In this document: in pieces, positions 1 through 64,000 of the stretch | Position numbering within the stretch: position 1 is the first letter of the stretch | Layout of the letters: each line of letters begins with the position of its first letter | Origin: a virus | IMG/VR virus record: IMGVR_UViG_3300046780_000427 | Coordinates: 8,059-72,058 of that record | Length of the DNA stretch: 64,000 bases | Strand: one strand, 5' to 3' | Program-made: the position numbers and the translations under genes | Notes under the pieces: model-generated | What the model was told of the DNA's origin: nothing | Databases searched by the model: none | What the model saw: only the letters and a program-made list of their open reading frames with translations

Positions 1-249
1 GGTGAGCATGAGCGGCCGGCGATGGCGTTCGGGTTCGGGTTCGGCCTGGTGTACCTGCCGCATCACCTGATCGCCTCCTACATCGAGGCGCACCCGGGGG
101 AGCGGCTGACCGACCCGGTGTTTTCAAGCTGGCACTTGGAGGCCACCGGTAGGGGGGTGCGGGTGTGCTGGTCGGTGCGGCCGGTGCACCTGCACTACCC
201 CGCCGCCATCAGCGGGCACCTACAGGAGGCGCAGTCCGATGCCGCTTGA
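1..249 (+). CDS. Partial CDS (5' end outside window), possibly the C-terminus of a GT-A glycosyltransferase-like protein
   Basis: Frame is open from base 1; GFGLVYLP...TDPVFS...VRPVHLH resembles the C-terminal part of phage GT-A enzymes. Weak. Confidence 0.35.
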   Translation, partial: GEHERPAMAFGFGFGLVYLPHHLIASYIEAHPGERLTDPVFSSWHLEATGRGVRVCWSVRPVHLHYPAAISGHLQEAQSDAA

Positions 250-544
250 CCGAGACGAGCAGGACAACATCCGGGAGCAGTTCGCCGGGGACCCGAGGGC
301 CGGGCAGGTGGAGCAGGCCGCCGCTGAGCGGGCCGCCCTGGCCGAGCATGACCAGGACACCGCCGGGCCGGACAAGCGGCTGGAGGGGTTCGGGTACAAG
401 ACGCAGGCGCAGCAGGCCGAGGAGCGTAAGGCCGCGGCGGAGAAGCGCCGGGAGGCCGCCAAGAAGGACGACGGCGGCAAGGACGACAAGGGGCCTGCGC
501 CGGCGAAGACCGGCGCCCGTGACCGTTCCACCCGCGGGAGCTGA
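239..544 (+). CDS. Hypothetical charged protein of the head/neck region
   Basis: AGGAGG RBS, overlaps upstream stop; Lys/Asp/Ala-rich. Confidence 0.7.
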   Translation: MPLDRDEQDNIREQFAGDPRAGQVEQAAAERAALAEHDQDTAGPDKRLEGFGYKTQAQQAEERKAAAEKRREAAKKDDGGKDDKGPAPAKTGARDRSTRGS

Positions 545-550
545 CCTGCC

Positions 551-934
551 ATGTACACGGTGACTTGCCCGGCCTCCGGGCTGTCGGTGGTGGTGGCGTG
601 CGCCTGCGATCAGGTAGGCCACGACCCGGCCGCAGCCGGCGCGCATCATGACCGGTGCCAGATGTCGAACCTGACCGCCAACCTGACCTGCCCGCCCTCG
701 GCCGGGTGCTGCGCCGAGGACCATGATCATGAGGCCACGGCGAACGCCTGCCCCGGCGCCCACGACGGGCAGGAATGCCCGGCCGGGACTGACTGCCTGG
801 TGTTCACCCCGGCCGGGGAGGACTGCCCCGGCGGTCACTGTCACAAGGATGTTGACGGGTGCACCGTCTGCCATCCGGTGATCATCACCGCTGGCATGGG
901 TGCCGCGGTGCTGCGGCCGGCGGTGTCGGCATGA
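551..934 (+). CDS. Cys/His-rich putative metal-binding protein
   Basis: 14 Cys and 9 His in 127 aa; ATGA coupling to next gene. Confidence 0.65.
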   Translation: MYTVTCPASGLSVVVACACDQVGHDPAAAGAHHDRCQMSNLTANLTCPPSAGCCAEDHDHEATANACPGAHDGQECPAGTDCLVFTPAGEDCPGGHCHKDVDGCTVCHPVIITAGMGAAVLRPAVSA

Positions 935-1416
935 GGGCGGCGTGGCGGGCGTACCGGCTGGCCACGTCGGCGACGGTCCTCTGGGCGTTCCTCATGCTCG
1001 GTGCCGCGCTCGATCAGGCCATCGCCCAGAAGGTCATGGCGTCGATCACGTCGGCGACGGCGTTTACGACGCTGACCACCGGGTTTAAGATCCGGCTGGA
1101 TTCGGGCACGTCGACCGCGGCGGCGGCCGGGACCGAGATCACCGGCTCGGGGTACACCGCTGGGGGGCAGACGTCGACAGCGCCGTTCGCGTCGACTGCG
1201 ACCACGGCCAACCCGTCGATCGTGACGATCCCGCACACGGCGATCCTCACCTGGACCAACGCTTCGGGCGGGAACTGGTCTATCCAGTCCCTTGACCTGT
1301 CCGACGGGGCGGCGGTGCGGACTATGTTCGGCAACTGGAACGGTGCCCCCGTGGTCGTGGCGAACGGAAACACGTTCCAAGTGGCGCTAGACGCGATCTC
1401 GGCGCAGGGCGGCTGA
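931..1416 (+). CDS. Virion structural protein (small fibre/decoration family)
   Basis: ATG at 931 overlaps upstream stop; GTEITGSGYTAGG...VANGNTF pattern typical of actinophage small structural proteins. Confidence 0.65.
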   Translation: MRAAWRAYRLATSATVLWAFLMLGAALDQAIAQKVMASITSATAFTTLTTGFKIRLDSGTSTAAAAGTEITGSGYTAGGQTSTAPFASTATTANPSIVTIPHTAILTWTNASGGNWSIQSLDLSDGAAVRTMFGNWNGAPVVVANGNTFQVALDAISAQGG

Positions 1417-1417
1417 C

Positions 1418-1987
1418 ATGGCCCAGGTGTGGCGGTTCCCCTGCACGCCGCTCGTGGACGCGGCAGGTGTCGCGGTCACCGCCGCCGCTTTGACCGGCTC
1501 CGGTATCGCGGAACTGCCGCAGGTGCCGTCGTCGGTGCTGGTCAAAGGCGCTCACCTGTCGCTGCACGCCAACTTTGAGGTCACCTCCACCTCCGCGACC
1601 CCGACAGTCGTGATGTCGTTCTACGCCGGCGCGGTCGGGTCGGTCATCGGGTCGAAGATCCTTATCGCCGCGTCACCCGCCTTGGTGATCAACGTCGCGG
1701 CGACATCGTGGCCGGGCATCATGAAATGGGACGGAAGGTTCAGCACCCTCTCGCCCACGGCTGGGGTGCTCCACGGGTCGGGTGCGGTCAAGTCGGGGTT
1801 CTCCGCGGCGGGCGGGCTGGCGGCGCAGTTGCAGGAGTTCCCCTTGCCGATCACGCTGGCGCTGCGGACCGTCTCGACGTTCAACACGTCGGTCCCGCTG
1901 GAGATCGACGTGGGCGTGACCCTGTCGTCGGTCACCGGCACCCCGTCTGTCCTGATCACGGACCTTTTCGCTGAACTGAGCGGCTGA
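1418..1987 (+). CDS. Putative virion structural protein
   Basis: Beta-rich 189 aa ORF in the structural operon. Confidence 0.65.
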   Translation: MAQVWRFPCTPLVDAAGVAVTAAALTGSGIAELPQVPSSVLVKGAHLSLHANFEVTSTSATPTVVMSFYAGAVGSVIGSKILIAASPALVINVAATSWPGIMKWDGRFSTLSPTAGVLHGSGAVKSGFSAAGGLAAQLQEFPLPITLALRTVSTFNTSVPLEIDVGVTLSSVTGTPSVLITDLFAELSG

Positions 1988-2012
1988 CCCGGCCAGGAGG
2001 CGGTGAGCCCGC

Positions 2013-3950
2013 ATGGCCGCCAGTGTCCGCAGCACCTCCACCTACGCCTCGGCGGCCAGTGACACGTCGGTAGCTGCCGTGCTGCCGTCCGGGTGGCAGC
2101 CCGGCGACGTCTGCTACGTCTTCGGCGAACTCCGCGCGGCCTCTGGCACGCTATCCACGTCCACCCCCGGGTGGACGACCCTGGTCGCGTCGTTCGCCTG
2201 CGCGGCGTCCACGTCGTCGTCGATGGCCCTGTTCCGCCGGGTGCTGCAGGCCGGGGACACGGCTGGGCCGACGGTCACCTGCACGTCGGGGCGGCTGTGC
2301 CTGGTCTCGGTAGCCGTGCAGGGCGCGGACAACGGCACGCCCGAGGACGGCGTGACCGTCCTGTCGAACAACGGCGGGGCTGGCGCGCAAACCTCCGTAC
2401 CAGGGTCGGCGATCACCCCGAACGGGGCCGCGGACCTGCTGCTGTGCGGGTACGGCTGCGGCGACGCGGTCACCGCGAACACGGGCATCAGCTTCGGCAC
2501 CCCTTCGGGGATGACGATCGCCGCGCAGACCGCGAGCACCCTGGCCGCGTCGACCGACGCCGGGCTGATGGTGGCCAGCCAGCAGCTGGCGTCGAGCGCG
2601 CAGGTGACGCCGGCGTCCAGCGCGGTGACTACGTCGCCTGCGAATAATGCGGTAGATGTCCAGTCGGTCACCCTGGTAGTCCTCCCGGCCGCTGCGTCAG
2701 CCACAAGCCCTGCGCCGTTGCCGCCGGTGATGTTCCCGCCGCTGTCGCGGATGTTCGGCCCTAACCCGCCGTTCGCCGTGGCGGCGCAGACGCCTGCCCC
2801 GGCCACGGTCAGCACCCAGCAGGGCACCGTCACGCTGGCCGCCGGCACGTCACTGACCGCGCCCGCCGTCCAGTTGGCGCCGGCGACCCTGCTGCCCGCT
2901 GCTGCCCTGTCAGCGCCTGCAGCCGCCGAACTGGCCCCGGCGACCCTGGCCGCGCTCGCGTCGGTCACCGCGCCGGTCAGCACCGAACTGGTCACCGCGA
3001 CGCTCGCCGTCCTGGCATCGCTCACATCCCCCGTGGTCGAGATCCCGGCTGCGGTGACGCTGGGCGCCGGGTTCACGGTCACCAGTCCTGGGGGGCTGGC
3101 GTCCCCGGCGTCGCTGATCGTCGCGGGTGCTTTGGCCGCGTCTGGTGGCGGCCCGTCCGGTGCGACCCTGGCCGGCGGGTTCACCCTCACCGACACCGGC
3201 ATCCTGCTCGCCCCCGCCACCCTGGCCGCTGCCTGGTCACTGACCTCCCCCGTGGTGCAACTGGCCCCGGCGGCCCTGGCCGCTGCCTGGTCACTGACCG
3301 ACACGGCTGTGCTGCTCGCTCCCGCGTCCCTGATCGCTACTGCGGCCCTTGGGGCACCGGCCGTGATCCAGCAGGCCATCGCGTCCCTGACAGCCGCAGT
3401 GTCGCTCACCGCACTGCTGAGCAGGCAACTAGCCCCCGCTACCCTGGGCGCCGGGTTCACCGTGACCGACGCAGTAGTGCAGCTCGCCGTCGCGACCTTG
3501 ACCGCTGCTGCGTCCCTCGCCGGGGGAACCGGGGCGGCGGGTGCCGCCACCTTGACCGCGGCCTGGACTGTCAACACGCCGTTGACAGTCCAGGCCGCGC
3601 CAGCGGTCCTGGCTGCCCTGGCCTCCCTCGGCATCCCCGCGTCCCGCGTGGCCGCCGTAGCGGTCCTGGCCCCGGCCTGGGCCATGACCGGGCAGGGGAA
3701 GCAGATCGCCCCCGCCACGCTGCTGCTCGCAGTGTCGCTCACCGCTGCGGCCGGCGGCCCCGTTACAGTGATCTATGGAACCGCGACGATAGGCGCGGGA
3801 CCGCTTCCCGGCGCAGTGCCAGGCGCCGGGCCAGCCCCCGGGCAACCAGGGGCCCTGGTCACCGGCGCAGCACCGGGGAGCGGCCGCACCATCGCTGTGA
3901 CTGCCGGCGCAGGTTCCTCCGATGTGGTTATCCCCGGAGGACCGCTGTGA
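2013..3950 (+). CDS. Ala/Thr-rich repeat fibre-like virion protein
   Basis: N-terminal beta domain (LPSGWQPGD...TPGWT), then ~19-aa repeats (QLAPATLAAAWSLT...); AGGAGG RBS. Confidence 0.65.
   Translation: MAASVRSTSTYASAASDTSVAAVLPSGWQPGDVCYVFGELRAASGTLSTSTPGWTTLVASFACAASTSSSMALFRRVLQAGDTAGPTVTCTSGRLCLVSVAVQGADNGTPEDGVTVLSNNGGAGAQTSVPGSAITPNGAADLLLCGYGCGDAVTANTGISFGTPSGMTIAAQTASTLAASTDAGLMVASQQLASSAQVTPASSAVTTSPANNAVDVQSVTLVVLPAAASATSPAPLPPVMFPPLSRMFGPNPPFAVAAQTPAPATVSTQQGTVTLAAGTSLTAPAVQLAPATLLPAAALSAPAAAELAPATLAALASVTAPVSTELVTATLAVLASLTSPVVEIPAAVTLGAGFTVTSPGGLASPASLIVAGALAASGGGPSGATLAGGFTLTDTGILLAPATLAAAWSLTSPVVQLAPAALAAAWSLTDTAVLLAPASLIATAALGAPAVIQQAIASLTAAVSLTALLSRQLAPATLGAGFTVTDAVVQLAVATLTAAASLAGGTGAAGAATLTAAWTVNTPLTVQAAPAVLAALASLGIPASRVAAVAVLAPAWAMTGQGKQIAPATLLLAVSLTAAAGGPVTVIYGTATIGAGPLPGAVPGAGPAPGQPGALVTGAAPGSGRTIAVTAGAGSSDVVIPGGPL
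3569..3587. promoter_or_regulatory. TGTCAA-N7-TTGACA palindrome (intragenic)
   Basis: tgtcaa cacgccg ttgaca. Confidence 0.7.
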
Positions 3951-4801
3951 GCCTGGACGTTGGCACCGTCTACACCGCCACCCTGGCGCTGACGGACGCG
4001 ACGACAGGTGCCCCGGTGAACCCGGTCACAGCGGTGCTGACGGTGACCAACCCGGACCAGACCGTCTACGTGTCCGGGGTCGGCCCGAACCCGCCGGTCA
4101 CCCTGCCACCCGCGGCGACCGGGCTGCTCATCTACCCGTACACGCTGGGGCAGGAGGGGCTGACCAAGTTCGCCTGGTCCGGGACCCTGTCTGGCGGGGC
4201 GGCGTTCCCGCCGAAGGTGGACTACATCAATGCCCGGTCGTTCCGGTCGGCGGTGTCCCTGGCCGAGACCACGGACCACCTCGGGGTCACTGACCCGGCG
4301 AGGACTGAGCGGATCCGGTCGCTGATGGGGACCGCCACCGCGTATGCGGAGCGGATCGTCGGCACCCTGGTCCCGAGGGTGTTCACCAACGACTGGATCC
4401 CGGGTGCTTACCGGCCGATCATCCGGCTCCCCCACGGGCCCGCGCTGAACGACCAGGCGGTGACCGCGATCGCCTCGGTCTATCCCAACGGGCCGTCCTG
4501 GTCGCTGGCCAACGGCGACTTCGTGGTCAACCCGTACCCCGGGACGGTGTACCTCAGGTCGCTCCTCGACTGGTGGTACGGGCCGTGGCACGCCACCTAC
4601 ACCGCCGGTGTGAGCATCGTCCACGAGGACATCGCTGAGGCGATCCTGGAGATCATCCGGGACCTGTACACGCCGGCGCGGGGCCTGTCGGTGGACATCG
4701 CGGAGCAGGCATCAGAGCAGTTGGCGATGCCGCCGTTCTACCACGCACCACCCCGGGCGCAGATGCTCCTGGACCAGCACAAACTGCCCGGGTTCGCCTG
4801 A
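3947..4801 (+). CDS. Head-to-tail adaptor
   Basis: VSLAETTDHLGV...ATAYAERIVG...TYTAG...EAILEII adaptor pattern with an extra N-terminal Ig-like domain. Confidence 0.75.
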   Translation: MSLDVGTVYTATLALTDATTGAPVNPVTAVLTVTNPDQTVYVSGVGPNPPVTLPPAATGLLIYPYTLGQEGLTKFAWSGTLSGGAAFPPKVDYINARSFRSAVSLAETTDHLGVTDPARTERIRSLMGTATAYAERIVGTLVPRVFTNDWIPGAYRPIIRLPHGPALNDQAVTAIASVYPNGPSWSLANGDFVVNPYPGTVYLRSLLDWWYGPWHATYTAGVSIVHEDIAEAILEIIRDLYTPARGLSVDIAEQASEQLAMPPFYHAPPRAQMLLDQHKLPGFA

Positions 4802-4819
4802 GGAGAGAGGGACCAAGCC

Positions 4820-5377
4820 ATGACGAACACGCAGATCAAGGTCCTCCCCGGCGGGATCGCACCGCCGACCGGCCTGGCCGTGGGAGCTGCTGTCGGCGGT
4901 GGCACGTTCGCCGCCGCGACGTATTTCTGGAAGATCACTTACCACGGGGTCAACGGCGAGTCGCAGGGGTCGAATGAGGCTACCGTGGCGATCGCCCTGA
5001 ACGGGTCCGCGAACCTGACCTGGACCGCGCCGCCGGCGTCGGCCCGGTGCGTGGGGATCCGCATCTACCGGGGCACCGTCACCAACACTGAGAATGTCCT
5101 GGTCGCGGAGGTCCTGCCGAATACGACGGCGTTCACCGACACCAACCTGGGCGCGGCCGGGACACCACCGGCGACTACGTCGTTTACCACGATCAACAGT
5201 GACTCGGCGGCGCGGACGCTGAAAACGCATGCCGCTATGGCCGGTTTGACCGGCGGGCAGCTCAACCAGGTCCTCCGCGGGGTCAACTACTGGCACAACC
5301 AGCCGGCCAACCCGACCGTTGACGGGCAGGCGGCCAAGATCCTCGCCGCGGTCGGCCTCGGCATCCAGGAGGTCTAA
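4820..5377 (+). CDS. Virion protein with fibronectin-III-like domain
   Basis: YFWKIT...GESQGSNE...LTWTAP...IRIYRG...FTDT; GGAGAGAGGGA RBS. Confidence 0.65.
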   Translation: MTNTQIKVLPGGIAPPTGLAVGAAVGGGTFAAATYFWKITYHGVNGESQGSNEATVAIALNGSANLTWTAPPASARCVGIRIYRGTVTNTENVLVAEVLPNTTAFTDTNLGAAGTPPATTSFTTINSDSAARTLKTHAAMAGLTGGQLNQVLRGVNYWHNQPANPTVDGQAAKILAAVGLGIQEV

Positions 5378-5381
5378 ACCA

Positions 5382-5618
5382 GTGGCGACACAGATCAAGC
5401 CCAAGTCCTCAGGGTCGTTTACGACGATCACCGTGGACACTGCTAACCGCACGTCGGACGCCTCCACCGGGATGCCCGCCACCGGGCAGGCCAACGGCCT
5501 GATCCACGCGGCCCTGCGCGCGTGCAACGAGTGGCACAACCAGCCGGCCAACACGACCACCACCGCGCGGGCGCAGAAGATCGCCAGCGCCGCCGGCATC
5601 ACCATCCAGGAGGTCTAA
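5382..5618 (+). CDS. Small paralog of the C-terminus of 4820..5377
   Basis: Shares SFTTI, WHNQPAN and IQEV* with the upstream gene. Confidence 0.65.
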   Translation: MATQIKPKSSGSFTTITVDTANRTSDASTGMPATGQANGLIHAALRACNEWHNQPANTTTTARAQKIASAAGITIQEV

Positions 5619-5622
5619 ACCT

Positions 5623-6093
5623 GTGAAGTCCGCGCTGCCCGCCGCGATCACCGCCCTGCTGGCACTCCTGCCCGCATGGCAGGACCTCGCGGGTGTGGAC
5701 ATCAGGGACGCACTCCAGGTCCCTGATGAGTCCAAGGGCAGCGCGATCTTCATCGGGGACACCCAGGCTATTGATGCGAACAACCAGCCGATTGACACCG
5801 CCGCCGACTACATAGCGGACCTCGCCGGGCTCGGCGGGCGGGAGCGGGAAACGTTCTCGATCCACTGCTCCGCAGCCGTGCTGGACACCAACTCCAACTA
5901 CGCCGCGGCCCGTGCCGCGGTGACCGCACTGCGTGACGCAGTGGGGTCCTGCCTCGCCGTGCACATGGACCTCGGCGGGGCTATCCAGGGCAAGGCCCGG
6001 CTCGGCGCCGGGGGCCTGCGGTATGTCCGCCTCGATGTCGGGATCAAGGCGGTCCTCCTGTTCGACGTGGACGTTGACGCGTTCACCACTTAG
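5623..6093 (+). CDS. Tail terminator / tail completion protein
   Basis: Position before major tail protein; RERETFSIHC...DLGG...FDVDVDA pattern. Confidence 0.65.
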   Translation: MKSALPAAITALLALLPAWQDLAGVDIRDALQVPDESKGSAIFIGDTQAIDANNQPIDTAADYIADLAGLGGRERETFSIHCSAAVLDTNSNYAAARAAVTALRDAVGSCLAVHMDLGGAIQGKARLGAGGLRYVRLDVGIKAVLLFDVDVDAFTT

Positions 6094-6111
6094 GCCGAAG
6101 GAAGGGAACCG

Positions 6112-6456
6112 ATGGCCTCCACCTATGTTGCACAGAGCATCACCCACGCGGGCAGCCAGCCCACCTGGACCGCCCCCGCCGCCTCGGGGGACCAGGCCCC
6201 CACCGGGGCGTCCCTCTACCTGGTCGTGTTCAACGGCTCGGTGTCCTCTATCACGGTGACGCTGCCGTTCACCCCGACCTACGACGGGCAGGGTGTGACC
6301 TCCCGCACCGTCAGCGTCCCGGCGTCCACCCTGGCCGCGCCGGCGCCGGTGTTCATCCCGTTGCCGGACGGCGTCTACGGGGTCGGGCTGACCGCGGTCA
6401 ACTACTCCGCCGTCACCACCGTTTCGGTGTTCGTGCTGCGGGTGTCCGCATCATGA
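6112..6456 (+). CDS. Hypothetical virion protein
   Basis: AAASGD...VFNGS...RTVSVPA...YSAVTTVSV, a pattern seen in actinophage neck regions. Confidence 0.65.
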   Translation: MASTYVAQSITHAGSQPTWTAPAASGDQAPTGASLYLVVFNGSVSSITVTLPFTPTYDGQGVTSRTVSVPASTLAAPAPVFIPLPDGVYGVGLTAVNYSAVTTVSVFVLRVSAS

Positions 6457-6698
6457 GGATCTGGCACCCCGGCCTGGAGGCCGATGGAGGCGAGGCGTTC
6501 TCCGATGTGCCGGAGGGCGCGGTCTCGATGATGCGGCAGTCCGGGTGGCTCCTGGCCACCGAACGCGACGGGCACCTGGAGGCGCTGGCCGCGCACCAGG
6601 CCCGCGCCGACGAGGAGTCCAAGCCAGGGCGGTCCCGTGCCCGCTCCGATCAGGCCGGCGGCGGAAAGGCCGGCGGCGACAACCCAGAGGGGAGCTGA
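6453..6698 (+). CDS. Hypothetical protein
   Basis: ATGA coupling; MRIWHPGL...SGW. Confidence 0.6.
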   Translation: MRIWHPGLEADGGEAFSDVPEGAVSMMRQSGWLLATERDGHLEALAAHQARADEESKPGRSRARSDQAGGGKAGGDNPEGS

Positions 6699-6704
6699 CC
6701 ACTC

Positions 6705-7184
6705 ATGCCGCCCGCACCACTCACCCCGACGAACAGGTATTTCCCGCCAGCGAAGCGGAAGATTTACTGGCTGACCACCTGCTCCAACTACAACGCCCCC
6801 ACCAGGGGTGAGCTGAACGCGGGCACCGACCTGTCCGCGGAGATCGCCGCCGTCGCCGGGTTCTCCCTCACGGACAACCCGGTGGACACCCCCGACATGG
6901 GGTCCCGGTTCACCTCCCAGGTCCCAGGGCGGCAGACCGCCGCCGGGTCGTCGCTGACGATCTACTGCGACCAGGTGGGCAACGACGCCCGGGCGCTGCT
7001 CCTCAACGGGGTCGCCGGGTTCGTGGTGTGCCTGTGGGAAGGCGACACCACCGGGTTTTTCATGGACGTGTTCCCTGCCCGCGTCGATTCACAGGCGATG
7101 GACACCACGGTGGATGACCCCGGCCAGTGCGTGTTCTCCTTCACCTGCTCCCGGGTGCCCGCGATCAGGGTCCTGGTCCCCTAG
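6705..7184 (+). CDS. Major tail (tube) protein
   Basis: APTRGELNAGTDLS...VDTPDMGSRFTSQVPGR, actinophage tail tube signature. Confidence 0.85.
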   Translation: MPPAPLTPTNRYFPPAKRKIYWLTTCSNYNAPTRGELNAGTDLSAEIAAVAGFSLTDNPVDTPDMGSRFTSQVPGRQTAAGSSLTIYCDQVGNDARALLLNGVAGFVVCLWEGDTTGFFMDVFPARVDSQAMDTTVDDPGQCVFSFTCSRVPAIRVLVP

Positions 7185-7185
7185 G

Positions 7186-7719
7186 GTGCCCGCACCGTCG
7201 CGGACGGCCTCAGCGTTCGGGCTCCACTCCCTGTCGGGGGTGGAGCTGCGCACGGTCGCGCGGCGGTTGCGGGAGATGGATGAGCCGAGGACGGCGCTGC
7301 TGTTCCGCCGGGAGCTGCGGGCGGCCGCGGCACCGATGGTCCCCGCGGTGCGCAGGTCCATTCAGGCGATCCCGGCGAAGACAGGCTCGGTGCGGCGGCA
7401 GGGCGGGTCGCTGCGGGCCTCGATGCAGCGGGCCACCAAGTTGTACGTCCGCACGTCCGGCCGGCTGACCGGGGTTGTGATCATGGTCAACGGCCAGTTG
7501 ATGCCCGCGGGGATGCGGTCCCTCCCCGCGTATGAGGAGGGCACCAAACCACGGTGGCGGCATCCGGTGTTCGGTCACACCGACAGGTGGGTTGCGCAGG
7601 CGCCGCACCCGTATTTCTACAACACGGTACGGCCTATGGGCGTGGTTGCCCGGGTGGCCGTAGGGCGGGCGATGTCCCGTGTCAGCGAGGACATCACCGG
7701 AGGAAGGAGGGCGTTTTAG
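7186..7719 (+). CDS. HK97 gp10-like tail completion protein
   Basis: Basic protein with EEGT..RWRHPVFG..WVAQ...PYF motif. Confidence 0.7.
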   Translation: MPAPSRTASAFGLHSLSGVELRTVARRLREMDEPRTALLFRRELRAAAAPMVPAVRRSIQAIPAKTGSVRRQGGSLRASMQRATKLYVRTSGRLTGVVIMVNGQLMPAGMRSLPAYEEGTKPRWRHPVFGHTDRWVAQAPHPYFYNTVRPMGVVARVAVGRAMSRVSEDITGGRRAF

Positions 7720-8190
7720 ATGGGGCTGCTTGGAAGAGATGAGATCCTGACCCACACCGATCTGCCATTCGAGGACGTGTACGTTCCGGAGTGGTCAGGG
7801 TCGGTGCGGGTGCGGGGCCTGTCCGGGAAAGACCGGGACGCCTACGAGGCATCCACGGTGATCATGCGCACCGGCAAGGGCGGCCGGCTGGAGCAGGGAC
7901 GGGACCTGGACAACCTGCGGGCGAAACTGATTGTCCGCTGCCTGGTCGATGACAACGGCGACCGGCTGTTCCACGACGGCGAATACGACACGGTAGGTGC
8001 CCTGTCCGGGGCGATCCTGGCCCGCCTGTGGGACACCGCATCCAAACTGTCCGGCCTCGGGGATGAGGACCTGGAGGAGCTGGTGCGGGATTTCGGGTCA
8101 ACCCCTGGCGGGGGTTCGTCTACTCCCTCGCCCTCGCCCTCGGGTGCCCCGTCGCCGAACTCCTCACCCGGATCTCCTCCCGGGAGCTGA
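7720..8190 (+). CDS. Tail assembly chaperone (G)
   Basis: DVYVPEWSGSVRVRGLSGKDRDAYE...RAKLIVRCLVD. Confidence 0.9.
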   Translation: MGLLGRDEILTHTDLPFEDVYVPEWSGSVRVRGLSGKDRDAYEASTVIMRTGKGGRLEQGRDLDNLRAKLIVRCLVDDNGDRLFHDGEYDTVGALSGAILARLWDTASKLSGLGDEDLEELVRDFGSTPGGGSSTPSPSPSGAPSPNSSPGSPPGS

Positions 8191-8327
8191 CCGGCTGGTA
8201 CGCCTACCACACCTGGGTCCAGGAGCAGGAAGCCGCCGAGGAGAAGCAGAAACACCAGGGGTCGGGGGGGCTGGGAGGCCCGCCGGTGGCAGCACCAGTG
8301 AACATGCGGGGCGCAGGCCCCGCCTAG
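7720..8327 (+). CDS. Tail assembly chaperone GT via programmed -1 frameshift at GGGATTTC (8087-8094)
   Basis: The -1 frame reads FRVNPWRGFVYSLALALGCPVAELLTRISSRELTGWYAY...GPA*, a typical T segment, directly before the tape measure gene. Confidence 0.8.
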
Positions 8328-8346
8328 AGGACGGAAGGGAGGCCCG

Positions 8347-11300
8347 GTGACGTTCGCCCGCGTGATCTATGACGTGGTAGCCCGTGACGGGGCTTCCCGG
8401 ACGTTCCGTCACATGGGTGATGAGGCCGGTTACGCCGAGGGGAGGGTGGCCCGGTTCGGGCGGGCGTTCGCCGCGGTCGGCATCGGCATCGGGATCGCCG
8501 GGGTGGCGATCGCCGCCGAGGCGGTCCGGATGGGGACCACGTTCCAGGCGGAGATGACCCGCATCCAAACCCAGGCCGGCGCGTCCGCGGGTGCGGTGAA
8601 GCAGTTGCAGGGTGAGGTCCTGCGCCTGGCGCAGTCCCACGCGCAGCAAGGCCCCAACGAGCTGGCCATGGCCCTCTACCACCTCAAATCCGTGGGCCTG
8701 GACAACGTTCACGCGATGCGGGCCCTGCGGGTCGCCTCAGACCTGGCGGCGGTCGGCGGGTCGAACCTGGAGGATACCACCAGTGCCCTCGCCGGCGCGT
8801 GGCGGTCCGGGATCAAGGGCGCCCAGTCGTTCGGCAAGACCGCGGCGACGGTGAACGCGATCATCGGCGCCGGGAACATGCGCATGACCGACTTCATCGC
8901 GTCCCTGTCTTCCGGGATCCTCCCGGCAGCCCGCACGTTCCACGTCTCCCTGTCGTCGGTGGGGTCTGCGCTGGCACTGATGACTGACGAGGGCATTCCC
9001 GCCGAGGTCGCCGCCACGAGGCTGAGGATGACCCTGTCGCTGATAGGTGCCCCGTCCGCTAAGGCCGCCGGGGCGCTGTCCACCATCGGCCTGCGCGCGG
9101 ACGACCTGGCCAAGAAGCTGATGCAACCGGGGCCGTCCGGCGGCCTCGTCGGTGCGATCGCACTGCTGAAACAACACCTGGACGCCTCCGGGCAGTCCGC
9201 GGTCCAGCAGGCGCAGACGATCGCGCACGCCTTCGGCGGCGGCCGGTCCTCCTCCGCGATCGAGACCCTGCTGAACAACCTCGGCGTGCTGGAGAAGAAG
9301 CAGACACAGATCAACAACACCACCGGCAAATACGGGGCCGCGGTCGTCGCGCAACGCAAAACCGCTGAGGCACAGTTCCACCGGCTCTCCTCCATCATCG
9401 AGGCGGCCGGTGTGCGGATCGGGCTGGCCCTGTTGCCGCCGGTGACCGCGTTCGTGTCGTTCATCGTCAACCGGGCCCTCCCGGCGGTGGGCACGTTCGG
9501 GTCCCGGGTCGGGCAGGTGTTCAACGCGATCATCCCGGTGGGGGCGATCAAACGGGACTGGCAGGACCTGATGCAGTTCCTGGGCCTGGCCAAGCCCAAG
9601 CCCGTGCACCTGGTCACCGGGGACCTGCTGCACCTGCCCCGCCCCGCGCCGCTGTATGCGGGTGACCTCCTGCACGCCAGGCCGTCACCGATGCTGGACC
9701 TGATCCACCCGTTGCCGAAGACAGCCGGGGACCAGCTCGTGGCCCCGCTGAAGGCGGGCATCATCGCGGCCCTGTCCGGATCCGGGTTCGGGATGGCCCT
9801 GGGTCATGCCCTGGGGACGGCATTCGGGTGGCTGGGGCAGCATTCGGCCGTGTTCATCGGCGGCCTGGTCAACACCCTGGCGCACCTGGACTGGGTGAGC
9901 ATCGGCAAAGCGGTCGGCGGGAACGCCCTCGGGTTCGCGATCGGGTTCATCTCCAACCTGGGCGCGGACCTGTTCTCCCCGTCGTTCTGGGAGCACCACT
10001 GGTGGGACCTGATCGTGGCGGTCCTGTCCGTGGGGCTGGTGGGGAAGTTCATCGGCCCCGTGGAGAAGATCATCAGCCATGTGCCGGTGCTGCGACTGTT
10101 CTCCCCGTTTCTCAAGGGCATCCAGAAAGTCGGCACCCCAATTTTTGACACCGTCTACTCGGCGGTCAAGGGCATCGGGCGGGCGTTTATCAAGGGGTTC
10201 GGGGACGTGTTCCCCGGGACGTTCGCCCGGCTGAGCAAATGGCTGGACCTCCTGCCGACCCGGATCGGGGTGTGGGCCATCCGGATCTACGACCTCGGCC
10301 GGCGGGCCCTGGTCGGGCTGGGGAACGGCATCCTCCGCGGCGCAGAGGGCCTAGGCAAGATCATCGGGACGATTATCAAGCGGCTAATTGACCCGTTCCG
10401 GCCTGCCGGCCTGTGGCTGGTCGAGTCCGGGATCAACCTGGTCAAGGGGCTCCTCGGCGGGATCCGCAGGTACATGGCCGGGATCGCCTCCTGGGTGAAG
10501 GGGAACATCGTTAACCCGATCGTCCACTGGGTCACGCATTTCTTCGGGATCAGCTCACCGTCTAAGGTCATGTTCGGGCTCGGCGGGCACATCATGACCG
10601 GGCTGCTGCACGGGATCATGTCCGGCGGCCGGAACCTCGGCGGGATGGTCCGCAAGGTGTTCGGGTCGATCCCGTCCGCGCTGGGTCACCTGGTCGAGAA
10701 GGGGATGGTCTCGATCTCCTCCCTCCCCGGCCGGGCCCTGCGCGCCCTCGGCGGGCTCGGGTCGGGGCTGCTCGGCGGCATCGCGAACCTGCTCGGTTTC
10801 AGCGGCGGGTCCGGGGTGGCGCAGTGGGGCTCCACCGTGGAGAAGGTCCTGGGGATGCTCGGCCTCCCTAAGTCCTACACGGGGATGTGGCTGCGGCAGA
10901 TCGCCACAGAATCCGGCGGCAACAGATTCGCCGTCAACTTGACCGACTCAAACGCCGCTGCCGGCCACCCGTCCATGGGCGTCCTTCAGACGATCATGTC
11001 CACGTTCCTGGCCTACTCCGGGCCGTTCCGGTCCCTGGGCGTTTTTAACGGATTGGCCGATATTTTCGCTGGGATCAACTATGCCCTCCACAGGTACGGC
11101 AGGGCCGGGATGCTCGGCGTCATCGGGCAGGGGCACGGTTACTGGCAGGGCGGGCCGATCACCGAGCCGATCACAGGCATCGGGCGCTCCGGGCGGTCCT
11201 ACAGCTTCGGGGAGAACGGGTTGCAGGAGTGGGTCACCCGCGGCCGCCCCGGCGGCCGGGGTGTCAATGGCGGGTTGACAGGCGGGCCGCTGATCCACGC

Positions 11301-11397
11301 GGACCAACTGGTGGTGCAGGACGCGACGGACGCGGAGCTGGTGGCCCGCAAGCTGGCCTTCCGGGTCATGGCCGCGAGCATGGGAGGGAACGGGTAG
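8347..11397 (+). CDS. Tape measure protein with C-terminal lytic transglycosylase (SLT) domain
   Basis: TP901-type N-terminus (FQAEMTRIQTQAG...ATRLRM); QIATESGGN...DSNAAAGHPSMGVLQTI SLT motif. Confidence 0.93.
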   Translation: MTFARVIYDVVARDGASRTFRHMGDEAGYAEGRVARFGRAFAAVGIGIGIAGVAIAAEAVRMGTTFQAEMTRIQTQAGASAGAVKQLQGEVLRLAQSHAQQGPNELAMALYHLKSVGLDNVHAMRALRVASDLAAVGGSNLEDTTSALAGAWRSGIKGAQSFGKTAATVNAIIGAGNMRMTDFIASLSSGILPAARTFHVSLSSVGSALALMTDEGIPAEVAATRLRMTLSLIGAPSAKAAGALSTIGLRADDLAKKLMQPGPSGGLVGAIALLKQHLDASGQSAVQQAQTIAHAFGGGRSSSAIETLLNNLGVLEKKQTQINNTTGKYGAAVVAQRKTAEAQFHRLSSIIEAAGVRIGLALLPPVTAFVSFIVNRALPAVGTFGSRVGQVFNAIIPVGAIKRDWQDLMQFLGLAKPKPVHLVTGDLLHLPRPAPLYAGDLLHARPSPMLDLIHPLPKTAGDQLVAPLKAGIIAALSGSGFGMALGHALGTAFGWLGQHSAVFIGGLVNTLAHLDWVSIGKAVGGNALGFAIGFISNLGADLFSPSFWEHHWWDLIVAVLSVGLVGKFIGPVEKIISHVPVLRLFSPFLKGIQKVGTPIFDTVYSAVKGIGRAFIKGFGDVFPGTFARLSKWLDLLPTRIGVWAIRIYDLGRRALVGLGNGILRGAEGLGKIIGTIIKRLIDPFRPAGLWLVESGINLVKGLLGGIRRYMAGIASWVKGNIVNPIVHWVTHFFGISSPSKVMFGLGGHIMTGLLHGIMSGGRNLGGMVRKVFGSIPSALGHLVEKGMVSISSLPGRALRALGGLGSGLLGGIANLLGFSGGSGVAQWGSTVEKVLGMLGLPKSYTGMWLRQIATESGGNRFAVNLTDSNAAAGHPSMGVLQTIMSTFLAYSGPFRSLGVFNGLADIFAGINYALHRYGRAGMLGVIGQGHGYWQGGPITEPITGIGRSGRSYSFGENGLQEWVTRGRPGGRGVNGGLTGGPLIHADQLVVQDATDAELVARKLAFRVMAASMGGNG
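11262..11280. promoter_or_regulatory. TGTCAA-N7-TTGACA palindrome (intragenic)
   Basis: tgtcaa tggcggg ttgaca. Confidence 0.7.
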
Positions 11398-12291
11398 ATG
11401 GCCCTCACCGGCATGACCCTGACCGACCCGTCCTCCGGGCTGACCGTGGTCATCTACCCGCGGGACGGGGTCTCCTCCGCGGGGATTGACGCGTCTGCGC
11501 CGGCGCGGGCGCAGGTGGAGCCGAGGGTGGGTGCCCGCGGCGGGGTTGATACGACTGCCTTCCTGGATGAGGGCGTGCTGTCCCTGTCGCTGCTGCTGTA
11601 CCCGGGGCAGTTCACGGCGCAGACCCCGGAGGGGTTCCTTGATGAGATCGCCCCGCTCCTGGACCCCAGGCTGCGGCCGGTGCTGACCGTCACCAACGAT
11701 GCCTGGCCGGGGAAGCGGCAGGTGACCCTCCGGTTCGACTCCATCGCCAAACCGTGGACGGACCCGACGCAGTGGCCGGTGCAGGTCAACTGGACCGTGC
11801 CGGGGGCGTGCTGGGAGGACGCCCTGGTGACCTCGGCGGTGATCAACGCGTTCGCCACCGACCAGACCGGCACCGGCCTGGTCTTTGACGTGCCGGGCCT
11901 GGCGGTGACCTCCGCGGGGATCACGTTCCCGCCGACGAACACCCCCGCCCCATCGCAGGTGATCAACCCGGGCACCGCGGCTGCGCAGTGGACTGGGCTG
12001 CTGTACGGGCCGTGCACCGGCCCGAAGCTGGCGAATGACATCGCCGGCCTGACCTTGGAGTTCACCGATGCGCTGCAACTGGGGCAGGGGTCCTACCTGG
12101 CGCTGGATTCCCAGGCGCAGTCGGCCCTGGTGAACGGCGACCCGCTCTCGGATGTGACCGGGCTGCTGAACTTCGGTTCCTCCTCCTGGTGGCAGATGAA
12201 CCCGGGCCTCAACGTGATCCGGTACTACCCGACCGACGCGGACGACGGGGCGGTTGCCAGCTTGTCGTTCCGCGGCGCCTACCCGCTCTAG
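11398..12291 (+). CDS. Distal tail protein (Dit)
   Basis: Follows TMP; INPGT...GPCTGP...WWQMNPGLNVIRY. Confidence 0.8.
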   Translation: MALTGMTLTDPSSGLTVVIYPRDGVSSAGIDASAPARAQVEPRVGARGGVDTTAFLDEGVLSLSLLLYPGQFTAQTPEGFLDEIAPLLDPRLRPVLTVTNDAWPGKRQVTLRFDSIAKPWTDPTQWPVQVNWTVPGACWEDALVTSAVINAFATDQTGTGLVFDVPGLAVTSAGITFPPTNTPAPSQVINPGTAAAQWTGLLYGPCTGPKLANDIAGLTLEFTDALQLGQGSYLALDSQAQSALVNGDPLSDVTGLLNFGSSSWWQMNPGLNVIRYYPTDADDGAVASLSFRGAYPL

Positions 12292-12303
12292 GAGGGCCTG
12301 GCC

Positions 12304-13269
12304 ATGACGCTGCATGTCCCGGTGTGGTTGCAGCCCGCGGGCGGCGACTCTGCCATCAACTACTCCGCGCAGGAGGCCCGGCAGTACAACCGGGCGCTGC
12401 TGACCAGCTCGACCGGCGTCGGGGGGCAGCAGGGTGTCCTGACCTTCTCTAACCTCAACGTCGTCCAACGGGGCGCGGGGGCGAACCTGTCCGTTGATGT
12501 GCCGGCCGGGCTGGGGTTCGTTGTCGGGGATGACACCACCAACCAGGGCACTTACCAGGTTTGGAACGACGCCACGGTCAACGTGCCGACGCCGAACCCG
12601 CCGGGGTCAGGCACCCAGGTTCACCGCCTGGTGTTGCAGGTGCAGGACAAGCTGAACAACGGTGTCTGGGCCGGCTACCAGGCCGCTTTCACGGTCCTGG
12701 CTGACACCGGCAGCGGCACCCCGGCGGAGCCGAACTCCGCGATCACCCTCGCGCTGATCTCCATCAGCTCGGTGCAGTCGTCCGTGCAGAACGCGCAGAT
12801 CACCGACTACCGGCAGCGCGTCGGGCCTATCGGGGTGCTCAAGTCGTCTGACACCTCGAATGCGGGCACGTCCCTGGCTGATGACCCGCACCTGCAGCTC
12901 CTCAACCTCCAGGCCAACACCAAGTACTCCTTCGATGCGCAGATCATGTACTCCGGCGGCACCGGCGGCAACGAGTCTGACCTGACGTTCAAGTTCCGCA
13001 CGGCCGGGATCTCCTACTCCCACCTCAACCGGCTGAACTACAACCTGTCCGGGGCGCTGGTGTGGAACACGCAGGCGATCGGGGACACGATCACCAACTG
13101 CCAGACGATCGGCACCACTAACCCGGACTCGCCGTTGCTGATCGGCGGGGATGTGGAGACCGGCAACGCGCCCTGCTGGGCGATCATGCAATTCGCCCAG
13201 ACCAACTCCTCCGGGACGTTCACCTGGCTGCGCCAGGGGTCCCGGATCACGATGCGCCCGATGGGCTAA
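12304..13269 (+). CDS. Minor tail / baseplate protein
   Basis: VVQRGAGANLSVDVPAG...LALI...ITDYR N-terminal baseplate motif. Confidence 0.75.
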   Translation: MTLHVPVWLQPAGGDSAINYSAQEARQYNRALLTSSTGVGGQQGVLTFSNLNVVQRGAGANLSVDVPAGLGFVVGDDTTNQGTYQVWNDATVNVPTPNPPGSGTQVHRLVLQVQDKLNNGVWAGYQAAFTVLADTGSGTPAEPNSAITLALISISSVQSSVQNAQITDYRQRVGPIGVLKSSDTSNAGTSLADDPHLQLLNLQANTKYSFDAQIMYSGGTGGNESDLTFKFRTAGISYSHLNRLNYNLSGALVWNTQAIGDTITNCQTIGTTNPDSPLLIGGDVETGNAPCWAIMQFAQTNSSGTFTWLRQGSRITMRPMG

Positions 13270-13280
13270 CAGGAGGACCT

Positions 13281-13748
13281 ATGGCTGAGCACCTGTATGA
13301 GGTGGCCGTCACCAAGACCACCGCCGGCGCGGCCGCGGGGCCGATCGCGACGATCGTCCCGGCGACACCGGGGGCGGGGATCCGGCTTCCGGAGATCCGG
13401 GAGATCTGGGTGATCAACAACGGCGGCGGGGTGGAGGAGATCGCCCTGGGCATCCCCGCCGCCGCTGGCACGGGCGCGGTCACCGGGAAGACCGTCCAGC
13501 CGTTGAACACCGCTGACCCGGCAGGGCACACCCAGCTCGCCACGTCGTTTGCGACGACGCAGCCGACCGCGCCGGCGAACCCGTTCCGGCAGGAGATGAT
13601 GCAGGCCGTCGCCGGGTACAAGGTGCCGTGGATCTGGGGGATGGCCGCGTTCATCCCGGTGGTCGGGGCCACCGTGTCCCAGATTGTGATCTGGCAGCTC
13701 ACCGCGGTCAACAACGCCTACGACATTTACATCCAGACCGCCGAATAG
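13281..13748 (+). CDS. Putative minor tail protein
   Basis: AGGAGG RBS; located in tail module. Confidence 0.65.
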   Translation: MAEHLYEVAVTKTTAGAAAGPIATIVPATPGAGIRLPEIREIWVINNGGGVEEIALGIPAAAGTGAVTGKTVQPLNTADPAGHTQLATSFATTQPTAPANPFRQEMMQAVAGYKVPWIWGMAAFIPVVGATVSQIVIWQLTAVNNAYDIYIQTAE

Positions 13749-13765
13749 CCGTTTAGGGAGCCTGG

Positions 13766-16700
13766 GTGTCGTTCGCGCCGGTCCGCCTTGACGGAGGCGG
13801 CTGCGGCAACGTCATGGTCTTGTCCCCGGACAGGTCCAAGCTGCTTGTCGGTTCCGACACGCAGGGGTATTACCTGACGGCGACGGCGACCCTCGGGAAC
13901 CACTACACGGTGCAGAACACCGGCATCGGGGTCAAGCCGTTCTGGCGGCAGTGCGCGGCCCTGTGGTGGTCCACCGTCGAGACGAATGTGATCTACTCCC
14001 TCACCGGGGAGAACGGCCTCGCCGGCCGCGGCGGCCTCCTGGCCGGGGTCTACTCACCGGCCACCGGAAACATCAAATGGGGGATCCGGTCGGCGGTGCC
14101 GCAAGGGTGCGGGAACCACCGCACGTCTACCCCGGCGGGGCTGCCGTCCAACGGGTGGCAGCGCTCGACCGGGCTGCTCCTGTTTCAGAACTCCCTCAAC
14201 CTGTTCGCCGCGACCTACAACCAGGGGGTGCTGCGCAGCAGCAACACCGGGGGGACCGGGGTCGCGGGCACTGACGACTTCCCGGTTGCGGTGCAGATGG
14301 CCGGGGCAGCACCAGGGACGGGGAACTGGTTCGCCACGTCGATCTGCGCGGACCTGACCAACGTCCCCGCCGGGACCACGTTCTATGCCTCGTTCTACGA
14401 CGTGAACGGCAACCCGGCCGGCCTGTACAAGTGCACCAACGCGAACGCGGCCACCCCGAACCTCACCGCCGTCTCCATGACGAGCGGTCCCACCCAGGGC
14501 ATCGAGGAGGTCTTCCAGCTAGGCGACTACCTGTACTGCGCCGCCGGGAACCAGGGCATCTACAGGTACGGGCCCCTGTCCGGCAGTCCGGCCTGGTCGG
14601 CTATCAACGGGGCCTCCGTGCCGACCACGGCAACAAACTGGTGGTGCACGGTCGCCGGGTACATCGACGGGTCCGGCAACCACGTGTTGCTCGTCGGGGA
14701 CTCCAACCCGACCGCCGGGGTGCTCGGCAAAACCCTCATGTCCCTGTCCGGTGCACCAGGCGCGGGCACCGGCTCCATCACCTACACCAGCCTTACCGGG
14801 GCGGTGCAAATCGCGAACGTCCCCTCGGGGCCGTCGAGTTCTTACCCGTGGTGGATCCCGGTGTCCGGGCTGCATGTGTTCCTGGGCGGGGTCGGGTACA
14901 TCTGCCCGTTTGTAGTGGTGGACGGCACCACCCCCGCGTCCCCGAATGCGTACTGCGCCGGGTCCGGCGGGTCGTACAGGTCGATTGGGAACCTGACCTC
15001 CTGGACGGTGGCCGACTCCGGGATGCCCATGTTCCTGGGCCACCCGGTCGCGGTGTCTCCGACGCACGCGGATGAGATCGAGTTCGGCGATTCGGACTGG
15101 GGGCTGTTCTTCGACCAGGCCGCCAACGGCGGCGAGGACGCCACAACCCTGATCCAGGAGGCCCCGCAGCCTTCGACGCAGGGGTTCTCTGTTGCGTTCT
15201 CTGAGGACGGCGGCACTGTTTACGCGGGCAACGGTGCTAAGTACACCAACGCCTCAGGGAAGGTGTGGTCTAGGCCGCGGGGCTCCCCGAACGGGTGGGT
15301 CTCGATGGCCCTGGAATCCCACACCTCCAACAAGGTCGCCATCGGCCTGGCCGCGTTCAACGACACCGGCGGCAACCAGATCGTCTGCGCCTCGGTGTGG
15401 GGGTCAGGGCTGTGGCGGTGGAACGGCACGGCCTGGTCCAACCGGAACGCTTCCATCGGCGCCTCGGGTGCGACCGGCACGGCGATGCACGTCGTCTACT
15501 CCGGCGCCGGCCTGGTGTGGGCGTATGACCGGGGCAACGGGATCTGGCGGTCCACCGACTACGGGCTGACGTGGACCAACGTGTGGTCCAAGGTTTCCAC
15601 TGACAGCCTGTCCGGGACCACTGCCTACAACAGGTCCCTGGGCGGCACCGGCCGCCTGTGGGTGTCCACCGGCGGGCACCTGTACAAGCTCGGCGGCGCG
15701 GACTCCGGGACGGTGGCAGGCGGGTCGGTCACCGGCTCCGGCGCGTCCGTGTTCTGCCCCGGGTCCGGGGTGCCTGGCCCGGTGGCCTACGACCATGCCG
15801 GGGGGATCATCCTCGCCACGCAGGACCAGGGCAACGGGTCCGGGTTGTGGCGGTCGGTGGATGACGGGGTGACGTGGCAGGACATCACCGGCGGCGACGG
15901 GTCGTTCGCGAGGGCGAACGCCAACCCCGAATACATGACTGTCTCGCCGGTCAACGGGCGCGTCTACGTGTCCGGGTCCAACGTGGTTGTCCAGGGCCTC
16001 CCCGGCGGTGGTGGCGGGCCGCCGCCGGGGACCTCGCTGCCGTTCACGTTCGTGCAGACCTCCGCGAACAACGCGGCCGCGTCGGGGGTGCTGGCCCTGT
16101 GGTTCGGGGAGACCTCCGGCGGGCCGGGCCCGGGCGGCCTCGGGCTGCCCTCCCAGGTCGGGTCCCTGCTCGTAGCCAGGTTGCAGAACAACGACGGCAC
16201 GGCGACGATCACCGCGCCGCCTGGGTGGGTGCTGGTCGCGGACCACCCGGCGCAGGCCACCACCGGCACCGCCCGCGCGCTGACGTATGCCTACCTCAAT
16301 AACCCTGGCGGGCTCGGTTCGGCGGTGACCGCGCCGACCATCCTCCCGGCCGGGCTGCGCCGGAACCCGCCAGGCAGCGCCGCTGGAGCGTACGCCGCGG
16401 CGCTGGCAGTCACAGGCGGGCCGTCCGGTCTCGGGCGCCCGGCCGCCCCGGTGCCCGCGGGGGGCCCGCTTGTGATCCTGCATGGTGCGAACTCCCAGCC
16501 CGGGTCGGGCACCCCGGCGCCGGTGACGGGGGCGGTGGTGTTCACCAGCTCCAACACTGCCGCGCCGTTCAAGGGCCGCCTGGTGGAGTACTCGACCCCG
16601 GCGGGGTCGGTGCAGGCCGTGGACGCCGTGGGTGTTGCGGGGGCGCAGGCTGCGGCCACGTCGCTGCCGGTCACCGCGTCGGCGGCGAACACGTTCACCG

Positions 16701-18898
16701 GCGGCCTGGCCGTGGCCAACTTCGCCTCCGGGTGGTCGGTCAACCAGGCCAGCGGCTCCTGGTCCACCCCAGGCGGGTGGACCGCTGAGGGCAGCGTCAA
16801 CAACACGTCGGTGAACTTCGGCCTGTTCGACCAGACCGGCATCGGCGCCGGCCCGGCCACGGTCACTACCACCGAGGCGGCAGGCACCGGAGGGACGGAG
16901 AACGGGTGGGCGGCGGTCCTGGCCACGTTCTACGCGACCCCCGGCACCCCGGTCCAGATCCAGACCACCACCCTGCCCGGTGGCAGCACCGGGGTTCCCT
17001 ATAACCAGACCATTGCCGGGATCAACGGGGTGCTGCCCTACTCGTGGGCGGTGACCTCCGGGACCCTCCCCACGAGCGTGTCTTTCTCCAGCGCGGGGGT
17101 GCTGTCCGGGACACCCACGGTGGCGGGGTCCTACTCCTTCGGCGTGACGGTGACCGACTTCGCCGGGCAGACCGCGACCGCGACATTCACCATCGTGATC
17201 GCCGCTGCCGTGGTCATCACCACCACCAGCCCGCTGCCAGGCGGCACAACCGGAGTGGCCTACTCAGTGCAGTTCCTCCGCACCGGGGGAACCGGGCCGT
17301 TCACCTGGGCGGTCGTCGCCGGCACGCTGCCACCGGGGCTGGCGCTCGGCACCGCCCACGGGTTCCTGAACGGCACACCCGTCCTGGCCGGGACCTACAC
17401 GTTCACCGTCCAGGTCACCGACGCCAACGGGCTCACCGCGACCCTGGCCTGCTCGCTGACCATCGTCTCCGGTGTTCTGACGATCGCCACGCAGGTCCTC
17501 TCCTTCGCAGCGCTCGGCCAGCCCTACACCGCGGTCCTCCAGGCGATCCTGGGGACGCCGCCTTACACCTGGTCGCTGCTCACCGGCTCCCTGCCACCGG
17601 GCCTGGCCCTGGACACTGCCGGGAACCTGACCGGCACCGCGAACACCCGAGGGTCCTACACATTCACCGTCAAAGTCACTGATGCGGTTGCGGCGACGGC
17701 GACCGCGTCGTTCACGATCACGGTCTACCTGCTGATCCCGGCGCCGGTGATCCCCGGGCCGTGGCGGATCATGTTCGGCCCCGCCCAGCCGGCCACCGGG
17801 ATTAACGGGATCATCGGCCAGGCGCAAACCCGGAACGTCACCCTCCGCACCGAACCTGATCAGGCCGACCAGGTGGACATCGACATTGACGGCAGGTCCG
17901 CGCCGGCGCTGGGGATCACCGAGCTGCAAACCGACTTCATGGTGCTATTCGGTGACCGGCCGGTGTTCATCGGCCGGGTCGGGGCCACCTCCGACACCCT
18001 GGACTCGGGGGCGCACCGGGCCACGTTCACCGCCCTGGACTACAGGTCGGTGCTGCGCCGCCGGGCGATCCTCCCAGCCGGCGCCGGCAGTCCCGGGTCG
18101 CAGTTGTCGTGGACCAGCATCGAGCAGGCCACGATCGTGTGGAACATGCTCCAGGACGTGCAGGCGAAAGTCGCCGGGGACCTCGGCATCGCCCGGGGCA
18201 TCGGGCAGTCCACCGGCACCGTGCGGACCTATACCGCGACGTATGGTGACATGGCCGGTGATGACATCACGACCCTGGCGCAGATGGTCAACGGTTTCGA
18301 GTGGGCGGTCAACCCGCGGAACGCGCAGTTCACCGACCTGCGGCTGGACCTGTTCTCCCCGGTCCAGGGCTCCGATAACGGGGTGGTGCTGCGGTACGGC
18401 GACGGGCTGGTCGCCAACATCAGCCGGGTGGTGGACCCGTCCACCTACGGCAACGCGGGATATTTCACCGGGAACTCCTCTAAATCCCTCAACGCGGTGC
18501 AGCTGGCCTCGGGGCTGGTGCTGCCGCCGAACGGGCCGGGCCGGTGGGATGTGGTGGTCGGCACCCAGGACAACACCCAGTCGTCCCTCAACGACGATGC
18601 GGCCGGGCAGTTCGGCCAGGCGCAGGTCGTCACCCCGGCCTACACGATCGTCCTGTACCCGGGGGCGTGGGGTGCCGCGGGCGGGCCGGACTGGCTGTGG
18701 AAGGGCGACTTTGTCACGGTGCAGATTGATGACGGCCGCCTGGAGGTCAACGACCGGCTGCGGGTGGTTGAGATGTCGTTCGACATCGGCAACGACAATG
18801 TGGAGACCCTGACCCTGACCGTGGGGCTGATCCCGTTCCGGGTTGACAAGAAGATCCCGGTGATCTTCCGCCGGCTCCGGTACCTGGAAACTAGGTAG
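13766..18898 (+). CDS. Large tail protein: BNR/Asp-box beta-propeller, tandem Ig-like repeats, C-terminal Tal/Gp37-like hub
   Basis: RSTDYGLTW and RSVDDGVTW Asp-boxes; three LPxG...Y...G..PY/FxW...GxLP.G...GTP..G.Y.F.V.VTD repeats; hub-like C-terminus (GDFVTVQIDDGRL...RVVEMSF). Confidence 0.8.
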   Translation: MSFAPVRLDGGGCGNVMVLSPDRSKLLVGSDTQGYYLTATATLGNHYTVQNTGIGVKPFWRQCAALWWSTVETNVIYSLTGENGLAGRGGLLAGVYSPATGNIKWGIRSAVPQGCGNHRTSTPAGLPSNGWQRSTGLLLFQNSLNLFAATYNQGVLRSSNTGGTGVAGTDDFPVAVQMAGAAPGTGNWFATSICADLTNVPAGTTFYASFYDVNGNPAGLYKCTNANAATPNLTAVSMTSGPTQGIEEVFQLGDYLYCAAGNQGIYRYGPLSGSPAWSAINGASVPTTATNWWCTVAGYIDGSGNHVLLVGDSNPTAGVLGKTLMSLSGAPGAGTGSITYTSLTGAVQIANVPSGPSSSYPWWIPVSGLHVFLGGVGYICPFVVVDGTTPASPNAYCAGSGGSYRSIGNLTSWTVADSGMPMFLGHPVAVSPTHADEIEFGDSDWGLFFDQAANGGEDATTLIQEAPQPSTQGFSVAFSEDGGTVYAGNGAKYTNASGKVWSRPRGSPNGWVSMALESHTSNKVAIGLAAFNDTGGNQIVCASVWGSGLWRWNGTAWSNRNASIGASGATGTAMHVVYSGAGLVWAYDRGNGIWRSTDYGLTWTNVWSKVSTDSLSGTTAYNRSLGGTGRLWVSTGGHLYKLGGADSGTVAGGSVTGSGASVFCPGSGVPGPVAYDHAGGIILATQDQGNGSGLWRSVDDGVTWQDITGGDGSFARANANPEYMTVSPVNGRVYVSGSNVVVQGLPGGGGGPPPGTSLPFTFVQTSANNAAASGVLALWFGETSGGPGPGGLGLPSQVGSLLVARLQNNDGTATITAPPGWVLVADHPAQATTGTARALTYAYLNNPGGLGSAVTAPTILPAGLRRNPPGSAAGAYAAALAVTGGPSGLGRPAAPVPAGGPLVILHGANSQPGSGTPAPVTGAVVFTSSNTAAPFKGRLVEYSTPAGSVQAVDAVGVAGAQAAATSLPVTASAANTFTGGLAVANFASGWSVNQASGSWSTPGGWTAEGSVNNTSVNFGLFDQTGIGAGPATVTTTEAAGTGGTENGWAAVLATFYATPGTPVQIQTTTLPGGSTGVPYNQTIAGINGVLPYSWAVTSGTLPTSVSFSSAGVLSGTPTVAGSYSFGVTVTDFAGQTATATFTIVIAAAVVITTTSPLPGGTTGVAYSVQFLRTGGTGPFTWAVVAGTLPPGLALGTAHGFLNGTPVLAGTYTFTVQVTDANGLTATLACSLTIVSGVLTIATQVLSFAALGQPYTAVLQAILGTPPYTWSLLTGSLPPGLALDTAGNLTGTANTRGSYTFTVKVTDAVAATATASFTITVYLLIPAPVIPGPWRIMFGPAQPATGINGIIGQAQTRNVTLRTEPDQADQVDIDIDGRSAPALGITELQTDFMVLFGDRPVFIGRVGATSDTLDSGAHRATFTALDYRSVLRRRAILPAGAGSPGSQLSWTSIEQATIVWNMLQDVQAKVAGDLGIARGIGQSTGTVRTYTATYGDMAGDDITTLAQMVNGFEWAVNPRNAQFTDLRLDLFSPVQGSDNGVVLRYGDGLVANISRVVDPSTYGNAGYFTGNSSKSLNAVQLASGLVLPPNGPGRWDVVVGTQDNTQSSLNDDAAGQFGQAQVVTPAYTIVLYPGAWGAAGGPDWLWKGDFVTVQIDDGRLEVNDRLRVVEMSFDIGNDNVETLTLTVGLIPFRVDKKIPVIFRRLRYLETR

Positions 18899-18925
18899 GG
18901 CCTAGGTTCTAGAGAGGACGGATTG

Positions 18926-19279
18926 ATGACCATCCCGCCTGACCCGTCGCAGGTGCCGCTGTCAGCGGCGACCGGGATCATGCTCGGTGACCTGGTGTGG
19001 CACCCGCTGTCCAACAGTCTCGGCGCGGTGATCGACCCGGCGTTCATCGACCCGTTGCAAACCAGCCAGGACGGGTCCCCGATGCTGATCACCCCGGGGG
19101 AGTCCTGGGTGCAGTTCGTGGACACCTCGACGGGGCAGGCGTTCGCCGCGCCGTTCCGGTCGATTGTGGCGGTCGAGCTGGGCGCGCCAGTGGCGCTGTT
19201 GTCGATGCCCGCTTTGGTGTCTCATGCGATCCAGGCGAACCCGCGGAAACTCGGCCGGGTGTTCCGCGACACGACCTGA
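18926..19279 (+). CDS. Hypothetical protein
   Basis: AGAGAGG RBS; fills gap before lysis genes. Confidence 0.55.
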   Translation: MTIPPDPSQVPLSAATGIMLGDLVWHPLSNSLGAVIDPAFIDPLQTSQDGSPMLITPGESWVQFVDTSTGQAFAAPFRSIVAVELGAPVALLSMPALVSHAIQANPRKLGRVFRDTT

Positions 19280-19285
19280 CCTGGG

Positions 19286-19303
19286 ACTACAAATATTTGT
19301 AGT
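19286..19303. promoter_or_regulatory. Perfect 18-bp AT-rich palindrome upstream of endolysin
   Basis: ACTACAAATATTTGTAGT. Confidence 0.6.
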
Positions 19304-19325
19304 TCTTGTGTGGCAGGGTGAGCGC

Positions 19326-20279
19326 ATGACCGTGCAGACCCTCCGCTCCCCGCTCCCTGTCCGCCCCGGCCTCGTAGGCACTGCCACCGAGCAGGCCCTG
19401 CTTGCCTCCTGGGCCGTCCACCACCAGCCGCACTGGTACGGCGGCCGCCGCGGCGTCCCGGGCGTGGACTACGCCTGGACGAAGCCCAGCATCAGCTCCC
19501 TGGAGGGCGCGGGGGACGTGTTCGTGGCGCAGTACTTCTCCCCCGATGAGACCAAGGACCTGACCCCCGCGAGGGCGGCACAGTTGCAGGCCGCCGGGAT
19601 CAACATCGTGGTGATCTACGAGTACGGTGCCACCGACGCCAAGCGGGGGAAGGCAGGCGGGCAGCAGGACGCTTCTAACGCGGAGGTCCAGGCGAGGGCC
19701 TGCGGGGTGGACGGGTGCGTGTTCTACTGGGCGGTTGACTACGACGCCCCGCCCGGTGACCAGGCCGCGATCGACGCCTACTCAGACGGGTGGGCCTCGG
19801 TGGTCGGGGATGACCGGGGCCGCAACCCCTACGGCGGGTTCTGGCCGCTGTCCCGGCTGAAGGCAGCGGGGAAGGCTCGCCGCCTGTGGGGGACCCCGGC
19901 GTGGTCGGGGTCTGAGTGGGCGACCGCGGGGCTGGTGCCGGACATCATGCAAGGCGGCATCGTCACCGTAGGCGGGGTGCAGTGCGACCTGGACGCGGCC
20001 CTGTCGGTGGATTACGGGCAGTGGCCGCGGCCGCCCGCGTCGGACACCCGGGCCTGGCAGTGGCACACCTGCACGGGGACGGAGTCGTTCGCGGCGGTGG
20101 CCCGGAACCTCCCCGCCCCGGGGATGTCCGTGGCGCACATTCTCCGGGCGACCTGCACGAAGAACTCCGGTCACTGGGACGGCGGGACGTTCGACGGGCT
20201 CAACTACGACCTGGGCGACCCGCCGGAGAACCCGCATCATCCCCTCGAGGCGGGGACGCGGCTGTGGGTGCTGGCATGA
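19326..20279 (+). CDS. Endolysin, DUF1906/Rv2525c-like glycoside hydrolase with possible C-terminal cell-wall-binding domain
   Basis: GVDYAW...FVAQY....KDLT...IVVIYE...YWAVDYD...YGG...QCDLD...DYGQW. Confidence 0.85.
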   Translation: MTVQTLRSPLPVRPGLVGTATEQALLASWAVHHQPHWYGGRRGVPGVDYAWTKPSISSLEGAGDVFVAQYFSPDETKDLTPARAAQLQAAGINIVVIYEYGATDAKRGKAGGQQDASNAEVQARACGVDGCVFYWAVDYDAPPGDQAAIDAYSDGWASVVGDDRGRNPYGGFWPLSRLKAAGKARRLWGTPAWSGSEWATAGLVPDIMQGGIVTVGGVQCDLDAALSVDYGQWPRPPASDTRAWQWHTCTGTESFAAVARNLPAPGMSVAHILRATCTKNSGHWDGGTFDGLNYDLGDPPENPHHPLEAGTRLWVLA

Positions 20280-20863
20280 CTGCGCCGTTCACGGTGAACG
20301 TGGCCGCTTTGACCCCGGCGCCGGGTGACTACGGGGTGTCTCACGGGTCCGGGGCGGTGGGGCTGATGATCCGCACCGCGACCCAGTCCTGGGCGGGGCA
20401 CGCGTTCGTCTACATCGGTAACGGGCTGATCATCGAGGCCGCCCCGCCGGCCACGCGGATCTCCCCGGTGGCGTCGCACCCGGATGCGGTGTGGAACGCA
20501 GAGGAGCCCAAGACCAGCGAGCAGCGGCAGGTGATCATCGCGAGGGCTCATGCGACGATCGGCACCGCCTACGACTACCCGGCCTATGTGGCGTTCGCGA
20601 TGATGTGCCTGCACCTGCGCACCGAGGCCCAGCTGGATCCGCTGTTCCTGCACGATGACTGGCGGGTCTGCTCCGCGGACGTGGCCGACGACTACGCTCA
20701 TGCGGGGATCGACGTGCGGGCGGGGATGGGCGGGCACCCGCTGGTCCAGGCCGCGAAGGCGGCGGTGGCCGCAGGCAGGGCACCGGCGTCCCTGGTGCCG
20801 AACCTGATCGCCCCCGCCCTATTGTATGACCGGATCGCGCAACGGCCCTGGGAGCACAAGTGA
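20276..20863 (+). CDS. Permuted papain-like (YaeF/YiiX, NlpC/P60) amidase
   Basis: PGD...IRTAT.SWAGHAFVYIG...IEA...GTAYDY...CSADVA..Y. Confidence 0.8.
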   Translation: MTAPFTVNVAALTPAPGDYGVSHGSGAVGLMIRTATQSWAGHAFVYIGNGLIIEAAPPATRISPVASHPDAVWNAEEPKTSEQRQVIIARAHATIGTAYDYPAYVAFAMMCLHLRTEAQLDPLFLHDDWRVCSADVADDYAHAGIDVRAGMGGHPLVQAAKAAVAAGRAPASLVPNLIAPALLYDRIAQRPWEHK

Positions 20864-21243
20864 CCGGGACGGCCGCACGGGTCCTGTGGGCGGCCCTGGC
20901 GATCGGCGGGGCATGGTTCGCCTGGTCGCTGTTCCTGACCTGGGTCCGGGGCCTCGGTGACCCGTGGGCTGGTGGCCCGTGGGTGCAGGTGAAGACCCTG
21001 GCTTCCGGGGCGACGGAGCGGTGCGTGTCCTGCGGCCCTGGCGGGTTCACCCAGCGGGGGATCCTGGACTGGACACGGGTGCCCGGGTTGCGCGCGTTGC
21101 GCGGCCAGGCCCTCCTGGACGCGCACGATGACACACTGGCCGGACTACAACAGGAGCGGCAAGCATGGGCAGATTTGCGCCGTGGATCGCAGCGCACCGG
21201 AAAGCCATCGCAGGGGCGGTCGGGTTCGCTGGCGCGGTCCTGA
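20860..21243 (+). CDS. Putative membrane protein
   Basis: GTGA coupling; N-terminal hydrophobic helix; 3' end overlaps holin. Confidence 0.45.
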   Translation: MTGTAARVLWAALAIGGAWFAWSLFLTWVRGLGDPWAGGPWVQVKTLASGATERCVSCGPGGFTQRGILDWTRVPGLRALRGQALLDAHDDTLAGLQQERQAWADLRRGSQRTGKPSQGRSGSLARS

Positions 21244-21401
21244 CTTTCCTGGCCGCGCAGCAGACCCTCGGGGACGTGGCGAAGTACGCGGGGATCGTCC
21301 TGGCTGTGCTCGGCGCGGCCGGGGTGTACCGGGTGCCGAATGCGCACCCGGTTGTTACCGCCGTGCCGGTGGCGCCTGTGCCACCGCAGCCTCACCCGTA
21401 G
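21165..21401 (+). CDS. Holin-like two-TM protein
   Basis: RKAIAGAVG...AVLGAAGVYRVPN; AGGAG RBS. Confidence 0.75.
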   Translation: MGRFAPWIAAHRKAIAGAVGFAGAVLTFLAAQQTLGDVAKYAGIVLAVLGAAGVYRVPNAHPVVTAVPVAPVPPQPHP

Positions 21402-21415
21402 GCGATCATTAGGGC

Positions 21416-21931
21416 ATGACCGCGGCCGCTTTCGCTACCGTGCTGGCGACCGGGAACCTGGGCACCGTTCTGACCATAGGCACCACTGTCCTGGTCGCGC
21501 TGCTCGCCGCCGGGTCCGCCATGGGCGGGTTCGCCGCGTTCAAGACCGGCCGCACCAACGCCATCGCCGCCTCCGCTGTTGCCAGGGCCAGCGAAGCTGA
21601 GGCGACGGCGAACACCTGGAAGGGGCGCCTGGAATCGGTACAGGCCGAGTTCGACGCCTACCGCACCAGCGCCGACCATGACCGGATGCGAGCTACCGAG
21701 GCACAGGCGATCTCTGATCATGAGATCGGCAAGCTGCGGGACAAGGTGTCTACCCTGGAGGGCGTGGTGACCGCCCGGCATGAGCTGGCCGAGCTGGTGG
21801 GTGTGGTCTCCTCGATCGGTCAGACAGTCGCGTCGATGCTCACCCAGATCCAGGCCGACCACAAGCAGCAGCACGACCAGCATCGGGAGATACTGGTCGC
21901 GCTAGGCGGGAGGCGTAACGGTGACGGATGA
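21416..21931 (+). CDS. Lysis-module membrane protein with coiled coil
   Basis: N-terminal TM helix followed by heptad region. Confidence 0.65.
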   Translation: MTAAAFATVLATGNLGTVLTIGTTVLVALLAAGSAMGGFAAFKTGRTNAIAASAVARASEAEATANTWKGRLESVQAEFDAYRTSADHDRMRATEAQAISDHEIGKLRDKVSTLEGVVTARHELAELVGVVSSIGQTVASMLTQIQADHKQQHDQHREILVALGGRRNGDG

Positions 21932-22322
21932 GTCGCTGACCGGCAGCCTCGCGGATCCGGAGCTGGCCAAGGCGCTGGCGTTGATGGTGGCCAGGTCCAG
22001 GCGGGTGCTGTTCGTGATCGTCGCCACCCAGGGGGTCCTGCTGATCCTGGCCCTGATCGGCCTAGGTGTGCTGGGGTCGGCGCTGATCCGGGCGGAGCAC
22101 CGGATCGCTTTCGATGAGGCCACCACGGCCTCCGCGTTGTGCGACAGCCAGTTCACCATTGCCACGGCACCGTTGCCGCCGGGGGTGTCGAAGTTCGCCC
22201 TGGAGTTCGTGGAGGCGTCCCGGAAGGGGTTCGTGGTGCTGGACTGCCCGGGGCAGATCGGCCCGCCGGGCAAAGCGCTCCAGGAGGCCGCGACCAAGTA
22301 CGGGATCACCCTGCGGTACTGA
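21921..22322 (+). CDS. Lysis-module membrane protein
   Basis: Single TM helix, paired Cys; GGAGG RBS. Confidence 0.6.
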   Translation: MTDESLTGSLADPELAKALALMVARSRRVLFVIVATQGVLLILALIGLGVLGSALIRAEHRIAFDEATTASALCDSQFTIATAPLPPGVSKFALEFVEASRKGFVVLDCPGQIGPPGKALQEAATKYGITLRY

Positions 22323-22325
22323 GGG

Positions 22326-22686
22326 GGAGGCCGCCAGGTCCGCTGACCAGGCGGAGATCATGCCGCCCCTTGCGGCCCATAGGCTGGCCGGTGCTCGGGG
22401 GATCTGCCTGGCGGCCTCCACGCCTGATGGTAACCCGGCGCGGCGGGACGTGGCTGCAGGCGGGCCTGTGCGGGCCTGTGCGCGATCGTAAAGCCGGGCC
22501 CATGCCCTGACTAGGGGCCGGTGATCCGCGGGGCGGTGGTGCAAGGGTGTGTTGACACGCGGGTGCCCTGGGAGGCCGCTAGGGTGTGGCAGTGCCCCAG
22601 GAGGCGCACGGACCTCCTGGGGCACGCTCAGACCCGCGTGGCCCCGGTGTCAGGTTCGACCCCGCCGGGGTCCACGCGGAACCACC
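22326..22686 (+). ncRNA. Candidate structured RNA or complex terminator region
   Basis: Nested inverted repeats: 22326-38/22407-19; tccgcggggc/gtccacgcgga closing stem; cacgcgggt/acccgcgtg; 13-bp gtgccccaggagg/cctcctggggcac; GGTTCGACCC loop. Confidence 0.4.
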
Positions 22687-23255
22687 TAGTAGTGCAGGCC
22701 GATCACTACGGCTGAGATGATCAGGGCGGCGCGCCAGGCCAGCTCCCCGAGGCCGCCGACCCGGCACCGCAACAGGCAGGGGAGGCCGTGGAACAGCCGC
22801 GGCCACGGCCACAGCAGCATCACCGGGTCCTCGTTGGCGAGGTCCAGGGCCAGGTGTGACCACCACCCGCACAGGACCGCACCGGCGGCCCAGAGCGGCC
22901 AGGCGGGCCACCAGGCCAGCGGGAGCACGGCGAGTGAGGCGAACAGGGCACCGCCGGCGAGGGAGTGGCAGGGGCCCCTGCGGTGGGTGCCCCACCGGGA
23001 CACCACCCACGCGACCCGGAACTTGACCGGGTGGGCTTTCCTGTTGGGCATGACCCGGACGGAGTACCAGGCGGCTTTGCGGCGGCGGGCCTTCTTGCGG
23101 CGGGACCAGGTGCCGAGGTTGTCGATGTCGGGGAGCGGGCCGGCCCAGGCGGCGATCGCCGCACCAGCGAACAGGACCACCGCAGCGGGCTGGGTGAGGG
23201 CGCACAGGGCGCCCCAGGCTGCTATGCCGCCGGCCATGTGGGTGGTGTGCTTCAT
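22686..23255 (-). CDS. YdjM-like membrane metal-dependent hydrolase
   Basis: TH...LPDID...HRRGPCHSL...SHLALD motifs. Confidence 0.8.
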   Translation of the reverse strand: MKHTTHMAGGIAAWGALCALTQPAAVVLFAGAAIAAWAGPLPDIDNLGTWSRRKKARRRKAAWYSVRVMPNRKAHPVKFRVAWVVSRWGTHRRGPCHSLAGGALFASLAVLPLAWWPAWPLWAAGAVLCGWWSHLALDLANEDPVMLLWPWPRLFHGLPCLLRCRVGGLGELAWRAALIISAVVIGLHY

Positions 23256-23941
23256 GGCGCGGTCTCGATCCACCGGAACCACGGCGACCCGATCGCTGGT
23301 GCCGGGGTGTCCAGGAGCCCCTGGGTGAGGCGCAGGTTGCCGGCCTCCACCGAGTCGGCCCAGTCGTGCCGGTACTGGTAGAGGGGGCGGGGGATGCGGG
23401 CCTGCGTCCAGTCCTGCGGGTGGGCTTCGAGGACCTGCTTGCGCCAGGCCCGGTCCTCAGGCCACCCGCCGTCCAGGCGGCCGAGCCGGGCCACGTCGGC
23501 GCGGAGCGGCTGGACGACGGTGAGGTCCCGGTGCATCACCGCGCCGGTCTCATGCCACCCGCCGGTGATATCCAGGACGCACCCTTCCCACATGGTCGGC
23601 TTGCCGGCCTCGGTGTAGGTCACGTCGAAGGAGACGATCTCCGGCCGCTGGCTGATCATGGCCAGGGCTGCGGAGTACACGAACTCCGGTGCGGGCCAGT
23701 CGTCGTCGTCAAAGAACGACAGGTAGTCCCCGGTGGCCGCGTCCTGGAGGTCTTGGCGGTACTCCCCGAGGGGGAGGCCGCCCCAGTTGTAGAGGCCGAC
23801 CAGCTCGACCGGCGGGGCATCCGGTGGTGTCACATCGTGCCAGTTCTGCACCTGGACGGTCAGCTCCCGGATCAGGGCAGTGAACCTGGACGCGCGGGAG
23901 GCGTGGGTGGCGATGAGGATCGACCACAGCGGCCGGGTCAC
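23252..23941 (-). CDS. Glycosyltransferase family 2
   Basis: WSILIAT...ATGDYLSFFDDDD...EDRAW. Confidence 0.85.
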   Translation of the reverse strand: MTRPLWSILIATHASRASRFTALIRELTVQVQNWHDVTPPDAPPVELVGLYNWGGLPLGEYRQDLQDAATGDYLSFFDDDDWPAPEFVYSAALAMISQRPEIVSFDVTYTEAGKPTMWEGCVLDITGGWHETGAVMHRDLTVVQPLRADVARLGRLDGGWPEDRAWRKQVLEAHPQDWTQARIPRPLYQYRHDWADSVEAGNLRLTQGLLDTPAPAIGSPWFRWIETAP

Positions 23942-24144
23942 TGGCCGTCCTGGCGGAACTCGAAGGACAGGCCCCCGACGGTCTCGCTGACGCCGATGAC
24001 ATGGATGGCATCGATCACCCTCGGCGGCGGGTCTAGCCGGTCAGCGAGTTTGCGAAGCGCGGCCGCAGTCCCCCACCTGGCAACCCGGCAGGTGTCGGTG
24101 AGGGTCTGCCAGCAGGCGGCGGCGAGGGCGGTGATCAGGTCCAT
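23938..24144 (-). CDS. Hypothetical protein
   Basis: Overlaps both neighbours. Confidence 0.5.
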   Translation of the reverse strand: MDLITALAAACWQTLTDTCRVARWGTAAALRKLADRLDPPPRVIDAIHVIGVSETVGGLSFEFRQDGQ

Positions 24145-24716
24145 ATGATCCCCAGGCCATAGAACCCGGGCCCGGACTGCCGGTTGCGCCAGGCGTGCCC
24201 GGTGCGCTCACAGTAGGTGTCCAGGGCCTCAGCGACCGGCCCGCCCGGCGCGGGCAGGGACACGTCGCCTTCGTCCCACTGGGTGTCGTGGCAGGCGATC
24301 AGCCCGCCACGACGCATCCTCGGCCCGTAGCAGGCCAGCTCTTTGAGGGTCTGTTCGTAGGCATGGCTGGTGTCGATGAACAACAGGTCGATGGACGGTG
24401 GCACGAACGCCTGCGCCTGGGCGGACACCGAGTCGCATTGGGCGAACGACCAGGCGGGATCGGAATGCCAGGCCAGCGGCACGTCGGGCGGGTTGGTGTC
24501 CACCGACCACAGGTGCCCGTGGGAGAGGCCCGCGCCGGCGAGCAGCGCGGCGGTGCTGTTCCCGGCGCGCACCCCCAGCTCGACCAGGAACCTGCGGCGG
24601 GTTGCCTGGGTGAGGAGGTAGGGCAGGTGGTCCTGGATGTCAGACCATTCGGCGAGGCGGGCCAGGTAGGCGTGCTCGCGGCCGCGTTGCAGGTCGGTGC
24701 AGGCGTGGGCGGTCAT
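24135..24716 (-). CDS. Class I SAM methyltransferase (Methyltransf_24-like, possibly sugar O-methyltransferase)
   Basis: VELGVRAGNST...DLLFIDTSHAYE...GGLIACHD. Confidence 0.85.
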   Translation of the reverse strand: MTAHACTDLQRGREHAYLARLAEWSDIQDHLPYLLTQATRRRFLVELGVRAGNSTAALLAGAGLSHGHLWSVDTNPPDVPLAWHSDPAWSFAQCDSVSAQAQAFVPPSIDLLFIDTSHAYEQTLKELACYGPRMRRGGLIACHDTQWDEGDVSLPAPGGPVAEALDTYCERTGHAWRNRQSGPGFYGLGIIWT

Positions 24717-25483
24717 CGGATCTCCTTGATTTTGTTCGCTGCGTGGGCGGGGCCGCCGGAGTCGGCCCAGTCCCGGTAGCGGTAGAACTCGGCGCCGGTC
24801 AGGCCGGCGTGTGCCGCGTCGTCATAGGTGGCGTCCCGTTCGACGCCGAGGCCGGCGGCCCAGTGCAGGTGCTCGACGGTGACTTCCGGCCGGTAGTGCA
24901 GGCAGGCGGCGGCGGTGCCGATGTCGGCCCACACGTTGTCGATCCAGTAATGGTCTAGACCGGGCAGGGCCATCCACCCGAGAGCGGCGGGGATAGACGC
25001 GGACATGACCGGGGCGGTGGGCAGGTTCTCACCCTGCACGCGGTCATCGCCGTAGGCGATCCCCGGCCGGCCGGTGGCCTCAATCGCGGCGATCAACTGC
25101 GTGTCCCAGCCGGCGGTGACGGGCAGGTGGTCATCCCCGAGGGACGCCAGGTACCGGGCCTGGAAACGGTAGATCCCGTCGCCTTCGGCCAGCTCGGCGG
25201 CGATGGTGTTGGTCCACCAGCCCAGCCCCCGGCGGACAGGGGAGACCTGCCTGAGGACCCGTTCGGCCAGGAACGGCATCATGGCCGCATCCTGGTCAGT
25301 GAACGGCGGGTCGAGCAGCGTCAGGTAGTCACCTAGGGCAGGGTCATCGGCATCCAGGCCGACGACCAGGCAGGTGTTCCCGGCGCAGGTTGCCTGGAGG
25401 GCGGTGATGAGCCGGGCCAGGCTGGCGGGGCGGCCACGGGTCGGGGTGATGATGGCAAGGTCCCATGGGTCGGGGCTGGTCAC
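24713..25483 (-). CDS. Glycosyltransferase family 2-like
   Basis: IITPTRGRP...DADD...LGDDH...HYWIDN...VEHLH. Confidence 0.8.
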   Translation of the reverse strand: MTSPDPWDLAIITPTRGRPASLARLITALQATCAGNTCLVVGLDADDPALGDYLTLLDPPFTDQDAAMMPFLAERVLRQVSPVRRGLGWWTNTIAAELAEGDGIYRFQARYLASLGDDHLPVTAGWDTQLIAAIEATGRPGIAYGDDRVQGENLPTAPVMSASIPAALGWMALPGLDHYWIDNVWADIGTAAACLHYRPEVTVEHLHWAAGLGVERDATYDDAAHAGLTGAEFYRYRDWADSGGPAHAANKIKEIR

Positions 25484-25546
25484 TGGTGCTCCTCAGGGTT
25501 GGTGTGGTGGTCCCCTGCCGCTGCCCGGCAGGGGACCACCGGCCTG

Positions 25547-26062
25547 TCACTCCTCCGCAGTAGCGGAGCCGGGGACGGTGACAGGTTCACCCACCGGCAC
25601 AGGCGGGGGCAGTTGCTCCCGCCAGTCCGGGCCCAGGATGGCTTCAAGGATGCCGGCGGCGACGGCGGCTGAGGCGTGGCAGGCATCGGTGAACCCGCCT
25701 GCGCTGGCCACGGTCCCGGAGGCGGGGTTCTCCGCGAACCCCGGGTTGGCGGGGTTGCCCGAGGGGAGGATGACCGCCCGCGCGGCCCAGGCGGCATCCA
25801 TGCCGGTGTCGGCGGTGATGTCCCACCGCCACCCGCGCTGGACGCAGACCCGGTCCAGGGCATCGATCGCGGTGCCCTCATCAGGGTCGGTGGGGTGGAG
25901 CAGGCCGGCGACGTAGGCGACGGCCAGGGAATGCCACACCCCCAGCGCGGCCGCTTCGGCGTCGGTGAGGACCCGGCCGGCCAGGGGCCGGGTGCCTCCG
26001 GGTTCCAGGGTCACCCCGGCACGGGCGACCTCCTCACAGGTCGGCGGGACCGGCGTGGTCAC
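25547..26062 (-). CDS. Hypothetical protein
   Basis: GTGA-coupled to parB; GGAGGAG RBS. Confidence 0.55.
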   Translation of the reverse strand: MTTPVPPTCEEVARAGVTLEPGGTRPLAGRVLTDAEAAALGVWHSLAVAYVAGLLHPTDPDEGTAIDALDRVCVQRGWRWDITADTGMDAAWAARAVILPSGNPANPGFAENPASGTVASAGGFTDACHASAAVAAGILEAILGPDWREQLPPPVPVGEPVTVPGSATAEE

Positions 26063-27519
26063 TTCTCCTCCGGCTGCACGGACGCGGCGATCATGCCCTG
26101 CTCCGCTTCGGACAGGACATACCCCAGTGACCCGAGCCAGGACAGGTAGGCCCCCGTCGCCTTGTAACCCCGGGGCTTGCGCCACGCCTCGTCGTCGCAG
26201 GCCAGCTCCGCTGCGCCGAGGATCAGGCCGACGAACACGACCTGCGCCCGTTTCGGGCTGGCCTTGCCCATCACCGCCTCGACCAGGTTCGCCTGCCCGG
26301 CCAGGCGGCCGTTGTAGTCGGGCTCCTCACCCTTGATGCCGAGGAGCAGTTTCCCGGTGGCGTGGTTGCGCTCCAGCTCCCGGCGCAGACCGTGGAATCC
26401 CGCCATCACGAACATCGACAGGGCGGCGTGGAGCACGTCCGCGGGGACTGACCCGCGGGTGAGCCAGTCGGTGAGCCACTTGCGGCGCACCTCCCGCGCG
26501 GCCCGCCAGGCCCGGTTGCCGTCGATGACCTTCTTCCGCTCGGCCATCTCCCCGTCTGACATCGGCCCCGGCTGACGGGCGGTGGACCCGCCGTACCGGG
26601 ACTTGTGCCCGCGCTTCTCCGGGTCGGTGCAGTAGGCCATCGCCTCCGCCTCACCTGAGGAGCGGTAGGACTCATGCACCCACGCGGCCCTGCCGGGGCA
26701 GCCGCCCTTGTCCTCCGGGGCCTGGTGGGCCTCCTCGGCCAGGGCGGTGCCGCCAGCGTCCATGAGACCGTGCAACCAGTTGCGGTGGCCGGGGTGCTCA
26801 TCGGGGACGTCGATGCCCTCAGCGCGCAGCTTGGCGGTGAGTTTGGCCGCGGCACGCAGGTAGGCCATCTGCTGCTGCTGCTCGGCCAGGGCATGGTCGA
26901 ACTGTTCCGGCTCCTCAGCCAGGACCTCCTCCAAGACGGCCAGGGCCTCCGGGAACTCCTCCACTGAGGCGAGGCCGGCGGCCTGGAGGAGTGTCAAGCC
27001 GTGGTTGACAGTCGCGGCCTGCGCCCGGTCGGACTTGACCACGACACCCGCCGCCCGGACGATCGCCCTATCGACGCCGAGGGCCTTCGCGGTGGTGGCC
27101 TCGGTCATGTCGGGGAGGTCCAGGGTCGCCTGGATGGCGACGGCCCGGTCCCGTGCGGTCAGGCCCGCGCGGTGCTCGTTCTCATCCCACCTGCGGAGCA
27201 CGTCATCCAGCTCCTCCGGTGTGGCGTCCTGTTCACGGGCGACGATGAATACCGGCACCGCGTAGGCCGCCTTGGCGGCGGCGGCGCGGCGGCGGAACCC
27301 GATCCGCAACCGGACCTGCCCGTCTGGGGTGATGGTGCCGATGCACGGGGTGGAGATCCCGTCCCGTTTCACCGAGGCCAGGAACCCGGGGGTCAGGTGC
27401 AGGGACGTGCGGTGGTTCGGCCCGTCGAGCAGGAGCGCGGGGTCTACCCACACCAGGTCCCCCGCGCCGGCGGCGGCGGCATCCTGGGTGCCGGTGGCCT
27501 GGTCGATTGTGCGGATCAT
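26059..27519 (-). CDS. parB: ParB/RepB/Spo0J family partition protein
   Basis: ASVKRDGISTP...GFRRRAAA CTPase motif...ENEHR, HTH (TTAKALGVDRAIV), long C-terminus. Confidence 0.85.
   Translation of the reverse strand: MIRTIDQATGTQDAAAAGAGDLVWVDPALLLDGPNHRTSLHLTPGFLASVKRDGISTPCIGTITPDGQVRLRIGFRRRAAAAKAAYAVPVFIVAREQDATPEELDDVLRRWDENEHRAGLTARDRAVAIQATLDLPDMTEATTAKALGVDRAIVRAAGVVVKSDRAQAATVNHGLTLLQAAGLASVEEFPEALAVLEEVLAEEPEQFDHALAEQQQQMAYLRAAAKLTAKLRAEGIDVPDEHPGHRNWLHGLMDAGGTALAEEAHQAPEDKGGCPGRAAWVHESYRSSGEAEAMAYCTDPEKRGHKSRYGGSTARQPGPMSDGEMAERKKVIDGNRAWRAAREVRRKWLTDWLTRGSVPADVLHAALSMFVMAGFHGLRRELERNHATGKLLLGIKGEEPDYNGRLAGQANLVEAVMGKASPKRAQVVFVGLILGAAELACDDEAWRKPRGYKATGAYLSWLGSLGYVLSEAEQGMIAASVQPEEK
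26992..27010. promoter_or_regulatory. TGTCAA-N7-TTGACA palindrome inside parB
   Basis: tgtcaa gccgtgg ttgaca. Confidence 0.7.
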
Positions 27520-27803
27520 GAGTGCTCCCCTTTCGCGTGATGCTTGCCGGGTGGGGAGGCCAGCACGGCGGCGGCCTGCTGCACGGACTGGCAGGCGCCT
27601 ATAAGCATCGCCTTGCCGAATGATGCGTTGCCCGGCGGGATCCAGCCGACCACGGAGCCGATGATCCGGCCCTCCGCGCTGTCGCCGGCAGCTTCGGTGC
27701 GGGCGGTGACTTCTACGACGATGAGGGTCTGCGGCAGCAGGCCCGCCTCATCACCGGGGCTGAGCGCGTCCCCATCGGGGCGGCGCAGGTACATGGGTGT
27801 CAT
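27516..27803 (-). CDS. Hypothetical protein
   Basis: Coupled ORF; GGAGAGAGAG RBS. Confidence 0.6.
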   Translation of the reverse strand: MTPMYLRRPDGDALSPGDEAGLLPQTLIVVEVTARTEAAGDSAEGRIIGSVVGWIPPGNASFGKAMLIGACQSVQQAAAVLASPPGKHHAKGEHS

Positions 27804-28057
27804 GTTCTCTCTCTCCGTCGTGTGGTGACTGGGCCTCCTCGGGCCCGGGTGGCTGGGATGTACTTGGTAGCGACCTCCTCGCGGTAGCGTTCACGTTCAC
27901 CGGGCAGCCGTAGCGGGTCGCACCAGGCGGCCATCGCGGCGATGTACTCGGCGCGGTCAGTGACCCCGGCCTCAGTGGCGAGGGCCTGCACAGCGGTCTT
28001 GACCTCCTCAGGCAGGCCGATGATCGTCTGCACTACACCGGGGCGGGGCTTACCCAC
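27800..28057 (-). CDS. Possible ribbon-helix-helix DNA-binding protein
   Basis: QTIIGLPEEVKTAVQALATEAGVTDRAEYI pattern. Confidence 0.5.
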   Translation of the reverse strand: MGKPRPGVVQTIIGLPEEVKTAVQALATEAGVTDRAEYIAAMAAWCDPLRLPGERERYREEVATKYIPATRARGGPVTTRRRERT

Positions 28058-28604
28058 GGGGGATCACTGGCACAGGTGCCTGCGCGATGTCCTCCCGGAC
28101 CCCGGCGATCACCTGGGCGACGGTCTCGGCGGCCAGGTCCCGGAACTGCTGGGTCACGGCGGTGGCGATCACCGCGGCGACCACACTGGACGGGGCGCCG
28201 CGGGTCATGGCTATCCCGGTGGTGTGGTGGAGCTGCCGGGTGATCTCCTGATCGATCAGCTCGGCCAAGGTCAGCTCCTTCCCGGTTGCCAGGCCGGCCG
28301 GGTGGCAGCCGAGGGCGGCGATCTTGTCCCGGACGTGGTGCCGGATCTCCTCCTCAGTGATCTGCGAGGCGCGGGCAGACAGCTCGGCCTCGATGGCGGG
28401 CATCGCCCGGTCCAGCAGGGTGGACACGATCAGGTCCGCCAGGGTGACCGGCAGGCCCCGGCAGGAGGAGTCGTGGTCTTCGGCGTCCACATGGTCCAGG
28501 TCAATGCACGCCTCCCCGAGGTGGTAGACGGGTGTGGCGAGGGTCAGGTCCTCGGCGGTGATGGTGGCTTTCACGGTCATGGGAGGTCCTTCCGGGTTGG
28601 TCAT
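28050..28604 (-). CDS. Hypothetical protein
   Basis: Coupled ORF in leftward operon. Confidence 0.6.
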   Translation of the reverse strand: MTNPEGPPMTVKATITAEDLTLATPVYHLGEACIDLDHVDAEDHDSSCRGLPVTLADLIVSTLLDRAMPAIEAELSARASQITEEEIRHHVRDKIAALGCHPAGLATGKELTLAELIDQEITRQLHHTTGIAMTRGAPSSVVAAVIATAVTQQFRDLAAETVAQVIAGVREDIAQAPVPVIPRG

Positions 28605-28981
28605 TCGGGATTCAGCCCCTCGGGGGGCACGGTCAGGCCGGTCACAGGTGACAGGCGCCCGTCATCATCAGGCAGGAACCAGCCGATGCGGGCCGGCAGC
28701 GGGCCGAGGGCAGGCTGCCAGTACAGCACCGGCACGGACAGGGTGGCGGCCCTGGTGCCGTGCCGGGTGACGATGTATCCGAGGTCCCGGGCCAGGCGGG
28801 CGAACTGGTGGGTGAGGCCGTGGCAACCCGGCGGAACGTTCCCGGTGCCGCAGAACAGCAGCCGGTTCGACAGCCGGTTGTCAGCCCGGTTGCCGAGGAT
28901 GCGATGATGCCCGGCGAACGGCCCTGCCATGGTTCCGCAGGCAACGCACCGCCTGTCGCGGGCGATCAGATCACCGTCCAC
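28601..28981 (-). CDS. HNH endonuclease-like protein
   Basis: RDRRCVACG...HHR...SN..LFCGTG....GCHG..H. Confidence 0.7.
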   Translation of the reverse strand: MDGDLIARDRRCVACGTMAGPFAGHHRILGNRADNRLSNRLLFCGTGNVPPGCHGLTHQFARLARDLGYIVTRHGTRAATLSVPVLYWQPALGPLPARIGWFLPDDDGRLSPVTGLTVPPEGLNPE

Positions 28982-29249
28982 CGGGGGCCTCCGGGGTCGC
29001 GTCGATGATCAGGTCACGGAAGGCGTTGAGGTCGGCCAGCCTGTCGGCGGGGATAATCAGCCGGATCACGTCCGGAGAGCCGACCCCGGCGAGGTACTGC
29101 ATGATCATGCCGTCATCCCCGACGACGGTCGCGGCCAGGGACGTGACCCGGCCATCGGGGATGGCCTGGCGGATCATGTCCGCGAGCATCCCGAGGGCCA
29201 CGGTCCTAGCTACCTCAGCCTTCGCCTTGGTGATCGGTTGGTCTACCAC
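28971..29249 (-). CDS. Hypothetical protein
   Basis: GAGGGG RBS before GTG. Confidence 0.55.
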   Translation of the reverse strand: MVDQPITKAKAEVARTVALGMLADMIRQAIPDGRVTSLAATVVGDDGMIMQYLAGVGSPDVIRLIIPADRLADLNAFRDLIIDATPEAPGGR

Positions 29250-29259
29250 AGGTGTCCCC

Positions 29260-29943
29260 TCAGAACTTCTGGCAGGTGCCGGTGTGCTCGGCATGGCGGG
29301 CCCGGCCGGGACCGGGGTCCTCACCTTCGGTGAGTTCCCGGGAGTGCCAGGTCCCGTCCGGGGCGGCCCAGACCTCGACCAGGCCGGCCGGGTCGGGGGC
29401 AGGGAGGACCGGGACCTCTATCCCGGCACCGCCGGTGATCCCGTTCGCGGCCTTGAATGCTTCTGCCTGGGCGGGGTCCAGGTCGGTGGCCAGGACCGGG
29501 GTGCCGCATTTACACACCCGCCGGGGGCACGGGCACGTCGGCCTGGTACCGCAGACAATCCCGCTGGTCCCGTCGCCGGTGGTGAACGGGACACACCCGG
29601 AGGGTCCTTTGGCCCGGCACCGGCCTTTGTGGGCCCGGTGCCTGCAGGAGCACTTGGCAGCAGGGGCCTTGCGGGCCCGGAACGCATCAGCGTCGGGGCA
29701 GTCCGCGAAGTGGGACTTGCCGCGGTGCTCGGCCGGGCGCAGGGCCTCCAGCGGGCCGAGGACCCGGTAACGCAGGTTCGACAGCCCGTCATACCAGACG
29801 GCCAGGTTCCCCTCATGCGTGCACGCATCCCCGGCGCCGGGGCACGGTGCGGGCCTGGTGACCGGCATGGCCGTCCCGCCGCTCACGGGGCGGGCGTCGT
29901 CAATCCATGCCCGACACCTGGGACCCGAGCACCGTCTAGGCAT
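29260..29943 (-). CDS. Cys-rich hypothetical protein
   Basis: Several Zn-ribbon-like motifs (SHFADCPDA, HTGTC). Confidence 0.55.
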   Translation of the reverse strand: MPRRCSGPRCRAWIDDARPVSGGTAMPVTRPAPCPGAGDACTHEGNLAVWYDGLSNLRYRVLGPLEALRPAEHRGKSHFADCPDADAFRARKAPAAKCSCRHRAHKGRCRAKGPSGCVPFTTGDGTSGIVCGTRPTCPCPRRVCKCGTPVLATDLDPAQAEAFKAANGITGGAGIEVPVLPAPDPAGLVEVWAAPDGTWHSRELTEGEDPGPGRARHAEHTGTCQKF

Positions 29944-30199
29944 GGCCGTCCCCGGGCTGGTCGAGTTCGCCAGCCTTGATCGCTCCTGTCAGCGCCGCCC
30001 AGTCCTGCACTGAGCAGGCCAGGCCCCGGATCCACCCGTGGTCGGTGTTGACCTGGATCATGGAGGTCTCGCCGCCGTGCGGGCCGGGGATGCCGATGAT
30101 GACCGCCTGGTGCTCATGCCCAGGGTGCGGGGTTTCGGTGGGCAGGAGGACCAGGAACGGCCCCGCCATCACCTGCCGCACCGGGCGGCCGTCAGCCAT
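29936..30199 (-). CDS. Hypothetical protein
   Basis: Coupled ORF. Confidence 0.55.
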   Translation of the reverse strand: MADGRPVRQVMAGPFLVLLPTETPHPGHEHQAVIIGIPGPHGGETSMIQVNTDHGWIRGLACSVQDWAALTGAIKAGELDQPGDGHA

Positions 30200-30545
30200 G
30201 GCCGGCGGGGATCAGGGTGTCATCGGTGACAGGCCACGGTCCCGGTTTGGCCCCGTGGCCCCAGGCCAGGACCTCCGGCAGGGACCAGGACCCGGGCAGG
30301 GACGTGGACTCGACGTGGTCACAGTTCGTGCACCGCCACAGGATCTCCGTCGCCTTCGGCACCGCCCCCATGGCGGTGGCGAACGAGTCCGCCTTGGACA
30401 CTGCGACGGCCATCAGGTCGTCGTGGCCGCAGTCAGCGGGATGCCACCTGTTGAACGCCCAGATGACGCCCATGAGGCCGGCGCACGCTACGAGCTGCGC
30501 GGCGAGGAGCCAGGCGAGCAGCCCGGTCACAGGGTCATGAAGCAT
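30192..30545 (-). CDS. Hypothetical membrane-anchored Zn-ribbon protein
   Basis: TM helix plus CTNC. Confidence 0.5.
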   Translation of the reverse strand: MLHDPVTGLLAWLLAAQLVACAGLMGVIWAFNRWHPADCGHDDLMAVAVSKADSFATAMGAVPKATEILWRCTNCDHVESTSLPGSWSLPEVLAWGHGAKPGPWPVTDDTLIPAGHG

Positions 30546-31800
30546 TGGCGTCTGCCCCCCTGTCCTGGTCGCTGCCGGGCTCGATGAACCACGGCGGCGG
30601 CGGCACCAGGTCCCGGTCCCACGCGCCGATGTCCTCAGCCCACCACAGCAGGGCCAGCCCGGCGGGGGTGGAACCAGCCATGCCAAGCAGGGCCTCGATC
30701 CGCTCGACGGCAAGGCGGGCCTCGGTGGCGGTCAGGTCAGACAGGCCGGTGATCTCCTGGGCCTCGGTGCCCTCGGGGGCGGCGGCGGCCGCAGCCAGGG
30801 TCTTGCGCACCCCGGCCCACTGCGGGCCGTGGAGGTTCGCGGCCTTGAAGATCACGCCGAGCCGGTTGAGGCAGTCACCTTTCGTCGCCGGCCTGGCGTC
30901 CCGGCGGCCCTCAACGCGGGCGGTGATCGCACCGGCCTGGACGGTGCCGCCGCCGGACAGGAGCGCGGGCACCGCGTCAGGGTCGGGGGCGTCGATCTCC
31001 TCCCCGACCGGCTGGGCCACGTCCAGGCCCGCAGGCGGGTCGGAAGCCATCGCGGCCGCGCGGGTCACCGACACCCGGTACTCGGGGGACGTGGGGGTGG
31101 ATCCGCGGTGCTTCTTGGCAGCGGTTTTCTTCCACATGTCCTCCGTCCAGTCACCCTCATTCGGCCAGGTGCCCCAGAAGGAGGCCCCGGCGCGGGACTT
31201 GTCGTAATGCTTCTTGACCTCACGCGGGGTCATCACGGTGGGGAAGGTGGTCCCGCCGGACAGCAGACGGACGTAGCAGTAGACCCCGGTGAGTTTCCCC
31301 CGGTCCTGCGGGTCGGCCAGCCCCGGTTGCCCGGAGTCGTTGGCGGCGATGTGGTGCTCGGGGACCCGCATCGTGGACGGGTCCCAGGCGAACTGGTCGC
31401 CGGCGCGGACGGCCTCGATCACCACGGCCTCGGCCTCCCCGGAGCGGTACATCAGCTCCACCTCGCCGGTCCAGTGCTTGACGAACACGATCGACCAGCC
31501 GTGATTCTCCGGGTTCTTGGTGTCGGCGAACGGGATGTAGAACCCGGTATCGCCGGGCATGAGGCCGAACCGTGCACACTCGGCCATCGCGGACAGGAAC
31601 GCCCGCGGGTTCGCGTCGGCGGCTTCTTTCAGGTGCTTGACCTTGCCGAGCTGGGCGAGGGAGAGCTGCACGAACGCATCAGCGTTGACGTGGGAGGCAG
31701 CGATCCGGCCGAACCATTCCCGGGCTTCGCGGGCCTGGGCCTCGACGGGTTTGGTTTGGCGCTCGACCGCGCCGGCGACGGTGCCTGCCGCGTGGTTCAT
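30535..31800 (-). CDS. recT: RecT-family single-strand annealing recombinase
   Basis: ECARFGLMPG...YIPF...ELMYRSG...V..GDQF...MWKKTA; adjacent to YqaJ exonuclease. Confidence 0.85.
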   Translation of the reverse strand: MNHAAGTVAGAVERQTKPVEAQAREAREWFGRIAASHVNADAFVQLSLAQLGKVKHLKEAADANPRAFLSAMAECARFGLMPGDTGFYIPFADTKNPENHGWSIVFVKHWTGEVELMYRSGEAEAVVIEAVRAGDQFAWDPSTMRVPEHHIAANDSGQPGLADPQDRGKLTGVYCYVRLLSGGTTFPTVMTPREVKKHYDKSRAGASFWGTWPNEGDWTEDMWKKTAAKKHRGSTPTSPEYRVSVTRAAAMASDPPAGLDVAQPVGEEIDAPDPDAVPALLSGGGTVQAGAITARVEGRRDARPATKGDCLNRLGVIFKAANLHGPQWAGVRKTLAAAAAAPEGTEAQEITGLSDLTATEARLAVERIEALLGMAGSTPAGLALLWWAEDIGAWDRDLVPPPPWFIEPGSDQDRGADANAS

Positions 31801-32816
31801 GGGGTGGTCCTTCCTGGGGTGAGTTTGTCGACGTGCCGGGTGTGAGCCTGGACGGGTGTGTCGCTGATGGACCGGGAGCACACCCGAATGGTCCGCTCCC
31901 GGCCGTCCTCGGGGATGACGACGACCGCGCGGGCGGCATCACCCATCCGGTAGAGGAGCCGGTTCTGCGCCTTGGTCACCTTGGCCTTGGCGCGGGCCTG
32001 CGCGGCGCGGGCCCGGTGGTAGGAACGCCACAGGGACAGCGGCACCCGGACCTCGGTGTCGGTGAGGGACGGGTGCAGTTTGCGCAGGGTCATGGTGGTG
32101 GCGGGCTGGTCGTCTACGTCGGGTTCGTCGCGCTGGTGGAGGCGGCGCAGGAACTTCCCGGCCTCGGCGCGCATCAGGCACAGGTCTGCGTGCACGCCGG
32201 CGTCAGCGGCGGTGATCCGGTAGACGCCGATCTGCCAGGGCATCATCCACAGGACCACGACCAGGATTGACTCGGCGCCGGCGACGTGCATGTTCCATAT
32301 CGCCTGGCACCGCACGCTGACGGGCATGGCCCTGGGCTGGTTGCCGTCGCCGATGACCCCGCGGCCGGGGTCGGCCCACCCGTCCTTGGTGGCCCAGGTC
32401 TTGTACTCGGCCGGGACTACGCCGGGGATCGAGTGCGGGGGCCGGTAGCGGAACAGGTCCGCCGCGACGGCGGAGGCGGCCTCGGTGTCGAGGAGCCACC
32501 TGTCCAGGGTGGCCATCTGCCACGGCTGCCCAGCATGGGCGTAGAGGCCGGCGCGGGCGGTGGCCAGGTGCGGGTGCTCCTCCCGGAGCATCGAGTCCAC
32601 TTCGGCCTCCAGGAGCCTGCCCCGCCTGAGCACGGGCTTGTCCTCGGATTCGATGCCGGACAGTTTCGCGTGGTAGAGGCCGAACGGGGTCAGGTGAACC
32701 GACAGGCCCAGGAGGGATGCCACGTCGGTGCCGGTGATGCCGCCCTTGCGCCGGTCCAGCCACCCGGCCCGGTCAGCGTCGATGGCGTCCTGGGGCATCA
32801 CCAGGACCGTGGTCAC
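31797..32816 (-). CDS. YqaJ-like (lambda exonuclease family) recombinase nuclease
   Basis: WLDRRKGGITGTDVASLLG...G..LE...ATLD...EYKT...Q...M. Confidence 0.9.
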   Translation of the reverse strand: MTTVLVMPQDAIDADRAGWLDRRKGGITGTDVASLLGLSVHLTPFGLYHAKLSGIESEDKPVLRRGRLLEAEVDSMLREEHPHLATARAGLYAHAGQPWQMATLDRWLLDTEAASAVAADLFRYRPPHSIPGVVPAEYKTWATKDGWADPGRGVIGDGNQPRAMPVSVRCQAIWNMHVAGAESILVVVLWMMPWQIGVYRITAADAGVHADLCLMRAEAGKFLRRLHQRDEPDVDDQPATTMTLRKLHPSLTDTEVRVPLSLWRSYHRARAAQARAKAKVTKAQNRLLYRMGDAARAVVVIPEDGRERTIRVCSRSISDTPVQAHTRHVDKLTPGRTTP

Positions 32817-33175
32817 CGGGTCTCCTGGTCGATGCGGACCCCGGCGGCGGACAGGACGGCAAACACGGTAGGCCCGTTGAACTCGGCGAACCTGTCATCC
32901 AGGAGGCCGAGGGCGGCCAGGCCCCGGAGCATCCCGGCGACCCGGACCAGGAACCCGCCGATCACCTCCGGTGGCAGGCCCGGGTAACGGCGGCGCAGGT
33001 CCTCGGCGAAGTTCTCCCCGAGGGACAGGACCTCCGGCCTGTTCTCCTCGGCCTCGTCGGTGGCGAGGAGTTCCGCGTCGGGCAGGTCATCGCCGCCGGG
33101 GTACTTGACACCCTCGGCGCGCATCCGGGCGTAAACCTCCCGGTGCCAGTCGGTGGGCCCATCAGGGCGGGTCAT
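32813..33175 (-). CDS. Hypothetical protein
   Basis: Coupled ORF. Confidence 0.55.
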   Translation of the reverse strand: MTRPDGPTDWHREVYARMRAEGVKYPGGDDLPDAELLATDEAEENRPEVLSLGENFAEDLRRRYPGLPPEVIGGFLVRVAGMLRGLAALGLLDDRFAEFNGPTVFAVLSAAGVRIDQETR

Positions 33176-33675
33176 GGGCGGGCCCCCGGCCAGTTGTGCG
33201 CGGCGCACCAGTGCTGGTAGTCAGTGCGGGTCAGGGCCCGGGCGAGGAGGTCCAGGATCGCCGGGTCCTGCGGGCGGGCGGCGAGGAGGTCCAGGGCGCA
33301 GGCGATCCGGGACCTCGCATCGGCGGCGGCCGCAGCGTCGATAGCGGCCTGGGCCTGGGGCAGTGAGGAGCCAGGCGCATGGATGCACCAGCCGACCGGC
33401 TCATGCGGTTTGGGGGTGGCCGGGCACTCGGTGTCTGAGCACCACAGGGCAGGCTCGGGGGCCAGGTGGTGCCTGCGGATGGGCGGGTCGGCGCCGAGGT
33501 GGGCATCGATGCCGGCGACCAGGCCGCCGGCGAGCGCGCACAGCCGCTCCTCCGTGGCTGCTGTCGCGTCCCCGAGGGTGTGTGCGCCTTCGTAGGTGAA
33601 GGTGATCTGCACGTCTACGTGGGTGCGCCGGGTCATCCCCTCGCGGGTGACCAGGGTCTCCGGGTCTGCTCTCAT
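33172..33675 (-). CDS. Hypothetical protein
   Basis: Coupled ORF; AGGAG RBS. Confidence 0.55.
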   Translation of the reverse strand: MRADPETLVTREGMTRRTHVDVQITFTYEGAHTLGDATAATEERLCALAGGLVAGIDAHLGADPPIRRHHLAPEPALWCSDTECPATPKPHEPVGWCIHAPGSSLPQAQAAIDAAAAADARSRIACALDLLAARPQDPAILDLLARALTRTDYQHWCAAHNWPGARP

Positions 33676-33893
33676 CGTTCGCTCCTGGGCCGGACCACGC
33701 CGGCGGTTGTGCGGCGGCGGCCGGTGATCCCGCCGGGCATCGGCAGGACCGGCTCGGTGAACCTGCCAGGGTCGGTCTGCCGGGCCCGCAGGGTCTCCAC
33801 ATCCTCCATGACCGGGGACTTGCGGCCCTGCGCGGCCAGTTTCCGGGCGTACTTGGACTGCCTGCCCTGCACTGCGGGGCGGGGCCGGGTCAC
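33672..33893 (-). CDS. Small basic hypothetical protein
   Basis: QSKYARKLA; coupled. Confidence 0.5.
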   Translation of the reverse strand: MTRPRPAVQGRQSKYARKLAAQGRKSPVMEDVETLRARQTDPGRFTEPVLPMPGGITGRRRTTAGVVRPRSER

Positions 33894-34144
33894 CGGGCAC
33901 CTGCGTGCACGGACGGGTCCGCGGCCTCAGCGGCGTCGCGGGCCTTAGACCGGGCCAGGGTCTCCGCGTAGATGGTTTCGGCGCGGGAGTAGGTGGACGG
34001 CGCGGCGGTGGCGAGGGTCGCGTGGATCCGCGCCTGGGCACGGAACCCGACAGCCTCGCTGGTGTCGGTGGTGGTCGCGGCCAGCTCCAGGAGCAGGCAC
34101 GCCTGCCGGTAGTGCTCGGCAGGGGACGGCAAAGATTCGAGCAT
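33890..34144 (-). CDS. Hypothetical protein, first gene of leftward operon
   Basis: AEHYRQA..LL...ARIHATLA motif; GGAGAGAGGGAAC RBS. Confidence 0.65.
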   Translation of the reverse strand: MLESLPSPAEHYRQACLLLELAATTTDTSEAVGFRAQARIHATLATAAPSTYSRAETIYAETLARSKARDAAEAADPSVHAGAR

Positions 34145-34613
34145 CGGGTTCCCTCTCTCCGGTAGGTCTTCCCTCACAACCTACGGTATAGGCCGACGGG
34201 GGTTCATGCAATCACCTACGTCTGACAGAACCGTGTGACCTGCCGGTACTTCCCCCTCCGGGGGTCCTCGGGTAGCATGTGGCGTGAAGGGTGTTCCTTC
34301 CAAGGATGGGTAGCGAGACCTCCCCGGAACTGGTGGTGTTCCCCCCTCTCTCCAGCGGGCCGCCCGGTCCCGGGGGTACTCAGCCCCCCGGCACCGAGGC
34401 GGCCCGCACAGTTTCCCGCCCTGGGCAGCCCGGTCTAACAGGTCTAAACTCGGCCTCACCCTGTAACGACATAGGCACGCGTTACGGTGGGCTTGGAGAG
34501 AGCATTACCCGTGGTTAGGGGACTGGCCACGTCTTGACCGACCACAGGACCTTGGAGGGCTGAGTATGCGTCACCTGCCGCATCCACCAAGGACCAGCCC
34601 GGCACCTGCCGCC

Positions 34614-34632
34614 TGTCAACCGAGTATTGACA
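34614..34632. promoter_or_regulatory. TGTCAA-N7-TTGACA palindrome upstream of replication operon
   Basis: gcctgtcaa ccgagta ttgacaggc. Confidence 0.75.
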
Positions 34633-34660
34633 GGCACCCGCAGCAGCCGGGCTGTCCAGC

Positions 34661-35140
34661 ATGACCACCACCACAACCCGCCCCGGGCCCGCAGGATCGC
34701 TCCCGGGCCCGCGGGGACTACCAGCCAGCCAGGCTGAGGCCATCACGATCATCCTCGGCCTGTCCGACTCCCTCGATCAGATGCGCGCCTACGCCGGCGC
34801 GCTCTACCGCGCCGGCGTGCTCGAGGGGAGACGCCAGGCAGCCGGGTACTGCCCCGGCCACCGGGAACAGATCGCCGAAGCGTTCCTCGCGGGTGAACGC
34901 CAGGCCCGCGCCGATGACCTGCCCGCGTTTGATGCCGGGTTCGCCGCATGCTGGCAGCGGTTCGCGGTGGAGATCGCCACCAGGTCAGCGCCGCCGCGCT
35001 CCGGCAGGTGGCGGCGCCCGGTGTGCGGGGACCTGACCTGCGGCCGGGAAGCATGCCAGCCGAGACCCCGGCGGAAACGGGAACCGCACGACCAGGCAGC
35101 CATGATCACCCGTGCCCGCGAGTCCTGGGGGCTGACATGA
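34661..35140 (+). CDS. Hypothetical protein upstream of helicase
   Basis: ATGA-coupled to helicase. Confidence 0.55.
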   Translation: MTTTTTRPGPAGSLPGPRGLPASQAEAITIILGLSDSLDQMRAYAGALYRAGVLEGRRQAAGYCPGHREQIAEAFLAGERQARADDLPAFDAGFAACWQRFAVEIATRSAPPRSGRWRRPVCGDLTCGREACQPRPRRKREPHDQAAMITRARESWGLT

Positions 35141-36255
35141 CCGCACAGGACTGGTCAGACTCCATCAGCCCCGAGGAGTACGCGGCCGAGCGGATCACCG
35201 CCCTGCGCGCCTGCCTCTACCCGGTGGAGGACCTGGGGAAAATCCCGGCCCCGGTCAGCCTGGTGGACCACTGGCTCACGATGACGTCCCTCAACTGGCT
35301 GTTCGGCGACCGGGGGTCGTTCAAGTCGTTCGTGGCGATCGACTTCGCCGGGTGTGTCGGCACCGGCAAGTCATGGCACGGGCATGAGACCCGGCAGTCC
35401 CCCGTCCTGTACTGCGCGCTAGAAGGCGCACCCGGCCTCTACCAGCGGGTAAGGGCCTGGGAGGACCATGCCGGTGAGGAGATGACCGGCGTCCACTTCC
35501 TGGTCCCCAGATCCCTCCAGGTCGTGGATGACGGGGCCGTGCTCGCCGGCCTGGCTGCCGAGCTGGGCGCGGGCCTGGTCATCATCGACACGCAGAACCG
35601 TGCGACGGTCGGACTGGAGGAGAACTCCTCTATCGACATGGGCCGGATGATCGCTGCGATGGACCGGATCCAGCACGCCACCGGCGGGTGCGTCCTGACC
35701 ATCCACCACACCGCCGCCGGCTCCCACCGGCCCCGAGGCCACACGTCCATTGACGCGGCCGCTGCGGCGATGATCCGGGTGTCCTGCGACGGGGGCCTGG
35801 TCAAGGTCACCAACGAGAAGCAAAAGGACGGCCCCCGCGCGGGGATGATGCTGCTCAACGCGACCCCCCGCCTGGACTCGGTGGTCCTCACCGCGGACTC
35901 CGGGGTCGTCCTGACCGACTCGATGCGCACCGTCCTGGCCGCGTTGCGGAACCTGAATGAGACCGAAGGACCCGTGACCAACGCGCAGGTCAAACGGGCA
36001 TGCACCTCCCAGGGGATGCCGGAGGCAACGTTCAACTGGGCGCTGCGGGAGCTGAAGAACCGCGGGCAGGTCGAGCGGATCGGCCCGAAGACCGCGCCGA
36101 AGTGGCAACTGGTCGACAAACGTCAGGCCACCCTGGACGGCCCGGGGGAGACCCCGCCTGAGGCCCCGCCCGCATCCAACGGGCACCGGGAAACAGCCGA
36201 CGTGCCCGAAAGCCCGTGGGGAGCAGGGACCGCCGGTGAAGCAGCCCAGGTGTAA
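35137..36255 (+). CDS. AAA_25/RepA-like helicase with C-terminal winged helix
   Basis: Walker A GDRGSFKS, LEG, Walker B LVIIDT, ENSS, IHH, RGHTS. Confidence 0.85.
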   Translation: MTAQDWSDSISPEEYAAERITALRACLYPVEDLGKIPAPVSLVDHWLTMTSLNWLFGDRGSFKSFVAIDFAGCVGTGKSWHGHETRQSPVLYCALEGAPGLYQRVRAWEDHAGEEMTGVHFLVPRSLQVVDDGAVLAGLAAELGAGLVIIDTQNRATVGLEENSSIDMGRMIAAMDRIQHATGGCVLTIHHTAAGSHRPRGHTSIDAAAAAMIRVSCDGGLVKVTNEKQKDGPRAGMMLLNATPRLDSVVLTADSGVVLTDSMRTVLAALRNLNETEGPVTNAQVKRACTSQGMPEATFNWALRELKNRGQVERIGPKTAPKWQLVDKRQATLDGPGETPPEAPPASNGHRETADVPESPWGAGTAGEAAQV

Positions 36256-36600
36256 CACGGCTGTAGGAACGGGCGGTTACACCCGTTCCCACCTGCGGCA
36301 GAACCGCTCCTGTCGGTGCCGCTCTTTCCAGCTGTCACAGCACGGTCACAGGCATAGTTACAGCAACCGCGCGAATGCGGTTGCCGCTCTTAGGTTTGTG
36401 ACTACGGATCCGTCTAAATCTCTGACGGTGAGAGGTTGTCTCCAGGACAGGGGGGTGGCCGCTCCGCGACCCCCCCTCGGGCACCCGCAGGGCACCCTAA
36501 ACCAGGACCTGGGGTCAATCCTAGTCCCCCCTGTCAACCCCCAGATGTTTGTAGGAACCCTACAAACTAGCGTTCCTACCTGCGGAAACGGGAGGAACAG
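36250..36600. other. Candidate replication origin
   Basis: Non-coding, lower GC, several inverted repeats (gtgtaac/gttacac; gcaaccgc/gcggttgc; gtttgtagg/cctacaaac) and repeated GTAGGAAC. Confidence 0.45.
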
Positions 36601-36753
36601 ATGAGGACAGGCCAGCGGTCAGCGGTCCAGCGTGCGCAGCGCGACGGGACCTGCCCGCAGTGCCACCGCCCGATCCGGCGGGGAAACTGGATCCACCCGC
36701 TCGGGGACCTATGGCTGTGCATCCGGTGCTGGCCGAGGAGGGAGACCCCATGA
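36601..36753 (+). CDS. Small Zn-finger protein
   Basis: GGAGG RBS; CPQC...LCIRC. Confidence 0.6.
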   Translation: MRTGQRSAVQRAQRDGTCPQCHRPIRRGNWIHPLGDLWLCIRCWPRRETP

Positions 36754-37199
36754 CGTGCTCGACCAGGCCGGTGGTGCAGTGCACGCCGGACAGCCGCCAC
36801 CACCGCCGCCAGTTCGCCCGGATGACCGCGCAGGACTCGGCGCTGATCGCCATCACCGACCACGGGGCAGGGCCACGGAACGTGGCGAATCTCAAAAGGC
36901 TGGTGCCGATCACCCCGCCAGGCGGGGCTCCCGCCGAGGATGGCCGGTGTGAGGCGTGCTACCACAACCCGGCGTACTCCTGGGCGCAGGACCTCATCCT
37001 GCATCAGCTCCTCGCCGGGCAACCAGCCCCGGTGCGGATCCTCACCCGGCTGCCGCCGTGGCGGGCGGTGATGCTGGCCCGCGCTGCGGTGGCCCTGGGC
37101 CCGGGGATCTCGGTCGGCACCGTGGACCGGCTCCTGGCCGAGGCCCGCAGGGTCGGCGGGGCCGGGGTCCTTACCGAGGGCTGGTGGAACGGTGCCTAG
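36750..37199 (+). CDS. Hypothetical protein
   Basis: ATGA-coupled. Confidence 0.5.
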   Translation: MTCSTRPVVQCTPDSRHHRRQFARMTAQDSALIAITDHGAGPRNVANLKRLVPITPPGGAPAEDGRCEACYHNPAYSWAQDLILHQLLAGQPAPVRILTRLPPWRAVMLARAAVALGPGISVGTVDRLLAEARRVGGAGVLTEGWWNGA

Positions 37200-37371
37200 C
37201 GGTGAGGAGTTCCGCCGCAAGGTCCGGGAGGCCCAGGCCGCGCAGGCTCACGTGGCGAGGACCGCACGGGGCAGGCCCCGCCGGCGTGCCGGGGTCGCCG
37301 CCGTGTCGGGCCCCGGTATGGTTCGCAAGCTTCCGCCGCCACCTGAGCGGCGTGAGGAGAAGGAGGAATGA
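37192..37371 (+). CDS. Small basic hypothetical protein
   Basis: Fills gap, overlaps both neighbours. Confidence 0.4.
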   Translation: MPSGEEFRRKVREAQAAQAHVARTARGRPRRRAGVAAVSGPGMVRKLPPPPERREEKEE

Positions 37372-37721
37372 TGGCTCAATCCGTGAACCTGGCAGGCACC
37401 ATGCCAGGGGAGTCCGTCAACGGCCTGTACGCGATCGTGGAGGACCTGATCAAGGACGGCCGCAGGCTCCGCCTGGTCGTCGGCCTGGTCGACACCGACA
37501 CGATCAAGGTCAAGGTCGCCACCGGCGACCAGATACCCGTGATCCAGTTCCGGCACCTGGAGGTCGCAGACCGCACCCCGCAGGCGGAGGCCGCCGGGGA
37601 GATCCTGCACGAACTCCTCACCGCCCGCACCGGGCAGGCTGAGCTGATGCTGCCGTTCACCCCGGGGTCGTTCGCCCCGCCACCGCAACCGAAGGCCGGC
37701 CGCGCCGGCGAGGAGGACTGA
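37368..37721 (+). CDS. Hypothetical protein
   Basis: AAGGAGG RBS; R.G...LPF C-terminal motif common in actinophages. Confidence 0.65.
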   Translation: MMAQSVNLAGTMPGESVNGLYAIVEDLIKDGRRLRLVVGLVDTDTIKVKVATGDQIPVIQFRHLEVADRTPQAEAAGEILHELLTARTGQAELMLPFTPGSFAPPPQPKAGRAGEED

Positions 37722-38566
37722 TGACCGCAACCGGCATCCACCATGACCCGGCCCGCAAGCTCGGCTACATCCCGTCCACCCTGGCCGCGAGGGAGCGGCT
37801 GATCCGCCTCCCCCTGGGCGCGGTCCTCCCGGACGTGCCTGCCCTGGCGGACAACCTGGAGGCCCCGCAGTTCATCCTCGGGAGCAACGACAAGTTCGGC
37901 ACCTGCTGGCCGACATCGGTCGCGAACCATGCGATCCTCACCTGGTACTACGTGAAGGGGGAGCAGGTCACCGTCACCGATGAGGACGTGTTCGACCTCT
38001 ACCGGCGGTCAGGCAACCCGAACTTCGACCCCGCGTCCGGCACCGATGACAACGGCGTGGACCCGCTTAGCGCCGGGTTCCCCGCACTCATGTCCGGTGG
38101 CATCGGCGTGACCCTGGTCGATGAGCACGGCAACCCCGACCCCGCGTCCCGGCAGGTGATCAAACCGGTGTGCTACGGGTCGTTCGACCACACGTCCCTC
38201 CCGGACCTGCACGCGGCCACCTGGGCGACCGGCGCGGCGATGCTCGGGGTGAACCTGGAGATCGCGCAGCAGTCCCAGCCGGCCCTGTGGGACTACAAGC
38301 CCTCGGGTGAGTGGGGCGGGCACGCGATCATCGGCGGCGCCTACGCCCCCGCCGCCTCGGTCGCGGTCCTGGATGAGACGTGCATCTCCTGGCAGCAGAA
38401 GATCGGCATGACCGGCAGGTTCCTGGGCCACCAGCTCGACATGGGTGTCGGCCTGGTGTGGGAGCCGACATGGCGCGATGACACGTTCGCCGCCGGCGTG
38501 GACCGGGCCGCGCTCGCCGCCCTGTACCTGGCGGCCACCGGGCAGCCCATTGGGCAGCCGGGGTGA
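37721..38566 (+). CDS. Papain-like (C1-like) cysteine peptidase
   Basis: ND.FGTCW..S.AN...DDNGVD...GGHAII...ISW. Confidence 0.65.
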   Translation: MTATGIHHDPARKLGYIPSTLAARERLIRLPLGAVLPDVPALADNLEAPQFILGSNDKFGTCWPTSVANHAILTWYYVKGEQVTVTDEDVFDLYRRSGNPNFDPASGTDDNGVDPLSAGFPALMSGGIGVTLVDEHGNPDPASRQVIKPVCYGSFDHTSLPDLHAATWATGAAMLGVNLEIAQQSQPALWDYKPSGEWGGHAIIGGAYAPAASVAVLDETCISWQQKIGMTGRFLGHQLDMGVGLVWEPTWRDDTFAAGVDRAALAALYLAATGQPIGQPG

Positions 38567-38781
38567 AGACCTGCTCGGCGCTGCGTGCCCGCGACTCCGG
38601 GGAAGTCCCTACCGGACACTTCCATGTCCTGGACGTGACCGAGGTCGCTTACGTCCACCTGGTCGAGGACGATCACCCGTTCGGCTGGCACCCCGGTGAG
38701 GGGCTGCTGCACATGGAGGGGTCCTGGTCGATCCAGGGCGGGGAGCTGCTACCACCACAGGAGGACACCGATGCACCCTAA
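38563..38781 (+). CDS. Hypothetical protein
   Basis: GTGA-coupled. Confidence 0.45.
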   Translation: MKTCSALRARDSGEVPTGHFHVLDVTEVAYVHLVEDDHPFGWHPGEGLLHMEGSWSIQGGELLPPQEDTDAP

Positions 38782-39004
38782 CCAGGTCCACCCGCGGCGT
38801 GCCCAGGTCTCCGCGGCTGCCCGCAAACCCGCACCCCGGTACTACGCCCGTGCTGAGGGCCGGGCCTTGCACCGGGCCCGCCGGTGGCGCACCGGCCCCG
38901 GCCCGTCCTGGCACACCCCGGTCCGCGGGGCCAGGACCGCCCGGGGTGCCGTGTACGACGAAGCGTGACCACCGGCCAGCCCTCCCGGGCAGCCCGCGGT
39001 CACC

Positions 39005-39023
39005 TGTCAACACCGTGTTGACA
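39005..39023. promoter_or_regulatory. TGTCAA-N7-TTGACA palindrome upstream of lectin gene
   Basis: cctgtcaacac c gtgttgacagg. Confidence 0.75.
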
Positions 39024-39047
39024 GGAGCAAGGGGAAGGAAACACCCG

Positions 39048-39914
39048 ATGCGATTCCGTGCAACCATCACCGCCGCGGCCGCCGTGCTGGCCGTGGCCAT
39101 CACCGGCGCCGGGTATGCCTCCGGGCACGCCCAGCCTGGCCCGTCCCGGGTCACCTGCACCAGCGCCGGTGGGATCACCACCGGTGGCAAGGCTAGCGCA
39201 CCCGGCAACGGGTATGCCGTCTGGACGGCGCTGCCTGCGCCGCTGCCCGCGTGCCAGGAGCAGGCGTGGGTCAAGGTGTTCGCTGCCAACGGGCTGTCCG
39301 CATCCAGTGGAATGCTCAAGTCCACCTCGGCGAACCTGGGCAGGGTCACTGAGGCGCAGGTCCCGCAGGGCCTCCCGCTGGCCCGGGCGAGGCTGGAGGT
39401 CCAGTTCACCGGCAACCCGGGCAGCCGCCTGTGCAAGGTGTTCTTCCCGGCCGGGGATGGCACCTACCACCCGTGCACGAACACCAAGACCGCGGAGCTG
39501 ACCGTCAAGCGGGTCGCGGTGACCTGGTTCCACATCTGCCTCGCCCTGAATCACAGCCTGTGCGCTACGGCTAACGGCGTCGGCCATAACCTGTCGGTAG
39601 TGTCCTCCGGTTACAACAAGTGGCAGGCCATCCCGGACGGGTCCGGCGGGAAGATCATGTGGCAGAACGGCTCCGGCAACTGCATGGAGGTCACATCCTC
39701 CGAGGCCGTGACGAACACGCTCGGCGGCTGCGGCGGTGCCGCTTCTGAGGACTGGACGGTCGGCGGGTCCGGCAACGTGACATTCAACAACTCCGGCACG
39801 GACCTTTACATGGGCACCAACGGCGCGCAGGCCGGCAAGCTGGTCTACGCCCACCCGCCGCACACCGGGTTTGACCGGGGGTGGGTCACGTTCTCCTGCT
39901 GCGCGAAGGGCTAA
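39048..39914 (+). CDS. Secreted protein with ricin-B-like lectin domain
   Basis: Signal peptide; NKWQ...WQNGSGNCME...C..AASEDW beta-trefoil pattern. Confidence 0.6.
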   Translation: MRFRATITAAAAVLAVAITGAGYASGHAQPGPSRVTCTSAGGITTGGKASAPGNGYAVWTALPAPLPACQEQAWVKVFAANGLSASSGMLKSTSANLGRVTEAQVPQGLPLARARLEVQFTGNPGSRLCKVFFPAGDGTYHPCTNTKTAELTVKRVAVTWFHICLALNHSLCATANGVGHNLSVVSSGYNKWQAIPDGSGGKIMWQNGSGNCMEVTSSEAVTNTLGGCGGAASEDWTVGGSGNVTFNNSGTDLYMGTNGAQAGKLVYAHPPHTGFDRGWVTFSCCAKG

Positions 39915-40133
39915 CCTGCTGGACGTGACTGGCCCGGCTGCGACGGTGGAAGCGCAGCCGGGCCAGTCCTATCCCGGGTGCCTGGTCTGCGGGGCTACTG
40001 ACCGGCCGTTGCGGGGGTTGCGGCAGGAGCCGGGGGAGGCACCGTGGCGGGTCTGCGCGGATCCTGGGCCGTGCCGGGACGCGGCCGGGCTGCCCCCGAT
40101 CTAGTTCTGCCGGCGTGGACAGAATGTCACAGG

Positions 40134-40183
40134 CCCATGCTACGGTTAACACGTAAGCAATCGACCCCCTGGAGAGAGGGAAC
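40134..40183 (+). promoter_or_regulatory. Conserved cassette leader A (extended -10, ACACGTAAGCA, GGAGAGAGGGAAC)
   Basis: tgcTACGGTtaacacgtaagca...ggagagagggaac. Confidence 0.75.
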
Positions 40184-40187
40184 CAAG

Positions 40188-41444
40188 ATGTCAACCATCA
40201 CCAACGAGGTCAACGCCCAGTTCGACACCCAGCGCGCCTCACAGATCGCCGCCTACGTCAACAACCAGGCCACCCAGGCTGACCGGATCGCCGCCGCAGA
40301 ACGCAGGGTCGCCTCCGGTGAACTGTCCGACATGGGCGGCGGGGCCTTCCGGGTCATGACCGGATGGGACCGCGGGGAAGTGTTCAACTTCGGCGCCAAC
40401 GGGCTCCTCATGCCGCAGGCCAATCTGGACCTCGCCGAGGACGGCAAGGCCCTCGGGTATTTCGCCGAGCCGGAGTGGCACGGTCTCGGCACCGTCATCC
40501 TCGGCGGCACCACCGACATCCCGCAGATCCTCCAGGTGTCCGGCGGGGACTACTACGTGGACAAGCGGATCTCCCGTGCGTTCGATGACCAGGGCAACCT
40601 GCTGGAGAACTCCGAGGGGTTCCAGACCGTCCGGCACGGCGGCGACCGGCCGGCGGCGATCCTCGGGCAGGTCGGTTCCCGGTGGACCCCGATTCAGAAT
40701 GAGGACGGGTTCGGGTTCCTGGCCGAGCTGATCGGCCGCAAGGAGATCCTGCCCGTGTCCGCGTTCCCGCTGTGGAACGGGCGGGTCTACGTGATGGCGC
40801 TGCGCCTCCCGGAGGACATCGTCCTAGACGCGCAGGGTGTCGGGGACATCATCCGGCCCTACATCATGGCCCGCAACTCCTTCGACGGGCGGACCCCGTT
40901 CCAGTGTGTCGTGACCCCGTGGCGGCCCCGCTGCTCCAACACTGAGCGGCTGGCCCTCCGGGATGCGATCACCACGTGGAAGGTCCCGCACACCACCAAC
41001 GCGCTCAAGCGCATCGATGAGGCCCGGCAGACCCTCGGCCTGACCCTCAACTATTACTCGGAGTTCGCCGCCGAGGAGGAGGCCCTGATCCACACCGACC
41101 TGACCACCCGTCAGATCGACACCCTGCTCTCGGAACTGGACGCCGAGCTGTGGCCGGAGACGACCAAGAAGGACGGCAAGGCCGAGCCGACGAAGCGGAC
41201 CGAGAAGATCCGCACGCTCCGGTCTGAGGGCCTGCGTGAGACCATCACCGAGGAGGGCGGCCAGGTCGGCCGGAACGCCTACGCGGTCGAGCGGGCCTAC
41301 ACCTCCTGGCTGGACCACTCCGCTCCCCGCCGCATGGCTGGCCTGCCCGATGGTGCCGCGAGGGCAACGGCGATCCTGGAGGGCTTCGAGGACGGTCGTA
41401 AGGACACCGTCCACAAGCGGCTGATGACCCTGGTCACCCGCTAA
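40188..41444 (+). CDS. DUF932/DUF945 family protein
   Basis: WHGLG...IQN...F...NSFDG...TPWRPRCSNT...HT. Confidence 0.85.
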   Translation: MSTITNEVNAQFDTQRASQIAAYVNNQATQADRIAAAERRVASGELSDMGGGAFRVMTGWDRGEVFNFGANGLLMPQANLDLAEDGKALGYFAEPEWHGLGTVILGGTTDIPQILQVSGGDYYVDKRISRAFDDQGNLLENSEGFQTVRHGGDRPAAILGQVGSRWTPIQNEDGFGFLAELIGRKEILPVSAFPLWNGRVYVMALRLPEDIVLDAQGVGDIIRPYIMARNSFDGRTPFQCVVTPWRPRCSNTERLALRDAITTWKVPHTTNALKRIDEARQTLGLTLNYYSEFAAEEEALIHTDLTTRQIDTLLSELDAELWPETTKKDGKAEPTKRTEKIRTLRSEGLRETITEEGGQVGRNAYAVERAYTSWLDHSAPRRMAGLPDGAARATAILEGFEDGRKDTVHKRLMTLVTR

Positions 41445-41452
41445 CCGCACCA

Positions 41453-41483
41453 GGCCCGGCCTCCCTGGCAGGGAGGCCGGGCC
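41453..41483 (+). terminator. 13-bp hairpin terminator
   Basis: ggcccggcctccc tggca gggaggccgggcc. Confidence 0.6.
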
Positions 41484-41527
41484 CCTGCTATCGTTCACAG
41501 GTATAATACCCTTTGGAGAGAGGGAAC
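41482..41527 (+). promoter_or_regulatory. Conserved cassette leader B
   Basis: cccctgcTATCGTtcacaggta...ggagagagggaac. Confidence 0.7.
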
Positions 41528-41530
41528 ACG

Positions 41531-41923
41531 ATGAAGATCACGCAGGCAGACCGGGAGGCGGCCCTGGCCGAACTCGCCGGCATGAAAGCCACCGGCACCA
41601 CGGCCCGGATCGTCGCTGACGCGTTCGCCGCCGAACTGCGCCCGCACCTGGCCAAGGAACACCGCGCCCGGACCCGCGGCCTCTACCGGGTGTGGGTGGG
41701 TGCGCAGGGACCTGAGGGCCTGTTCGGCGCCATCGACGTGTCCGTGACCTCGGGGAAGATCACCCGCGCGTACCTGACCCATGGCAACCACGGCACGGAG
41801 CGTGTCTACACCCGGGTTGCGGAGATCCGCACGGTCATCCGTTCCTGGGCGGCAGCGCGAGCGGCTGAGGCATCCCTGGATGCCCTGCTAACCGGCAAGC
41901 CCTACCCGCAGGCGGGGTCATGA
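41531..41923 (+). CDS. Hypothetical protein
   Basis: Follows leader B. Confidence 0.65.
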   Translation: MKITQADREAALAELAGMKATGTTARIVADAFAAELRPHLAKEHRARTRGLYRVWVGAQGPEGLFGAIDVSVTSGKITRAYLTHGNHGTERVYTRVAEIRTVIRSWAAARAAEASLDALLTGKPYPQAGS

Positions 41924-42174
41924 GGCCGCAGGTCGCCGCCGGCGGCCGCACCGTCACCGTCACCTTCTACCTGCCCTCGGGGGTGATCATCGCAGAGGAG
42001 GACGTGCCGATGGTCACCGAGGCCCTGACGGAGTACTCCCGCCGGCGGGAGGGCCGGACTTCGATGCTCCGCGGGCCGGAGCACGCGCAGGCCAGGGCGG
42101 AGCTGCGGGTGCAGGCCCGCCGTGCCGCCCGCCTGGTCCAGACGATCACCACCGCGAGCAGGGGGCAGTCATGA
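41920..42174 (+). CDS. Hypothetical protein
   Basis: Coupled ORF. Confidence 0.55.
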   Translation: MRPQVAAGGRTVTVTFYLPSGVIIAEEDVPMVTEALTEYSRRREGRTSMLRGPEHAQARAELRVQARRAARLVQTITTASRGQS

Positions 42175-42698
42175 CCGAGGACGGCAGGCAGGAGCAGGAA
42201 TGGGTCGCCACCGGCACCCGGGTCCTGTCCAGTGACCGGCGCGGGCAGGAGTTCCTGACCGAGACCGGGGAGCTGAAGGTGTATGCGGAGCGGGTGTCCT
42301 ACGTCATCGGCGGGATCTACACCGTCCAGACCAGTACTAAGGGCGGCTGCACCATCCGGCACGGTGAGCCTGTTTACACCGGCCGACGCCGCCCGGCGGA
42401 GGAGCGGGCCCTGTGGGAGGCTGAGGACCAGGCTGCTGAGGTCGCCTTGGACCGGGCCGCTCTAGAACGCAAGCACCGCAAGGGCGGGGCGCTGGATGAG
42501 GCCCTGGCCCCGCTGCTGGAGATCATGGCCGGGACCCGCACCGGCACCCAGCGGCAAGCGCTGATCGGCTACGTGTCTGACCGGCTCGGCGCGGCCTACC
42601 ACGAGGCGATGATTGACCGCCTCCGCAGCGAGGCCCAGGAGGCTGGCCGGGACGCGGCCAGGGCGATCAAGGCAGCCCGGAAAGCAGGAGGCAAGTGA
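42171..42698 (+). CDS. Hypothetical protein
   Basis: Coupled ORF. Confidence 0.6.
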   Translation: MTEDGRQEQEWVATGTRVLSSDRRGQEFLTETGELKVYAERVSYVIGGIYTVQTSTKGGCTIRHGEPVYTGRRRPAEERALWEAEDQAAEVALDRAALERKHRKGGALDEALAPLLEIMAGTRTGTQRQALIGYVSDRLGAAYHEAMIDRLRSEAQEAGRDAARAIKAARKAGGK

Positions 42699-43009
42699 TG
42701 AGCGGCGCATGGATAGGCACGTTCCCCTGCTGGACCCACCAGGACCGCACCGGGGAACCCGGCCAGCACTATTTCGAGGCCGACCCCGGCACGGTCATGT
42801 CCGTCCTGATAGACCCGGACACCGGCCGGCCACCAGACATCGGGGAGGACGGTGCCCCGGTGCCGATCGACCCGGACGCAGTGGCCCGGTGCATCCAGGC
42901 GTTCATCTGCCCGGACTGCCTGGCCGCGGTGAACGAGGAACGCCGGGCCCGCCCGGATCTCCCGCCCCCGGTCAAGCCCGGCGGCATCCCCTGGACGGAG
43001 CAGCCATGA
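42695..43009 (+). CDS. Zn-binding hypothetical protein
   Basis: F..DP..V.S...DP.TG.PPD...ICPDC...VN. Confidence 0.6.
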   Translation: MMSGAWIGTFPCWTHQDRTGEPGQHYFEADPGTVMSVLIDPDTGRPPDIGEDGAPVPIDPDAVARCIQAFICPDCLAAVNEERRARPDLPPPVKPGGIPWTEQP

Positions 43010-43185
43010 CCGCTCACATCGCAAAGATCACCCCGCTGCAAGACGGGTTCAAAGTCACCTGCCCGGAGGGCTGCAACCTGGGCACGTCCGCCTGGCAGGA
43101 CACCCAGCAGGACGCGGAACGGCGCGCCGAGCTGCACTCGGTAGCTACGGCTCCCCTGGGCCTGCTGCACCGGGAGGCACGATGA
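43006..43185 (+). CDS. Small hypothetical protein
   Basis: Coupled; CPEGC...H. Confidence 0.5.
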   Translation: MTAHIAKITPLQDGFKVTCPEGCNLGTSAWQDTQQDAERRAELHSVATAPLGLLHREAR

Positions 43186-43469
43186 GCGGCATCGTGTGGC
43201 CCTCGGAGGTGTACCGGGCAGTCATCGCAGACGCCCGGGATGCGCTCCGTGACGCGGAGGAGGACCGGGACAGGTGGCAGGTGCACGCCCAGGCTGACCA
43301 CGCCGCCTTGGGCCGCGCCTGGTCCTGCATCGGCTCCTGGATGGAGGTCGCCGGCAGGTGGCCTGATGACCTCGGCCTCACCGCCACCGGGCTGCACCCG
43401 CCGACCCTGCGGGCCTGCACGGCCGCGCTACAGGCCCGCATCATCGAGCAGGAGGAGTCCGATGACTAA
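43182..43469 (+). CDS. Hypothetical protein
   Basis: Coupled ORF. Confidence 0.55.
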   Translation: MSGIVWPSEVYRAVIADARDALRDAEEDRDRWQVHAQADHAALGRAWSCIGSWMEVAGRWPDDLGLTATGLHPPTLRACTAALQARIIEQEESDD

Positions 43470-43866
43470 CCCCGCAGACCTGGCAGAGATCACCCGCCGC
43501 CACGGCCGCCAGCACACCACGAACCCGCGTCAGGACTACTGCCCTGCTGACAACCAGGACTGGCCCTGCGACGTGGCCCGCCTCCTGGAGGCACTGGAGT
43601 CCTCCCGCGGGGACGGCGCGGCGCTGGCAGCGGCCACGTGGTCAGGGATCGAAGCCGCTGAGGCCGCGCTGGCCGTGGCCGCTGATGTCCTCAACCGGGT
43701 CAAACTGGCAGCAGGGCCGACGATGGAACTGGACCCCGAGGGCAAGACCCTCGGCTTGCACAACGCCGGGGCCTGCTCGACGTGCCGCCTGACCCACACC
43801 CTGACCGGAGCCGGGGAGCTGAACATGGCGATCCTGGCCGCCCGAGCACAAGGAGGAGATCACTGA
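43462..43866 (+). CDS. Hypothetical protein
   Basis: YCPAD.QDWPCD motif; GGAGGAG RBS. Confidence 0.6.
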   Translation: MTNPADLAEITRRHGRQHTTNPRQDYCPADNQDWPCDVARLLEALESSRGDGAALAAATWSGIEAAEAALAVAADVLNRVKLAAGPTMELDPEGKTLGLHNAGACSTCRLTHTLTGAGELNMAILAARAQGGDH

Positions 43867-44192
43867 TGCCCGCTGAGGATGGCCTGCTGTGGCCTGAGGA
43901 GGTCGCCGCGAAGGCCGGATGGACCGCGAAGACGCTCCGCGCGCAGGTCGCCGCGTCCAAGAAACTCCAGGAGGCCGGCACCCTGGGCCCCCATCACCTG
44001 CCGATGCCCGCCGACCGCAGGCTCCGCCCCCATGACCGGACCCCGGCGAACCCGACCGGGAAGGGCGCCAAGTGGCAGAACCTATGGCGGCCCGGGGACA
44101 TCGAGGCGTGGCTGCCGAACCGCCGCAGGCCGGGGAACCCGGACGGGTTCGCCGCCTCACACGCTGCCGCCCGGGCCCGCCGTGGCAGCTAA
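43866..44192 (+). CDS. AlpA/excisionase-like HTH DNA-binding protein
   Basis: LLWPEEVAAKAGWTAKTLR...LPMP.D...LW....IEAW...R. Confidence 0.65.
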   Translation: MPAEDGLLWPEEVAAKAGWTAKTLRAQVAASKKLQEAGTLGPHHLPMPADRRLRPHDRTPANPTGKGAKWQNLWRPGDIEAWLPNRRRPGNPDGFAASHAAARARRGS

Positions 44193-44325
44193 CCTGGCCT
44201 GCGCGCATCTGCACTGCACCTACTGTGAGGCGCCGCTGCGGCGGGATGGGTCCTGCTGCGGCGAACCCCATGACCTGCCCTACCGTGAACGGGTAACAGC
44301 GCCCAGGTCAGGCACAATAGGCGCC

Positions 44326-44574
44326 ATGACAACTTCCCCCGCACCGATGACCGCCCCGGCCGGGCCGGCCTCCCAGCGGCATGTCGAAACGTCGATCACC
44401 CTCGCCAAGGGTGAGACCCTGACCGTCGCCCACCTGATCCAGCTCACCACCGACGCCGCCGCCGTGGGCCTGCCCGTGGAGGCGACTGTGCGGGTCGAGA
44501 ACCGCATCAGCGGCAAACCTATGCGGCTCACCGTGGCAGGCGAGGCGCCGGTCACAGTGTCAAGGCATGATTGA
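44326..44574 (+). CDS. Hypothetical protein
   Basis: ATG 7 nt after CACAAT, possibly leaderless. Confidence 0.5.
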   Translation: MTTSPAPMTAPAGPASQRHVETSITLAKGETLTVAHLIQLTTDAAAVGLPVEATVRVENRISGKPMRLTVAGEAPVTVSRHD

Positions 44575-44576
44575 CA
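44558..44576. promoter_or_regulatory. TGTCAA-N7-TTGACA palindrome at start of DNA modification operon
   Basis: tgtcaa ggcatga ttgaca. Confidence 0.7.
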
Positions 44577-44577
44577 G

Positions 44578-45147
44578 GTGACCGACACCCAGCCTGAGGC
44601 AGCGTTCCGGCTAGGCCCCCAGCAGTTCGACCCCGCTATACCTGTTGAGTCGATCAGCGAGCACCCCCGCAACCCGAACGAGGGCGACATCGGGGCCATC
44701 CATGAGTCGATGGGGCAGCACGGGTTCGTCGGGGCGATCATGGTTCAGCGGTCCACCGGGTATGTCCTGGACGGCAACCACACCTACCGGACTGCTGTCG
44801 CGAAGGGTGCCCTGACCCTGCCCGGGTTCTGGCTTGACGTGGATGATGATGAGGCCCTGCGGATCCTCATGGATATCAACCACACCGCCCGCCTCGGCCG
44901 CGACGACCTGGCCCTGGCCTCCGCGCTCCTGCTGGATTTGCGCGGCCGCGGGGACCTGCCCGCGTCCTACTCCGATGACGACCTGCAGCAGATGCTTGAT
45001 GACCTGTCCGGGCCGGCGGCGCCGGATGAGTTCCCCGAGTACGGCGACGACATCAGCACCGAGCACGAATGCCCCCGCTGCGGGTACGCCTTTAGCGGTG
45101 GCACTAAGCGGCCTGTGGGCGCTGAGGACGCCGGCGCGGGCCCATGA
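44578..45147 (+). CDS. ParB/sulfiredoxin-like N-terminal domain protein with C-terminal Zn ribbon
   Basis: HPRNPNEGD...SM..HGF...VLDGNH...HECPRCGY. Confidence 0.8.
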   Translation: MTDTQPEAAFRLGPQQFDPAIPVESISEHPRNPNEGDIGAIHESMGQHGFVGAIMVQRSTGYVLDGNHTYRTAVAKGALTLPGFWLDVDDDEALRILMDINHTARLGRDDLALASALLLDLRGRGDLPASYSDDDLQQMLDDLSGPAAPDEFPEYGDDISTEHECPRCGYAFSGGTKRPVGAEDAGAGP

Positions 45148-46640
45148 CCCGGGTGCTCCTGCGCCTGCACCACCACGGCCAGGATTACCGTTGGGCTGAT
45201 GTGACCGACCGGCCGATGCCGACGATCAACACTATCGGGATCAGCGACCTCGGCAGCACAGGCCCGGATGGCATCATGATCGCGCCCACCCTGGGAGGCC
45301 CCGTGCCCGTAGTCGACAAACCGCCGTACCGGGTCCCGGGCATGGGAGAGATCCGGGCCCTGGAGTGGAACGGGTTTACCGCCGCGTCCACGTTCTCGGG
45401 GTGCGGCGGCGGGTGCCTGGGCCTGGAGATGGCCGGCTACCGGATCGGGTGGGCAAGCGAGTTCATCCCCGCCGCCGCTGACACCTACGCCGCGAACCAC
45501 CCTGGCGTGCACCTGGACACCAGGGACATCCGGCAGGTTGACCCGCAGGAGGTCCTGGACATCATGGGCCTGAAGGTGGGGGAGCTGGCCCTGCTCGAGG
45601 GGTCGCCGCCGTGCGCCGCGTTCTCCACCGCCGGGGTCAGGTCGGCGGGGTGGAATCAGCCGCGGAAATATTCGGACACGGTGCAGCGCACTGATGACCT
45701 GTTCGGGGAGTACTGCCGGATGATTGAGGGCCTGCGCCCGGCCGTGTTCACCGCCGAGAACGTCTCCGGCTTGGTCAAGGGTGTGGCGAAGGGGTATTTC
45801 AAGGAGATCCTGGCCCGGATGAAAGCCGCCGGCTACCAGGTGCAGGCCCGACTGTTGGACGCTTCGTGGCTGGGGGTGCCGCAGGCGAGGCAGCGGATCT
45901 TTTTCGTCGGCGTCCGCGAGGACCTGGGTATGGCCCCGGCCTACCCCAAGCCGCTCCCCTACCGGTATTCGGTGCGGGATGCGTTGCCGCACATCCTCGC
46001 CCAGGGCGCCAATACCGAGTTCGGTCAGGCAGCCTGGGAGGACGGGTCCCGGCCCTCGGGGAGCCTGGGCGCGGACCCGTCCACCGGTAATGGGCTGTCG
46101 CCGCCTGGGCATGTGCTCGAAGTCGCGGAGATCATCACCCAGCGGGGGCCCAAGGAAGAGCCGCAGTACTCCGCTGGGGACATCACTGACCGGCCCGCGC
46201 CGGCGGTCTTGGAGCGGAACGGGAACTATCAGGTCGCCGGCCCGACTGGGGTCACGCATGACCCGGAGACCGGCGCGGACATCACCATCGGCCGGTATGC
46301 CATCGGGAAGGAATGGCTGCGCCTGGCCGAGGGGCAGAAGTCGGGCCGTTACCAGCAGCTATGGCGTCCCGATGATGGCCGGCCCGTGCCGACGCTGACC
46401 GCCCGCGCCGGCGCCGAGGGCGTCGCCGGGGTGATGCACTGGGCGGAATGCCGCAAGCTCACGTTGGGGGAGCTGCGGGCCCTGTGCGGGTTCCCCCCGG
46501 ACTTTGTCCTCACCGGGTCCTATAAGCAACGGTGGGAACGGCTCGGCCGGGCGGTGCCGCCGGTGATGATGGCGCACCTGGCCGCAGCGATCCGGGACCA
46601 GATCCTGGTCCCGCTCCGCGCGGATGGGAGGATCGGGTAA
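45144..46640 (+). CDS. C5-cytosine DNA methyltransferase variant, predicted carboxymethyltransferase (motif X Asn replaced by Arg)
   Basis: Motifs I FSGCGG, IV GSPPC..FS, VI ENV, VIII PQARQRIFFVG, IX RKLT..E...LCGFP; X reads LGRAVPP instead of LGNAVPP. Confidence 0.9.
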   Translation: MTRVLLRLHHHGQDYRWADVTDRPMPTINTIGISDLGSTGPDGIMIAPTLGGPVPVVDKPPYRVPGMGEIRALEWNGFTAASTFSGCGGGCLGLEMAGYRIGWASEFIPAAADTYAANHPGVHLDTRDIRQVDPQEVLDIMGLKVGELALLEGSPPCAAFSTAGVRSAGWNQPRKYSDTVQRTDDLFGEYCRMIEGLRPAVFTAENVSGLVKGVAKGYFKEILARMKAAGYQVQARLLDASWLGVPQARQRIFFVGVREDLGMAPAYPKPLPYRYSVRDALPHILAQGANTEFGQAAWEDGSRPSGSLGADPSTGNGLSPPGHVLEVAEIITQRGPKEEPQYSAGDITDRPAPAVLERNGNYQVAGPTGVTHDPETGADITIGRYAIGKEWLRLAEGQKSGRYQQLWRPDDGRPVPTLTARAGAEGVAGVMHWAECRKLTLGELRALCGFPPDFVLTGSYKQRWERLGRAVPPVMMAHLAAAIRDQILVPLRADGRIG

Positions 46641-48041
46641 GTGTGCGGCATCCTCGCCGCGGCCGCCCAGGTGGACCTGTGGCTGGCCCTCGGCAGCCTG
46701 GAGCACCGCGGCCCCGACGCGCAGGCGTGGCAGGAGCATGCCGGGGTCTCACTCGGGCAGACCCGGCTGGCTATCCAGGACCTCGCCCCGGCCGGCGGCG
46801 GCCTGTTCACGGCGGGCCCGGTGGTCTGCGCCTACAACGGGGAGCTGTTCAACGGCCCGGAGGTCCGGAGCCTGGTCGAGGCTGCCCGCCCGGGCTACGT
46901 GTGGCACACCCACGGGGACACGGAGACCGTCACCGCCGCCCTCGGCGTCCTGCACCCGCAGGACGCCCTCGCCGCCTTCGACGGCATGTTCGCCGTCGCC
47001 TGGGCTGACACCCGGCACCCGGGGGTCCTGTTCTGCGCGAGGGACAGGTTCGGGGAGATCCCCCTGCACATCCACCGGCACATCCCGGCGCTGGTCGCCT
47101 CAGAGATCAAAGCGTTCGCCGCGCTTGGCCGCAGGTGCGGCGACGCGGTGATGGAGATCCCCCCGGCGTCGGTGTGCTCGATCCGGCATGCCGGCGCGCA
47201 GGTCACCGTCTCCCGGTACCTCCCTGCCCTGCCACCGGTCCCCGCACCTCCCACGGACCCGCCCGCGGAACTGCGCCGCCGGATCCGCGCCGGGGTGACC
47301 GCCCGGCTGATCAGCGACGCCCCGATATGCACGCTGCTGTCCGGTGGGCTGGACTCCGCGGTGATCGCCTACGAGCTGGGCCTCCTGGTCCCGGGCCTGG
47401 TGGCCTACACCGCGGTCATGGACAAGCACTCCCCCGACCTCCGCGCCGCTAGGGTCTGCGCGGAGCATCTTGGGGTGGAGCTGCGTGAGGTCACCATCGA
47501 CCCGCCGTCCGCCGATGACCTGGCGAACGTGGTGCGGCAGATCGAGCAGCCGCACAAGGCGCAGGTGGAGATCGGGTGGCCGTGCCTGGCACTGGCCAGG
47601 CAGATCCGTGAGGACGGGTTCAAGGTCACCTACTCCGGGGAAGGCGCCGATGAACTGTGGGCCTCCTACGGGTTCGCCTACCACGGCGTCAAGCAGCACG
47701 GCTGGTTTGGGTACCGGTTGCGGTTGATCACCGAGCAGCACCGGAAGAATTTCCCGAGGGTCAATAAGGCGTTCATGGCCCACGCGGTGGAGGCACGGTT
47801 GCCGTGGCTGGACCCCGGTGTCGTCGGCGTGGCCCTCGCCCTCCCGGTGGGCCTGGTCCGCACCCGTGGCCGGCTCAAAGGCATCGTGGAGGACGCCTAC
47901 CACGACGTACTGCCGGGCAAGATCCTGGCCCGGTCCAAACTGGCATTCCAGGACGGCCTGGGGATGAAGGAAGCCGCCGCCTCGGTGGCGGTCAAACCAA
48001 GGGAGTTCTACGGTGTCGAGTACCGCCGGGCATATAGCTGA
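46641..48041 (+). CDS. asnB: Asparagine synthetase B-like glutamine amidotransferase
   Basis: MCGI Ntn nucleophile, HRGPD, RLAI, NGELFN, RDRFG, LLSGGLDS, SGEGADEL. Confidence 0.9.
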   Translation: MCGILAAAAQVDLWLALGSLEHRGPDAQAWQEHAGVSLGQTRLAIQDLAPAGGGLFTAGPVVCAYNGELFNGPEVRSLVEAARPGYVWHTHGDTETVTAALGVLHPQDALAAFDGMFAVAWADTRHPGVLFCARDRFGEIPLHIHRHIPALVASEIKAFAALGRRCGDAVMEIPPASVCSIRHAGAQVTVSRYLPALPPVPAPPTDPPAELRRRIRAGVTARLISDAPICTLLSGGLDSAVIAYELGLLVPGLVAYTAVMDKHSPDLRAARVCAEHLGVELREVTIDPPSADDLANVVRQIEQPHKAQVEIGWPCLALARQIREDGFKVTYSGEGADELWASYGFAYHGVKQHGWFGYRLRLITEQHRKNFPRVNKAFMAHAVEARLPWLDPGVVGVALALPVGLVRTRGRLKGIVEDAYHDVLPGKILARSKLAFQDGLGMKEAAASVAVKPREFYGVEYRRAYS

Positions 48042-48807
48042 ACCTGCCAGGGTCGAGGGACTGCGGGACCTGGCCCCCGATCCCAGGTCGGACCTGGCTG
48101 GCCGGTTCCCCGGCGGCGGGTGGCAGTTCACCTCCGAAGTCGCAGCGGTGTTCGATGATCATGTGCGCGCGTCGGTGCCGTTCTACGATGCGATCCAGTC
48201 GCTGATCGCGGAGCTGGCGGACTGGCTCCTCCCCGCGGGGGGCCTCCTGGCCGACCTGGGTTGCTCGACGGGGAACACTGCCGCGGCGATCCTCATGCGG
48301 CAGCCCGACCGGGGCCTGCGCGTGCACCTGTACGACGAGTCGGTGCCGATGCTGGCCAAGGCCCGGCCCATGCTCGAGGGGCTGGCACCGGGCCGCGTGG
48401 CAGCGACGATCGGCCGGCTCCCCGGTGAGGGACTGGAACACGCCGGCGCGGACCTGACGGTGGCCGCGTTCCTGCTCCAGTTCCTGCCCTGGGCGGACAG
48501 GTTCCGGCTGCTGTGCATGGCCCGGGCGGCGGCTGCGGAGACGGGTGCGCTGATCCTCGCGGAGAAGACCCGCCCCGCTGACTCCCGGTGGGCGGAGATC
48601 GCCGCTGAGGTCTCCCACGATGTGAAGGAATCCAACGGGATCACCGCCGGGGAGATCCGGGCCAAGGCCCGGTCGCTGCGCGGCGTCCTGCTCCCCGGCC
48701 GCCTGGACTATGTGATGGCACAGGCCGAGGAGGCCGGGTGGTGTTCCCCGGAGGTCCTGTTCCGGTGGCATTCGTGGGCAGTGATCGGCGCGTTCGCTAC
48801 GCCCTGA
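48013..48807 (+). CDS. cmoA: CmoA-like carboxy-S-adenosylmethionine synthase
   Basis: WQF..EVA.VFDD.V..SVPFY, DLGCSTG, LQFL, LILAEK, HD.K..NG....EI..K...L.GV, collinear with CmoA. Confidence 0.8.
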   Translation: MSSTAGHIAEPARVEGLRDLAPDPRSDLAGRFPGGGWQFTSEVAAVFDDHVRASVPFYDAIQSLIAELADWLLPAGGLLADLGCSTGNTAAAILMRQPDRGLRVHLYDESVPMLAKARPMLEGLAPGRVAATIGRLPGEGLEHAGADLTVAAFLLQFLPWADRFRLLCMARAAAAETGALILAEKTRPADSRWAEIAAEVSHDVKESNGITAGEIRAKARSLRGVLLPGRLDYVMAQAEEAGWCSPEVLFRWHSWAVIGAFATP

Positions 48808-48828
48808 GGCTGGACACCCTCCCGCTAA

Positions 48829-48873
48829 CCCCTGCTACTGTTCACAGGTAAGCATTCCCCTGGAGAGAGGGAC
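48829..48873 (+). promoter_or_regulatory. Conserved cassette leader C
   Basis: cccctgcTACTGTtcacaggtaagca...ggagagagggac. Confidence 0.75.
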
Positions 48874-48880
48874 ACCTGAA

Positions 48881-49321
48881 ATGGCTGCAACCGCCACCAC
48901 CACCCGCAAGGCCGGCGACGTGATCGGCGTAGACCACCCGGACTACGACGGCCAGCGCTGGGTGATCAGCAAGGCCGGCCCCGCCAACTACTCCTGCCGC
49001 CCCGAGGGCGACCCGCAGGCCCGCGGCCTCCGGGTCCCGCACTACATGGCCACCGACCCGCCCGAGGCCGGCACCGTGTCCCGCCGGACCAACCGCCCCG
49101 CCGGCCTGCGCGTCGGCGCGTTCGTCACCGGCGCCCGTGCCCGTGGCCTCACCCCCGAGACTGTCCTGTTCGTCACCAAGGACGGCCCGGACAAGGTGAC
49201 CGTGACCCTCCCCGGCGGCGACGACCTGTGCCGGCACTGGAACCTCCCGGTCCGTGGCCTGACCGTGGTCCCGCTCAGCGTCGCCGCCGAGATGCTGTAC
49301 CGGGAGCACTGCTCCGCGTGA
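48881..49321 (+). CDS. Hypothetical protein (SH3/KOW-like)
   Basis: Follows leader C; ends before a hairpin at ~49332-49367. Confidence 0.65.
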   Translation: MAATATTTRKAGDVIGVDHPDYDGQRWVISKAGPANYSCRPEGDPQARGLRVPHYMATDPPEAGTVSRRTNRPAGLRVGAFVTGARARGLTPETVLFVTKDGPDKVTVTLPGGDDLCRHWNLPVRGLTVVPLSVAAEMLYREHCSA

Positions 49322-49396
49322 CCCTGTGACTGCCCGCCCGAGCCGGCCTGCCCCGGTCCGGGCGGGTTCATGTTCCCTATGGGCAACTGTCCCTAA

Positions 49397-49439
49397 CCCC
49401 TGCTACTGTTGACACGTAAGCAACCCGGAGAGAGGGAAC
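49397..49439 (+). promoter_or_regulatory. Conserved cassette leader D
   Basis: cccctgcTACTGTtgacacgtaagca...ggagagagggaac. Confidence 0.75.
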
Positions 49440-49442
49440 CCG

Positions 49443-49658
49443 ATGACTGACATGACCGAATGGAACAGGGCCTACACCGAGGCCAACACCGCCGCCCTGA
49501 CCAGCTACAAGGCATATTCGCTGCCTGACCTCGCCGCCGCGAAGCGGGCCCTGTGCGACACCTCCCAGCTGGTCAACTACCCGGACCTGCCCTCACAGGG
49601 ACGCCTCGACGGCACCATCGCCGCCGTTGACACCCTGATGGAGAGGATCGCCCGATGA
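49443..49658 (+). CDS. Hypothetical protein
   Basis: Follows leader D. Confidence 0.65.
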   Translation: MTDMTEWNRAYTEANTAALTSYKAYSLPDLAAAKRALCDTSQLVNYPDLPSQGRLDGTIAAVDTLMERIAR

Positions 49659-49972
49659 GCACGTTCACTACTGCCCCGGCGTCGAACACCCGCGTCGTCG
49701 TTGACCACGACACCTACGGCCAGTACATCGGCCAGACCGGCACCGTTGTTGAGATCACCCCCGCGCTGGCCGCGATCAAGTCCGTTGACCTGACCGGGAC
49801 CGTGTGGGTGTACCTGGACGGGCAGCGGGACTATGATGCGACCTCCGGTTATGCCAGGTCTGAGCCGGTCGGGTTCGACCCGTCTGAGCTGGCCCCCGCC
49901 GTGACCGTTGGCACCCCGGACCTGACTACTGACACGGACCTGATCGAGCACGCCGCCAAGACGGCCTCATGA
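49655..49972 (+). CDS. Hypothetical KOW-like protein
   Basis: YIGQTGTVVE...V.LD...F.PSEL. Confidence 0.6.
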   Translation: MSTFTTAPASNTRVVVDHDTYGQYIGQTGTVVEITPALAAIKSVDLTGTVWVYLDGQRDYDATSGYARSEPVGFDPSELAPAVTVGTPDLTTDTDLIEHAAKTAS

Positions 49973-49984
49973 CCCCGAGGCCCT

Positions 49985-50027
49985 AACAGTCCTCCTGCCC
50001 CGGCATCAAGGCCGGGGCAGGGCTGTT
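49985..50027 (+). terminator. Hairpin terminator
   Basis: cctgccccggc atcaag gccggggcagg with flanking aacag/ctgtt. Confidence 0.6.
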
Positions 50028-50183
50028 CTGGGTAGTCGATACCTGGCGTGCCCTTCCCGGGCCGCCATGGTGCCGCGTGGCGCTGCTGGCGCTATGCCTG
50101 GCGATACCGGGGCCGCAAGATGAGCTACTACTCATCGCCATCACTGCTCTACTCCGCGCACGGAAGGCAAGGAAGGAAGCGGC

Positions 50184-50342
50184 ATGACGCCATATGCCAA
50201 AGCGAGGGCATTCATGCTAGGCGTGATTGAGTTTCGCCGCACCTGGACTACGCACATTTCCGACGATTGTATTAATGCCTATGACCGCGGGCGGGAGATT
50301 GCTCATCGTCTCACGCTGCGTAGATGGGAAGACGAGTCATGA
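50184..50342 (+). CDS. Small hypothetical protein (low-GC cassette)
   Basis: AAGGAAGG RBS; MTPYAKARAFMLGVIEFR...AYDRGREIAHRLTLRRWE. Confidence 0.6.
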   Translation: MTPYAKARAFMLGVIEFRRTWTTHISDDCINAYDRGREIAHRLTLRRWEDES

Positions 50343-50443
50343 CTCAGGAACAGATACAGGCCATTGCGGATGCCTGCCACCAACACGGCTACAACTTCGA
50401 GCTAGCACTGCGCACGGCGCAGCGTGACGGCGTACCGCTCTAA
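50339..50443 (+). CDS. 34-aa hypothetical protein
   Basis: ATGA-coupled to 50184..50342. Confidence 0.4.
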   Translation: MTQEQIQAIADACHQHGYNFELALRTAQRDGVPL

Positions 50444-50499
50444 TGTCCGGGTGAGCGTGACCCTGGCCTGACCCAGGGCCTAGGACGGGCGCGGCGGGC

Positions 50500-50518
50500 T
50501 GTCAACAAACTGTTGACA
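50500..50518. promoter_or_regulatory. TGTCAA-N7-TTGACA palindrome upstream of leader E
   Basis: tgtcaa caaactg ttgaca. Confidence 0.75.
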
Positions 50519-50542
50519 GGAGGGATGGTCTCCCCCGCCGCG

Positions 50543-50586
50543 CCCCTGCTATTCTGAACACGTAAGCAGGACCCGGAGAGAGGGAC
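50543..50586 (+). promoter_or_regulatory. Conserved cassette leader E
   Basis: cccctgcTATTCTgaacacgtaagca...ggagagagggac. Confidence 0.75.
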
Positions 50587-50590
50587 CCAG

Positions 50591-50887
50591 ATGATCGACT
50601 ACAGCACCACCGCAGAGATCGAATTCGGCGACCCTGAGACCATCGAGGTCGGCCAGCTCCAGGTAGGCGACTACGTGGTGAGCATCCCGGCGCAGGGCAG
50701 GACCCGAGGCACCAACGTCCGGTCAGCGGTCAAGCAGATCACCGAACGGCCGACCGGCTGGTACACCCAGTCCAGGCCCCGCGGCCCGAAGTTCCCGATC
50801 CCCTCGCGGGTGCTGGCGTTCCTGTCCACCGAGGACAGGTTCGACGTGGCCTGCTCCTACCAGGTGATCGTCCGCCGCCCGATCTGA
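50591..50887 (+). CDS. Hypothetical protein
   Basis: Follows leader E. Confidence 0.65.
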   Translation: MIDYSTTAEIEFGDPETIEVGQLQVGDYVVSIPAQGRTRGTNVRSAVKQITERPTGWYTQSRPRGPKFPIPSRVLAFLSTEDRFDVACSYQVIVRRPI

Positions 50888-50926
50888 CCCTGACCGGCCC
50901 GGCCCTTTGGAGAGAGGGAACTGACA

Positions 50927-51166
50927 ATGAACACTGACACCCAGGCCCGCCCGAATGAGCATGGCGTCACCTGGTCTCCGTCCAAGTCCGGCCGGATCCA
51001 GATCGCGGTTGGCCCCGATGAGCCCGGCGTCGGCCGCCACGTCGTCCGGGTGTGGCTGATCAGGACCGGCACCCACGACCTGGCCAACGGCTCCCGCACG
51101 TTCACTGGCCCGGACCGGGTCACTGAGGCCCGCGAGTACGCCAACGAGCTGTGGAGGACCCGGTGA
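50927..51166 (+). CDS. Hypothetical protein
   Basis: GGAGAGAGGGAAC RBS; EAREYANELW. Confidence 0.65.
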   Translation: MNTDTQARPNEHGVTWSPSKSGRIQIAVGPDEPGVGRHVVRVWLIRTGTHDLANGSRTFTGPDRVTEAREYANELWRTR

Positions 51167-51531
51167 TACTGACCTGGCGCAGGCTCGCCTCCGGGAACTA
51201 CGCGGCATTCGGTGAGGGCGGGTGGTTCTACCTCGCCGGTCGGCTCGACTCCGGGTGGTTCCTGGAGGAGGGACCCGCCGACGACGCAGGCACCTGTGAG
51301 ACCGTCTACCGGCTCCGCACGCTGGGCGCGGCGCAGGCCGAGGCTGAGGAGCAAGAGGAGACCTCCGGGCTCCTGTGCGGCCGCTACAACATCACCCGGC
51401 CCCACGCAGCGGAGCTGATGGCAGCCGCCCGGAAACACCCCGACCGGGCCTGCTTCCGCACCCGTTACCAGACCGTCCAGCTTGGCACCGACGCGGGCGG
51501 GTACACGGTGGAGGTCCTTGACGCCGTGTAG
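51163..51531 (+). CDS. Hypothetical protein
   Basis: Coupled; RTL..AQAEAE motif. Confidence 0.6.
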   Translation: MILTWRRLASGNYAAFGEGGWFYLAGRLDSGWFLEEGPADDAGTCETVYRLRTLGAAQAEAEEQEETSGLLCGRYNITRPHAAELMAAARKHPDRACFRTRYQTVQLGTDAGGYTVEVLDAV

Positions 51532-51683
51532 AAACGTGTTACCGTCAGGACTGGCCCCCGCCCTCCCCCCCGGCGGGGGCCGATCCCTGTCAGGAGGGAA
51601 GTGATGCCCCTGGCCAGCCCTGACGCCTTTGATCTCATCCTGTGCCCCGGTCCTCGGATCTCCTCCAGGCCGGGGCACAGGCG

Positions 51684-51702
51684 TGTCAATGGGATGTTGA
51701 CA
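51684..51702. promoter_or_regulatory. TGTCAA-N7-TTGACA palindrome upstream of leader G
   Basis: tgtcaa tgggatg ttgaca. Confidence 0.75.
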
Positions 51703-51725
51703 ACCCGGCTGGTCCTCCCGCCTAA

Positions 51726-51770
51726 CCCCTGCAATGATTGACATGTAAACAGCACCCTGGAGAGAGGGAC
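51726..51770 (+). promoter_or_regulatory. Conserved cassette leader G
   Basis: cccctgcAATGATtgacatgtaaaca...ggagagagggac. Confidence 0.7.
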
Positions 51771-51772
51771 CC

Positions 51773-52006
51773 ATGTTCACTAGCGCTGACGGGACATGGC
51801 GGGTGCGGCCCGTCGAGCTGGACCAGCCGCTCCGCCCCTGTGCGATGGCGTCCCTGCCCGGTGCCCCCGCCGAGCACCTGTGCGTCACCCGGCACGGGTT
51901 CGTCGTCGCGAACGTTCCGGCCCCGCGGCTGCCCTCGGGGCTCCTGGACCTGGCGGCCCTTGCCGCCGTGCTCCCGTTCCCCCTGGCTGAGCTGAGGCCC
52001 GCATGA
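51773..52006 (+). CDS. Hypothetical protein
   Basis: Follows leader G. Confidence 0.6.
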   Translation: MFTSADGTWRVRPVELDQPLRPCAMASLPGAPAEHLCVTRHGFVVANVPAPRLPSGLLDLAALAAVLPFPLAELRPA

Positions 52007-52329
52007 AAGGCAACGTCTGGGACGACGGGCTCGGCGGGGTCCGGCTCCTGTCCGGGCAGTGCGCGACGTGCATCTACCGGCCTGGCAACCCGATGCGCCT
52101 GGAGCCCGGCCGCCTTCAGGACATCACCGCCTCGGCCCGCGAAGCGGACGGGTATGTGATCTGCCACGACACCCTGTCCTATGGGGAGCACCCGGAGACC
52201 GGGGAGGCCCTGTGCCGGGGGTTCTACGACGCCTATCAAACCCGGTTCACCCAAGTAGGTGACCGGCTGTCCTGGTGGCGGGAGATCCCGCCTCCGGGCC
52301 TTACCCAAGGGGAAGAGTCCCGTGACTAG
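52003..52329 (+). CDS. Zn-binding hypothetical protein
   Basis: QCATCIYRPGNPM.L.PGR...CH.T...CRGF, common in actinophages. Confidence 0.65.
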   Translation: MKGNVWDDGLGGVRLLSGQCATCIYRPGNPMRLEPGRLQDITASAREADGYVICHDTLSYGEHPETGEALCRGFYDAYQTRFTQVGDRLSWWREIPPPGLTQGEESRD

Positions 52330-52477
52330 ATCAACTGCCCGCCGCGTCCGCCGCAACCTGTACCTGGCACAGCGGACCCTCGGTGACCTGGACGCGGCCT
52401 CCCGCGGCCGGCTCCCCCGCCGCCTGGTGCGCCGGCGGCTGACACGGTCGCTCATGCGGGCCTTGTCCGGGCGCTAG
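52322..52477 (+). CDS. Small Arg-rich protein
   Basis: LY..QR.LGD..A..RG...RRL.RR. Confidence 0.55.
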   Translation: MTRSTARRVRRNLYLAQRTLGDLDAASRGRLPRRLVRRRLTRSLMRALSGR

Positions 52478-52514
52478 GCCCTGTCCCTGGGACCTGGCAG
52501 GCTAGGCGGTTAGG

Positions 52515-52533
52515 TGTCAAGGATTCATTGACA
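52515..52533. promoter_or_regulatory. TGTCAA-N7-TTGACA palindrome upstream of leader H
   Basis: tgtcaa ggattca ttgaca. Confidence 0.75.
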
Positions 52534-52567
52534 TCCGGTGCGGTAAATGCTGGTTACCCTCCCGGCA

Positions 52568-52613
52568 CCCCTGCAATAATGGACACGTAAGCAACCCTTT
52601 GGAGAGAGGGAAC
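52568..52613 (+). promoter_or_regulatory. Conserved cassette leader H
   Basis: cccctgcAATAATggacacgtaagca...ggagagagggaac. Confidence 0.75.
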
Positions 52614-52614
52614 C

Positions 52615-53082
52615 ATGAACATCACGCAGACTGCCGGCACCGAGATCGCCGCCTACGCCCCCTCGGGTGTCCTGGCCCTGGTCCCCGACCTGACCCCGGT
52701 CCGGGTTGCCCCGGCCAAACCGGTCAAGCACTGCCAGGCCCCCGCCTGCGAGACGGTCATCGGCTCCCACGGTGACACCCCGAGGGCCAGGCTGGGCCGG
52801 CGGTTCTGCTCCGACACCTGCCAGCGCGCCGGCCGCCGCCACGAGCGCCACACTGAGACCGCCGACTACACCCGGATGGCTACCAGGGTGATCCGGAAGC
52901 TGGGGCAGCGGGTCGGCACCGACTTCGACCAGCTCGGGGAGCTGGCCGAGATCGCCGCCGCCGCCGACCAGGCGATGAGGGTTGCCGTCTCTGTGATGCG
53001 CGAGCGGGGCCTGTCCTGGGCTCTGATCGGGGACCAGCTCGGCATCACCCGGCAGGCCGCGCAGCAGCGCTTCGGCCGGTAA
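52615..53082 (+). CDS. Zn-finger plus HTH DNA-binding protein
   Basis: C...C...FCSDTC; GLSWALIGDQLGITRQAAQQRF HTH. Confidence 0.75.
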   Translation: MNITQTAGTEIAAYAPSGVLALVPDLTPVRVAPAKPVKHCQAPACETVIGSHGDTPRARLGRRFCSDTCQRAGRRHERHTETADYTRMATRVIRKLGQRVGTDFDQLGELAEIAAAADQAMRVAVSVMRERGLSWALIGDQLGITRQAAQQRFGR

Positions 53083-53129
53083 AAAACAATCTGAGGGCGG
53101 GGCCGGGAACGCTGGCGCTGCCCTCCACT

Positions 53130-53172
53130 CCCCTGCAATAATGGACACGTAAGCTACTGGAGGAGAGGGAAC
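53130..53172 (+). promoter_or_regulatory. Conserved cassette leader I
   Basis: cccctgcaataatggacacgtaagc, 25 nt identical to leader H. Confidence 0.75.
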
Positions 53173-53175
53173 CCG

Positions 53176-53835
53176 ATGGCGCACCCGATAAGAGCCACCG
53201 TTCTGCACCCGAGCACCACCCAGCAGGGATACAAGTACCGGGGCGCGCTGCGCGATGCCCAGGGCCGGGTCGAGTGGACCTGTGAGCACCTGCACGCCAA
53301 CCGGGACATGAGCCCTGGTATCCGCCAGTCCGCGCGGGACTGCGCCGCCGCTGAGCTGGCCCGGCGCACCACGGAGGCAGCACCCAAACCGGGCCCGGTC
53401 ACCTGCCGGACTGTCGTACCGCACAGCGACCAGGGAGAAGCCATGAGCGGTGACCTGACTGCCTTCCTGCGGGCGCGGCTCGATGAAGATGAGGCCGAAG
53501 CAAAGGCGACGGCAGACGCCGACGCGGAGTTCTGGGCCGACGTCAAGGGAGACGGCACCCACTTCGGCCTCCACGACCCGGCCCGCGTGCTCCGCGAGGT
53601 CGCGGCCGGGCGGGCGATCCTGGGTCTGCATCACCCCACGCAACCGCATCCAGAGTTTGGCTTCACCTATCCAGGGGCGGCGAAGTTCTGCGGCTACGAC
53701 GGACCCGGGGACAACTGGCAGGCCGAGCATGAACCGGATCACTTCCCAGATGCCCTGTGGCCCTGCTGGACCGTGCGCCTGCTCGCCGCCGTGTACAGCG
53801 ACCACCCGGGCTACCGGCCGGAGTGGAAGCCCTAG
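53176..53835 (+). CDS. Hypothetical N-terminal domain fused to DUF6221 (internal start at 53443)
   Basis: DLTAFLRARLDEDE...HDPARVLREVAA...YSDHPGYRPEW. Confidence 0.7.
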   Translation: MAHPIRATVLHPSTTQQGYKYRGALRDAQGRVEWTCEHLHANRDMSPGIRQSARDCAAAELARRTTEAAPKPGPVTCRTVVPHSDQGEAMSGDLTAFLRARLDEDEAEAKATADADAEFWADVKGDGTHFGLHDPARVLREVAAGRAILGLHHPTQPHPEFGFTYPGAAKFCGYDGPGDNWQAEHEPDHFPDALWPCWTVRLLAAVYSDHPGYRPEWKP

Positions 53836-53948
53836 TTCACCCGAGCGCACCGCCCTCCCGGCCGCGCCCGATTCCCCCGGATGGCTGCCATGACCGAGCA
53901 CGGCCCATTCCTGGAGGTCACCCGCCGCCCCTAGCCGGCTGTCACCCG

Positions 53949-53994
53949 CCCCTGCTACTGTTTACACGTAAAGCACCCTTTGGAGAGAGGGAAC
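53949..53994 (+). promoter_or_regulatory. Conserved cassette leader J
   Basis: cccctgcTACTGTttacacgtaaagca...ggagagagggaac. Confidence 0.75.
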
Positions 53995-53999
53995 CTGAC

Positions 54000-54296
54000 A
54001 TGACACTGACCGCCGCCGACGTGGCCGCCACCCTCGACAACCCGGAGCACCTGGGGTTCGGGTACGCCCGCACCCGCGCCGATGGGCTGCCGGAGGCCAC
54101 GGTCACGGCCCTGGACGCCGCTGTCGCCGCCGTCGCCAACGAGCTGGGCCTGACCGCCGGGCAGTTGTTCCACTGGTCGAACTCCAAGCACGGCCGGTGG
54201 CTGACCGACGCCGTGTGGGGCCGCGGCGAGCCCGCCACCCCGGCCACCGTCCGCGAGTACCTGACCGCGCGCACCGTCGCGCAGGCGCAAGCATGA
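54000..54296 (+). CDS. Hypothetical protein
   Basis: Follows leader J; LF.W.NSK.GRW motif. Confidence 0.65.
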   Translation: MTLTAADVAATLDNPEHLGFGYARTRADGLPEATVTALDAAVAAVANELGLTAGQLFHWSNSKHGRWLTDAVWGRGEPATPATVREYLTARTVAQAQA

Positions 54297-54646
54297 GCCG
54301 GTACACGGTCTGGGCCGGCAAGCCCCTGGCCGACCAGCCCGCCACCCCCACCCGGCCAGCCTCAACAGGCCGGCATGCGCAAACCTACCGGCGCACCGTC
54401 ACCGGCACCCGGGCCCAGGCGATGGCCGTCGCTGTCGCCGTCCCCGACGATGACCTGCATTCGCTGGTCACCGTGGACAGGTACGACGGATGGGACCGGC
54501 TCCTCCGGCACCACAAGACGACCCGTGTGGCGAAGCGGATCCACGGGGCCTGGCTGACCGGCCAGATGCTCGCCGACCACGACGAGGCCGCCCGGATCGA
54601 CCGGGCTAGCAAAGCACTGGCCGCCGCAACAGCGGCAGCAAACTGA
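54293..54646 (+). CDS. Hypothetical protein
   Basis: Coupled ORF. Confidence 0.55.
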   Translation: MSRYTVWAGKPLADQPATPTRPASTGRHAQTYRRTVTGTRAQAMAVAVAVPDDDLHSLVTVDRYDGWDRLLRHHKTTRVAKRIHGAWLTGQMLADHDEAARIDRASKALAAATAAAN

Positions 54647-54661
54647 GAGAGGGAACCTGTC

Positions 54662-55153
54662 ATGAGAAAGCGCACTATCGTTTTCGGGACCGCCGCTGTC
54701 GGCGTGGCCGCGCTCATCGTTATCGGTGCCGTCACGGCATCACCGCCCCCGGCCAGCCACCGGGCACCTGCCACGCAGGCCGCCACCTCGGCTCCTGCCG
54801 CCGCCACGGTCCCGGCCGCGCCTGCCCCGCCGCAGTTCACCCCGGCGCAGCAGCAGGTCCTCGACTCCGCCGAGTCCTACCTGACGGACGGGCAAGGGTT
54901 CTCCAAGGCCAGGCTGATGGACCAGCTCACGTCCTCCTCCGGTGAGGGGTTCTCCCACCGGCTGGCCAGGTTCGCGCTCGCCCACCTTCAGGTCAACTGG
55001 AATCAGCAGGCCGTCCTGTCCGCCAAGGGATACCTGACCGATGGGCAGGGGTTCTCCCGCTCGGGGCTGGTGCAGCAACTCGAATCGGCCTTCGGGGAGC
55101 AGTTCACCCCGGCGCAGGCCCGCCACGGTGCCGCCGTGGCGATGCGAGGCTGA
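54662..55153 (+). CDS. Ltp-family surface protein (putative superinfection exclusion)
   Basis: TM anchor, Pro/Ala linker, two repeats SA.SYL...GFS...L..QL....GE.F. Confidence 0.85.
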   Translation: MRKRTIVFGTAAVGVAALIVIGAVTASPPPASHRAPATQAATSAPAAATVPAAPAPPQFTPAQQQVLDSAESYLTDGQGFSKARLMDQLTSSSGEGFSHRLARFALAHLQVNWNQQAVLSAKGYLTDGQGFSRSGLVQQLESAFGEQFTPAQARHGAAVAMRG

Positions 55154-55179
55154 TCCTGGTGTCTGACAAAGGAGGCGTG

Positions 55180-55977
55180 ATGTGGCACCGCAGGAGGACC
55201 TGCCCGGACTGCGGGCTCCGGCATGACATGAGGGCCTGTCAGGAGGGCGGGTTCACCTGCTCCTGCTGTGAGGCTATCGAAGCCATTACACCCGAGCAGG
55301 CGTTCGCGATCAGCCCGATCAACAGGTGGTGGCCGGCTGACCGGCCACGCCAGGCTGGTGTCGTTGCCGGCCTCGGCACCACTGCTGCCGTGTGGTGGGC
55401 GTTCGGCCCGGTGGCGGCGGGGGTGTCGATGTTCACCCTGTCCGGGGTGGCCTACGTGATCGCCCGCCTGACCGGGGAGGAGATCTCGGGCCGCATGGCC
55501 CTCGCCCGGGACATGGCGGCCGAGTCGATGCTGCACCTCCTGCACGACCCGGCCGGGGTGTCGTCGGTGGCGATCGTCGGCCCCGCCCGTGGCCCCTACA
55601 GGTGGCTGGTCTGCTACCGGGACGGCAGGACCGCAGGAGGCTGGGGACCCACTGAGCGGCTGGCCCGCAGGTGGGCGTTGGCCTGCGCCAGGTGGCCGAA
55701 ACGGCGGAGGATGCTGAACATGACCTACCGGACTTTGCGGATCAACCCGGCGACCGGCGGGATCATCCTGGACCCCCCGGGCACGCTGCCCACCCAGGCT
55801 GAGGGTGACCTGATCATCCGGCCCCGGTGCCCTCGGTGTAAGCGGTCGGTGGCGGTCGAGTTCGGCGACGTGTCCCTGCCTGGTGAGCCCGAGGCGTGGC
55901 TGCCCGTCGTGGCGTCCTGCCGGACACCGGACTGCACCAGGCGGGCCCCGGTAGGCTCGTTGCCGCAGCACAGGTAG
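55180..55977 (+). CDS. Hypothetical membrane protein with Zn ribbons
   Basis: AAAGGAGG RBS; CPDC, two TM helices, CPRC. Confidence 0.5.
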   Translation: MWHRRRTCPDCGLRHDMRACQEGGFTCSCCEAIEAITPEQAFAISPINRWWPADRPRQAGVVAGLGTTAAVWWAFGPVAAGVSMFTLSGVAYVIARLTGEEISGRMALARDMAAESMLHLLHDPAGVSSVAIVGPARGPYRWLVCYRDGRTAGGWGPTERLARRWALACARWPKRRRMLNMTYRTLRINPATGGIILDPPGTLPTQAEGDLIIRPRCPRCKRSVAVEFGDVSLPGEPEAWLPVVASCRTPDCTRRAPVGSLPQHR

Positions 55978-56076
55978 GCCGCGTGACCGGCCAGCGGCGG
56001 CGCCCGAGGTGGGCGCCGCCGCTGATCTGCAAGGACTGCCTCACCACCCCAGGCACAGGTTAGGGAGCGTGAACGG

Positions 56077-56769
56077 ATGCGGCGCAGTGTAAAGGGAGCG
56101 TTGACAGGCGGGGTCCTGGCAGGAGCGGCCCTGCTGACGGCCTGCTCTGCCACCTCGACCACCACAGGATCGCGCCTGGCAGCACCAAGGGTGGATCACG
56201 GGAACGTCGAGGCCACCTCCCCCGGTCCTGCGTCGGCACCGCACTGCGGCATTGAACGGTGGGCGGTGAAGACCGGCACCGACCCCGCCGCTGGCCAGGT
56301 GAACCTGACCCAGATCACCCCGTCATCAGTCCTGGCCCTGGGCGGCCTGCCAGTGCCGCCGGGCACCGAGCAGAACCCGGACCAGCGCGCCGCCCCCGTG
56401 GAGGACACCGTCTACCAGGTGCACGCGATCCTCCGCGAGTACAAGGTGGAAGCCGACAGCGACGTGCACCTGGTCCTCGACGCTGACGGCAAGACGATGA
56501 TCGTGGAGATCCCCGCGCCGGCGTGCGTCGGCCCGTCGTCCCCGTTCGCCCCGGGGATCACCCACGCCCGCAAACAGTTTGAGCAGGTGTTCGCCCCCGG
56601 CGGCTACTGGCAACCCGCCGGGGTGCCGGTGATAGTGACCGGCGTCGGGTTCTTCGACCGCCTCCACGGGCAGACCGGCGTCGCACCGAACGGCATCGAA
56701 CTGCACCCGGTCCTTGACATCCAGATCCTCTCCCCGGACACCCCGACCGCTGCACCGTCCCCGTCATGA
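56077..56769 (+). CDS. Secreted lipoprotein with OB-fold-like domain
   Basis: LTAC lipobox; CG.ERWAVKTGTD...E.DSD.HL...IVEIP...TGVGFFD..HGQ...IELHPV. Confidence 0.7.
   Translation: MRRSVKGALTGGVLAGAALLTACSATSTTTGSRLAAPRVDHGNVEATSPGPASAPHCGIERWAVKTGTDPAAGQVNLTQITPSSVLALGGLPVPPGTEQNPDQRAAPVEDTVYQVHAILREYKVEADSDVHLVLDADGKTMIVEIPAPACVGPSSPFAPGITHARKQFEQVFAPGGYWQPAGVPVIVTGVGFFDRLHGQTGVAPNGIELHPVLDIQILSPDTPTAAPSPS
56088..56106. promoter_or_regulatory. Near-perfect copy of the palindrome (TGTAAA-N7-TTGACA)
   Basis: tgtaaa gggagcg ttgaca. Confidence 0.5.
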
Positions 56770-57083
56770 CCGGGCCCCTCGAGCTGGGGGCCCGGCTCGC
56801 AGCCAGGGTGGTGCGTGCGGCGAGTTCGATGGGTCCGCTGGACACCCGCCTGCCACGGGTGCATCATCAGCGGTATAGGCGGCCTGGCCCCGCCCGGTTG
56901 ACCTGTGGGGGCCAGGCCGCTGGCCGCAGGCGGGAGCGGGGACCTTCTAGGGCTTTGACCCGCGCCGGTCACCGGAGCCGAGCCCTGTCAGGTGACCGCC
57001 CGCCTCCGGGCCACTGACCTCCGCAAGGGCTACAATCACCCCACACGTCCTAACACGTTCCGTGCAACCACAGGGGCGAACTG

Positions 57084-57437
57084 ATGGCCACAGCAACCCG
57101 CACCACCAGCAAGCTTGAGGACATCCCGCTGGACCGGCACTCCAACTTGGAGACCTGGGTCCGCGGGTGGCACAACCGGCTCCGCAACCAGGCGTATGCG
57201 ATTGAGCTGGGCGCGGCGGAGCTGCAGGGGTTCCTGGGCCGGGCCAAGGGCCTGGAGAAGTTCGCCGCCCGGCAGAAAGCCCGCCGGGTGGCCCGCAGGT
57301 TCAAGCGGGCCGCGCGCCTGTCCGAGGCCGCCGCGTCAGAGTTCTCCCGCGGGATGACCGCCTACCGGCGGGAGTACCCCGAACTGATCAGCCCCCGCAA
57401 GTCGGGTAAGGCCGGCGGGTTCAACTTCAACTCATGA
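57084..57437 (+). CDS. traA: Actinomycete plasmid transfer protein TraA-like
   Basis: KARRVARRFKRAA...A....AYRREY pattern, directly upstream of and coupled to TraB. Confidence 0.55.
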   Translation: MATATRTTSKLEDIPLDRHSNLETWVRGWHNRLRNQAYAIELGAAELQGFLGRAKGLEKFAARQKARRVARRFKRAARLSEAAASEFSRGMTAYRREYPELISPRKSGKAGGFNFNS

Positions 57438-59374
57438 GCACGTCAGTGCGGAAGACCGCCGGGGAGGCCCGGGACAAGGCGGTGGAGCACCACATCTCCC
57501 GGGCCGTCCTCCTGGTCCCGCCGTGGGTCGGATCGTTCCTGCTCCTCCCCCTCGGCCTGATCCTTCATCAGGAGTTCCCCGGCGCCGCGTACGCGGCCGG
57601 GGTCCTGGCCGTGGCCCTGGTCCTCGCAGCGCTAGCCTTCCATGTCACCCACGACAGGTCCGCTGTCGGCCGGCTCCACATCCTGGTCACCGCCGCCGCC
57701 GCCGGCACCTGGCTCGCCGCGGCCGACGTGGCCGGGTTCACCGTCAAGGGCGTGTGGTTCACCTACCTGATCGTGGCGATCGGCGGCGCGGTGTCGTGGA
57801 ACCTGCGCGGCATGGCCCGGCACCAGGCGATGGGTGACCTGCTCGGGCACCTGTTCGCCTCGGCGCATGACGCCGCCGGCCTGGAAGGCGCACAGGCCAG
57901 GTTCTACCCGCAGGAACCCGGGTCCAAGGTGCTCCGCGGCAAGGCCCTCGGGGTACGCGGGGCGCACACCTCCAAGTCGTTTGTCGACGCGGCCCGCAAC
58001 GTGGAGTCCGCCGCCGGCCTGCCGCCAGGGTCGATCAACTACTCCCGCAACGGGTCCGATGGCGCGGCCGCGGACATGACCGTCTCAGACCCCAGGGCGA
58101 TCGACACCTCACCCGCCTGGCCGGGGCCTTCGGCTCCGGGTGCCAGCGTGGCCAAACCGCTGCGGGTGGCGATGTGGCAGACCGGCGAATGGACCGGGTT
58201 CCGCCTGGTCCCCGCGCATCACATCCTGATCGCCGGGATGACCGGCGCCGCCAAGTCCACCAGCGCGGGGTGGTCGCTGCTCGCGGAACTGGTCACCCGC
58301 CATGACGTGAAGGTTTATGCCGCGGACACGGTGAAGGGTGAGCAGACCCTCGGCGCGTTCCGCCCCTGCCTCGCCACCGACGCCCCGGGGTGTGAGGGCG
58401 GCATCCTCACCGACCCCGACCACGCCGCCGGGCTGCTCGCCTGGGCCAGGGCGCAGATCCGCCCGAGGACCGACTACCTGGCCTCCAAGGGGGTCATGGA
58501 ATGGCAGGAAAGCTGCGGTATTGACCTGCTGGTGTTCTGGCTGGAGGAGGCACCCGACTTCATCGACCACGCCGGGGAGGCCGCCGCTGAGGAGTGGGTC
58601 AAGTCGATGAAAGCCGCCAGGTCGGCGGGGATCATCTTCGTCTACTCCTGCCAGCGGCCGGACTGGTCCCAGATGCCCACCATCGCCCGGGCACAGTTCG
58701 CCGGCCGGGTCGCGATGGGTGTCAACACCTCCGGTGACGCGGACCTGTGCATCACCGAACGGCAGGACCGCGCCGGGTGTGAGCCGGAGCACTGGGCCGA
58801 CCGGGAGAAAGGCAAGGCGTACCTGGACGGCCCGTGGGTCACCGATGAGCAGGTCCCGCTGACGGCCCGGTTCTGCTTCTGGGGACGGGACTCCTCGCTG
58901 ATCACCGAGCACTGCCGGGCATTCGCCCGGCAGGCTACTGCGCCCGCACCAGGAGGAGGACCTGTGGGCATCTTCGACCGTTTCCGTGACCCTGACCCCG
59001 CCGGCCTGGCCGACGACGAGGACCTGTACGCCGACACTAGGACACCTGAGGATGAGGCCCTGTCGGTCCTCGGCCCCGACGACGACCCGGTGCCTGAGGC
59101 GGCCAGCCTGGAGCCTTCGGGGACCGAGTGGGTGTTCGGTGAGGAGGCACCACCGGAGGACGCACCCGAAGCCGACGCCGAGCAGGCGTTCGACAAGTGG
59201 CTGGCTGAGCGGGCCCGCATGGGTCAGCGGACGTTCCGTGCCGCCGACCTGGTGGAGATGCGCGCCAGTTGCGGCCGGTCCCGGTCGTGGGTGTATGACC
59301 AGCTCCAGGTCCGTGTTGCCCGCGGGCAACTGTCCCGCGGTGAGGGCACCTGGACAATCCGGGACGCCGCATGA
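57434..59374 (+). CDS. traB: TraB-type FtsK/SpoIIIE conjugative DNA translocase
   Basis: 4 N-terminal TM helices; Walker A AGMTGAAKS; WLEEA Walker B; ARSAGI...QRP; acidic linker; C-terminal winged helix (GRSRSWVYDQL). Confidence 0.8.
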   Translation: MSTSVRKTAGEARDKAVEHHISRAVLLVPPWVGSFLLLPLGLILHQEFPGAAYAAGVLAVALVLAALAFHVTHDRSAVGRLHILVTAAAAGTWLAAADVAGFTVKGVWFTYLIVAIGGAVSWNLRGMARHQAMGDLLGHLFASAHDAAGLEGAQARFYPQEPGSKVLRGKALGVRGAHTSKSFVDAARNVESAAGLPPGSINYSRNGSDGAAADMTVSDPRAIDTSPAWPGPSAPGASVAKPLRVAMWQTGEWTGFRLVPAHHILIAGMTGAAKSTSAGWSLLAELVTRHDVKVYAADTVKGEQTLGAFRPCLATDAPGCEGGILTDPDHAAGLLAWARAQIRPRTDYLASKGVMEWQESCGIDLLVFWLEEAPDFIDHAGEAAAEEWVKSMKAARSAGIIFVYSCQRPDWSQMPTIARAQFAGRVAMGVNTSGDADLCITERQDRAGCEPEHWADREKGKAYLDGPWVTDEQVPLTARFCFWGRDSSLITEHCRAFARQATAPAPGGGPVGIFDRFRDPDPAGLADDEDLYADTRTPEDEALSVLGPDDDPVPEAASLEPSGTEWVFGEEAPPEDAPEADAEQAFDKWLAERARMGQRTFRAADLVEMRASCGRSRSWVYDQLQVRVARGQLSRGEGTWTIRDAA

Positions 59375-59652
59375 GCAGCCTGGTGGTCGAGCCGGACGGC
59401 CGGCCCACGGTCACCGTCGCACCAGGGAAAAGGCTGATCGCCGGATCCAGTGCGGCAGCGGACCTGATCCTGCCGGGCCTCAACCCGCAGCACGCCGTGT
59501 TCTACCACGACCCCGACCAGGGGTGGCTGGTCGCGCACTTCGGCGCGGAGGTCCGCGTCAACGATTCCGAGCCGATCTTCGCCCCCACGGTCCTGGCCGC
59601 AGGTGACCGGGTGCGCCTCGGCCCCGCGACCGTCACCGTCGTCCCAATCTGA
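59371..59652 (+). CDS. Degenerate FHA domain protein
   Basis: IAG....DL.L....QHA.F.....W....VN......L..GD.VRLG; GR/S phosphothreonine-binding residues absent. Confidence 0.6.
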   Translation: MSSLVVEPDGRPTVTVAPGKRLIAGSSAAADLILPGLNPQHAVFYHDPDQGWLVAHFGAEVRVNDSEPIFAPTVLAAGDRVRLGPATVTVVPI

Positions 59653-59668
59653 GAGAGGGGAGATCCCG

Positions 59669-60271
59669 ATGTGTGAACCGAAAGCCCGTGCAGGCGGCCG
59701 CACGATCGGCGCGGGCATCAGCCTCGCCGGCCTCGCCGCCGCCGCCACCGGGCTGAACGAGGCCCTGCTGATCGCAGAAGACGCCGCCGCGATCATCACC
59801 GCCCTGGCCGTCATCGGCCTGGTCGCGGTCCTGTGGCGCGCCGGTGTCGTCGCCGCGTCCGTGCGCGCGGGTGCGCGGACCACGACGTGGAGTGTCACCC
59901 AAGTACGCGGCCTGGCAGCCGGGCAGGCGCGCAGGCGCGCGCGCAGCCGTCTAGCTATCCGGGCACGGGGGCTGGGGGAACTACCGCCCGGGCAGGGACC
60001 TGTCGTCGGACGTGTCGTCGGCAGGCCCGCACGGCTGGGGGTTCCCAGGTGGGCACGGGTGACGGCAGGCGACGACAGCCAGGCGACGACAATCCGGCTG
60101 CCTGGTGTTGTCGCCCCTGGTCAGGAGCCTGTGGTGCTCCTGGTGGAGGAGGTAGGTGACCTGCTGAGCAGGTTCGGTGTGGACAGCGAGAAGTGGCAGC
60201 GGGAACTGATCGCCGCAGCTATGAACCATCCCGGCAGGCTGGCCCCGCCGACCTGGAGGCGGGGTGGATGA
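59669..60271 (+). CDS. Membrane protein (possibly Spd-like)
   Basis: Two TM helices; GAGAGAGGGG RBS. Confidence 0.5.
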   Translation: MCEPKARAGGRTIGAGISLAGLAAAATGLNEALLIAEDAAAIITALAVIGLVAVLWRAGVVAASVRAGARTTTWSVTQVRGLAAGQARRRARSRLAIRARGLGELPPGQGPVVGRVVGRPARLGVPRWARVTAGDDSQATTIRLPGVVAPGQEPVVLLVEEVGDLLSRFGVDSEKWQRELIAAAMNHPGRLAPPTWRRGG

Positions 60272-60602
60272 GGCAGCGTTCCTGGCCGCGCGGGTGGACG
60301 AGGAGGAGGCGTGGATACGTGACTTCGCCCGGCTGCTCGATGAGATTCAGATGGACAACGCCGACACACTCAGGCACCAGCAGGCGAACACGGCGTACGT
60401 CTTCGGCCAGGAGCACATGCACCCAGACCGCCTGCTCCGTCAGGTCGAGGCCGGGCGCAAGCTTCTTGCCGCGTACCGGAAAGCCACAGGGACCGGCCCG
60501 GAGGACTGGCCAGGAGACCCGGCCTACTGTGCCGGCCTGCTTGATGCCATCAAGATCAGCGCCGCCGTCTACAGCGGCCACCCGGAATATGAACCATGCT
60601 GA
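60264..60602 (+). CDS. DUF6221 family protein
   Basis: AFLAARVDEEE...P.RLLRQVEA.R...AAVYSGHPEY. Confidence 0.7.
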   Translation: MDEAAFLAARVDEEEAWIRDFARLLDEIQMDNADTLRHQQANTAYVFGQEHMHPDRLLRQVEAGRKLLAAYRKATGTGPEDWPGDPAYCAGLLDAIKISAAVYSGHPEYEPC

Positions 60603-60940
60603 ATAGAGCCGGCCACGTCCTCGCGGTCCTGCTCATAGCCGCGGCGGTCGCGGGGTTCGCCTACGCCGCCTGGTCCTGGGCCGGCCTGACCATGGCCGGC
60701 CTCGCGGAGGCCGGGGCTTACGGGTGGTCGCTGCACCGCAACGAGTGGGAGGACTGCCCGCGGTGCGGTGCCCGCGGCCGCCACCACGGGATGATCGCCT
60801 CCCGGGCCCGGCACGGTTGCGGCAGGTGCGACGGGACCGGCGGTGAGGTCGTCCGCCTGGGGGTGCGGGTGTTCCGCCCGGCGCGGGCGCAGGAGTTGCT
60901 GCGTCACGCCGGCGTTGACCGGCCGTGGTGGCGCGGGTGA
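60596..60940 (+). CDS. Membrane-anchored DnaJ-type Zn-finger protein
   Basis: TM helices, then CPRCGARG...CGRCDGTG...RLG. Confidence 0.6.
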   Translation: MLNRAGHVLAVLLIAAAVAGFAYAAWSWAGLTMAGLAEAGAYGWSLHRNEWEDCPRCGARGRHHGMIASRARHGCGRCDGTGGEVVRLGVRVFRPARAQELLRHAGVDRPWWRG

Positions 60941-61146
60941 TCGCCGGGCTGCTGTCCGCGTTCAACGGGCAGGGCGACAGGCACGACCCGGACAGGTGCC
61001 GGCGGCGCAGGTGCAGGGAACGCAGGTGCAAGGACTGGCGGGCCGGGTTCGGCGCTGGCCGGGGCGCGGGGTTCGCGGACGGGCACGCGGCAGGGTATGA
61101 GGAGGGGCGGGCCGATGTGATCGCGGAGAGCAGGGCAGCGGGATGA
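60937..61146 (+). CDS. Small hypothetical protein
   Basis: Coupled; GF..G...GF.DG..AGYEEG repeats. Confidence 0.45.
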   Translation: MIAGLLSAFNGQGDRHDPDRCRRRRCRERRCKDWRAGFGAGRGAGFADGHAAGYEEGRADVIAESRAAG

Positions 61147-61679
61147 TAGTGGCCATGATGAGAGCGGTTGCCCGGGTGGCCGGCCCGGTGGTGTGGGCGT
61201 GGGTGATCTGCGCGGTGTTCGGCCTGCCGTCGATCCTGTTCACGGCCGTAGCGGGGTTCCTGGTGTTGCGGGCCACGGTGGAGGCGTGCAAGCCGCCGTT
61301 GACGATCCGGCGGGTCAAGTTGCCGACCAGGGACCGGGTGCCAGGCTCCCCGCTGGGCGGGACCCGGCTGCTCACCCCGCGGGAGGTCGAGCAGATCCGG
61401 GAAGCATGGCGGGCCAAGCAGCCGAAGCTCCAGGAGCCGCCTGCCGCGCCAAGGGTCTGCTCGCATGGGCAGGTGGAGGAGATCCGGTCATGTGTAACCG
61501 GCGCCCTGGTCGCCTTGTGGTGCCCGGTCTGTGACCGGCAGTCCACCTGTCACAACGTGATCCTGGCCAAGTCGCTGGCACCGGACCCGGGGATGGTCAC
61601 CATGTACGTCGCGGCGTGGGCGAGGCTGCTCAACCGGGAACGCGGCCGCGTTGAGGCCCTGACCCGCGGGCAAACATGA
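61143..61679 (+). CDS. Membrane protein with Zn ribbon
   Basis: Two TM helices; CSH....E.......VA.WCP.CD.Q. Confidence 0.55.
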   Translation: MIVAMMRAVARVAGPVVWAWVICAVFGLPSILFTAVAGFLVLRATVEACKPPLTIRRVKLPTRDRVPGSPLGGTRLLTPREVEQIREAWRAKQPKLQEPPAAPRVCSHGQVEEIRSCVTGALVALWCPVCDRQSTCHNVILAKSLAPDPGMVTMYVAAWARLLNRERGRVEALTRGQT

Positions 61680-62377
61680 TCCCCGGCGGGGAGCTGCACG
61701 CGGTCCTGGAGGGCGGACCCCAGGACGGGGAGACGATGTGGGTGTCCAGGACCGCGACCTACGTCAACGGCCGGTACTCCTGGCCGATCCCGCCGCCACC
61801 CAGTCACCCAGACCGGCCGGCCTTCCCGTGGACGCGGCCCTGGCGGGTGCGGTGGTGGCGGCGGGAGCTGGCCGCGTGGAAGGCGTGGAAACCGCCCCTG
61901 GTCAACCCGCGGCAGGAATACCTGATCTGGCAGCGCACCGACCGGCAGCACGACGGCTGCCAGGTGTTCACCCTGGCCACCCCGTGGGAGCCCTACAAGG
62001 TGACCGTGGACCTGTCAGCGACGATCGCCGGGCAGCCCCCGTCGTTGTATGCGTTGTACGGCGGGGCGATCTACCAGGCCCACCCGATGGTCCGCAACGA
62101 CCCGCGCACCGTCCTGCGCATGGCACCTGCGCACATGGCCGGGCTGCAGCAGCTCATGCCGCCGGTCCAGCTCATGCCGCCGGTCCAGCTCATGCCGCCG
62201 GTCCAGCTCATGCCGCCGGTCCTGCCCGACCCGGCCGAATACTGGCCTGTAGGCGTGAGCCCGCCGCCGCCAGTACCACCGGCGCTGCTCGGCCTGCGGG
62301 TGGAGGTCGATGACCAGGCCGACCCGCCGTACCTGCTTAACGAGCGGTTCCCGCAAGGGTGGCCGAACTACGCCTAA
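61676..62377 (+). CDS. Hypothetical protein with (QLMPPV)x4 repeat
   Basis: L.GGP.DG motif; coupled. Confidence 0.55.
   Translation: MIPGGELHAVLEGGPQDGETMWVSRTATYVNGRYSWPIPPPPSHPDRPAFPWTRPWRVRWWRRELAAWKAWKPPLVNPRQEYLIWQRTDRQHDGCQVFTLATPWEPYKVTVDLSATIAGQPPSLYALYGGAIYQAHPMVRNDPRTVLRMAPAHMAGLQQLMPPVQLMPPVQLMPPVQLMPPVLPDPAEYWPVGVSPPPPVPPALLGLRVEVDDQADPPYLLNERFPQGWPNYA
62150..62221 (+). repeat. Four perfect 18-bp tandem repeats
   Basis: (cagctcatgccgccggtc)x4, in frame. Confidence 0.95.
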
Positions 62378-62575
62378 ACTGCCGACCTGGTGGCGCCGCC
62401 TCACCCTGGCCGGGAGGCGGCGCCACCCTGCTAGCCTCAGCGGCAAGCGCGGCCTCGCTGGCGATAACCGTCCTCACATCCGCGCTAGTGCGTGCAGCCG
62501 GTATGGCGGTTCGGCCACCCGGGACAGATCATCTGAGCGAGGGCCGGCAGCACAACCGCTGCTATCGTTCCCGGT

Positions 62576-62992
62576 GTGACCTCCCCCGCAGACCAGGCCG
62601 ACCTGACACCGTTCCAACGGCAGGTACTCGCCCAGCTCGCGTCGATCACGACGACGCTCGGCCAGCACGGCACCTCACTGCGGTCCCTCCAAACGAAGGC
62701 GGATCTCCTCATGGGTGCCCAAGACGACCTGATCGCCGCAGCCGCAGCGATCCAAGCGCAGAACGCCGCAATGGCCGGTGTCGCAACCGCGCTCGGCGCG
62801 GCGGTGGCGAACCTCCAAGCCGGGGAGACCGCGATCAAGGCCGAGATCGCCGCCCTATCCGGGCAGGGCGTAGACACCTCCGGCCTGAACGCGGCTGTCG
62901 CGCAGATCAACACCCAGCCCCTCGCCGACGCCGCGACCGCACTGGCCGCCGAGGTGCAGAACGTCGACAACATCGCACCGGCAGGCCCCTGA
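62576..62992 (+). CDS. Coiled-coil hypothetical protein
   Basis: GTG 7 nt after tgcTATCGT, possibly leaderless; followed by hairpin 63009-63045. Confidence 0.6.
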   Translation: MTSPADQADLTPFQRQVLAQLASITTTLGQHGTSLRSLQTKADLLMGAQDDLIAAAAAIQAQNAAMAGVATALGAAVANLQAGETAIKAEIAALSGQGVDTSGLNAAVAQINTQPLADAATALAAEVQNVDNIAPAGP

Positions 62993-63054
62993 CCCCGCAT
63001 CCTCGGGGGTAGCGCCGCCAGCCCGCCACGGGCCGGCGGCGCTACGCTTGCCCC

Positions 63055-63228
63055 ATGGCCGGACTCCTGATCATCCTCGCCTGGATCGCCGCAGCGATCC
63101 TCGCCGCGCTCGCATTCCTGTCCCACACCGGCACCGGGGTCTCCGCCCCCGCATGGTGCGGGTGGCTCGCCGTCCTGATAATCGCCGTCCTCGGCTGCAT
63201 CGGTGCCTTCGGTGACCGCCACCACTAA
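63055..63228 (+). CDS. Small two-TM membrane protein
   Basis: MAGLLIILAWIAAAILAALAFL...WCGWLAVLIIAVLG; ATG 6 nt after TACGCT. Confidence 0.55.
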   Translation: MAGLLIILAWIAAAILAALAFLSHTGTGVSAPAWCGWLAVLIIAVLGCIGAFGDRHH

Positions 63229-63481
63229 CCGGACTGCCGTCACTGAGTGCTGCGGTGCCCGGCTCCGCAGCAGCACCAGCCAGGCCCCGTCCTGGCGCAC
63301 CTGTTCCCGGTGCGGCCTGCCGGTGCAGGCCACCGGGCAGGTCTACATGGACGGGGCCGTGCTCCGCGCCGCGGCCGCCGTGATCCGCCGCCGGGCTACC
63401 CGCCGGTCCTTCACCCTGGATGTCCTAGTCAGGGTCCTCCGCAACACCGCTGTGAAGGCCGACCGTGACAAGGTCCTATAA
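63203..63481 (+). CDS. Zn-ribbon hypothetical protein
   Basis: ECCGA...CSRCG. Confidence 0.45.
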   Translation: MPSVTATTNRTAVTECCGARLRSSTSQAPSWRTCSRCGLPVQATGQVYMDGAVLRAAAAVIRRRATRRSFTLDVLVRVLRNTAVKADRDKVL

Positions 63482-63839
63482 CACCCAGGTCGGCCTGGGC
63501 ACCGAACACCAGGCGCAGCGCAGGCAAGCGATCACCAGGCTGCGCCCCGGGATCGACACCTGCGCTCACCCGGAGTACTGCGGCGGACTGCCCATGTGGC
63601 CCACACCCAAGGCAGCGGTAGCCGCAGGCGTCCCCGCATGGCTCGGGAGACTCGACCTAGACCACTGGCCTGGACGCATCTTCGGGGGACCTCAACACCT
63701 GGCACTCTCCCACTCCACCTGCAACCGGCGGGCAGGCGCCGCGATGGGCAACCGGCTACGCGGCATGGGCATACGCCGCACGGTGAGACGACGCCCTACA
63801 GGCAGGGACTACAACCGGCAACGCCGCGCCAGGTGGTGA
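63465..63839 (+). CDS. HNH endonuclease (packaging-associated type)
   Basis: LG.EHQ..R...C....CGG.PMW...LDLDH...L.L.H..CNR.AG; last gene of the arm. Confidence 0.7.
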   Translation: MTRSYNTQVGLGTEHQAQRRQAITRLRPGIDTCAHPEYCGGLPMWPTPKAAVAAGVPAWLGRLDLDHWPGRIFGGPQHLALSHSTCNRRAGAAMGNRLRGMGIRRTVRRRPTGRDYNRQRRARW

Positions 63840-64000
63840 CCTGCCGCGCAGCGGCAGGAGTCACGCATAACGCAGAGATCCCACCCACCCAGCCCGGCAC
63901 TGCCCCCCCACCACCCACCCGCGACCACCCGCGACGGGACCTCCCACGATCAAGGGACTCCCTACCGCGAGGGGGGTTTTTTGTATAAGGCGCCTCTCAC

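Follow-up and report, generated by a model that had tools for sequence, protein, structure and literature searches.

A phage cassette of the CmoA/CmoX/ligase kind predicted to carboxymethylate and amidate cytosine in DNA

The four genes lying between positions 44578 and 48807 of the 64,000-nucleotide stretch of DNA analysed here (the window) are not a new system, but a further member of the one described and predicted in 2025, its amide-forming variant included. From the sequences, we consider it rather probable that they form a cassette of the CmoA/CmoX/ligase kind, which would hypermodify the DNA after replication. In the proposed route, the CmoA homologue would convert SAM and host prephenate into carboxy-SAM (Cx-SAM), as suggested by its homology to SpCmoA and E. 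coli CmoA; Cys157 of the CmoX homologue would attack C6 of cytosine, and the carboxymethyl group of Cx-SAM, whose carboxylate would be held by Arg469, would pass to C5, giving 5-carboxymethylcytosine (5cxmC). The PP-loop site of the AsnB-like enzyme would then adenylate the 5cxmC carboxylate in DNA and its Cys2 glutaminase site would free ammonia from glutamine, producing the amide, 5-carbamoylmethylcytosine (dC + 57 Da). To judge from other base modifications in phages, the likely benefit would be to shield the phage DNA from host restriction.

This route had been proposed in a preliminary description of the window and it fits every sequence test that we ran, the support being of sequence kind and the amide base predicted; our literature search found no demonstration of the amide product in searchable papers. 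On the other hand, neither the actinobacterial host nor the use of glutamine for the amidation, put forward as the possibly new part, is new: both belong to the published prediction, a Streptomyces phage included (PMC12783734, exemplar A0A7T0Q3R0), and the amidation step of the AsnB-like enzyme is thus a prediction already in print. What is added here is the linkage over 92 loci, the swap of ligases in the marine CmoY slot, the shared K-x-x-x-E motif and a model of the ParB-like protein docked on CmoX.

Gene layout and the putative carboxymethylation genes

All four ORFs were confirmed on the + strand, in agreement with the tight coupling claimed previously. The start of the MTase gene overlaps the stop of the ParB-like gene in an ATGA at 45144–45147, the MTase TAA is directly followed by the GTG of the AsnB-like gene at 46641, and the GTG of the CmoA-like gene, at 48013, lies 29 nt within the AsnB-like gene. 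A stretch of the GGAGG/GAGGA/AAGG type precedes every start by 7–14 nt (4/4 ORFs), and GC3 is 0.84–0.91 across the four ORFs.

The second gene (45144–46640, 498 aa) codes for a homologue of the CmoX-type DNA cytosine C5-carboxymethyltransferases. It matches PF00145 (1.4e-49) and TIGR00675 (9.3e-45), and its closest relative in the PDB is SpCmoX (8YF3, 8.9e-56), followed by HaeIII (5.5e-22), a gap of 34 orders of magnitude among the solved structures. The two CmoX proteins share 32% identity over the whole length, with R469 of the window enzyme aligned to R350, which in the SpCmoX crystal structure touches the Cx-SAM carboxylate (PMC12783734). The motifs S154-P155-P156-C157, E205-N206-V207, Q247-x-R249-x-R251 and G468-R469 were recognised, the last one, in motif X, replacing the G-N of ordinary C5-MTases; the motif residues, SPPC and R469 among them, are invariant in 25 homologues. 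According to PMC12783734 (section 13), a carboxymethyltransferase is recognised by the SPPC motif and an arginine equivalent to R350, and by its sequence the window MTase has both (SPPC and Arg469). It is from these two diagnostic features, shown for SpCmoX, that we infer the carboxymethyl transfer. A basic residue in place of the motif X Asn also lets the M.MpeI N374K enzyme use Cx-SAM (PMC12783734), although this C5-MTase is engineered and CpG-specific, whereas the window enzyme is natural and has an Arg. The target of SpCmoX is GC; the variable (target-recognition) region is longer in the window CmoX than in SpCmoX, and the N-terminal extension of about 58 aa is non-conserved.

The last gene (48013–48807, 264 aa) codes for a CmoA-like homologue of carboxy-SAM synthases, which matches PHROG 4752 (5.7e-48), E. 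coli CmoA (PDB 4GEK, 1.1e-21) and SpCmoA (23% identity over 223 aa, E 1e-16). Its score on TIGR00740, the best family match (1.5e-30, 106.7 bits), is under the NCBIfam equivalog cut-off of 193.3 but similar to that of the biochemically validated SpCmoA, which reaches 115.6 bits on the same model. R199 of E. coli CmoA aligns to A219 of the window homologue, with R220 adjoining; this and the score under the cut-off count against the proposed route. In E. coli, CmoA works with CmoB on tRNA (cmo5U34); the CmoA fold and family are common to both systems, whereas the acceptor enzyme of the window is a DNA C5-MTase homologue. The reported absence of CmoB from the window can be extended, since TIGR00452 was not found in the entire 72,058-bp record, rated 79% complete.

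The AsnB-like ligase and its possible substrates

The third gene (46641–48041, 466 aa) codes for an AsnB-fold protein, predicted to be a glutamine-hydrolysing, AMP-forming amide ligase acting on 5cxmC. TIGR01536 is its top family match, PF00733 (1.2e-39) and GATase_7 (6.7e-20) are also matched, the PDB search gave E. coli AsnB (1CT9) at 1.8e-34, and the AF2 model (pLDDT 87.2) superposes on 1ct9 with a Foldseek TM of 0.86. As in E. coli AsnB and human ASNS, there are two domains, with an N-terminal Cys glutaminase and a PP-loop (S234-G-G-L-D-S239). The nucleophile Cys2 and the glutaminase residues R42, N66, E68 and D93 align to AsnB C1, R49, N74, E76 and D98, and E334, D337, E338, R373 and K433 (AsnB E348, D351, E352, R387 and K449) are retained; among 25 homologues there is no variation at the five glutaminase residues, the PP-loop, E334 or K433.

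Such a complete set of AsnB catalytic residues, together with the fold and the top family match, speaks for an auxiliary gene that codes for a true asparagine synthetase or a different amidotransferase of metabolism, in which case the final base would be plain 5cxmC. We regard this as unlikely, because the protein scores under both AsnB equivalog cut-offs (222.8 vs 267.1; 202 vs 499), is without the C-terminal ~90 residues and a 14-residue loop of AsnB, has an Asn (N370), invariant in 25 homologues, in place of D384, and K306-A-Q-V-E310 in place of TTIR, and its gene is translationally coupled between those of CmoX and CmoA. Moreover, among 92 loci of the AsnB-like family (at least 35% identity), a CmoX homologue is found in 83 and a CmoA homologue in 88; seven of the nine CmoX-less loci, and two of the four CmoA-less ones, are cut off by the end of the contig on the side where the gene would be expected. 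Neither CmoX nor CmoA occurs in the 14 loci having only distant AsnB homologues. Two loci of the family, which speak for the metabolic role, are without both CmoX and CmoA, have intact motifs and are not at a contig end: one is in a complete 115-kb phage genome with no PF00145 and no TIGR00740 anywhere, the other in a cellular Chloroflexi context, suggesting that the family is not strictly tied to 5cxmC. Further evidence against an asparagine synthetase comes from S-B43-like cassettes on marine contigs, whose CmoX and CmoA share 91% and 85% identity with SpCmoX and SpCmoA, respectively: here a 465-aa AsnB-like family member lies between CmoX and CmoA, taking the exact slot of the 271-aa glycine ligase SpCmoY. 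In addition, the K-x-x-x-E motif is common to the AsnB-like family and four CmoY-type ligases, whereas AsnB from both E. coli and human shows T-T-I/V-R at this place. The same slot and the shared motif are consistent with the AsnB-like ligase working at the same step as CmoY, and the substrate of SpCmoY is 5cxmC already in DNA (PMC12783734).

The order of the steps could also be different, with the AsnB-like enzyme amidating a small molecule before the transfer, for example Cx-SAM to S-carbamoylmethyl-SAH, which CmoX would then transfer; the end product would be unchanged, and only the order and the ligase substrate would differ. The SGEGxDE acidic pocket (E334, D337, E338) is retained together with R373, and in PMC6748925 the pocket of human ASNS is modelled as holding the α-amino group of aspartyl-AMP, the pocket and the Arg surrounding an α-amino acid moiety, so that an amino-acid-like substrate is possible for the ligase, and an α-amino acid moiety is present in Cx-SAM. 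Besides, the ligase is much nearer to AsnB than to the DNA-acting SpCmoY (24% identity over 173 aa, E 3e-6). Nevertheless, we consider amidation before transfer improbable, since the carboxylate-binding Arg is present in 25/25 homologues of the partner CmoX, the marine cassettes join an AsnB-like ligase with a near copy of a proven Cx-SAM user, and the K-x-x-x-E motif is shared with ligases of the type of SpCmoY.

There is still less in favour of the ligase using a different amine from ammonia, in the way that SpCmoY adds glycine, and of its glutaminase domain having another role: related cassettes employ various amines, and PMC12783734 expects more of them, but five invariant glutaminase catalytic residues, the N-terminal Cys included, would be unexpected in a vestigial domain. 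Finally, the reading of the MTase as an ordinary 5mC methylase dependent on SAM, with neighbours unconnected with DNA, which its generic C5-MTase names in Pfam and NCBIfam would allow, is very hard to reconcile with the G-R of motif X, the conserved linkage to CmoA and a closest structure, SpCmoX, which is Cx-SAM-specific and does not accept SAM (PMC12783734).

Related cassettes

In Yang et al. 2025 (PMC12783734) A0A7T0Q3R0 exemplifies a ligase cluster, from which soluble enzyme was not obtained, with glutamine-derived ammonia as the proposed amine. This protein is gp124 of Streptomyces phage TurkishDelight and is 55% identical to the window ligase over the full length. TurkishDelight gp122–gp125 (NC_073473) match the four window genes one by one, in identical order, and the AsnB/CmoA overlap annotated there is likewise 29 nt (identities: CmoX 53%, AsnB-like 55%, CmoA, gp125, 59%, ParB-like 29%), and the same chemistry is predicted for both cassettes. 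However, the window CmoX has the additional ~58-aa N-terminus and a variable region ~40 residues longer, and in TurkishDelight the cassette is at the right genome end with a second ParB-like gene upstream. The terminase of the window phage matched only other actinophages, at no more than 38% identity, suggesting that what it has in common with TurkishDelight is the cassette rather than the phage as a whole.

Synechococcus phage S-B43 (PMC12783734; 8YF3) shares with the window a CmoA as supplier of Cx-SAM, a CmoX with SPPC and the carboxylate-binding Arg, and an AsnB-family ATP-dependent ligase which acts after CmoX, on 5cxmC (the activities being predicted in the window). By contrast, SpCmoY has 271 aa, no glutaminase domain and adds glycine, whereas the window ligase is 466 aa long and its glutaminase domain is intact; the S-B43 order, CmoA-CmoY-CmoX with no ParB-like gene in the locus, also differs. 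Compared to AsnB, the window ligase is set apart by the shorter C-terminus and the two substitutions reported above, and by family members standing mostly beside CmoX and CmoA. The proposed parallel with phage Mu Mom (N6-carbamoylmethyladenine) holds for the chemical group only: in Mu, too, -CH2-CONH2, the group predicted here, is a phage DNA modification, but it is placed on adenine N6 instead of cytosine C5 (predicted), by unrelated enzymes and route.

The ParB-like protein

The first gene (44578–45147, 189 aa) codes for a ParB/Srx-fold protein with no Pfam or NCBIfam match at default thresholds (PF02195 only at E 0.046), which matches the ParB-like families PHROG 723, 8071 and 620 (1e-20 to 3e-19). 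Foldseek with its AF2 model (pLDDT 88.4) retrieved ParB-CDP (6sdk) at the top (E 1.2e-6), then Noc, KorB, PadC and sulfiredoxin. An N-terminal ParB-N-like domain, in which the arginines of box II, as found in CTP-binding ParB, are substituted (G66-N67-H68-T-Y-R71), is followed by a helical linker and a C-terminal tail, conserved in a 40-sequence alignment as F152-P153 and T-E-H-x-C165-P-x-C168-x-Y-x-W-S-G.

When the complex was modelled, the tail was placed on CmoX with an ipSAE of 0.69 (runs 0.69, 0.70 and 0.65; best control 0.00), a score that expresses the confidence of the model, from custom alignments; in the calibration, the 0.69 mark was reached by 58/80 solved complexes and 2/110 mismatched pairs. 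At least 42% of the contacts agreed among the runs, and the partner pLDDT was at least 65. On this model, the protein is probably a DNA-binding accessory docking on CmoX by its conserved C-terminal tail. In 55 longer homologues the ParB-like domain is fused to N4/N6 MTases (PF01555), with PF00145 in 0/55, an observation that counts against the docking role. ParBc-domain proteins have been recorded in contigs of these systems (PMC12783734), and a ParB-like gene lies immediately 5' of CmoX also in TurkishDelight and PaBG.

Gene layout and phage background

The window (bases 8059–72058) derives from a one-contig IMG/VR virus record of 72,058 bp, rated 79% complete, and has a G+C content of about 70%. 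The record is that of a tailed phage, with a tape-measure protein, a RecE/RecT pair (RecT-like and RecE-like genes at 30535–32816, − strand) and a primase-helicase (34948–36255, + strand); a DUF932 protein (40044–41444) and an FtsK/terminase-like ATPase (57434–59374) are also encoded on the + strand. Its large terminase matches only actinobacteriophages, at no more than 38% identity, which, together with the G+C content, points to an actinobacterial host. Downstream of the tape-measure gene, 13766–18898 (+ strand) encodes a 1,710-aa protein without a PHROG match; its Ig-like domains include He_PIG and PKD-like ones, and it probably functions in the tail or in host recognition. On the − strand, a leftward run at 22686–25483 encodes a YdjM-like membrane protein (22686–23282), a GT2-like glycosyltransferase (23252–23941), a Methyltransf_24 protein (24135–24716) and a protein whose PHROG matches bear the names glycosyltransferase and DNA methyltransferase (24713–25483); this could be a second modification module or a surface-glycan module.

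The preliminary description had placed four tightly coupled genes at 44578–48807, and this is confirmed: four + strand ORFs lie head to tail, coding for a ParB-like protein (44578–45147), a C5 DNA methyltransferase homologue (45144–46640), an AsnB-like protein (46641–48041) and a CmoA-like protein (48013–48807). The ParB-like stop and the methyltransferase start overlap in ATGA, the AsnB-like gene starts directly after the methyltransferase stop (0-nt spacing), and the CmoA-like gene starts 29 nt within the AsnB-like gene (−29-nt spacing). A Shine-Dalgarno-like stretch precedes all four starts, and GC3 in the annotated frames is 0.84–0.91. The absence of CmoB from the window, also claimed there, extends to the full 72,058-bp record (79% complete), where none was found; a tRNA scan of the window gave no tRNA genes.

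An ORF at 43879–44574 (231 aa), 5' of the ParB-like gene, was rejected as a real gene because it is mostly out of frame: as judged by GC3 by frame, it coincides with the coding frame in its last ~270 nt only. Its low-complexity product had no family match and no likeness to gp121, the second ParB-like protein of Streptomyces phage TurkishDelight. The same GC3 analysis outlined three small + strand genes at about 43470–43866, 43866–44192 and 44200–44574; the last stops 3 nt short of the ParB-like start, and thus the transcription unit probably starts upstream of the four genes. Promoter and terminator sites scanned for in 41400–50700 were no more numerous than in shuffled sequences.

Predicted carboxy-SAM synthesis and carboxymethyl transfer

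The reference system is that of Synechococcus phage S-B43, in which CmoA (SpCmoA) makes carboxy-SAM (Cx-SAM), CmoX (SpCmoX) uses it to form 5-carboxymethylcytosine (5cxmC) at GC sites, and CmoY (SpCmoY), an AsnB-family ligase of 271 aa, attaches glycine to the 5cxmC of DNA (Yang et al., Nat Commun 2025, PMC12783734). As described in the same paper, SpCmoX R350, at the HhaI N304 position, binds the Cx-SAM carboxylate; its survey, in which IMG/VR v4 was searched, collected 5,615 CmoX candidates by SPPC and R350, as well as 2,251 ligase sequences, with CmoA, AMP-forming ligases and ParBc proteins found alongside on CmoX contigs.

The methyltransferase of the window (498 aa; PF00145, 1.4e-49) has as its closest solved structure 8YF3, the Cx-SAM-bound SpCmoX of S-B43 (8.9e-56), with HaeIII next (5.5e-22), and a full-length alignment to SpCmoX gives 32% identity. 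Its S154-P155-P156-C157 aligns to SpCmoX S95-C98, and its E-R-L-G-R-A-V-P-P, containing R469, to E-R-V-G-R350-M-V-P-P; both the SPPC motif and R469 are invariant in 25 homologues. We infer from these features a predicted Cx-SAM-dependent carboxymethyltransferase, hereafter referred to as CmoX. In the alignment, its variable region is longer than the SpCmoX counterpart, and among the matches to this region there was no characterised relative. Apparent ParB-CmoX fusions at four loci (L018, L020, L022 and L025) were discarded, since the long ORFs upstream of or including CmoX show only PF00145; the extra N-termini probably reflect ORF over-extension in GC-rich DNA.

The nearest family of the CmoA-like protein is CmoA (TIGR00740, 1.5e-30; 4GEK, 1.1e-21). 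It stays below the TIGR00740 equivalog cut-off (106.7 vs 193.3 bits; E. coli CmoA scores 455), and so does the biochemically validated SpCmoA (115.6), so that this cut-off does not separate active phage CmoAs. E. coli CmoA Arg199, which we take to be the contact to the Cx-SAM carboxylate, aligns to A219 in the window protein (R220 adjacent) and to E188 in SpCmoA (K189 adjacent), and at this place the alignment gives these phage proteins a common K-x-[KR]-x-L-R. As sequence-based predictions, Cx-SAM formation and carboxymethyl transfer are well supported, being backed by the defining features of the enzymes.

The AsnB-like ligase and its probable substrate

The AsnB-like protein starts with M-C-G-I and has the full AsnB architecture (model pLDDT 87.2; TM 0.86 to 1CT9). 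Taking the functional residues of AsnB to be C1, R49, N74, E76, D98, SGGLDS, E348 and K449, the glutaminase residues are present as C2, R42, N66, E68 and D93, the PP-loop as S234-S239, and E348 and K449 as E334 and K433, all of them invariant in 25 relatives. For human ASNS, K466 and E364 are given as counterparts in the catalytic list (PMC6748925). The protein is 55% identical over residues 1–465 (E 6e-142) to A0A7T0Q3R0, confirmed here to be gp124 of TurkishDelight and the exemplar of the glutaminase-bearing, CmoX-associated ligase cluster, for which no soluble enzyme was obtained (PMC12783734). Cluster membership was defined as similarity beyond the network threshold of that paper (E 1e-56, ~30% identity) plus a glutaminase domain; the window protein has this similarity and the domain (GATase_7, 6.7e-20), with CmoX and CmoA as direct neighbours. 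A place in the SpCmoY cluster of glycine ligases was rejected, given only 24% identity over 173 aa (E 3e-6) and an extra 200-aa glutaminase domain. TurkishDelight has all four genes, in identical order (gp122–gp125, NC_073473), whereas the rest of its genome is not shared with the window phage; a megablast of the cassette operon against cultured phages gave no match.

The preliminary description had called for a survey of co-occurrence, which was carried out. The single AsnB-like sequence of the window, used as query, retrieved no related loci; an alignment of 25 AsnB-like relatives gave the best 80 of 116 IMG/VR loci and 25 genome loci. The linkage set comprised the 92 of 106 loci (the 106 including these best 80 of 116) with a relative of at least 35% identity over at least 400 residues. 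In this set, so composed, a CmoX homologue was found in 83 of the 92 loci and a CmoA homologue, by local HMM, in 88, while none of 14 control loci with only distant AsnB homologues had CmoX or CmoA. Among the exceptions in the same set, seven of the nine loci lacking CmoX run into a contig edge within 131 bp on the side where it is expected, and two of the four lacking CmoA lie at contig ends. GSPPC was present in 82 of the 83 CmoX homologues from these loci (drawn in part from the best 80 of 116 IMG/VR loci), and the E-R-x-G-R-x-V-P-P tail in 78; of those without the tail, three are cut by contig ends and two result from an ORF call overrunning the gene. Two gene orders were seen: ParB-like, CmoX, AsnB-like, CmoA in the actinobacterial type, and CmoA, AsnB-like, CmoX in most marine loci. 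ParB-like matches occurred in 25 of the 92 loci (again drawn in part from the best 80 of 116), all with the actinobacterial-type order. In Nonomuraea cavernae (L084) and on a Streptosporangium sp. chromosome (L090) the cassette is located in integrated prophages, ~5 kb 3' of an integrase gene and immediately 5' of the genes for the large terminase subunit and the portal; its carriers therefore include temperate actinophages.

Evidence on the substrate comes from marine contigs, L024 and L029 among them. They pair a CmoX of 91% identity to SpCmoX with a CmoA of 85% identity to SpCmoA, but between the two genes, where the 271-aa CmoY is absent, stands a 465-aa ligase of the window family (39% identical to that of the window). 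Judged by these sequences, only the ligase module seems to have been exchanged, the first two enzymes being essentially the characterised ones, and 5cxmC in DNA is the probable substrate of the AsnB-like ligase. On the other hand, the substrate may be a small amino-acid-like molecule such as Cx-SAM, since the protein keeps the acidic S-G-E-G-x-D-E pocket which in human ASNS was modelled to hold the substrate alpha-amino group (PMC6748925); this pocket could equally bind the cytosine N4 amino group. The net charge and pI of the ligases (5.3 to 9.5) say nothing on DNA binding, because the range is common to both ligase classes. Two family members with intact motifs are found without CmoX and CmoA. 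The first (L017:6001-7413), a 44%-identical member of the family with the M-C-G N-terminus and K-x-Q-V-E intact, belongs to a 100% complete IMG/VR phage genome of 115,197 bp with terminal repeats, and a search of this whole genome gave no PF00145/C5-MTase, TIGR00740/CmoA or CmoX match; directly 3' of the ligase are a radical-SAM gene (7815–9245) and a sliding-clamp-like gene, and this enzyme may serve a different carboxylated substrate. The second (L092) comes from a Chloroflexi MAG, where its neighbours are cellular genes.

A housekeeping asparagine synthetase, which would share the architecture and residues described, is argued against by the swap into the slot of CmoY and by four features of the protein itself. 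K306-A-Q-V-E310, invariant in the family, replaces the T-T-I/V-R of the asparagine synthetases from E. coli and human, a segment with a role in aspartyl-AMP formation in AsnB, and K-x-x-x-E stands at the same place in the CmoY-type ligases of four phages (S-B43, PaBG, an Erwinia jumbo phage and a Staphylococcus phage). AsnB D384 (human D400) is replaced by an invariant N370; the last ~90 residues of AsnB and a 14-residue loop are missing; and the scores fall below both AsnB equivalog cut-offs (TIGR01536, 222.8 vs 267.1 bits; NF006949, 202.1 vs 499 bits). The glutaminase site, intact and invariant, speaks for ammonia as the amine, and both context and residues lend good support to the predicted amidation to 5-carbamoylmethylcytosine (dC + 57 Da).

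As to the pathway of the preliminary description, its genes were right and its route is one since proposed by specialists; in the literature searched, PMC12783734 was the one paper found on the pathway, and none reported 5-carbamoylmethylcytosine in DNA. The cassette is a further case of a system already in print, not a new system; added here are the argument from the ligase swap, the motif common to the ligases, the counts of linkage with their exceptions and the model of the ParB-like partner. If the amide base were confirmed, 5-carbamoylmethylcytosine would join the natural DNA bases, and the 5cxmC "handle" would be capped in at least two ways, with glycine in cyanophages and with ammonia in actinophages and many marine phages. 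Published work on the ligase cluster stalled because the exemplar enzyme was insoluble; the window and ~90 loci (drawn in part from the best 80 of 116 IMG/VR loci) offer many orthologues, at 38–58% identity, as alternatives, and TurkishDelight is a cultured phage whose DNA is open to direct analysis. Current annotations of the genes read "asparagine synthase", "tRNA methyltransferase" and "DNA methylase", names that conceal a DNA hypermodification pathway.

The ParB-like protein and its predicted contact with CmoX

The ParB-like protein has a ParB fold (model pLDDT 88.4; Foldseek matches to ParB, Noc, KorB, PadC and sulfiredoxin, probability 1.00) and matches PHROG ParB-like families at 1e-20; its PF02195 score is below the cut-off (14.2 vs 26.3), and many homologues carry this domain. 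The CTP-binding box II of chromosomal ParB is G-E-R-R-x-R. At this position, placed by alignment to Spo0J, the protein has G66-N67-H68-T-Y-R71, with G66 invariant and N67 and H68 nearly so in 40 homologues. The homologues have an H-P-x-N-x-x-x-G-D motif, G-N-H where ParB has G-E-R-R, and a conserved tail made of F-P and then T-E-H-x-C-P-x-C-x-Y-x-W-S-G.

Complex prediction of the ParB-like protein with CmoX gave ipSAE values of 0.69, 0.70 and 0.65, and each of the three controls scored 0.00; at least 42% of contacts are common to the runs, with a partner pLDDT of at least 65. These values express the confidence of a model and are no measurement of binding. In the calibration, which is approximate, own alignments having been used for both chains, the mark was reached among solved complexes by 58 of 80 and among mismatched pairs by 2 of 110. 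The confident part of the predicted interface joins ParB-like residues 148–161 to CmoX 211, 216–224, 234–242, 252 and 267–274. The ParB-like gene is directly 5' of CmoX also in TurkishDelight and in Pseudomonas phage PaBG, where ParB-like, CmoX-like and CmoA-like genes, a small ORF and a 274-aa CmoY-type ligase follow in a row (L113, 125896–129859); the pairing thus extends beyond actinophages.

A tentative model, which we consider rather unlikely to hold in all its parts, would join these elements. The virion DNA of the window phage and its relatives would contain 5-carbamoylmethylcytosine; the stand-alone ParB-fold protein would clamp CmoX via its C-terminal tail (F152-P153 and the H-x-C-P-x-C knuckle) and bring it to DNA, the pair being a non-covalent counterpart of the common ParB-MTase fusions; and the ligase clade would also act on carboxylated substrates made without CmoX, as in the complete 115-kb phage with its radical-SAM neighbour. 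The predicted docking of the tail would give a testable role to a domain widespread beside, or fused to, phage DNA methyltransferases.

A second, larger ParB-like protein of the window (486 aa, 26059–27519, − strand; phrog_6218, 1.9e-38; no Pfam match) is encoded within a leftward gene block, distant from the cassette. A ParB-like/PF00145 fusion was looked for among 55 longer homologues and rejected, as all carry PF01555 (N4/N6 methyltransferase) and none PF00145. Six proteins of 719–760 aa (P0245, P0249, P0265, P0281, P0285 and P0290) combine PF00291 (PLP-dependent, ACC-deaminase-like), a ParB-like domain close to that of the window and PF01555, one cluster having 57 member sequences; they may represent another DNA modification enzyme with unusual chemistry.

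What the first reader, a model, noticed from the sequence alone, without database searches (positions are those of the whole stretch)
46530..46565. Natural Asn-to-Arg substitution in MTase motif X (LGRAVPP)
Seen: motif X, normally G-N-A/S-V, reads G-R-A-V (codon CGG at 46548-46550), while motifs I, IV, VI, VIII and IX are intact. Known: changing this Asn to a basic residue (M.MpeI N374K) converts a C5 MTase into a Cx-SAM-using carboxymethyltransferase. This is residue-level support for the pathway, independent of gene neighbourhood.
Basis: partly seen in the sequence, partly recalled or inferred. Interest (0 to 1): 0.85.

Follow-up and report, generated by a model that had tools for sequence, protein, structure and literature searches.

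The report
Phage DNA carboxymethyltransferase (CmoX) with arginine
This phage gene encodes a cytosine methyltransferase look-alike whose key arginine marks it as a member of the recently published CmoX family, which puts carboxymethyl rather than methyl groups on DNA; it is a correct call on an already known kind of system.

Summary
ORF 45144-46640 (+, 498 aa) is a C5-cytosine methyltransferase fold, and codon CGG at 46548-46550 is Arg469 in ERLGRAVPP, where canonical enzymes have Asn.

The best solved relative is SpCmoX (PDB 8YF3, E 8.9e-56), a Cx-SAM-dependent DNA cytosine C5-carboxymethyltransferase. Its Arg350 contacts the Cx-SAM carboxymethyl group and aligns with Arg469.

The window carries the published cassette: ParB-like protein, CmoX, an AsnB-like glutamine-amidotransferase ligase and CmoA. 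The order matches Streptomyces phage TurkishDelight gp122-125.

In my own test, 189 of 194 Arg-type loci (window included) have cmoA nearby, against 0 of 26 Asn-type loci. The tree shows only 2-3 Arg/Asn switches, so this is a clade property and not many independent events.

Still open is the ligase step. This glutamine-hydrolysing type (55% identical to A0A7T0Q3R0) is uncharacterised. The predicted product, 5-carbamoylmethylcytosine, has not been shown in DNA.

One small addition: the residue after the catalytic Cys (Ala158, canonical Gln) co-varies with the Arg.

Verdict: new member of a known kind, modest interest.

The parts
44578..45147 (+). ParB-like N-terminal-domain protein (189 aa). 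Its stop overlaps the CmoX start (ATGA). The start codon is uncertain.
   Evidence: phrog_723 'ParB-like partition protein' E 1.1e-20; no Pfam hit at E<=0.001. A homologue lies upstream of the MTase in 106 of 128 Arg-type and 11 of 14 Asn-type viral loci, so it accompanies both types. The paper reports ParBc neighbours for 1660 of 5615 CmoX.
45144..46640 (+). CmoX-family DNA cytosine C5-carboxymethyltransferase (498 aa). Catalytic Cys157 sits in SPPC, and Arg469 is predicted to bind the Cx-SAM carboxylate. Residues 1-55 and about 290-370 (target-recognition insert) are modelled with low confidence.
   Evidence: PF00145 E 1.4e-49. 8YF3 E 8.9e-56 with F84/E106/F107/D128/C157/R469 aligned to F25/E47/F48/D69/C98/R350. 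These residues are conserved in 80 of 80 relatives, except R469 in 79 of 80. AF2 model pLDDT 81. Best PDB fold match is 8YF3, E 1.3e-26, TM 0.77 on the target.
46548..46550 (+). CGG codon for Arg469 in motif X (GRAVPP), the flagged residue.
   Evidence: aligned to SpCmoX R350 and to the HaeIII Asn.
45615..45617 (+). Codon for Ala158, the residue after catalytic Cys157 (canonical motif IV has Gln). It is a second position that co-varies with Arg469.
   Evidence: Position computed from the ORF start. Arg-type relatives: A 145, S 45, C 4, V 2, T 1, Q 1 of 198. Asn-type relatives: Q 52, T 9, V 7, E 2, S 1 of 71.
46641..48041 (+). AsnB-like glutamine-amidotransferase / ATP-dependent amide ligase (466 aa, GTG start followed by Cys). 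It is the 'CmoY-like' ligase of the glutamine-hydrolysing type and is predicted to amidate 5-carboxymethylcytosine in DNA.
   Evidence: PF13537 GATase_7 E 6.7e-20 plus PF00733 Asn_synthase E 1.2e-39. TIGR01536 scores 222.8 bits, below the 267.1 cut-off. E. coli AsnB 1CT9 E 1.8e-34 with HRGPD, RLxI, NGEx(F/Y)N, DxE, LLSGGLDS and SGEGxDE aligned. 55% identical over its full length to TurkishDelight gp124, which is UniRef100_A0A7T0Q3R0.
48013..48807 (+). CmoA-like carboxy-SAM synthase (264 aa). It overlaps the end of the ligase gene by 29 nt, as its TurkishDelight counterpart does.
   Evidence: TIGR00740 CmoA E 1.5e-30 but 106.7 bits, below the 193.3 cut-off. E. coli CmoA 4GEK E 1.1e-21 over residues 35-256 against 30-250. 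phrog_4752 E 5.7e-48. 60% identical to TurkishDelight gp125; the TurkishDelight overlap is.

Best explanation
The ORF at 45144-46640 is a CmoX-family enzyme. It has the C5-cytosine methyltransferase fold but uses carboxy-SAM (Cx-SAM) instead of SAM and makes 5-carboxymethylcytosine in the phage's own DNA.

Proposed mechanism, by homology with SpCmoX: Cys157 attacks C6 of a flipped-out cytosine. The C5 carbanion takes the carboxymethyl group from Cx-SAM. Arg469 (motif X) holds the carboxylate of that group, in the place where methyltransferases have Asn.

The cofactor comes from the phage's own CmoA (48013-48807), which makes Cx-SAM from SAM and host prephenate.

The gene between them (46641-48041) is an AsnB-like enzyme with an intact glutamine-hydrolysing domain and an ATP pyrophosphatase (PP-loop) domain. 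It most likely adenylates the new carboxylate and amidates it with glutamine-derived ammonia. That would give 5-carbamoylmethylcytosine, which should protect the DNA from host nucleases.

Shown here: gene identities, residue correspondence, synteny, and the Arg/cmoA association.
Shown by others for a homologue: Cx-SAM use, 5cxmC formation, and the role of the Arg.
Inferred: activity of this particular enzyme, its target sequence, and the amide product.
For: 1. Residue-level match to a solved, assayed homologue. 8YF3 (SpCmoX) is the best sequence hit (E 8.9e-56) and the best fold hit (E 1.3e-26). R469 aligns with R350. The adenine- and ribose-binding F25/E47/F48/D69 and the nucleophile C98 are all matched.

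2. The paper (PMC12783734; abstract, Results and Discussion read) reports that SpCmoX uses only Cx-SAM, that R350 contacts the carboxymethyl group, and that CmoA supplies Cx-SAM.

3. The cassette ParB-like / CmoX / ligase / CmoA has the same order as TurkishDelight gp122-125. Protein identities are 53%, 55% and 60%.

4. Association counts.
- 143 non-redundant viral-contig loci: Arg 125 with cmoA and 3 without; Asn 0 with and 14 without; 1 unresolved (Fisher p 8.5e-17).
- 80 loci from species-representative genomes: Arg 64 with and 2 without; Asn 0 with and 12 without; 2 unresolved.

5. No CmoB (PF08003) is found in the 72-kb viral record, so a tRNA role for Cx-SAM is unlikely.

6. The ligase keeps the N-terminal Cys and the motifs of both AsnB active sites. 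A full-length homologue of it sits beside 30 of 128 Arg-type and 0 of 14 Asn-type viral loci.
Against: - No biochemistry exists for this protein or for any member of its actinophage subgroup.
- The Arg/cmoA association rests on few independent events. FastTree trees need only 3 Arg/Asn changes (143 rows) or 2 (220 rows). There are 2 independent contrasts, both in the expected direction, and a sign test cannot reach significance.
- CmoA and the ligase both score below NCBIfam's trusted cut-offs for CmoA and AsnB.
- The target-recognition region (about 275-410) does not align with SpCmoX and is modelled at low confidence, so the GC specificity of SpCmoX cannot be transferred.
- The authors could not obtain soluble enzyme from the glutamine-hydrolysing ligase cluster, so ammonia as the amine is a prediction.
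- 5 of 194 Arg-type loci show no cmoA in the fetched flanks. These are L052, L064, L111, L239 and L243. Four of the five fetched loci are only 3.3-7.8 kb long; L052 (13.5 kb) has full flanks.
Confidence: 0.85

Rival explanations
1. CmoX and CmoA work as proposed, but the ligase does not make the primary amide. It might attach another amine (an amino acid or polyamine), with the glutaminase domain inactive or regulatory. Alternatively it might act on something other than DNA, so that the final base is 5cxmC or a different conjugate.
For: The only characterised ligase of the system, SpCmoY, attaches glycine. The paper notes several ligase clusters with distinct active-site residues and unknown amines. 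The window's ligase is below the AsnB equivalog cut-off. No enzyme of its cluster has been assayed.
Against: The N-terminal Cys and the glutamine-site motifs (HRGPD, RLxI, NGE, DxE) align with AsnB, which argues for a working glutaminase. The paper itself proposes glutamine-derived ammonia for this cluster.
Confidence: 0.15
2. The protein is an ordinary SAM-dependent 5-methylcytosine methyltransferase in which Arg at motif X is tolerated, and the neighbouring CmoA-like gene serves another purpose.
For: All catalytic motifs of C5-MTases are present. Close Asn-type relatives with the same architecture exist: 58 of the 150 best cluster representatives. Engineered M.MpeI N374K and M.MedI N377K keep some methylation activity (passages of PMC12015181).
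Against: Wild-type SpCmoX accepts only Cx-SAM. Arg is kept in 198 relatives together with a small residue in place of the motif IV Gln. cmoA is adjacent in 189 of 194 Arg-type loci and in 0 of 26 Asn-type loci.
Confidence: 0.04
3. The cassette modifies RNA (for example tRNA) or a small molecule or peptide rather than phage DNA, as other CmoA-containing pathways do.
For: CmoA homologues serve tRNA cmo5U, 3-thiaglutamate and microcin C biosynthesis (review PMC10491745, passages).
Against: No CmoB is found in the record. The transferase is a DNA C5-MTase fold with the DNA-contacting motifs VIII and IX and a ParB-like DNA-binding neighbour. The homologue modifies phage genomic DNA in vivo.
Confidence: 0.03

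Closest known systems
SpCmoX of Synechococcus phage S-B43 (PDB 8YF3; PMC12783734)
   Same: C5-MTase fold. SPPC nucleophile motif. Arg at the motif X position that contacts the Cx-SAM carboxymethyl group. Conserved adenine and ribose contacts. cmoA and an Asn-synthetase-like ligase next door.
   Different: The window protein is 498 aa against 372 aa. It has a 55-residue N-terminal extension and a much longer, non-alignable target-recognition region, so its sequence specificity is unknown. The host is a high-GC actinomycete rather than a cyanobacterium. The partner ligase carries a glutaminase domain, whereas SpCmoY ligates glycine.
Streptomyces phage TurkishDelight gp122-125 (NC_073473). gp124 is UniProt A0A7T0Q3R0, the named representative of the paper's second-largest ligase cluster.
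   Same: Same four genes in the same order and with the same 29-nt ligase/cmoA overlap. GR in motix X. Identities of 53%, 55% and 60%.
   Different: It is a different phage: only about half of the residues are identical, and megablast against the phage collection returned no match. In TurkishDelight the cassette is at the right genome end, whereas here about 15 kb of genome follows it. Neither has been assayed.
Engineered M.MpeI N374K and M.MedI N377K
   Same: A basic residue replaces the motif X Asn and confers Cx-SAM-dependent cytosine C5 carboxymethylation through a salt bridge to the carboxylate (PMC12015181 passages; PMC12783734 Discussion).
   Different: These are laboratory mutants with Lys, CG specificity and residual methylation activity. 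The natural enzymes use Arg and also differ at the residue after the catalytic Cys. I did not align M.MpeI itself, so the equivalence to N374 rests on the paper's statement.
Canonical C5-MTases M.HaeIII and M.HhaI
   Same: Fold and all ten-motif architecture; covalent Cys mechanism.
   Different: They have Asn at motif X and Gln after the catalytic Cys, and they use SAM.
E. coli asparagine synthetase B (1CT9)
   Same: Two-domain layout: an Ntn-Cys glutaminase plus a PP-loop synthetase, with the motifs of both sites aligned.
   Different: The window protein is about 90 residues shorter at the C-terminus and scores below the equivalog cut-off. Its predicted acyl substrate is a DNA-borne carboxymethyl group, not aspartate.

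Membership tests
CmoX (DNA cytosine C5-carboxymethyltransferase) | C5-cytosine MTase fold with the 'SPPC' nucleophile motif (one of the paper's selection criteria) | tested here: met
   PF00145 E 1.4e-49; S154-P155-P156-C157; conserved in 80 of 80 relatives. Asn-type relatives also have SPPC, so this feature alone does not discriminate.
CmoX (DNA cytosine C5-carboxymethyltransferase) | Arg at the position of SpCmoX R350 (the paper's second criterion) | tested here: met
   R469 aligns with R350 in 'ERLGRAVPPVMM' against 'ERVGRMVPPLMM' (second domain E 2.6e-12).
CmoX (DNA cytosine C5-carboxymethyltransferase) | Structural similarity to the solved CmoX | tested here: met
   AF2 model (pLDDT 81). 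Top Foldseek PDB hit is 8YF3, E 1.3e-26, TM 0.77 normalised to the target. A residue-level superposition of the Arg was not available from the tool.
CmoX (DNA cytosine C5-carboxymethyltransferase) | Genomic association with a Cx-SAM synthase (cmoA) | tested here: met
   A CmoA-like gene lies 1.4 kb downstream in the same operon-like array.
CmoX (DNA cytosine C5-carboxymethyltransferase) | Uses Cx-SAM, not SAM, and forms 5-carboxymethylcytosine in DNA | not testable with these tools
   Shown only for SpCmoX.
CmoA (carboxy-SAM synthase) | Full-length similarity to E. coli CmoA, including the C-terminal region beyond the Rossmann core | tested here: met
   4GEK E 1.1e-21, residues 35-256 against 30-250; phrog_4752 E 5.7e-48.
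CmoA (carboxy-SAM synthase) | Score above NCBIfam TIGR00740 equivalog cut-off | tested here: not met
   106.7 bits against a cut-off of 193.3. It is a divergent phage branch. The phage SpCmoA was shown to be active, but I did not compare the two directly.
CmoY as characterised (glycine ligase SpCmoY) | Asn-synthetase-like ATP-dependent ligase next to CmoX | tested here: met
   PF00733 E 1.2e-39; SGGLDS PP-loop.
CmoY as characterised (glycine ligase SpCmoY) | Glycine as the amine, with no glutaminase domain implied | tested here: not met
   The window protein has an N-terminal GATase domain (PF13537 E 6.7e-20). It groups with A0A7T0Q3R0 (55% identity), which the paper places in a separate, uncharacterised cluster.
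Asparagine synthetase B (glutamine-hydrolysing) | Equivalog-level similarity (TIGR01536) | tested here: not met
   222.8 bits against a cut-off of 267.1. It works like AsnB but is not filed as an asparagine synthetase.

The most novel reading that the evidence does not exclude
This phage, like TurkishDelight, carries 5-carbamoylmethylcytosine in its DNA. An AsnB-like glutamine amidotransferase acting on a DNA-borne carboxylate would make it. That would be a DNA base not yet demonstrated and the first glutamine-dependent amidation of DNA.

In addition, Cx-SAM specificity in natural CmoX enzymes may depend on at least two pocket changes: Asn to Arg in motif X, and Gln to Ala/Ser after the catalytic Cys. 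This would explain why the single R350N reversal is dead and why single-site engineered enzymes are weak.
Probability: 0.5. Interest if true: 0.55.

Novelty: new member of a known kind. Interest (0 to 1): 0.3.

Why it matters
The call itself adds one more member to a family of several thousand predicted CmoX enzymes, so it changes little.

Its value is practical. It places a high-GC actinophage in the glutamine-amidotransferase branch of the pathway, whose product nobody has measured. It also points to the one cultured phage found by a phage-collection search with this ligase (TurkishDelight on Streptomyces scabiei), where a single LC-MS run on virion DNA would settle the product.

The co-varying Ala/Ser after the catalytic Cys is a testable lead for improving the engineered carboxymethyltransferases used in methylation sequencing.

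Tried and rejected
- Megablast of the cassette against 50,697 phage records gave no match.
- The search for related loci with the single protein found nothing. It worked once an alignment was given.
- I looked for a phage-encoded route to prephenate (chorismate mutase, PF01817) and for CmoB (PF08003) in the 72-kb record. Neither is present. The record is estimated 79% complete, so absence is not proof.
- Ten small ORFs downstream of cmoA gave only one hit above Pfam's cut-off, an Ltp lipoprotein domain, and nothing relevant.
- I tried to turn the Arg/cmoA association into a phylogenetically independent test. Only 2 contrasts exist, so no significance is possible. The trait's own column was not removed from the tree alignments.
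- P0122 looked like a CmoX-ligase fusion that would have supported a functional link. It lacks motifs IX-X, and the ligase part starts with its own Met-Cys, so I read it as a frameshift or assembly artefact.
- The Asp-type subclade was examined for a neighbouring cofactor gene. In the one good viral locus the neighbours are ParB, terminase and portal, with no cmoA. Nothing can be concluded.
- A search for 'carbamoylmethyl' + cytosine + bacteriophage + 'DNA modification' found 8 papers (5 listed). The passages I read in 2 of them concern tRNA uridine or adenine, not cytosine in DNA.
- CmoA active-site residues could not be checked, because the review passages read give none.
- Supplementary files of PMC12783734 are closed. 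They hold the sequence comparisons, the R350N data and the ligase pocket models, and they may already cover the position after the catalytic Cys.
Full report
**1. What is in the sequence**

The window is bases 8059-72058 of a 72,058-base IMG/VR virus record, CheckV completeness 79%. GC content is 70%.

ORF 45144-46640 on the + strand encodes 498 residues. Bases 46530-46565 read RWERLGRAVPPV, and 46548-46550 is CGG, which is Arg469. The protein matches Pfam DNA_methylase (E 1.4e-49) and NCBIfam dcm (E 9.3e-45).

Motifs I (FSGCGG), IV (GSPPCAAFS), VI (ENV), VIII (QARQR) and IX are present. Motif names are recalled from the C5-MTase literature.

One detail differs from 'all other motifs intact'. 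The residue after the catalytic Cys is Ala, where M.HaeIII and most Asn-type relatives have Gln.

**2. What it is**

The best match among solved structures is 8YF3 (E 8.9e-56). The next best, M.HaeIII, is at E 5.5e-22. In that alignment ERLGRAVPPVMM pairs with ERVGRMVPPLMM, and counting along the printed chain numbering puts Arg469 on Arg350. The same alignment pairs F84, E106, F107, D128 and C157 with F25, E47, F48, D69 and C98.

An AlphaFold2 model built on 50 sequences has mean pLDDT 81. Confidence is low only in residues 1-55 and about 290-370. Its best PDB fold match is again 8YF3, titled 'DNA cytosine C5-carboxymethyltransferase in complex with Cx-SAM' (E 1.3e-26, TM 0.77 on the target).

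8YF3 belongs to Yang et al., Nat Commun 2025 (PMC12783734). I read the abstract, all of Results and the Discussion. They report the following:
- SpCmoX of Synechococcus phage S-B43 transfers the carboxymethyl group of Cx-SAM to C5 of cytosine in GC sites.
- The wild type accepts only Cx-SAM.
- Arg350 replaces HhaI Asn304 and contacts the carboxymethyl group.
- R350N accepts neither cofactor.
- A phage CmoA makes the Cx-SAM.
- An Asn-synthetase-like ligase, CmoY, adds glycine.
- They list 5,615 candidate CmoX with SPPC and R350, with 4,257 CmoA, 2,251 ligases and 1,660 ParBc proteins on the same contigs.

**3. The neighbourhood**

Four co-directional genes touch or overlap one another:
- A ParB-like protein at 44578-45147 (phrog_723, E 1.1e-20).
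- CmoX at 45144-46640.
- A 466-aa protein at 46641-48041 with GATase_7 and Asn_synthase domains.
- A 264-aa CmoA-like protein at 48013-48807. It matches TIGR00740 at E 1.5e-30 but below the trusted cut-off, and E. coli CmoA 4GEK at E 1.1e-21 over nearly the full length.

The ligase begins Met(GTG)-Cys. It aligns with E. coli AsnB (1CT9, E 1.8e-34) through the glutaminase motifs HRGPD, RLxI, NGEx(F/Y)N and DxE, and through the synthetase motifs LLSGGLDS and SGEGxDE. The roles of these motifs in AsnB are recalled, not taken from a call.

No CmoB and no chorismate mutase are found in the record.

The closest cultured relative is Streptomyces phage TurkishDelight. Its gp122-125 are annotated ParB-like nuclease domain protein / methyltransferase / glutamine amidotransferase domain / methyltransferase, in the same order. 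Protein identities to the window are 53%, 55% and 60%.

TurkishDelight gp124 is UniRef100_A0A7T0Q3R0. That is the protein the paper names as representative of its second-largest ligase cluster. The cluster has a glutamine-hydrolysing domain, ammonia is proposed as its substrate, and no soluble enzyme could be obtained. Among 50,697 phage records, only TurkishDelight (two records of one genome) matches the window's ligase at E<=1e-20.

**4. Does Arg go with cmoA?**

I repeated the test independently of the paper.

*Viral contigs.* Two alignment-seeded scans gave 154 loci, which reduce to 143 non-redundant ones. I read the residue aligned to 469 and searched stop-to-stop ORFs in the flanks (up to 6 kb each side, often cut by contig ends). 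The search used an HMM built from the CmoA-like hits themselves.
- Arg: 125 with cmoA, 3 without.
- Asn: 0 with cmoA, 14 without.
- 1 unresolved.
- Fisher p is 8.5e-17.

*Species-representative bacterial and archaeal genomes.* One scan, 80 loci.
- Arg: 64 with cmoA, 2 without. Both exceptions are on contigs of 3.3 kb and 6.1 kb.
- Asn: 0 with cmoA, 12 without.
- 2 unresolved.

One locus of the second set is the same contig as one in the first and was dropped from the union. The union of 220 rows, with the window included, has 189 Arg with cmoA, 5 Arg without, and 26 Asn without.

Against reading this as many independent confirmations: FastTree trees need only 3 or 2 Arg/Asn changes. There are only 2 independent contrasts. 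Both go the expected way, but a sign test cannot reach significance.

The fair statement is this. The Arg-type enzymes form essentially one clade. That clade has kept both the Arg and the linked cmoA at 43-61% identity to the window protein, in assemblies labelled as actinomycetes, Verrucomicrobia, planctomycetes, cyanobacteria and proteobacteria among others. Its Asn-type sisters never have cmoA.

The ParB-like neighbour is not specific: it accompanies 106 of 128 Arg-type and 11 of 14 Asn-type viral loci. The glutaminase-type ligase is specific: 30 of 128 against 0 of 14.

**5. How common is the Arg among relatives?**

In the 1.84-billion-protein representative library, 1,004 cluster representatives match at E<=1e-30. 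Of the best 150:
- 75 have Arg.
- 58 have Asn.
- 7 have Asp.
- 2 have Gln, 2 have Leu and 1 has Met.
- 5 do not cover the position.

So the Arg is neither a universal feature of this architecture nor a sporadic variant.

**6. A second co-varying position**

I aligned 291 relatives: 142 viral loci plus 149 representatives, with possible overlap between the two sets. I then compared Arg-type with Asn-type rows.

| Position | Arg-type (198 rows) | Asn-type (71 rows) |
|---|---|---|
| After catalytic Cys (window Ala158) | A 145, S 45, C 4, V 2, T 1, Q 1 | Q 52, T 9, V 7, E 2, S 1 |
| Tyr176 | 198 | 35 |
| Ser177 | 197 | 8 |
| Glu465 | 195 | 25 |

SpCmoX has Ser after its Cys98 and keeps the 'YSD' triplet (alignment).

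The main text of the paper contains none of the terms Ser-99, S99, Gln-82 or Tyr. Its figures and supplements were not visible to me.

Given the few transitions on the tree, this is a hypothesis, not a demonstrated determinant. It would fit the dead R350N mutant and the modest activity of the single-site M.MpeI N374K, whose kcat/KM is 0.07 against 14.52 nM-1 min-1 for M.MedI N377K (passages of PMC12015181).

**7. Mechanism and verdict**

The best-supported reading is the published CmoA-CmoX pathway with a glutamine-dependent amidation as the last step. That would give 5-carbamoylmethylcytosine.

- The first two steps rest on strong homology to assayed enzymes.
- The third step is inference, from intact AsnB-like active sites and from the paper's own proposal.
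- Target sequence specificity is unknown, because the recognition domain is unrelated in length and does not align with SpCmoX.

The host is probably a Streptomyces-like actinomycete. The grounds are the 70% GC content, a best genomic relative in a Streptomyces sp. contig at 61% identity, and TurkishDelight. In the 14 control genomes, TIGR00740 scored above its cut-off only in E. coli. This is consistent with such a phage needing its own cmoA, but that point is a weak inference.

What lowers the score is that the family, the role of the Arg, the gene neighbourhood and even this ligase subtype were described in December 2025.

Noticed in passing
window 45615-45617 (Ala158), with 45669-45674 (Tyr176-Ser177) and 46536-46538 (Glu465): These positions co-vary with Arg469 across 198 Arg-type and 71 Asn-type relatives. 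The canonical motif IV Gln after the catalytic Cys is replaced by Ala/Ser/Cys in 194 of 198 Arg-type proteins. They may be second-site determinants of Cx-SAM use.
   Followed up: partly
proteins P0100, P0107, P0125, P0132, P0137, P0142, P0143; locus L160:911-2893: A subclade has Asp at the Asn/Arg position (GDAVPP) and Glu-Pro after the catalytic Cys (SPPCEPFS, invariant in 7 of 7). This makes two extra acidic residues in the cofactor pocket. The one good viral locus has ParB upstream and terminase and portal downstream, with no cmoA. Its cofactor preference is unexplained.
   Followed up: partly
loci L166-L193, L201 (Verrucomicrobial MAG contigs): Single Verrucomicrobia assemblies hold 3-6 diverged copies (74-91% DNA identity over 3-13 kb) of elements carrying ParB-CmoX-CmoA without the glutaminase ligase. 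In one case two copies lie on one contig. They are probably several related prophages per genome.
   Followed up: partly
protein P0122 (818 aa, from the representative library): This looks like a fusion of the N-terminal two-thirds of a CmoX (no motifs IX-X) with a complete glutaminase-type ligase that is 47% identical to the window's. It is more likely a frameshift or assembly artefact than a real fusion.
   Followed up: partly
loci L062, L088, L091, L092 and 10 others (viral contigs): Asn-type enzymes up to 48% identical to the window's CmoX, with the same SPPC motif and often a ParB neighbour, lack both cmoA and the ligase. They are natural comparators for cofactor-switch experiments.
   Followed up: partly
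window 54662-55153 (+): A 163-aa ORF has two Ltp lipoprotein repeats (PF07553, E 1.1e-25). This domain is known, from recall, in phage superinfection-exclusion proteins.
   Followed up: no
window 40044-41444 (+) and 34948-36255 (+): A DUF932 protein (E 5e-35; phrog_1221) and an AAA_25 ATPase (E 3.7e-30) lie upstream of the cassette. They are probably part of the replication/recombination module.
   Followed up: no
window 43879-44574 (+): A 231-aa ORF very rich in Arg and Pro has no family hit. It did not pass a GC3-based coding filter, so it is probably not a gene.
   Followed up: no
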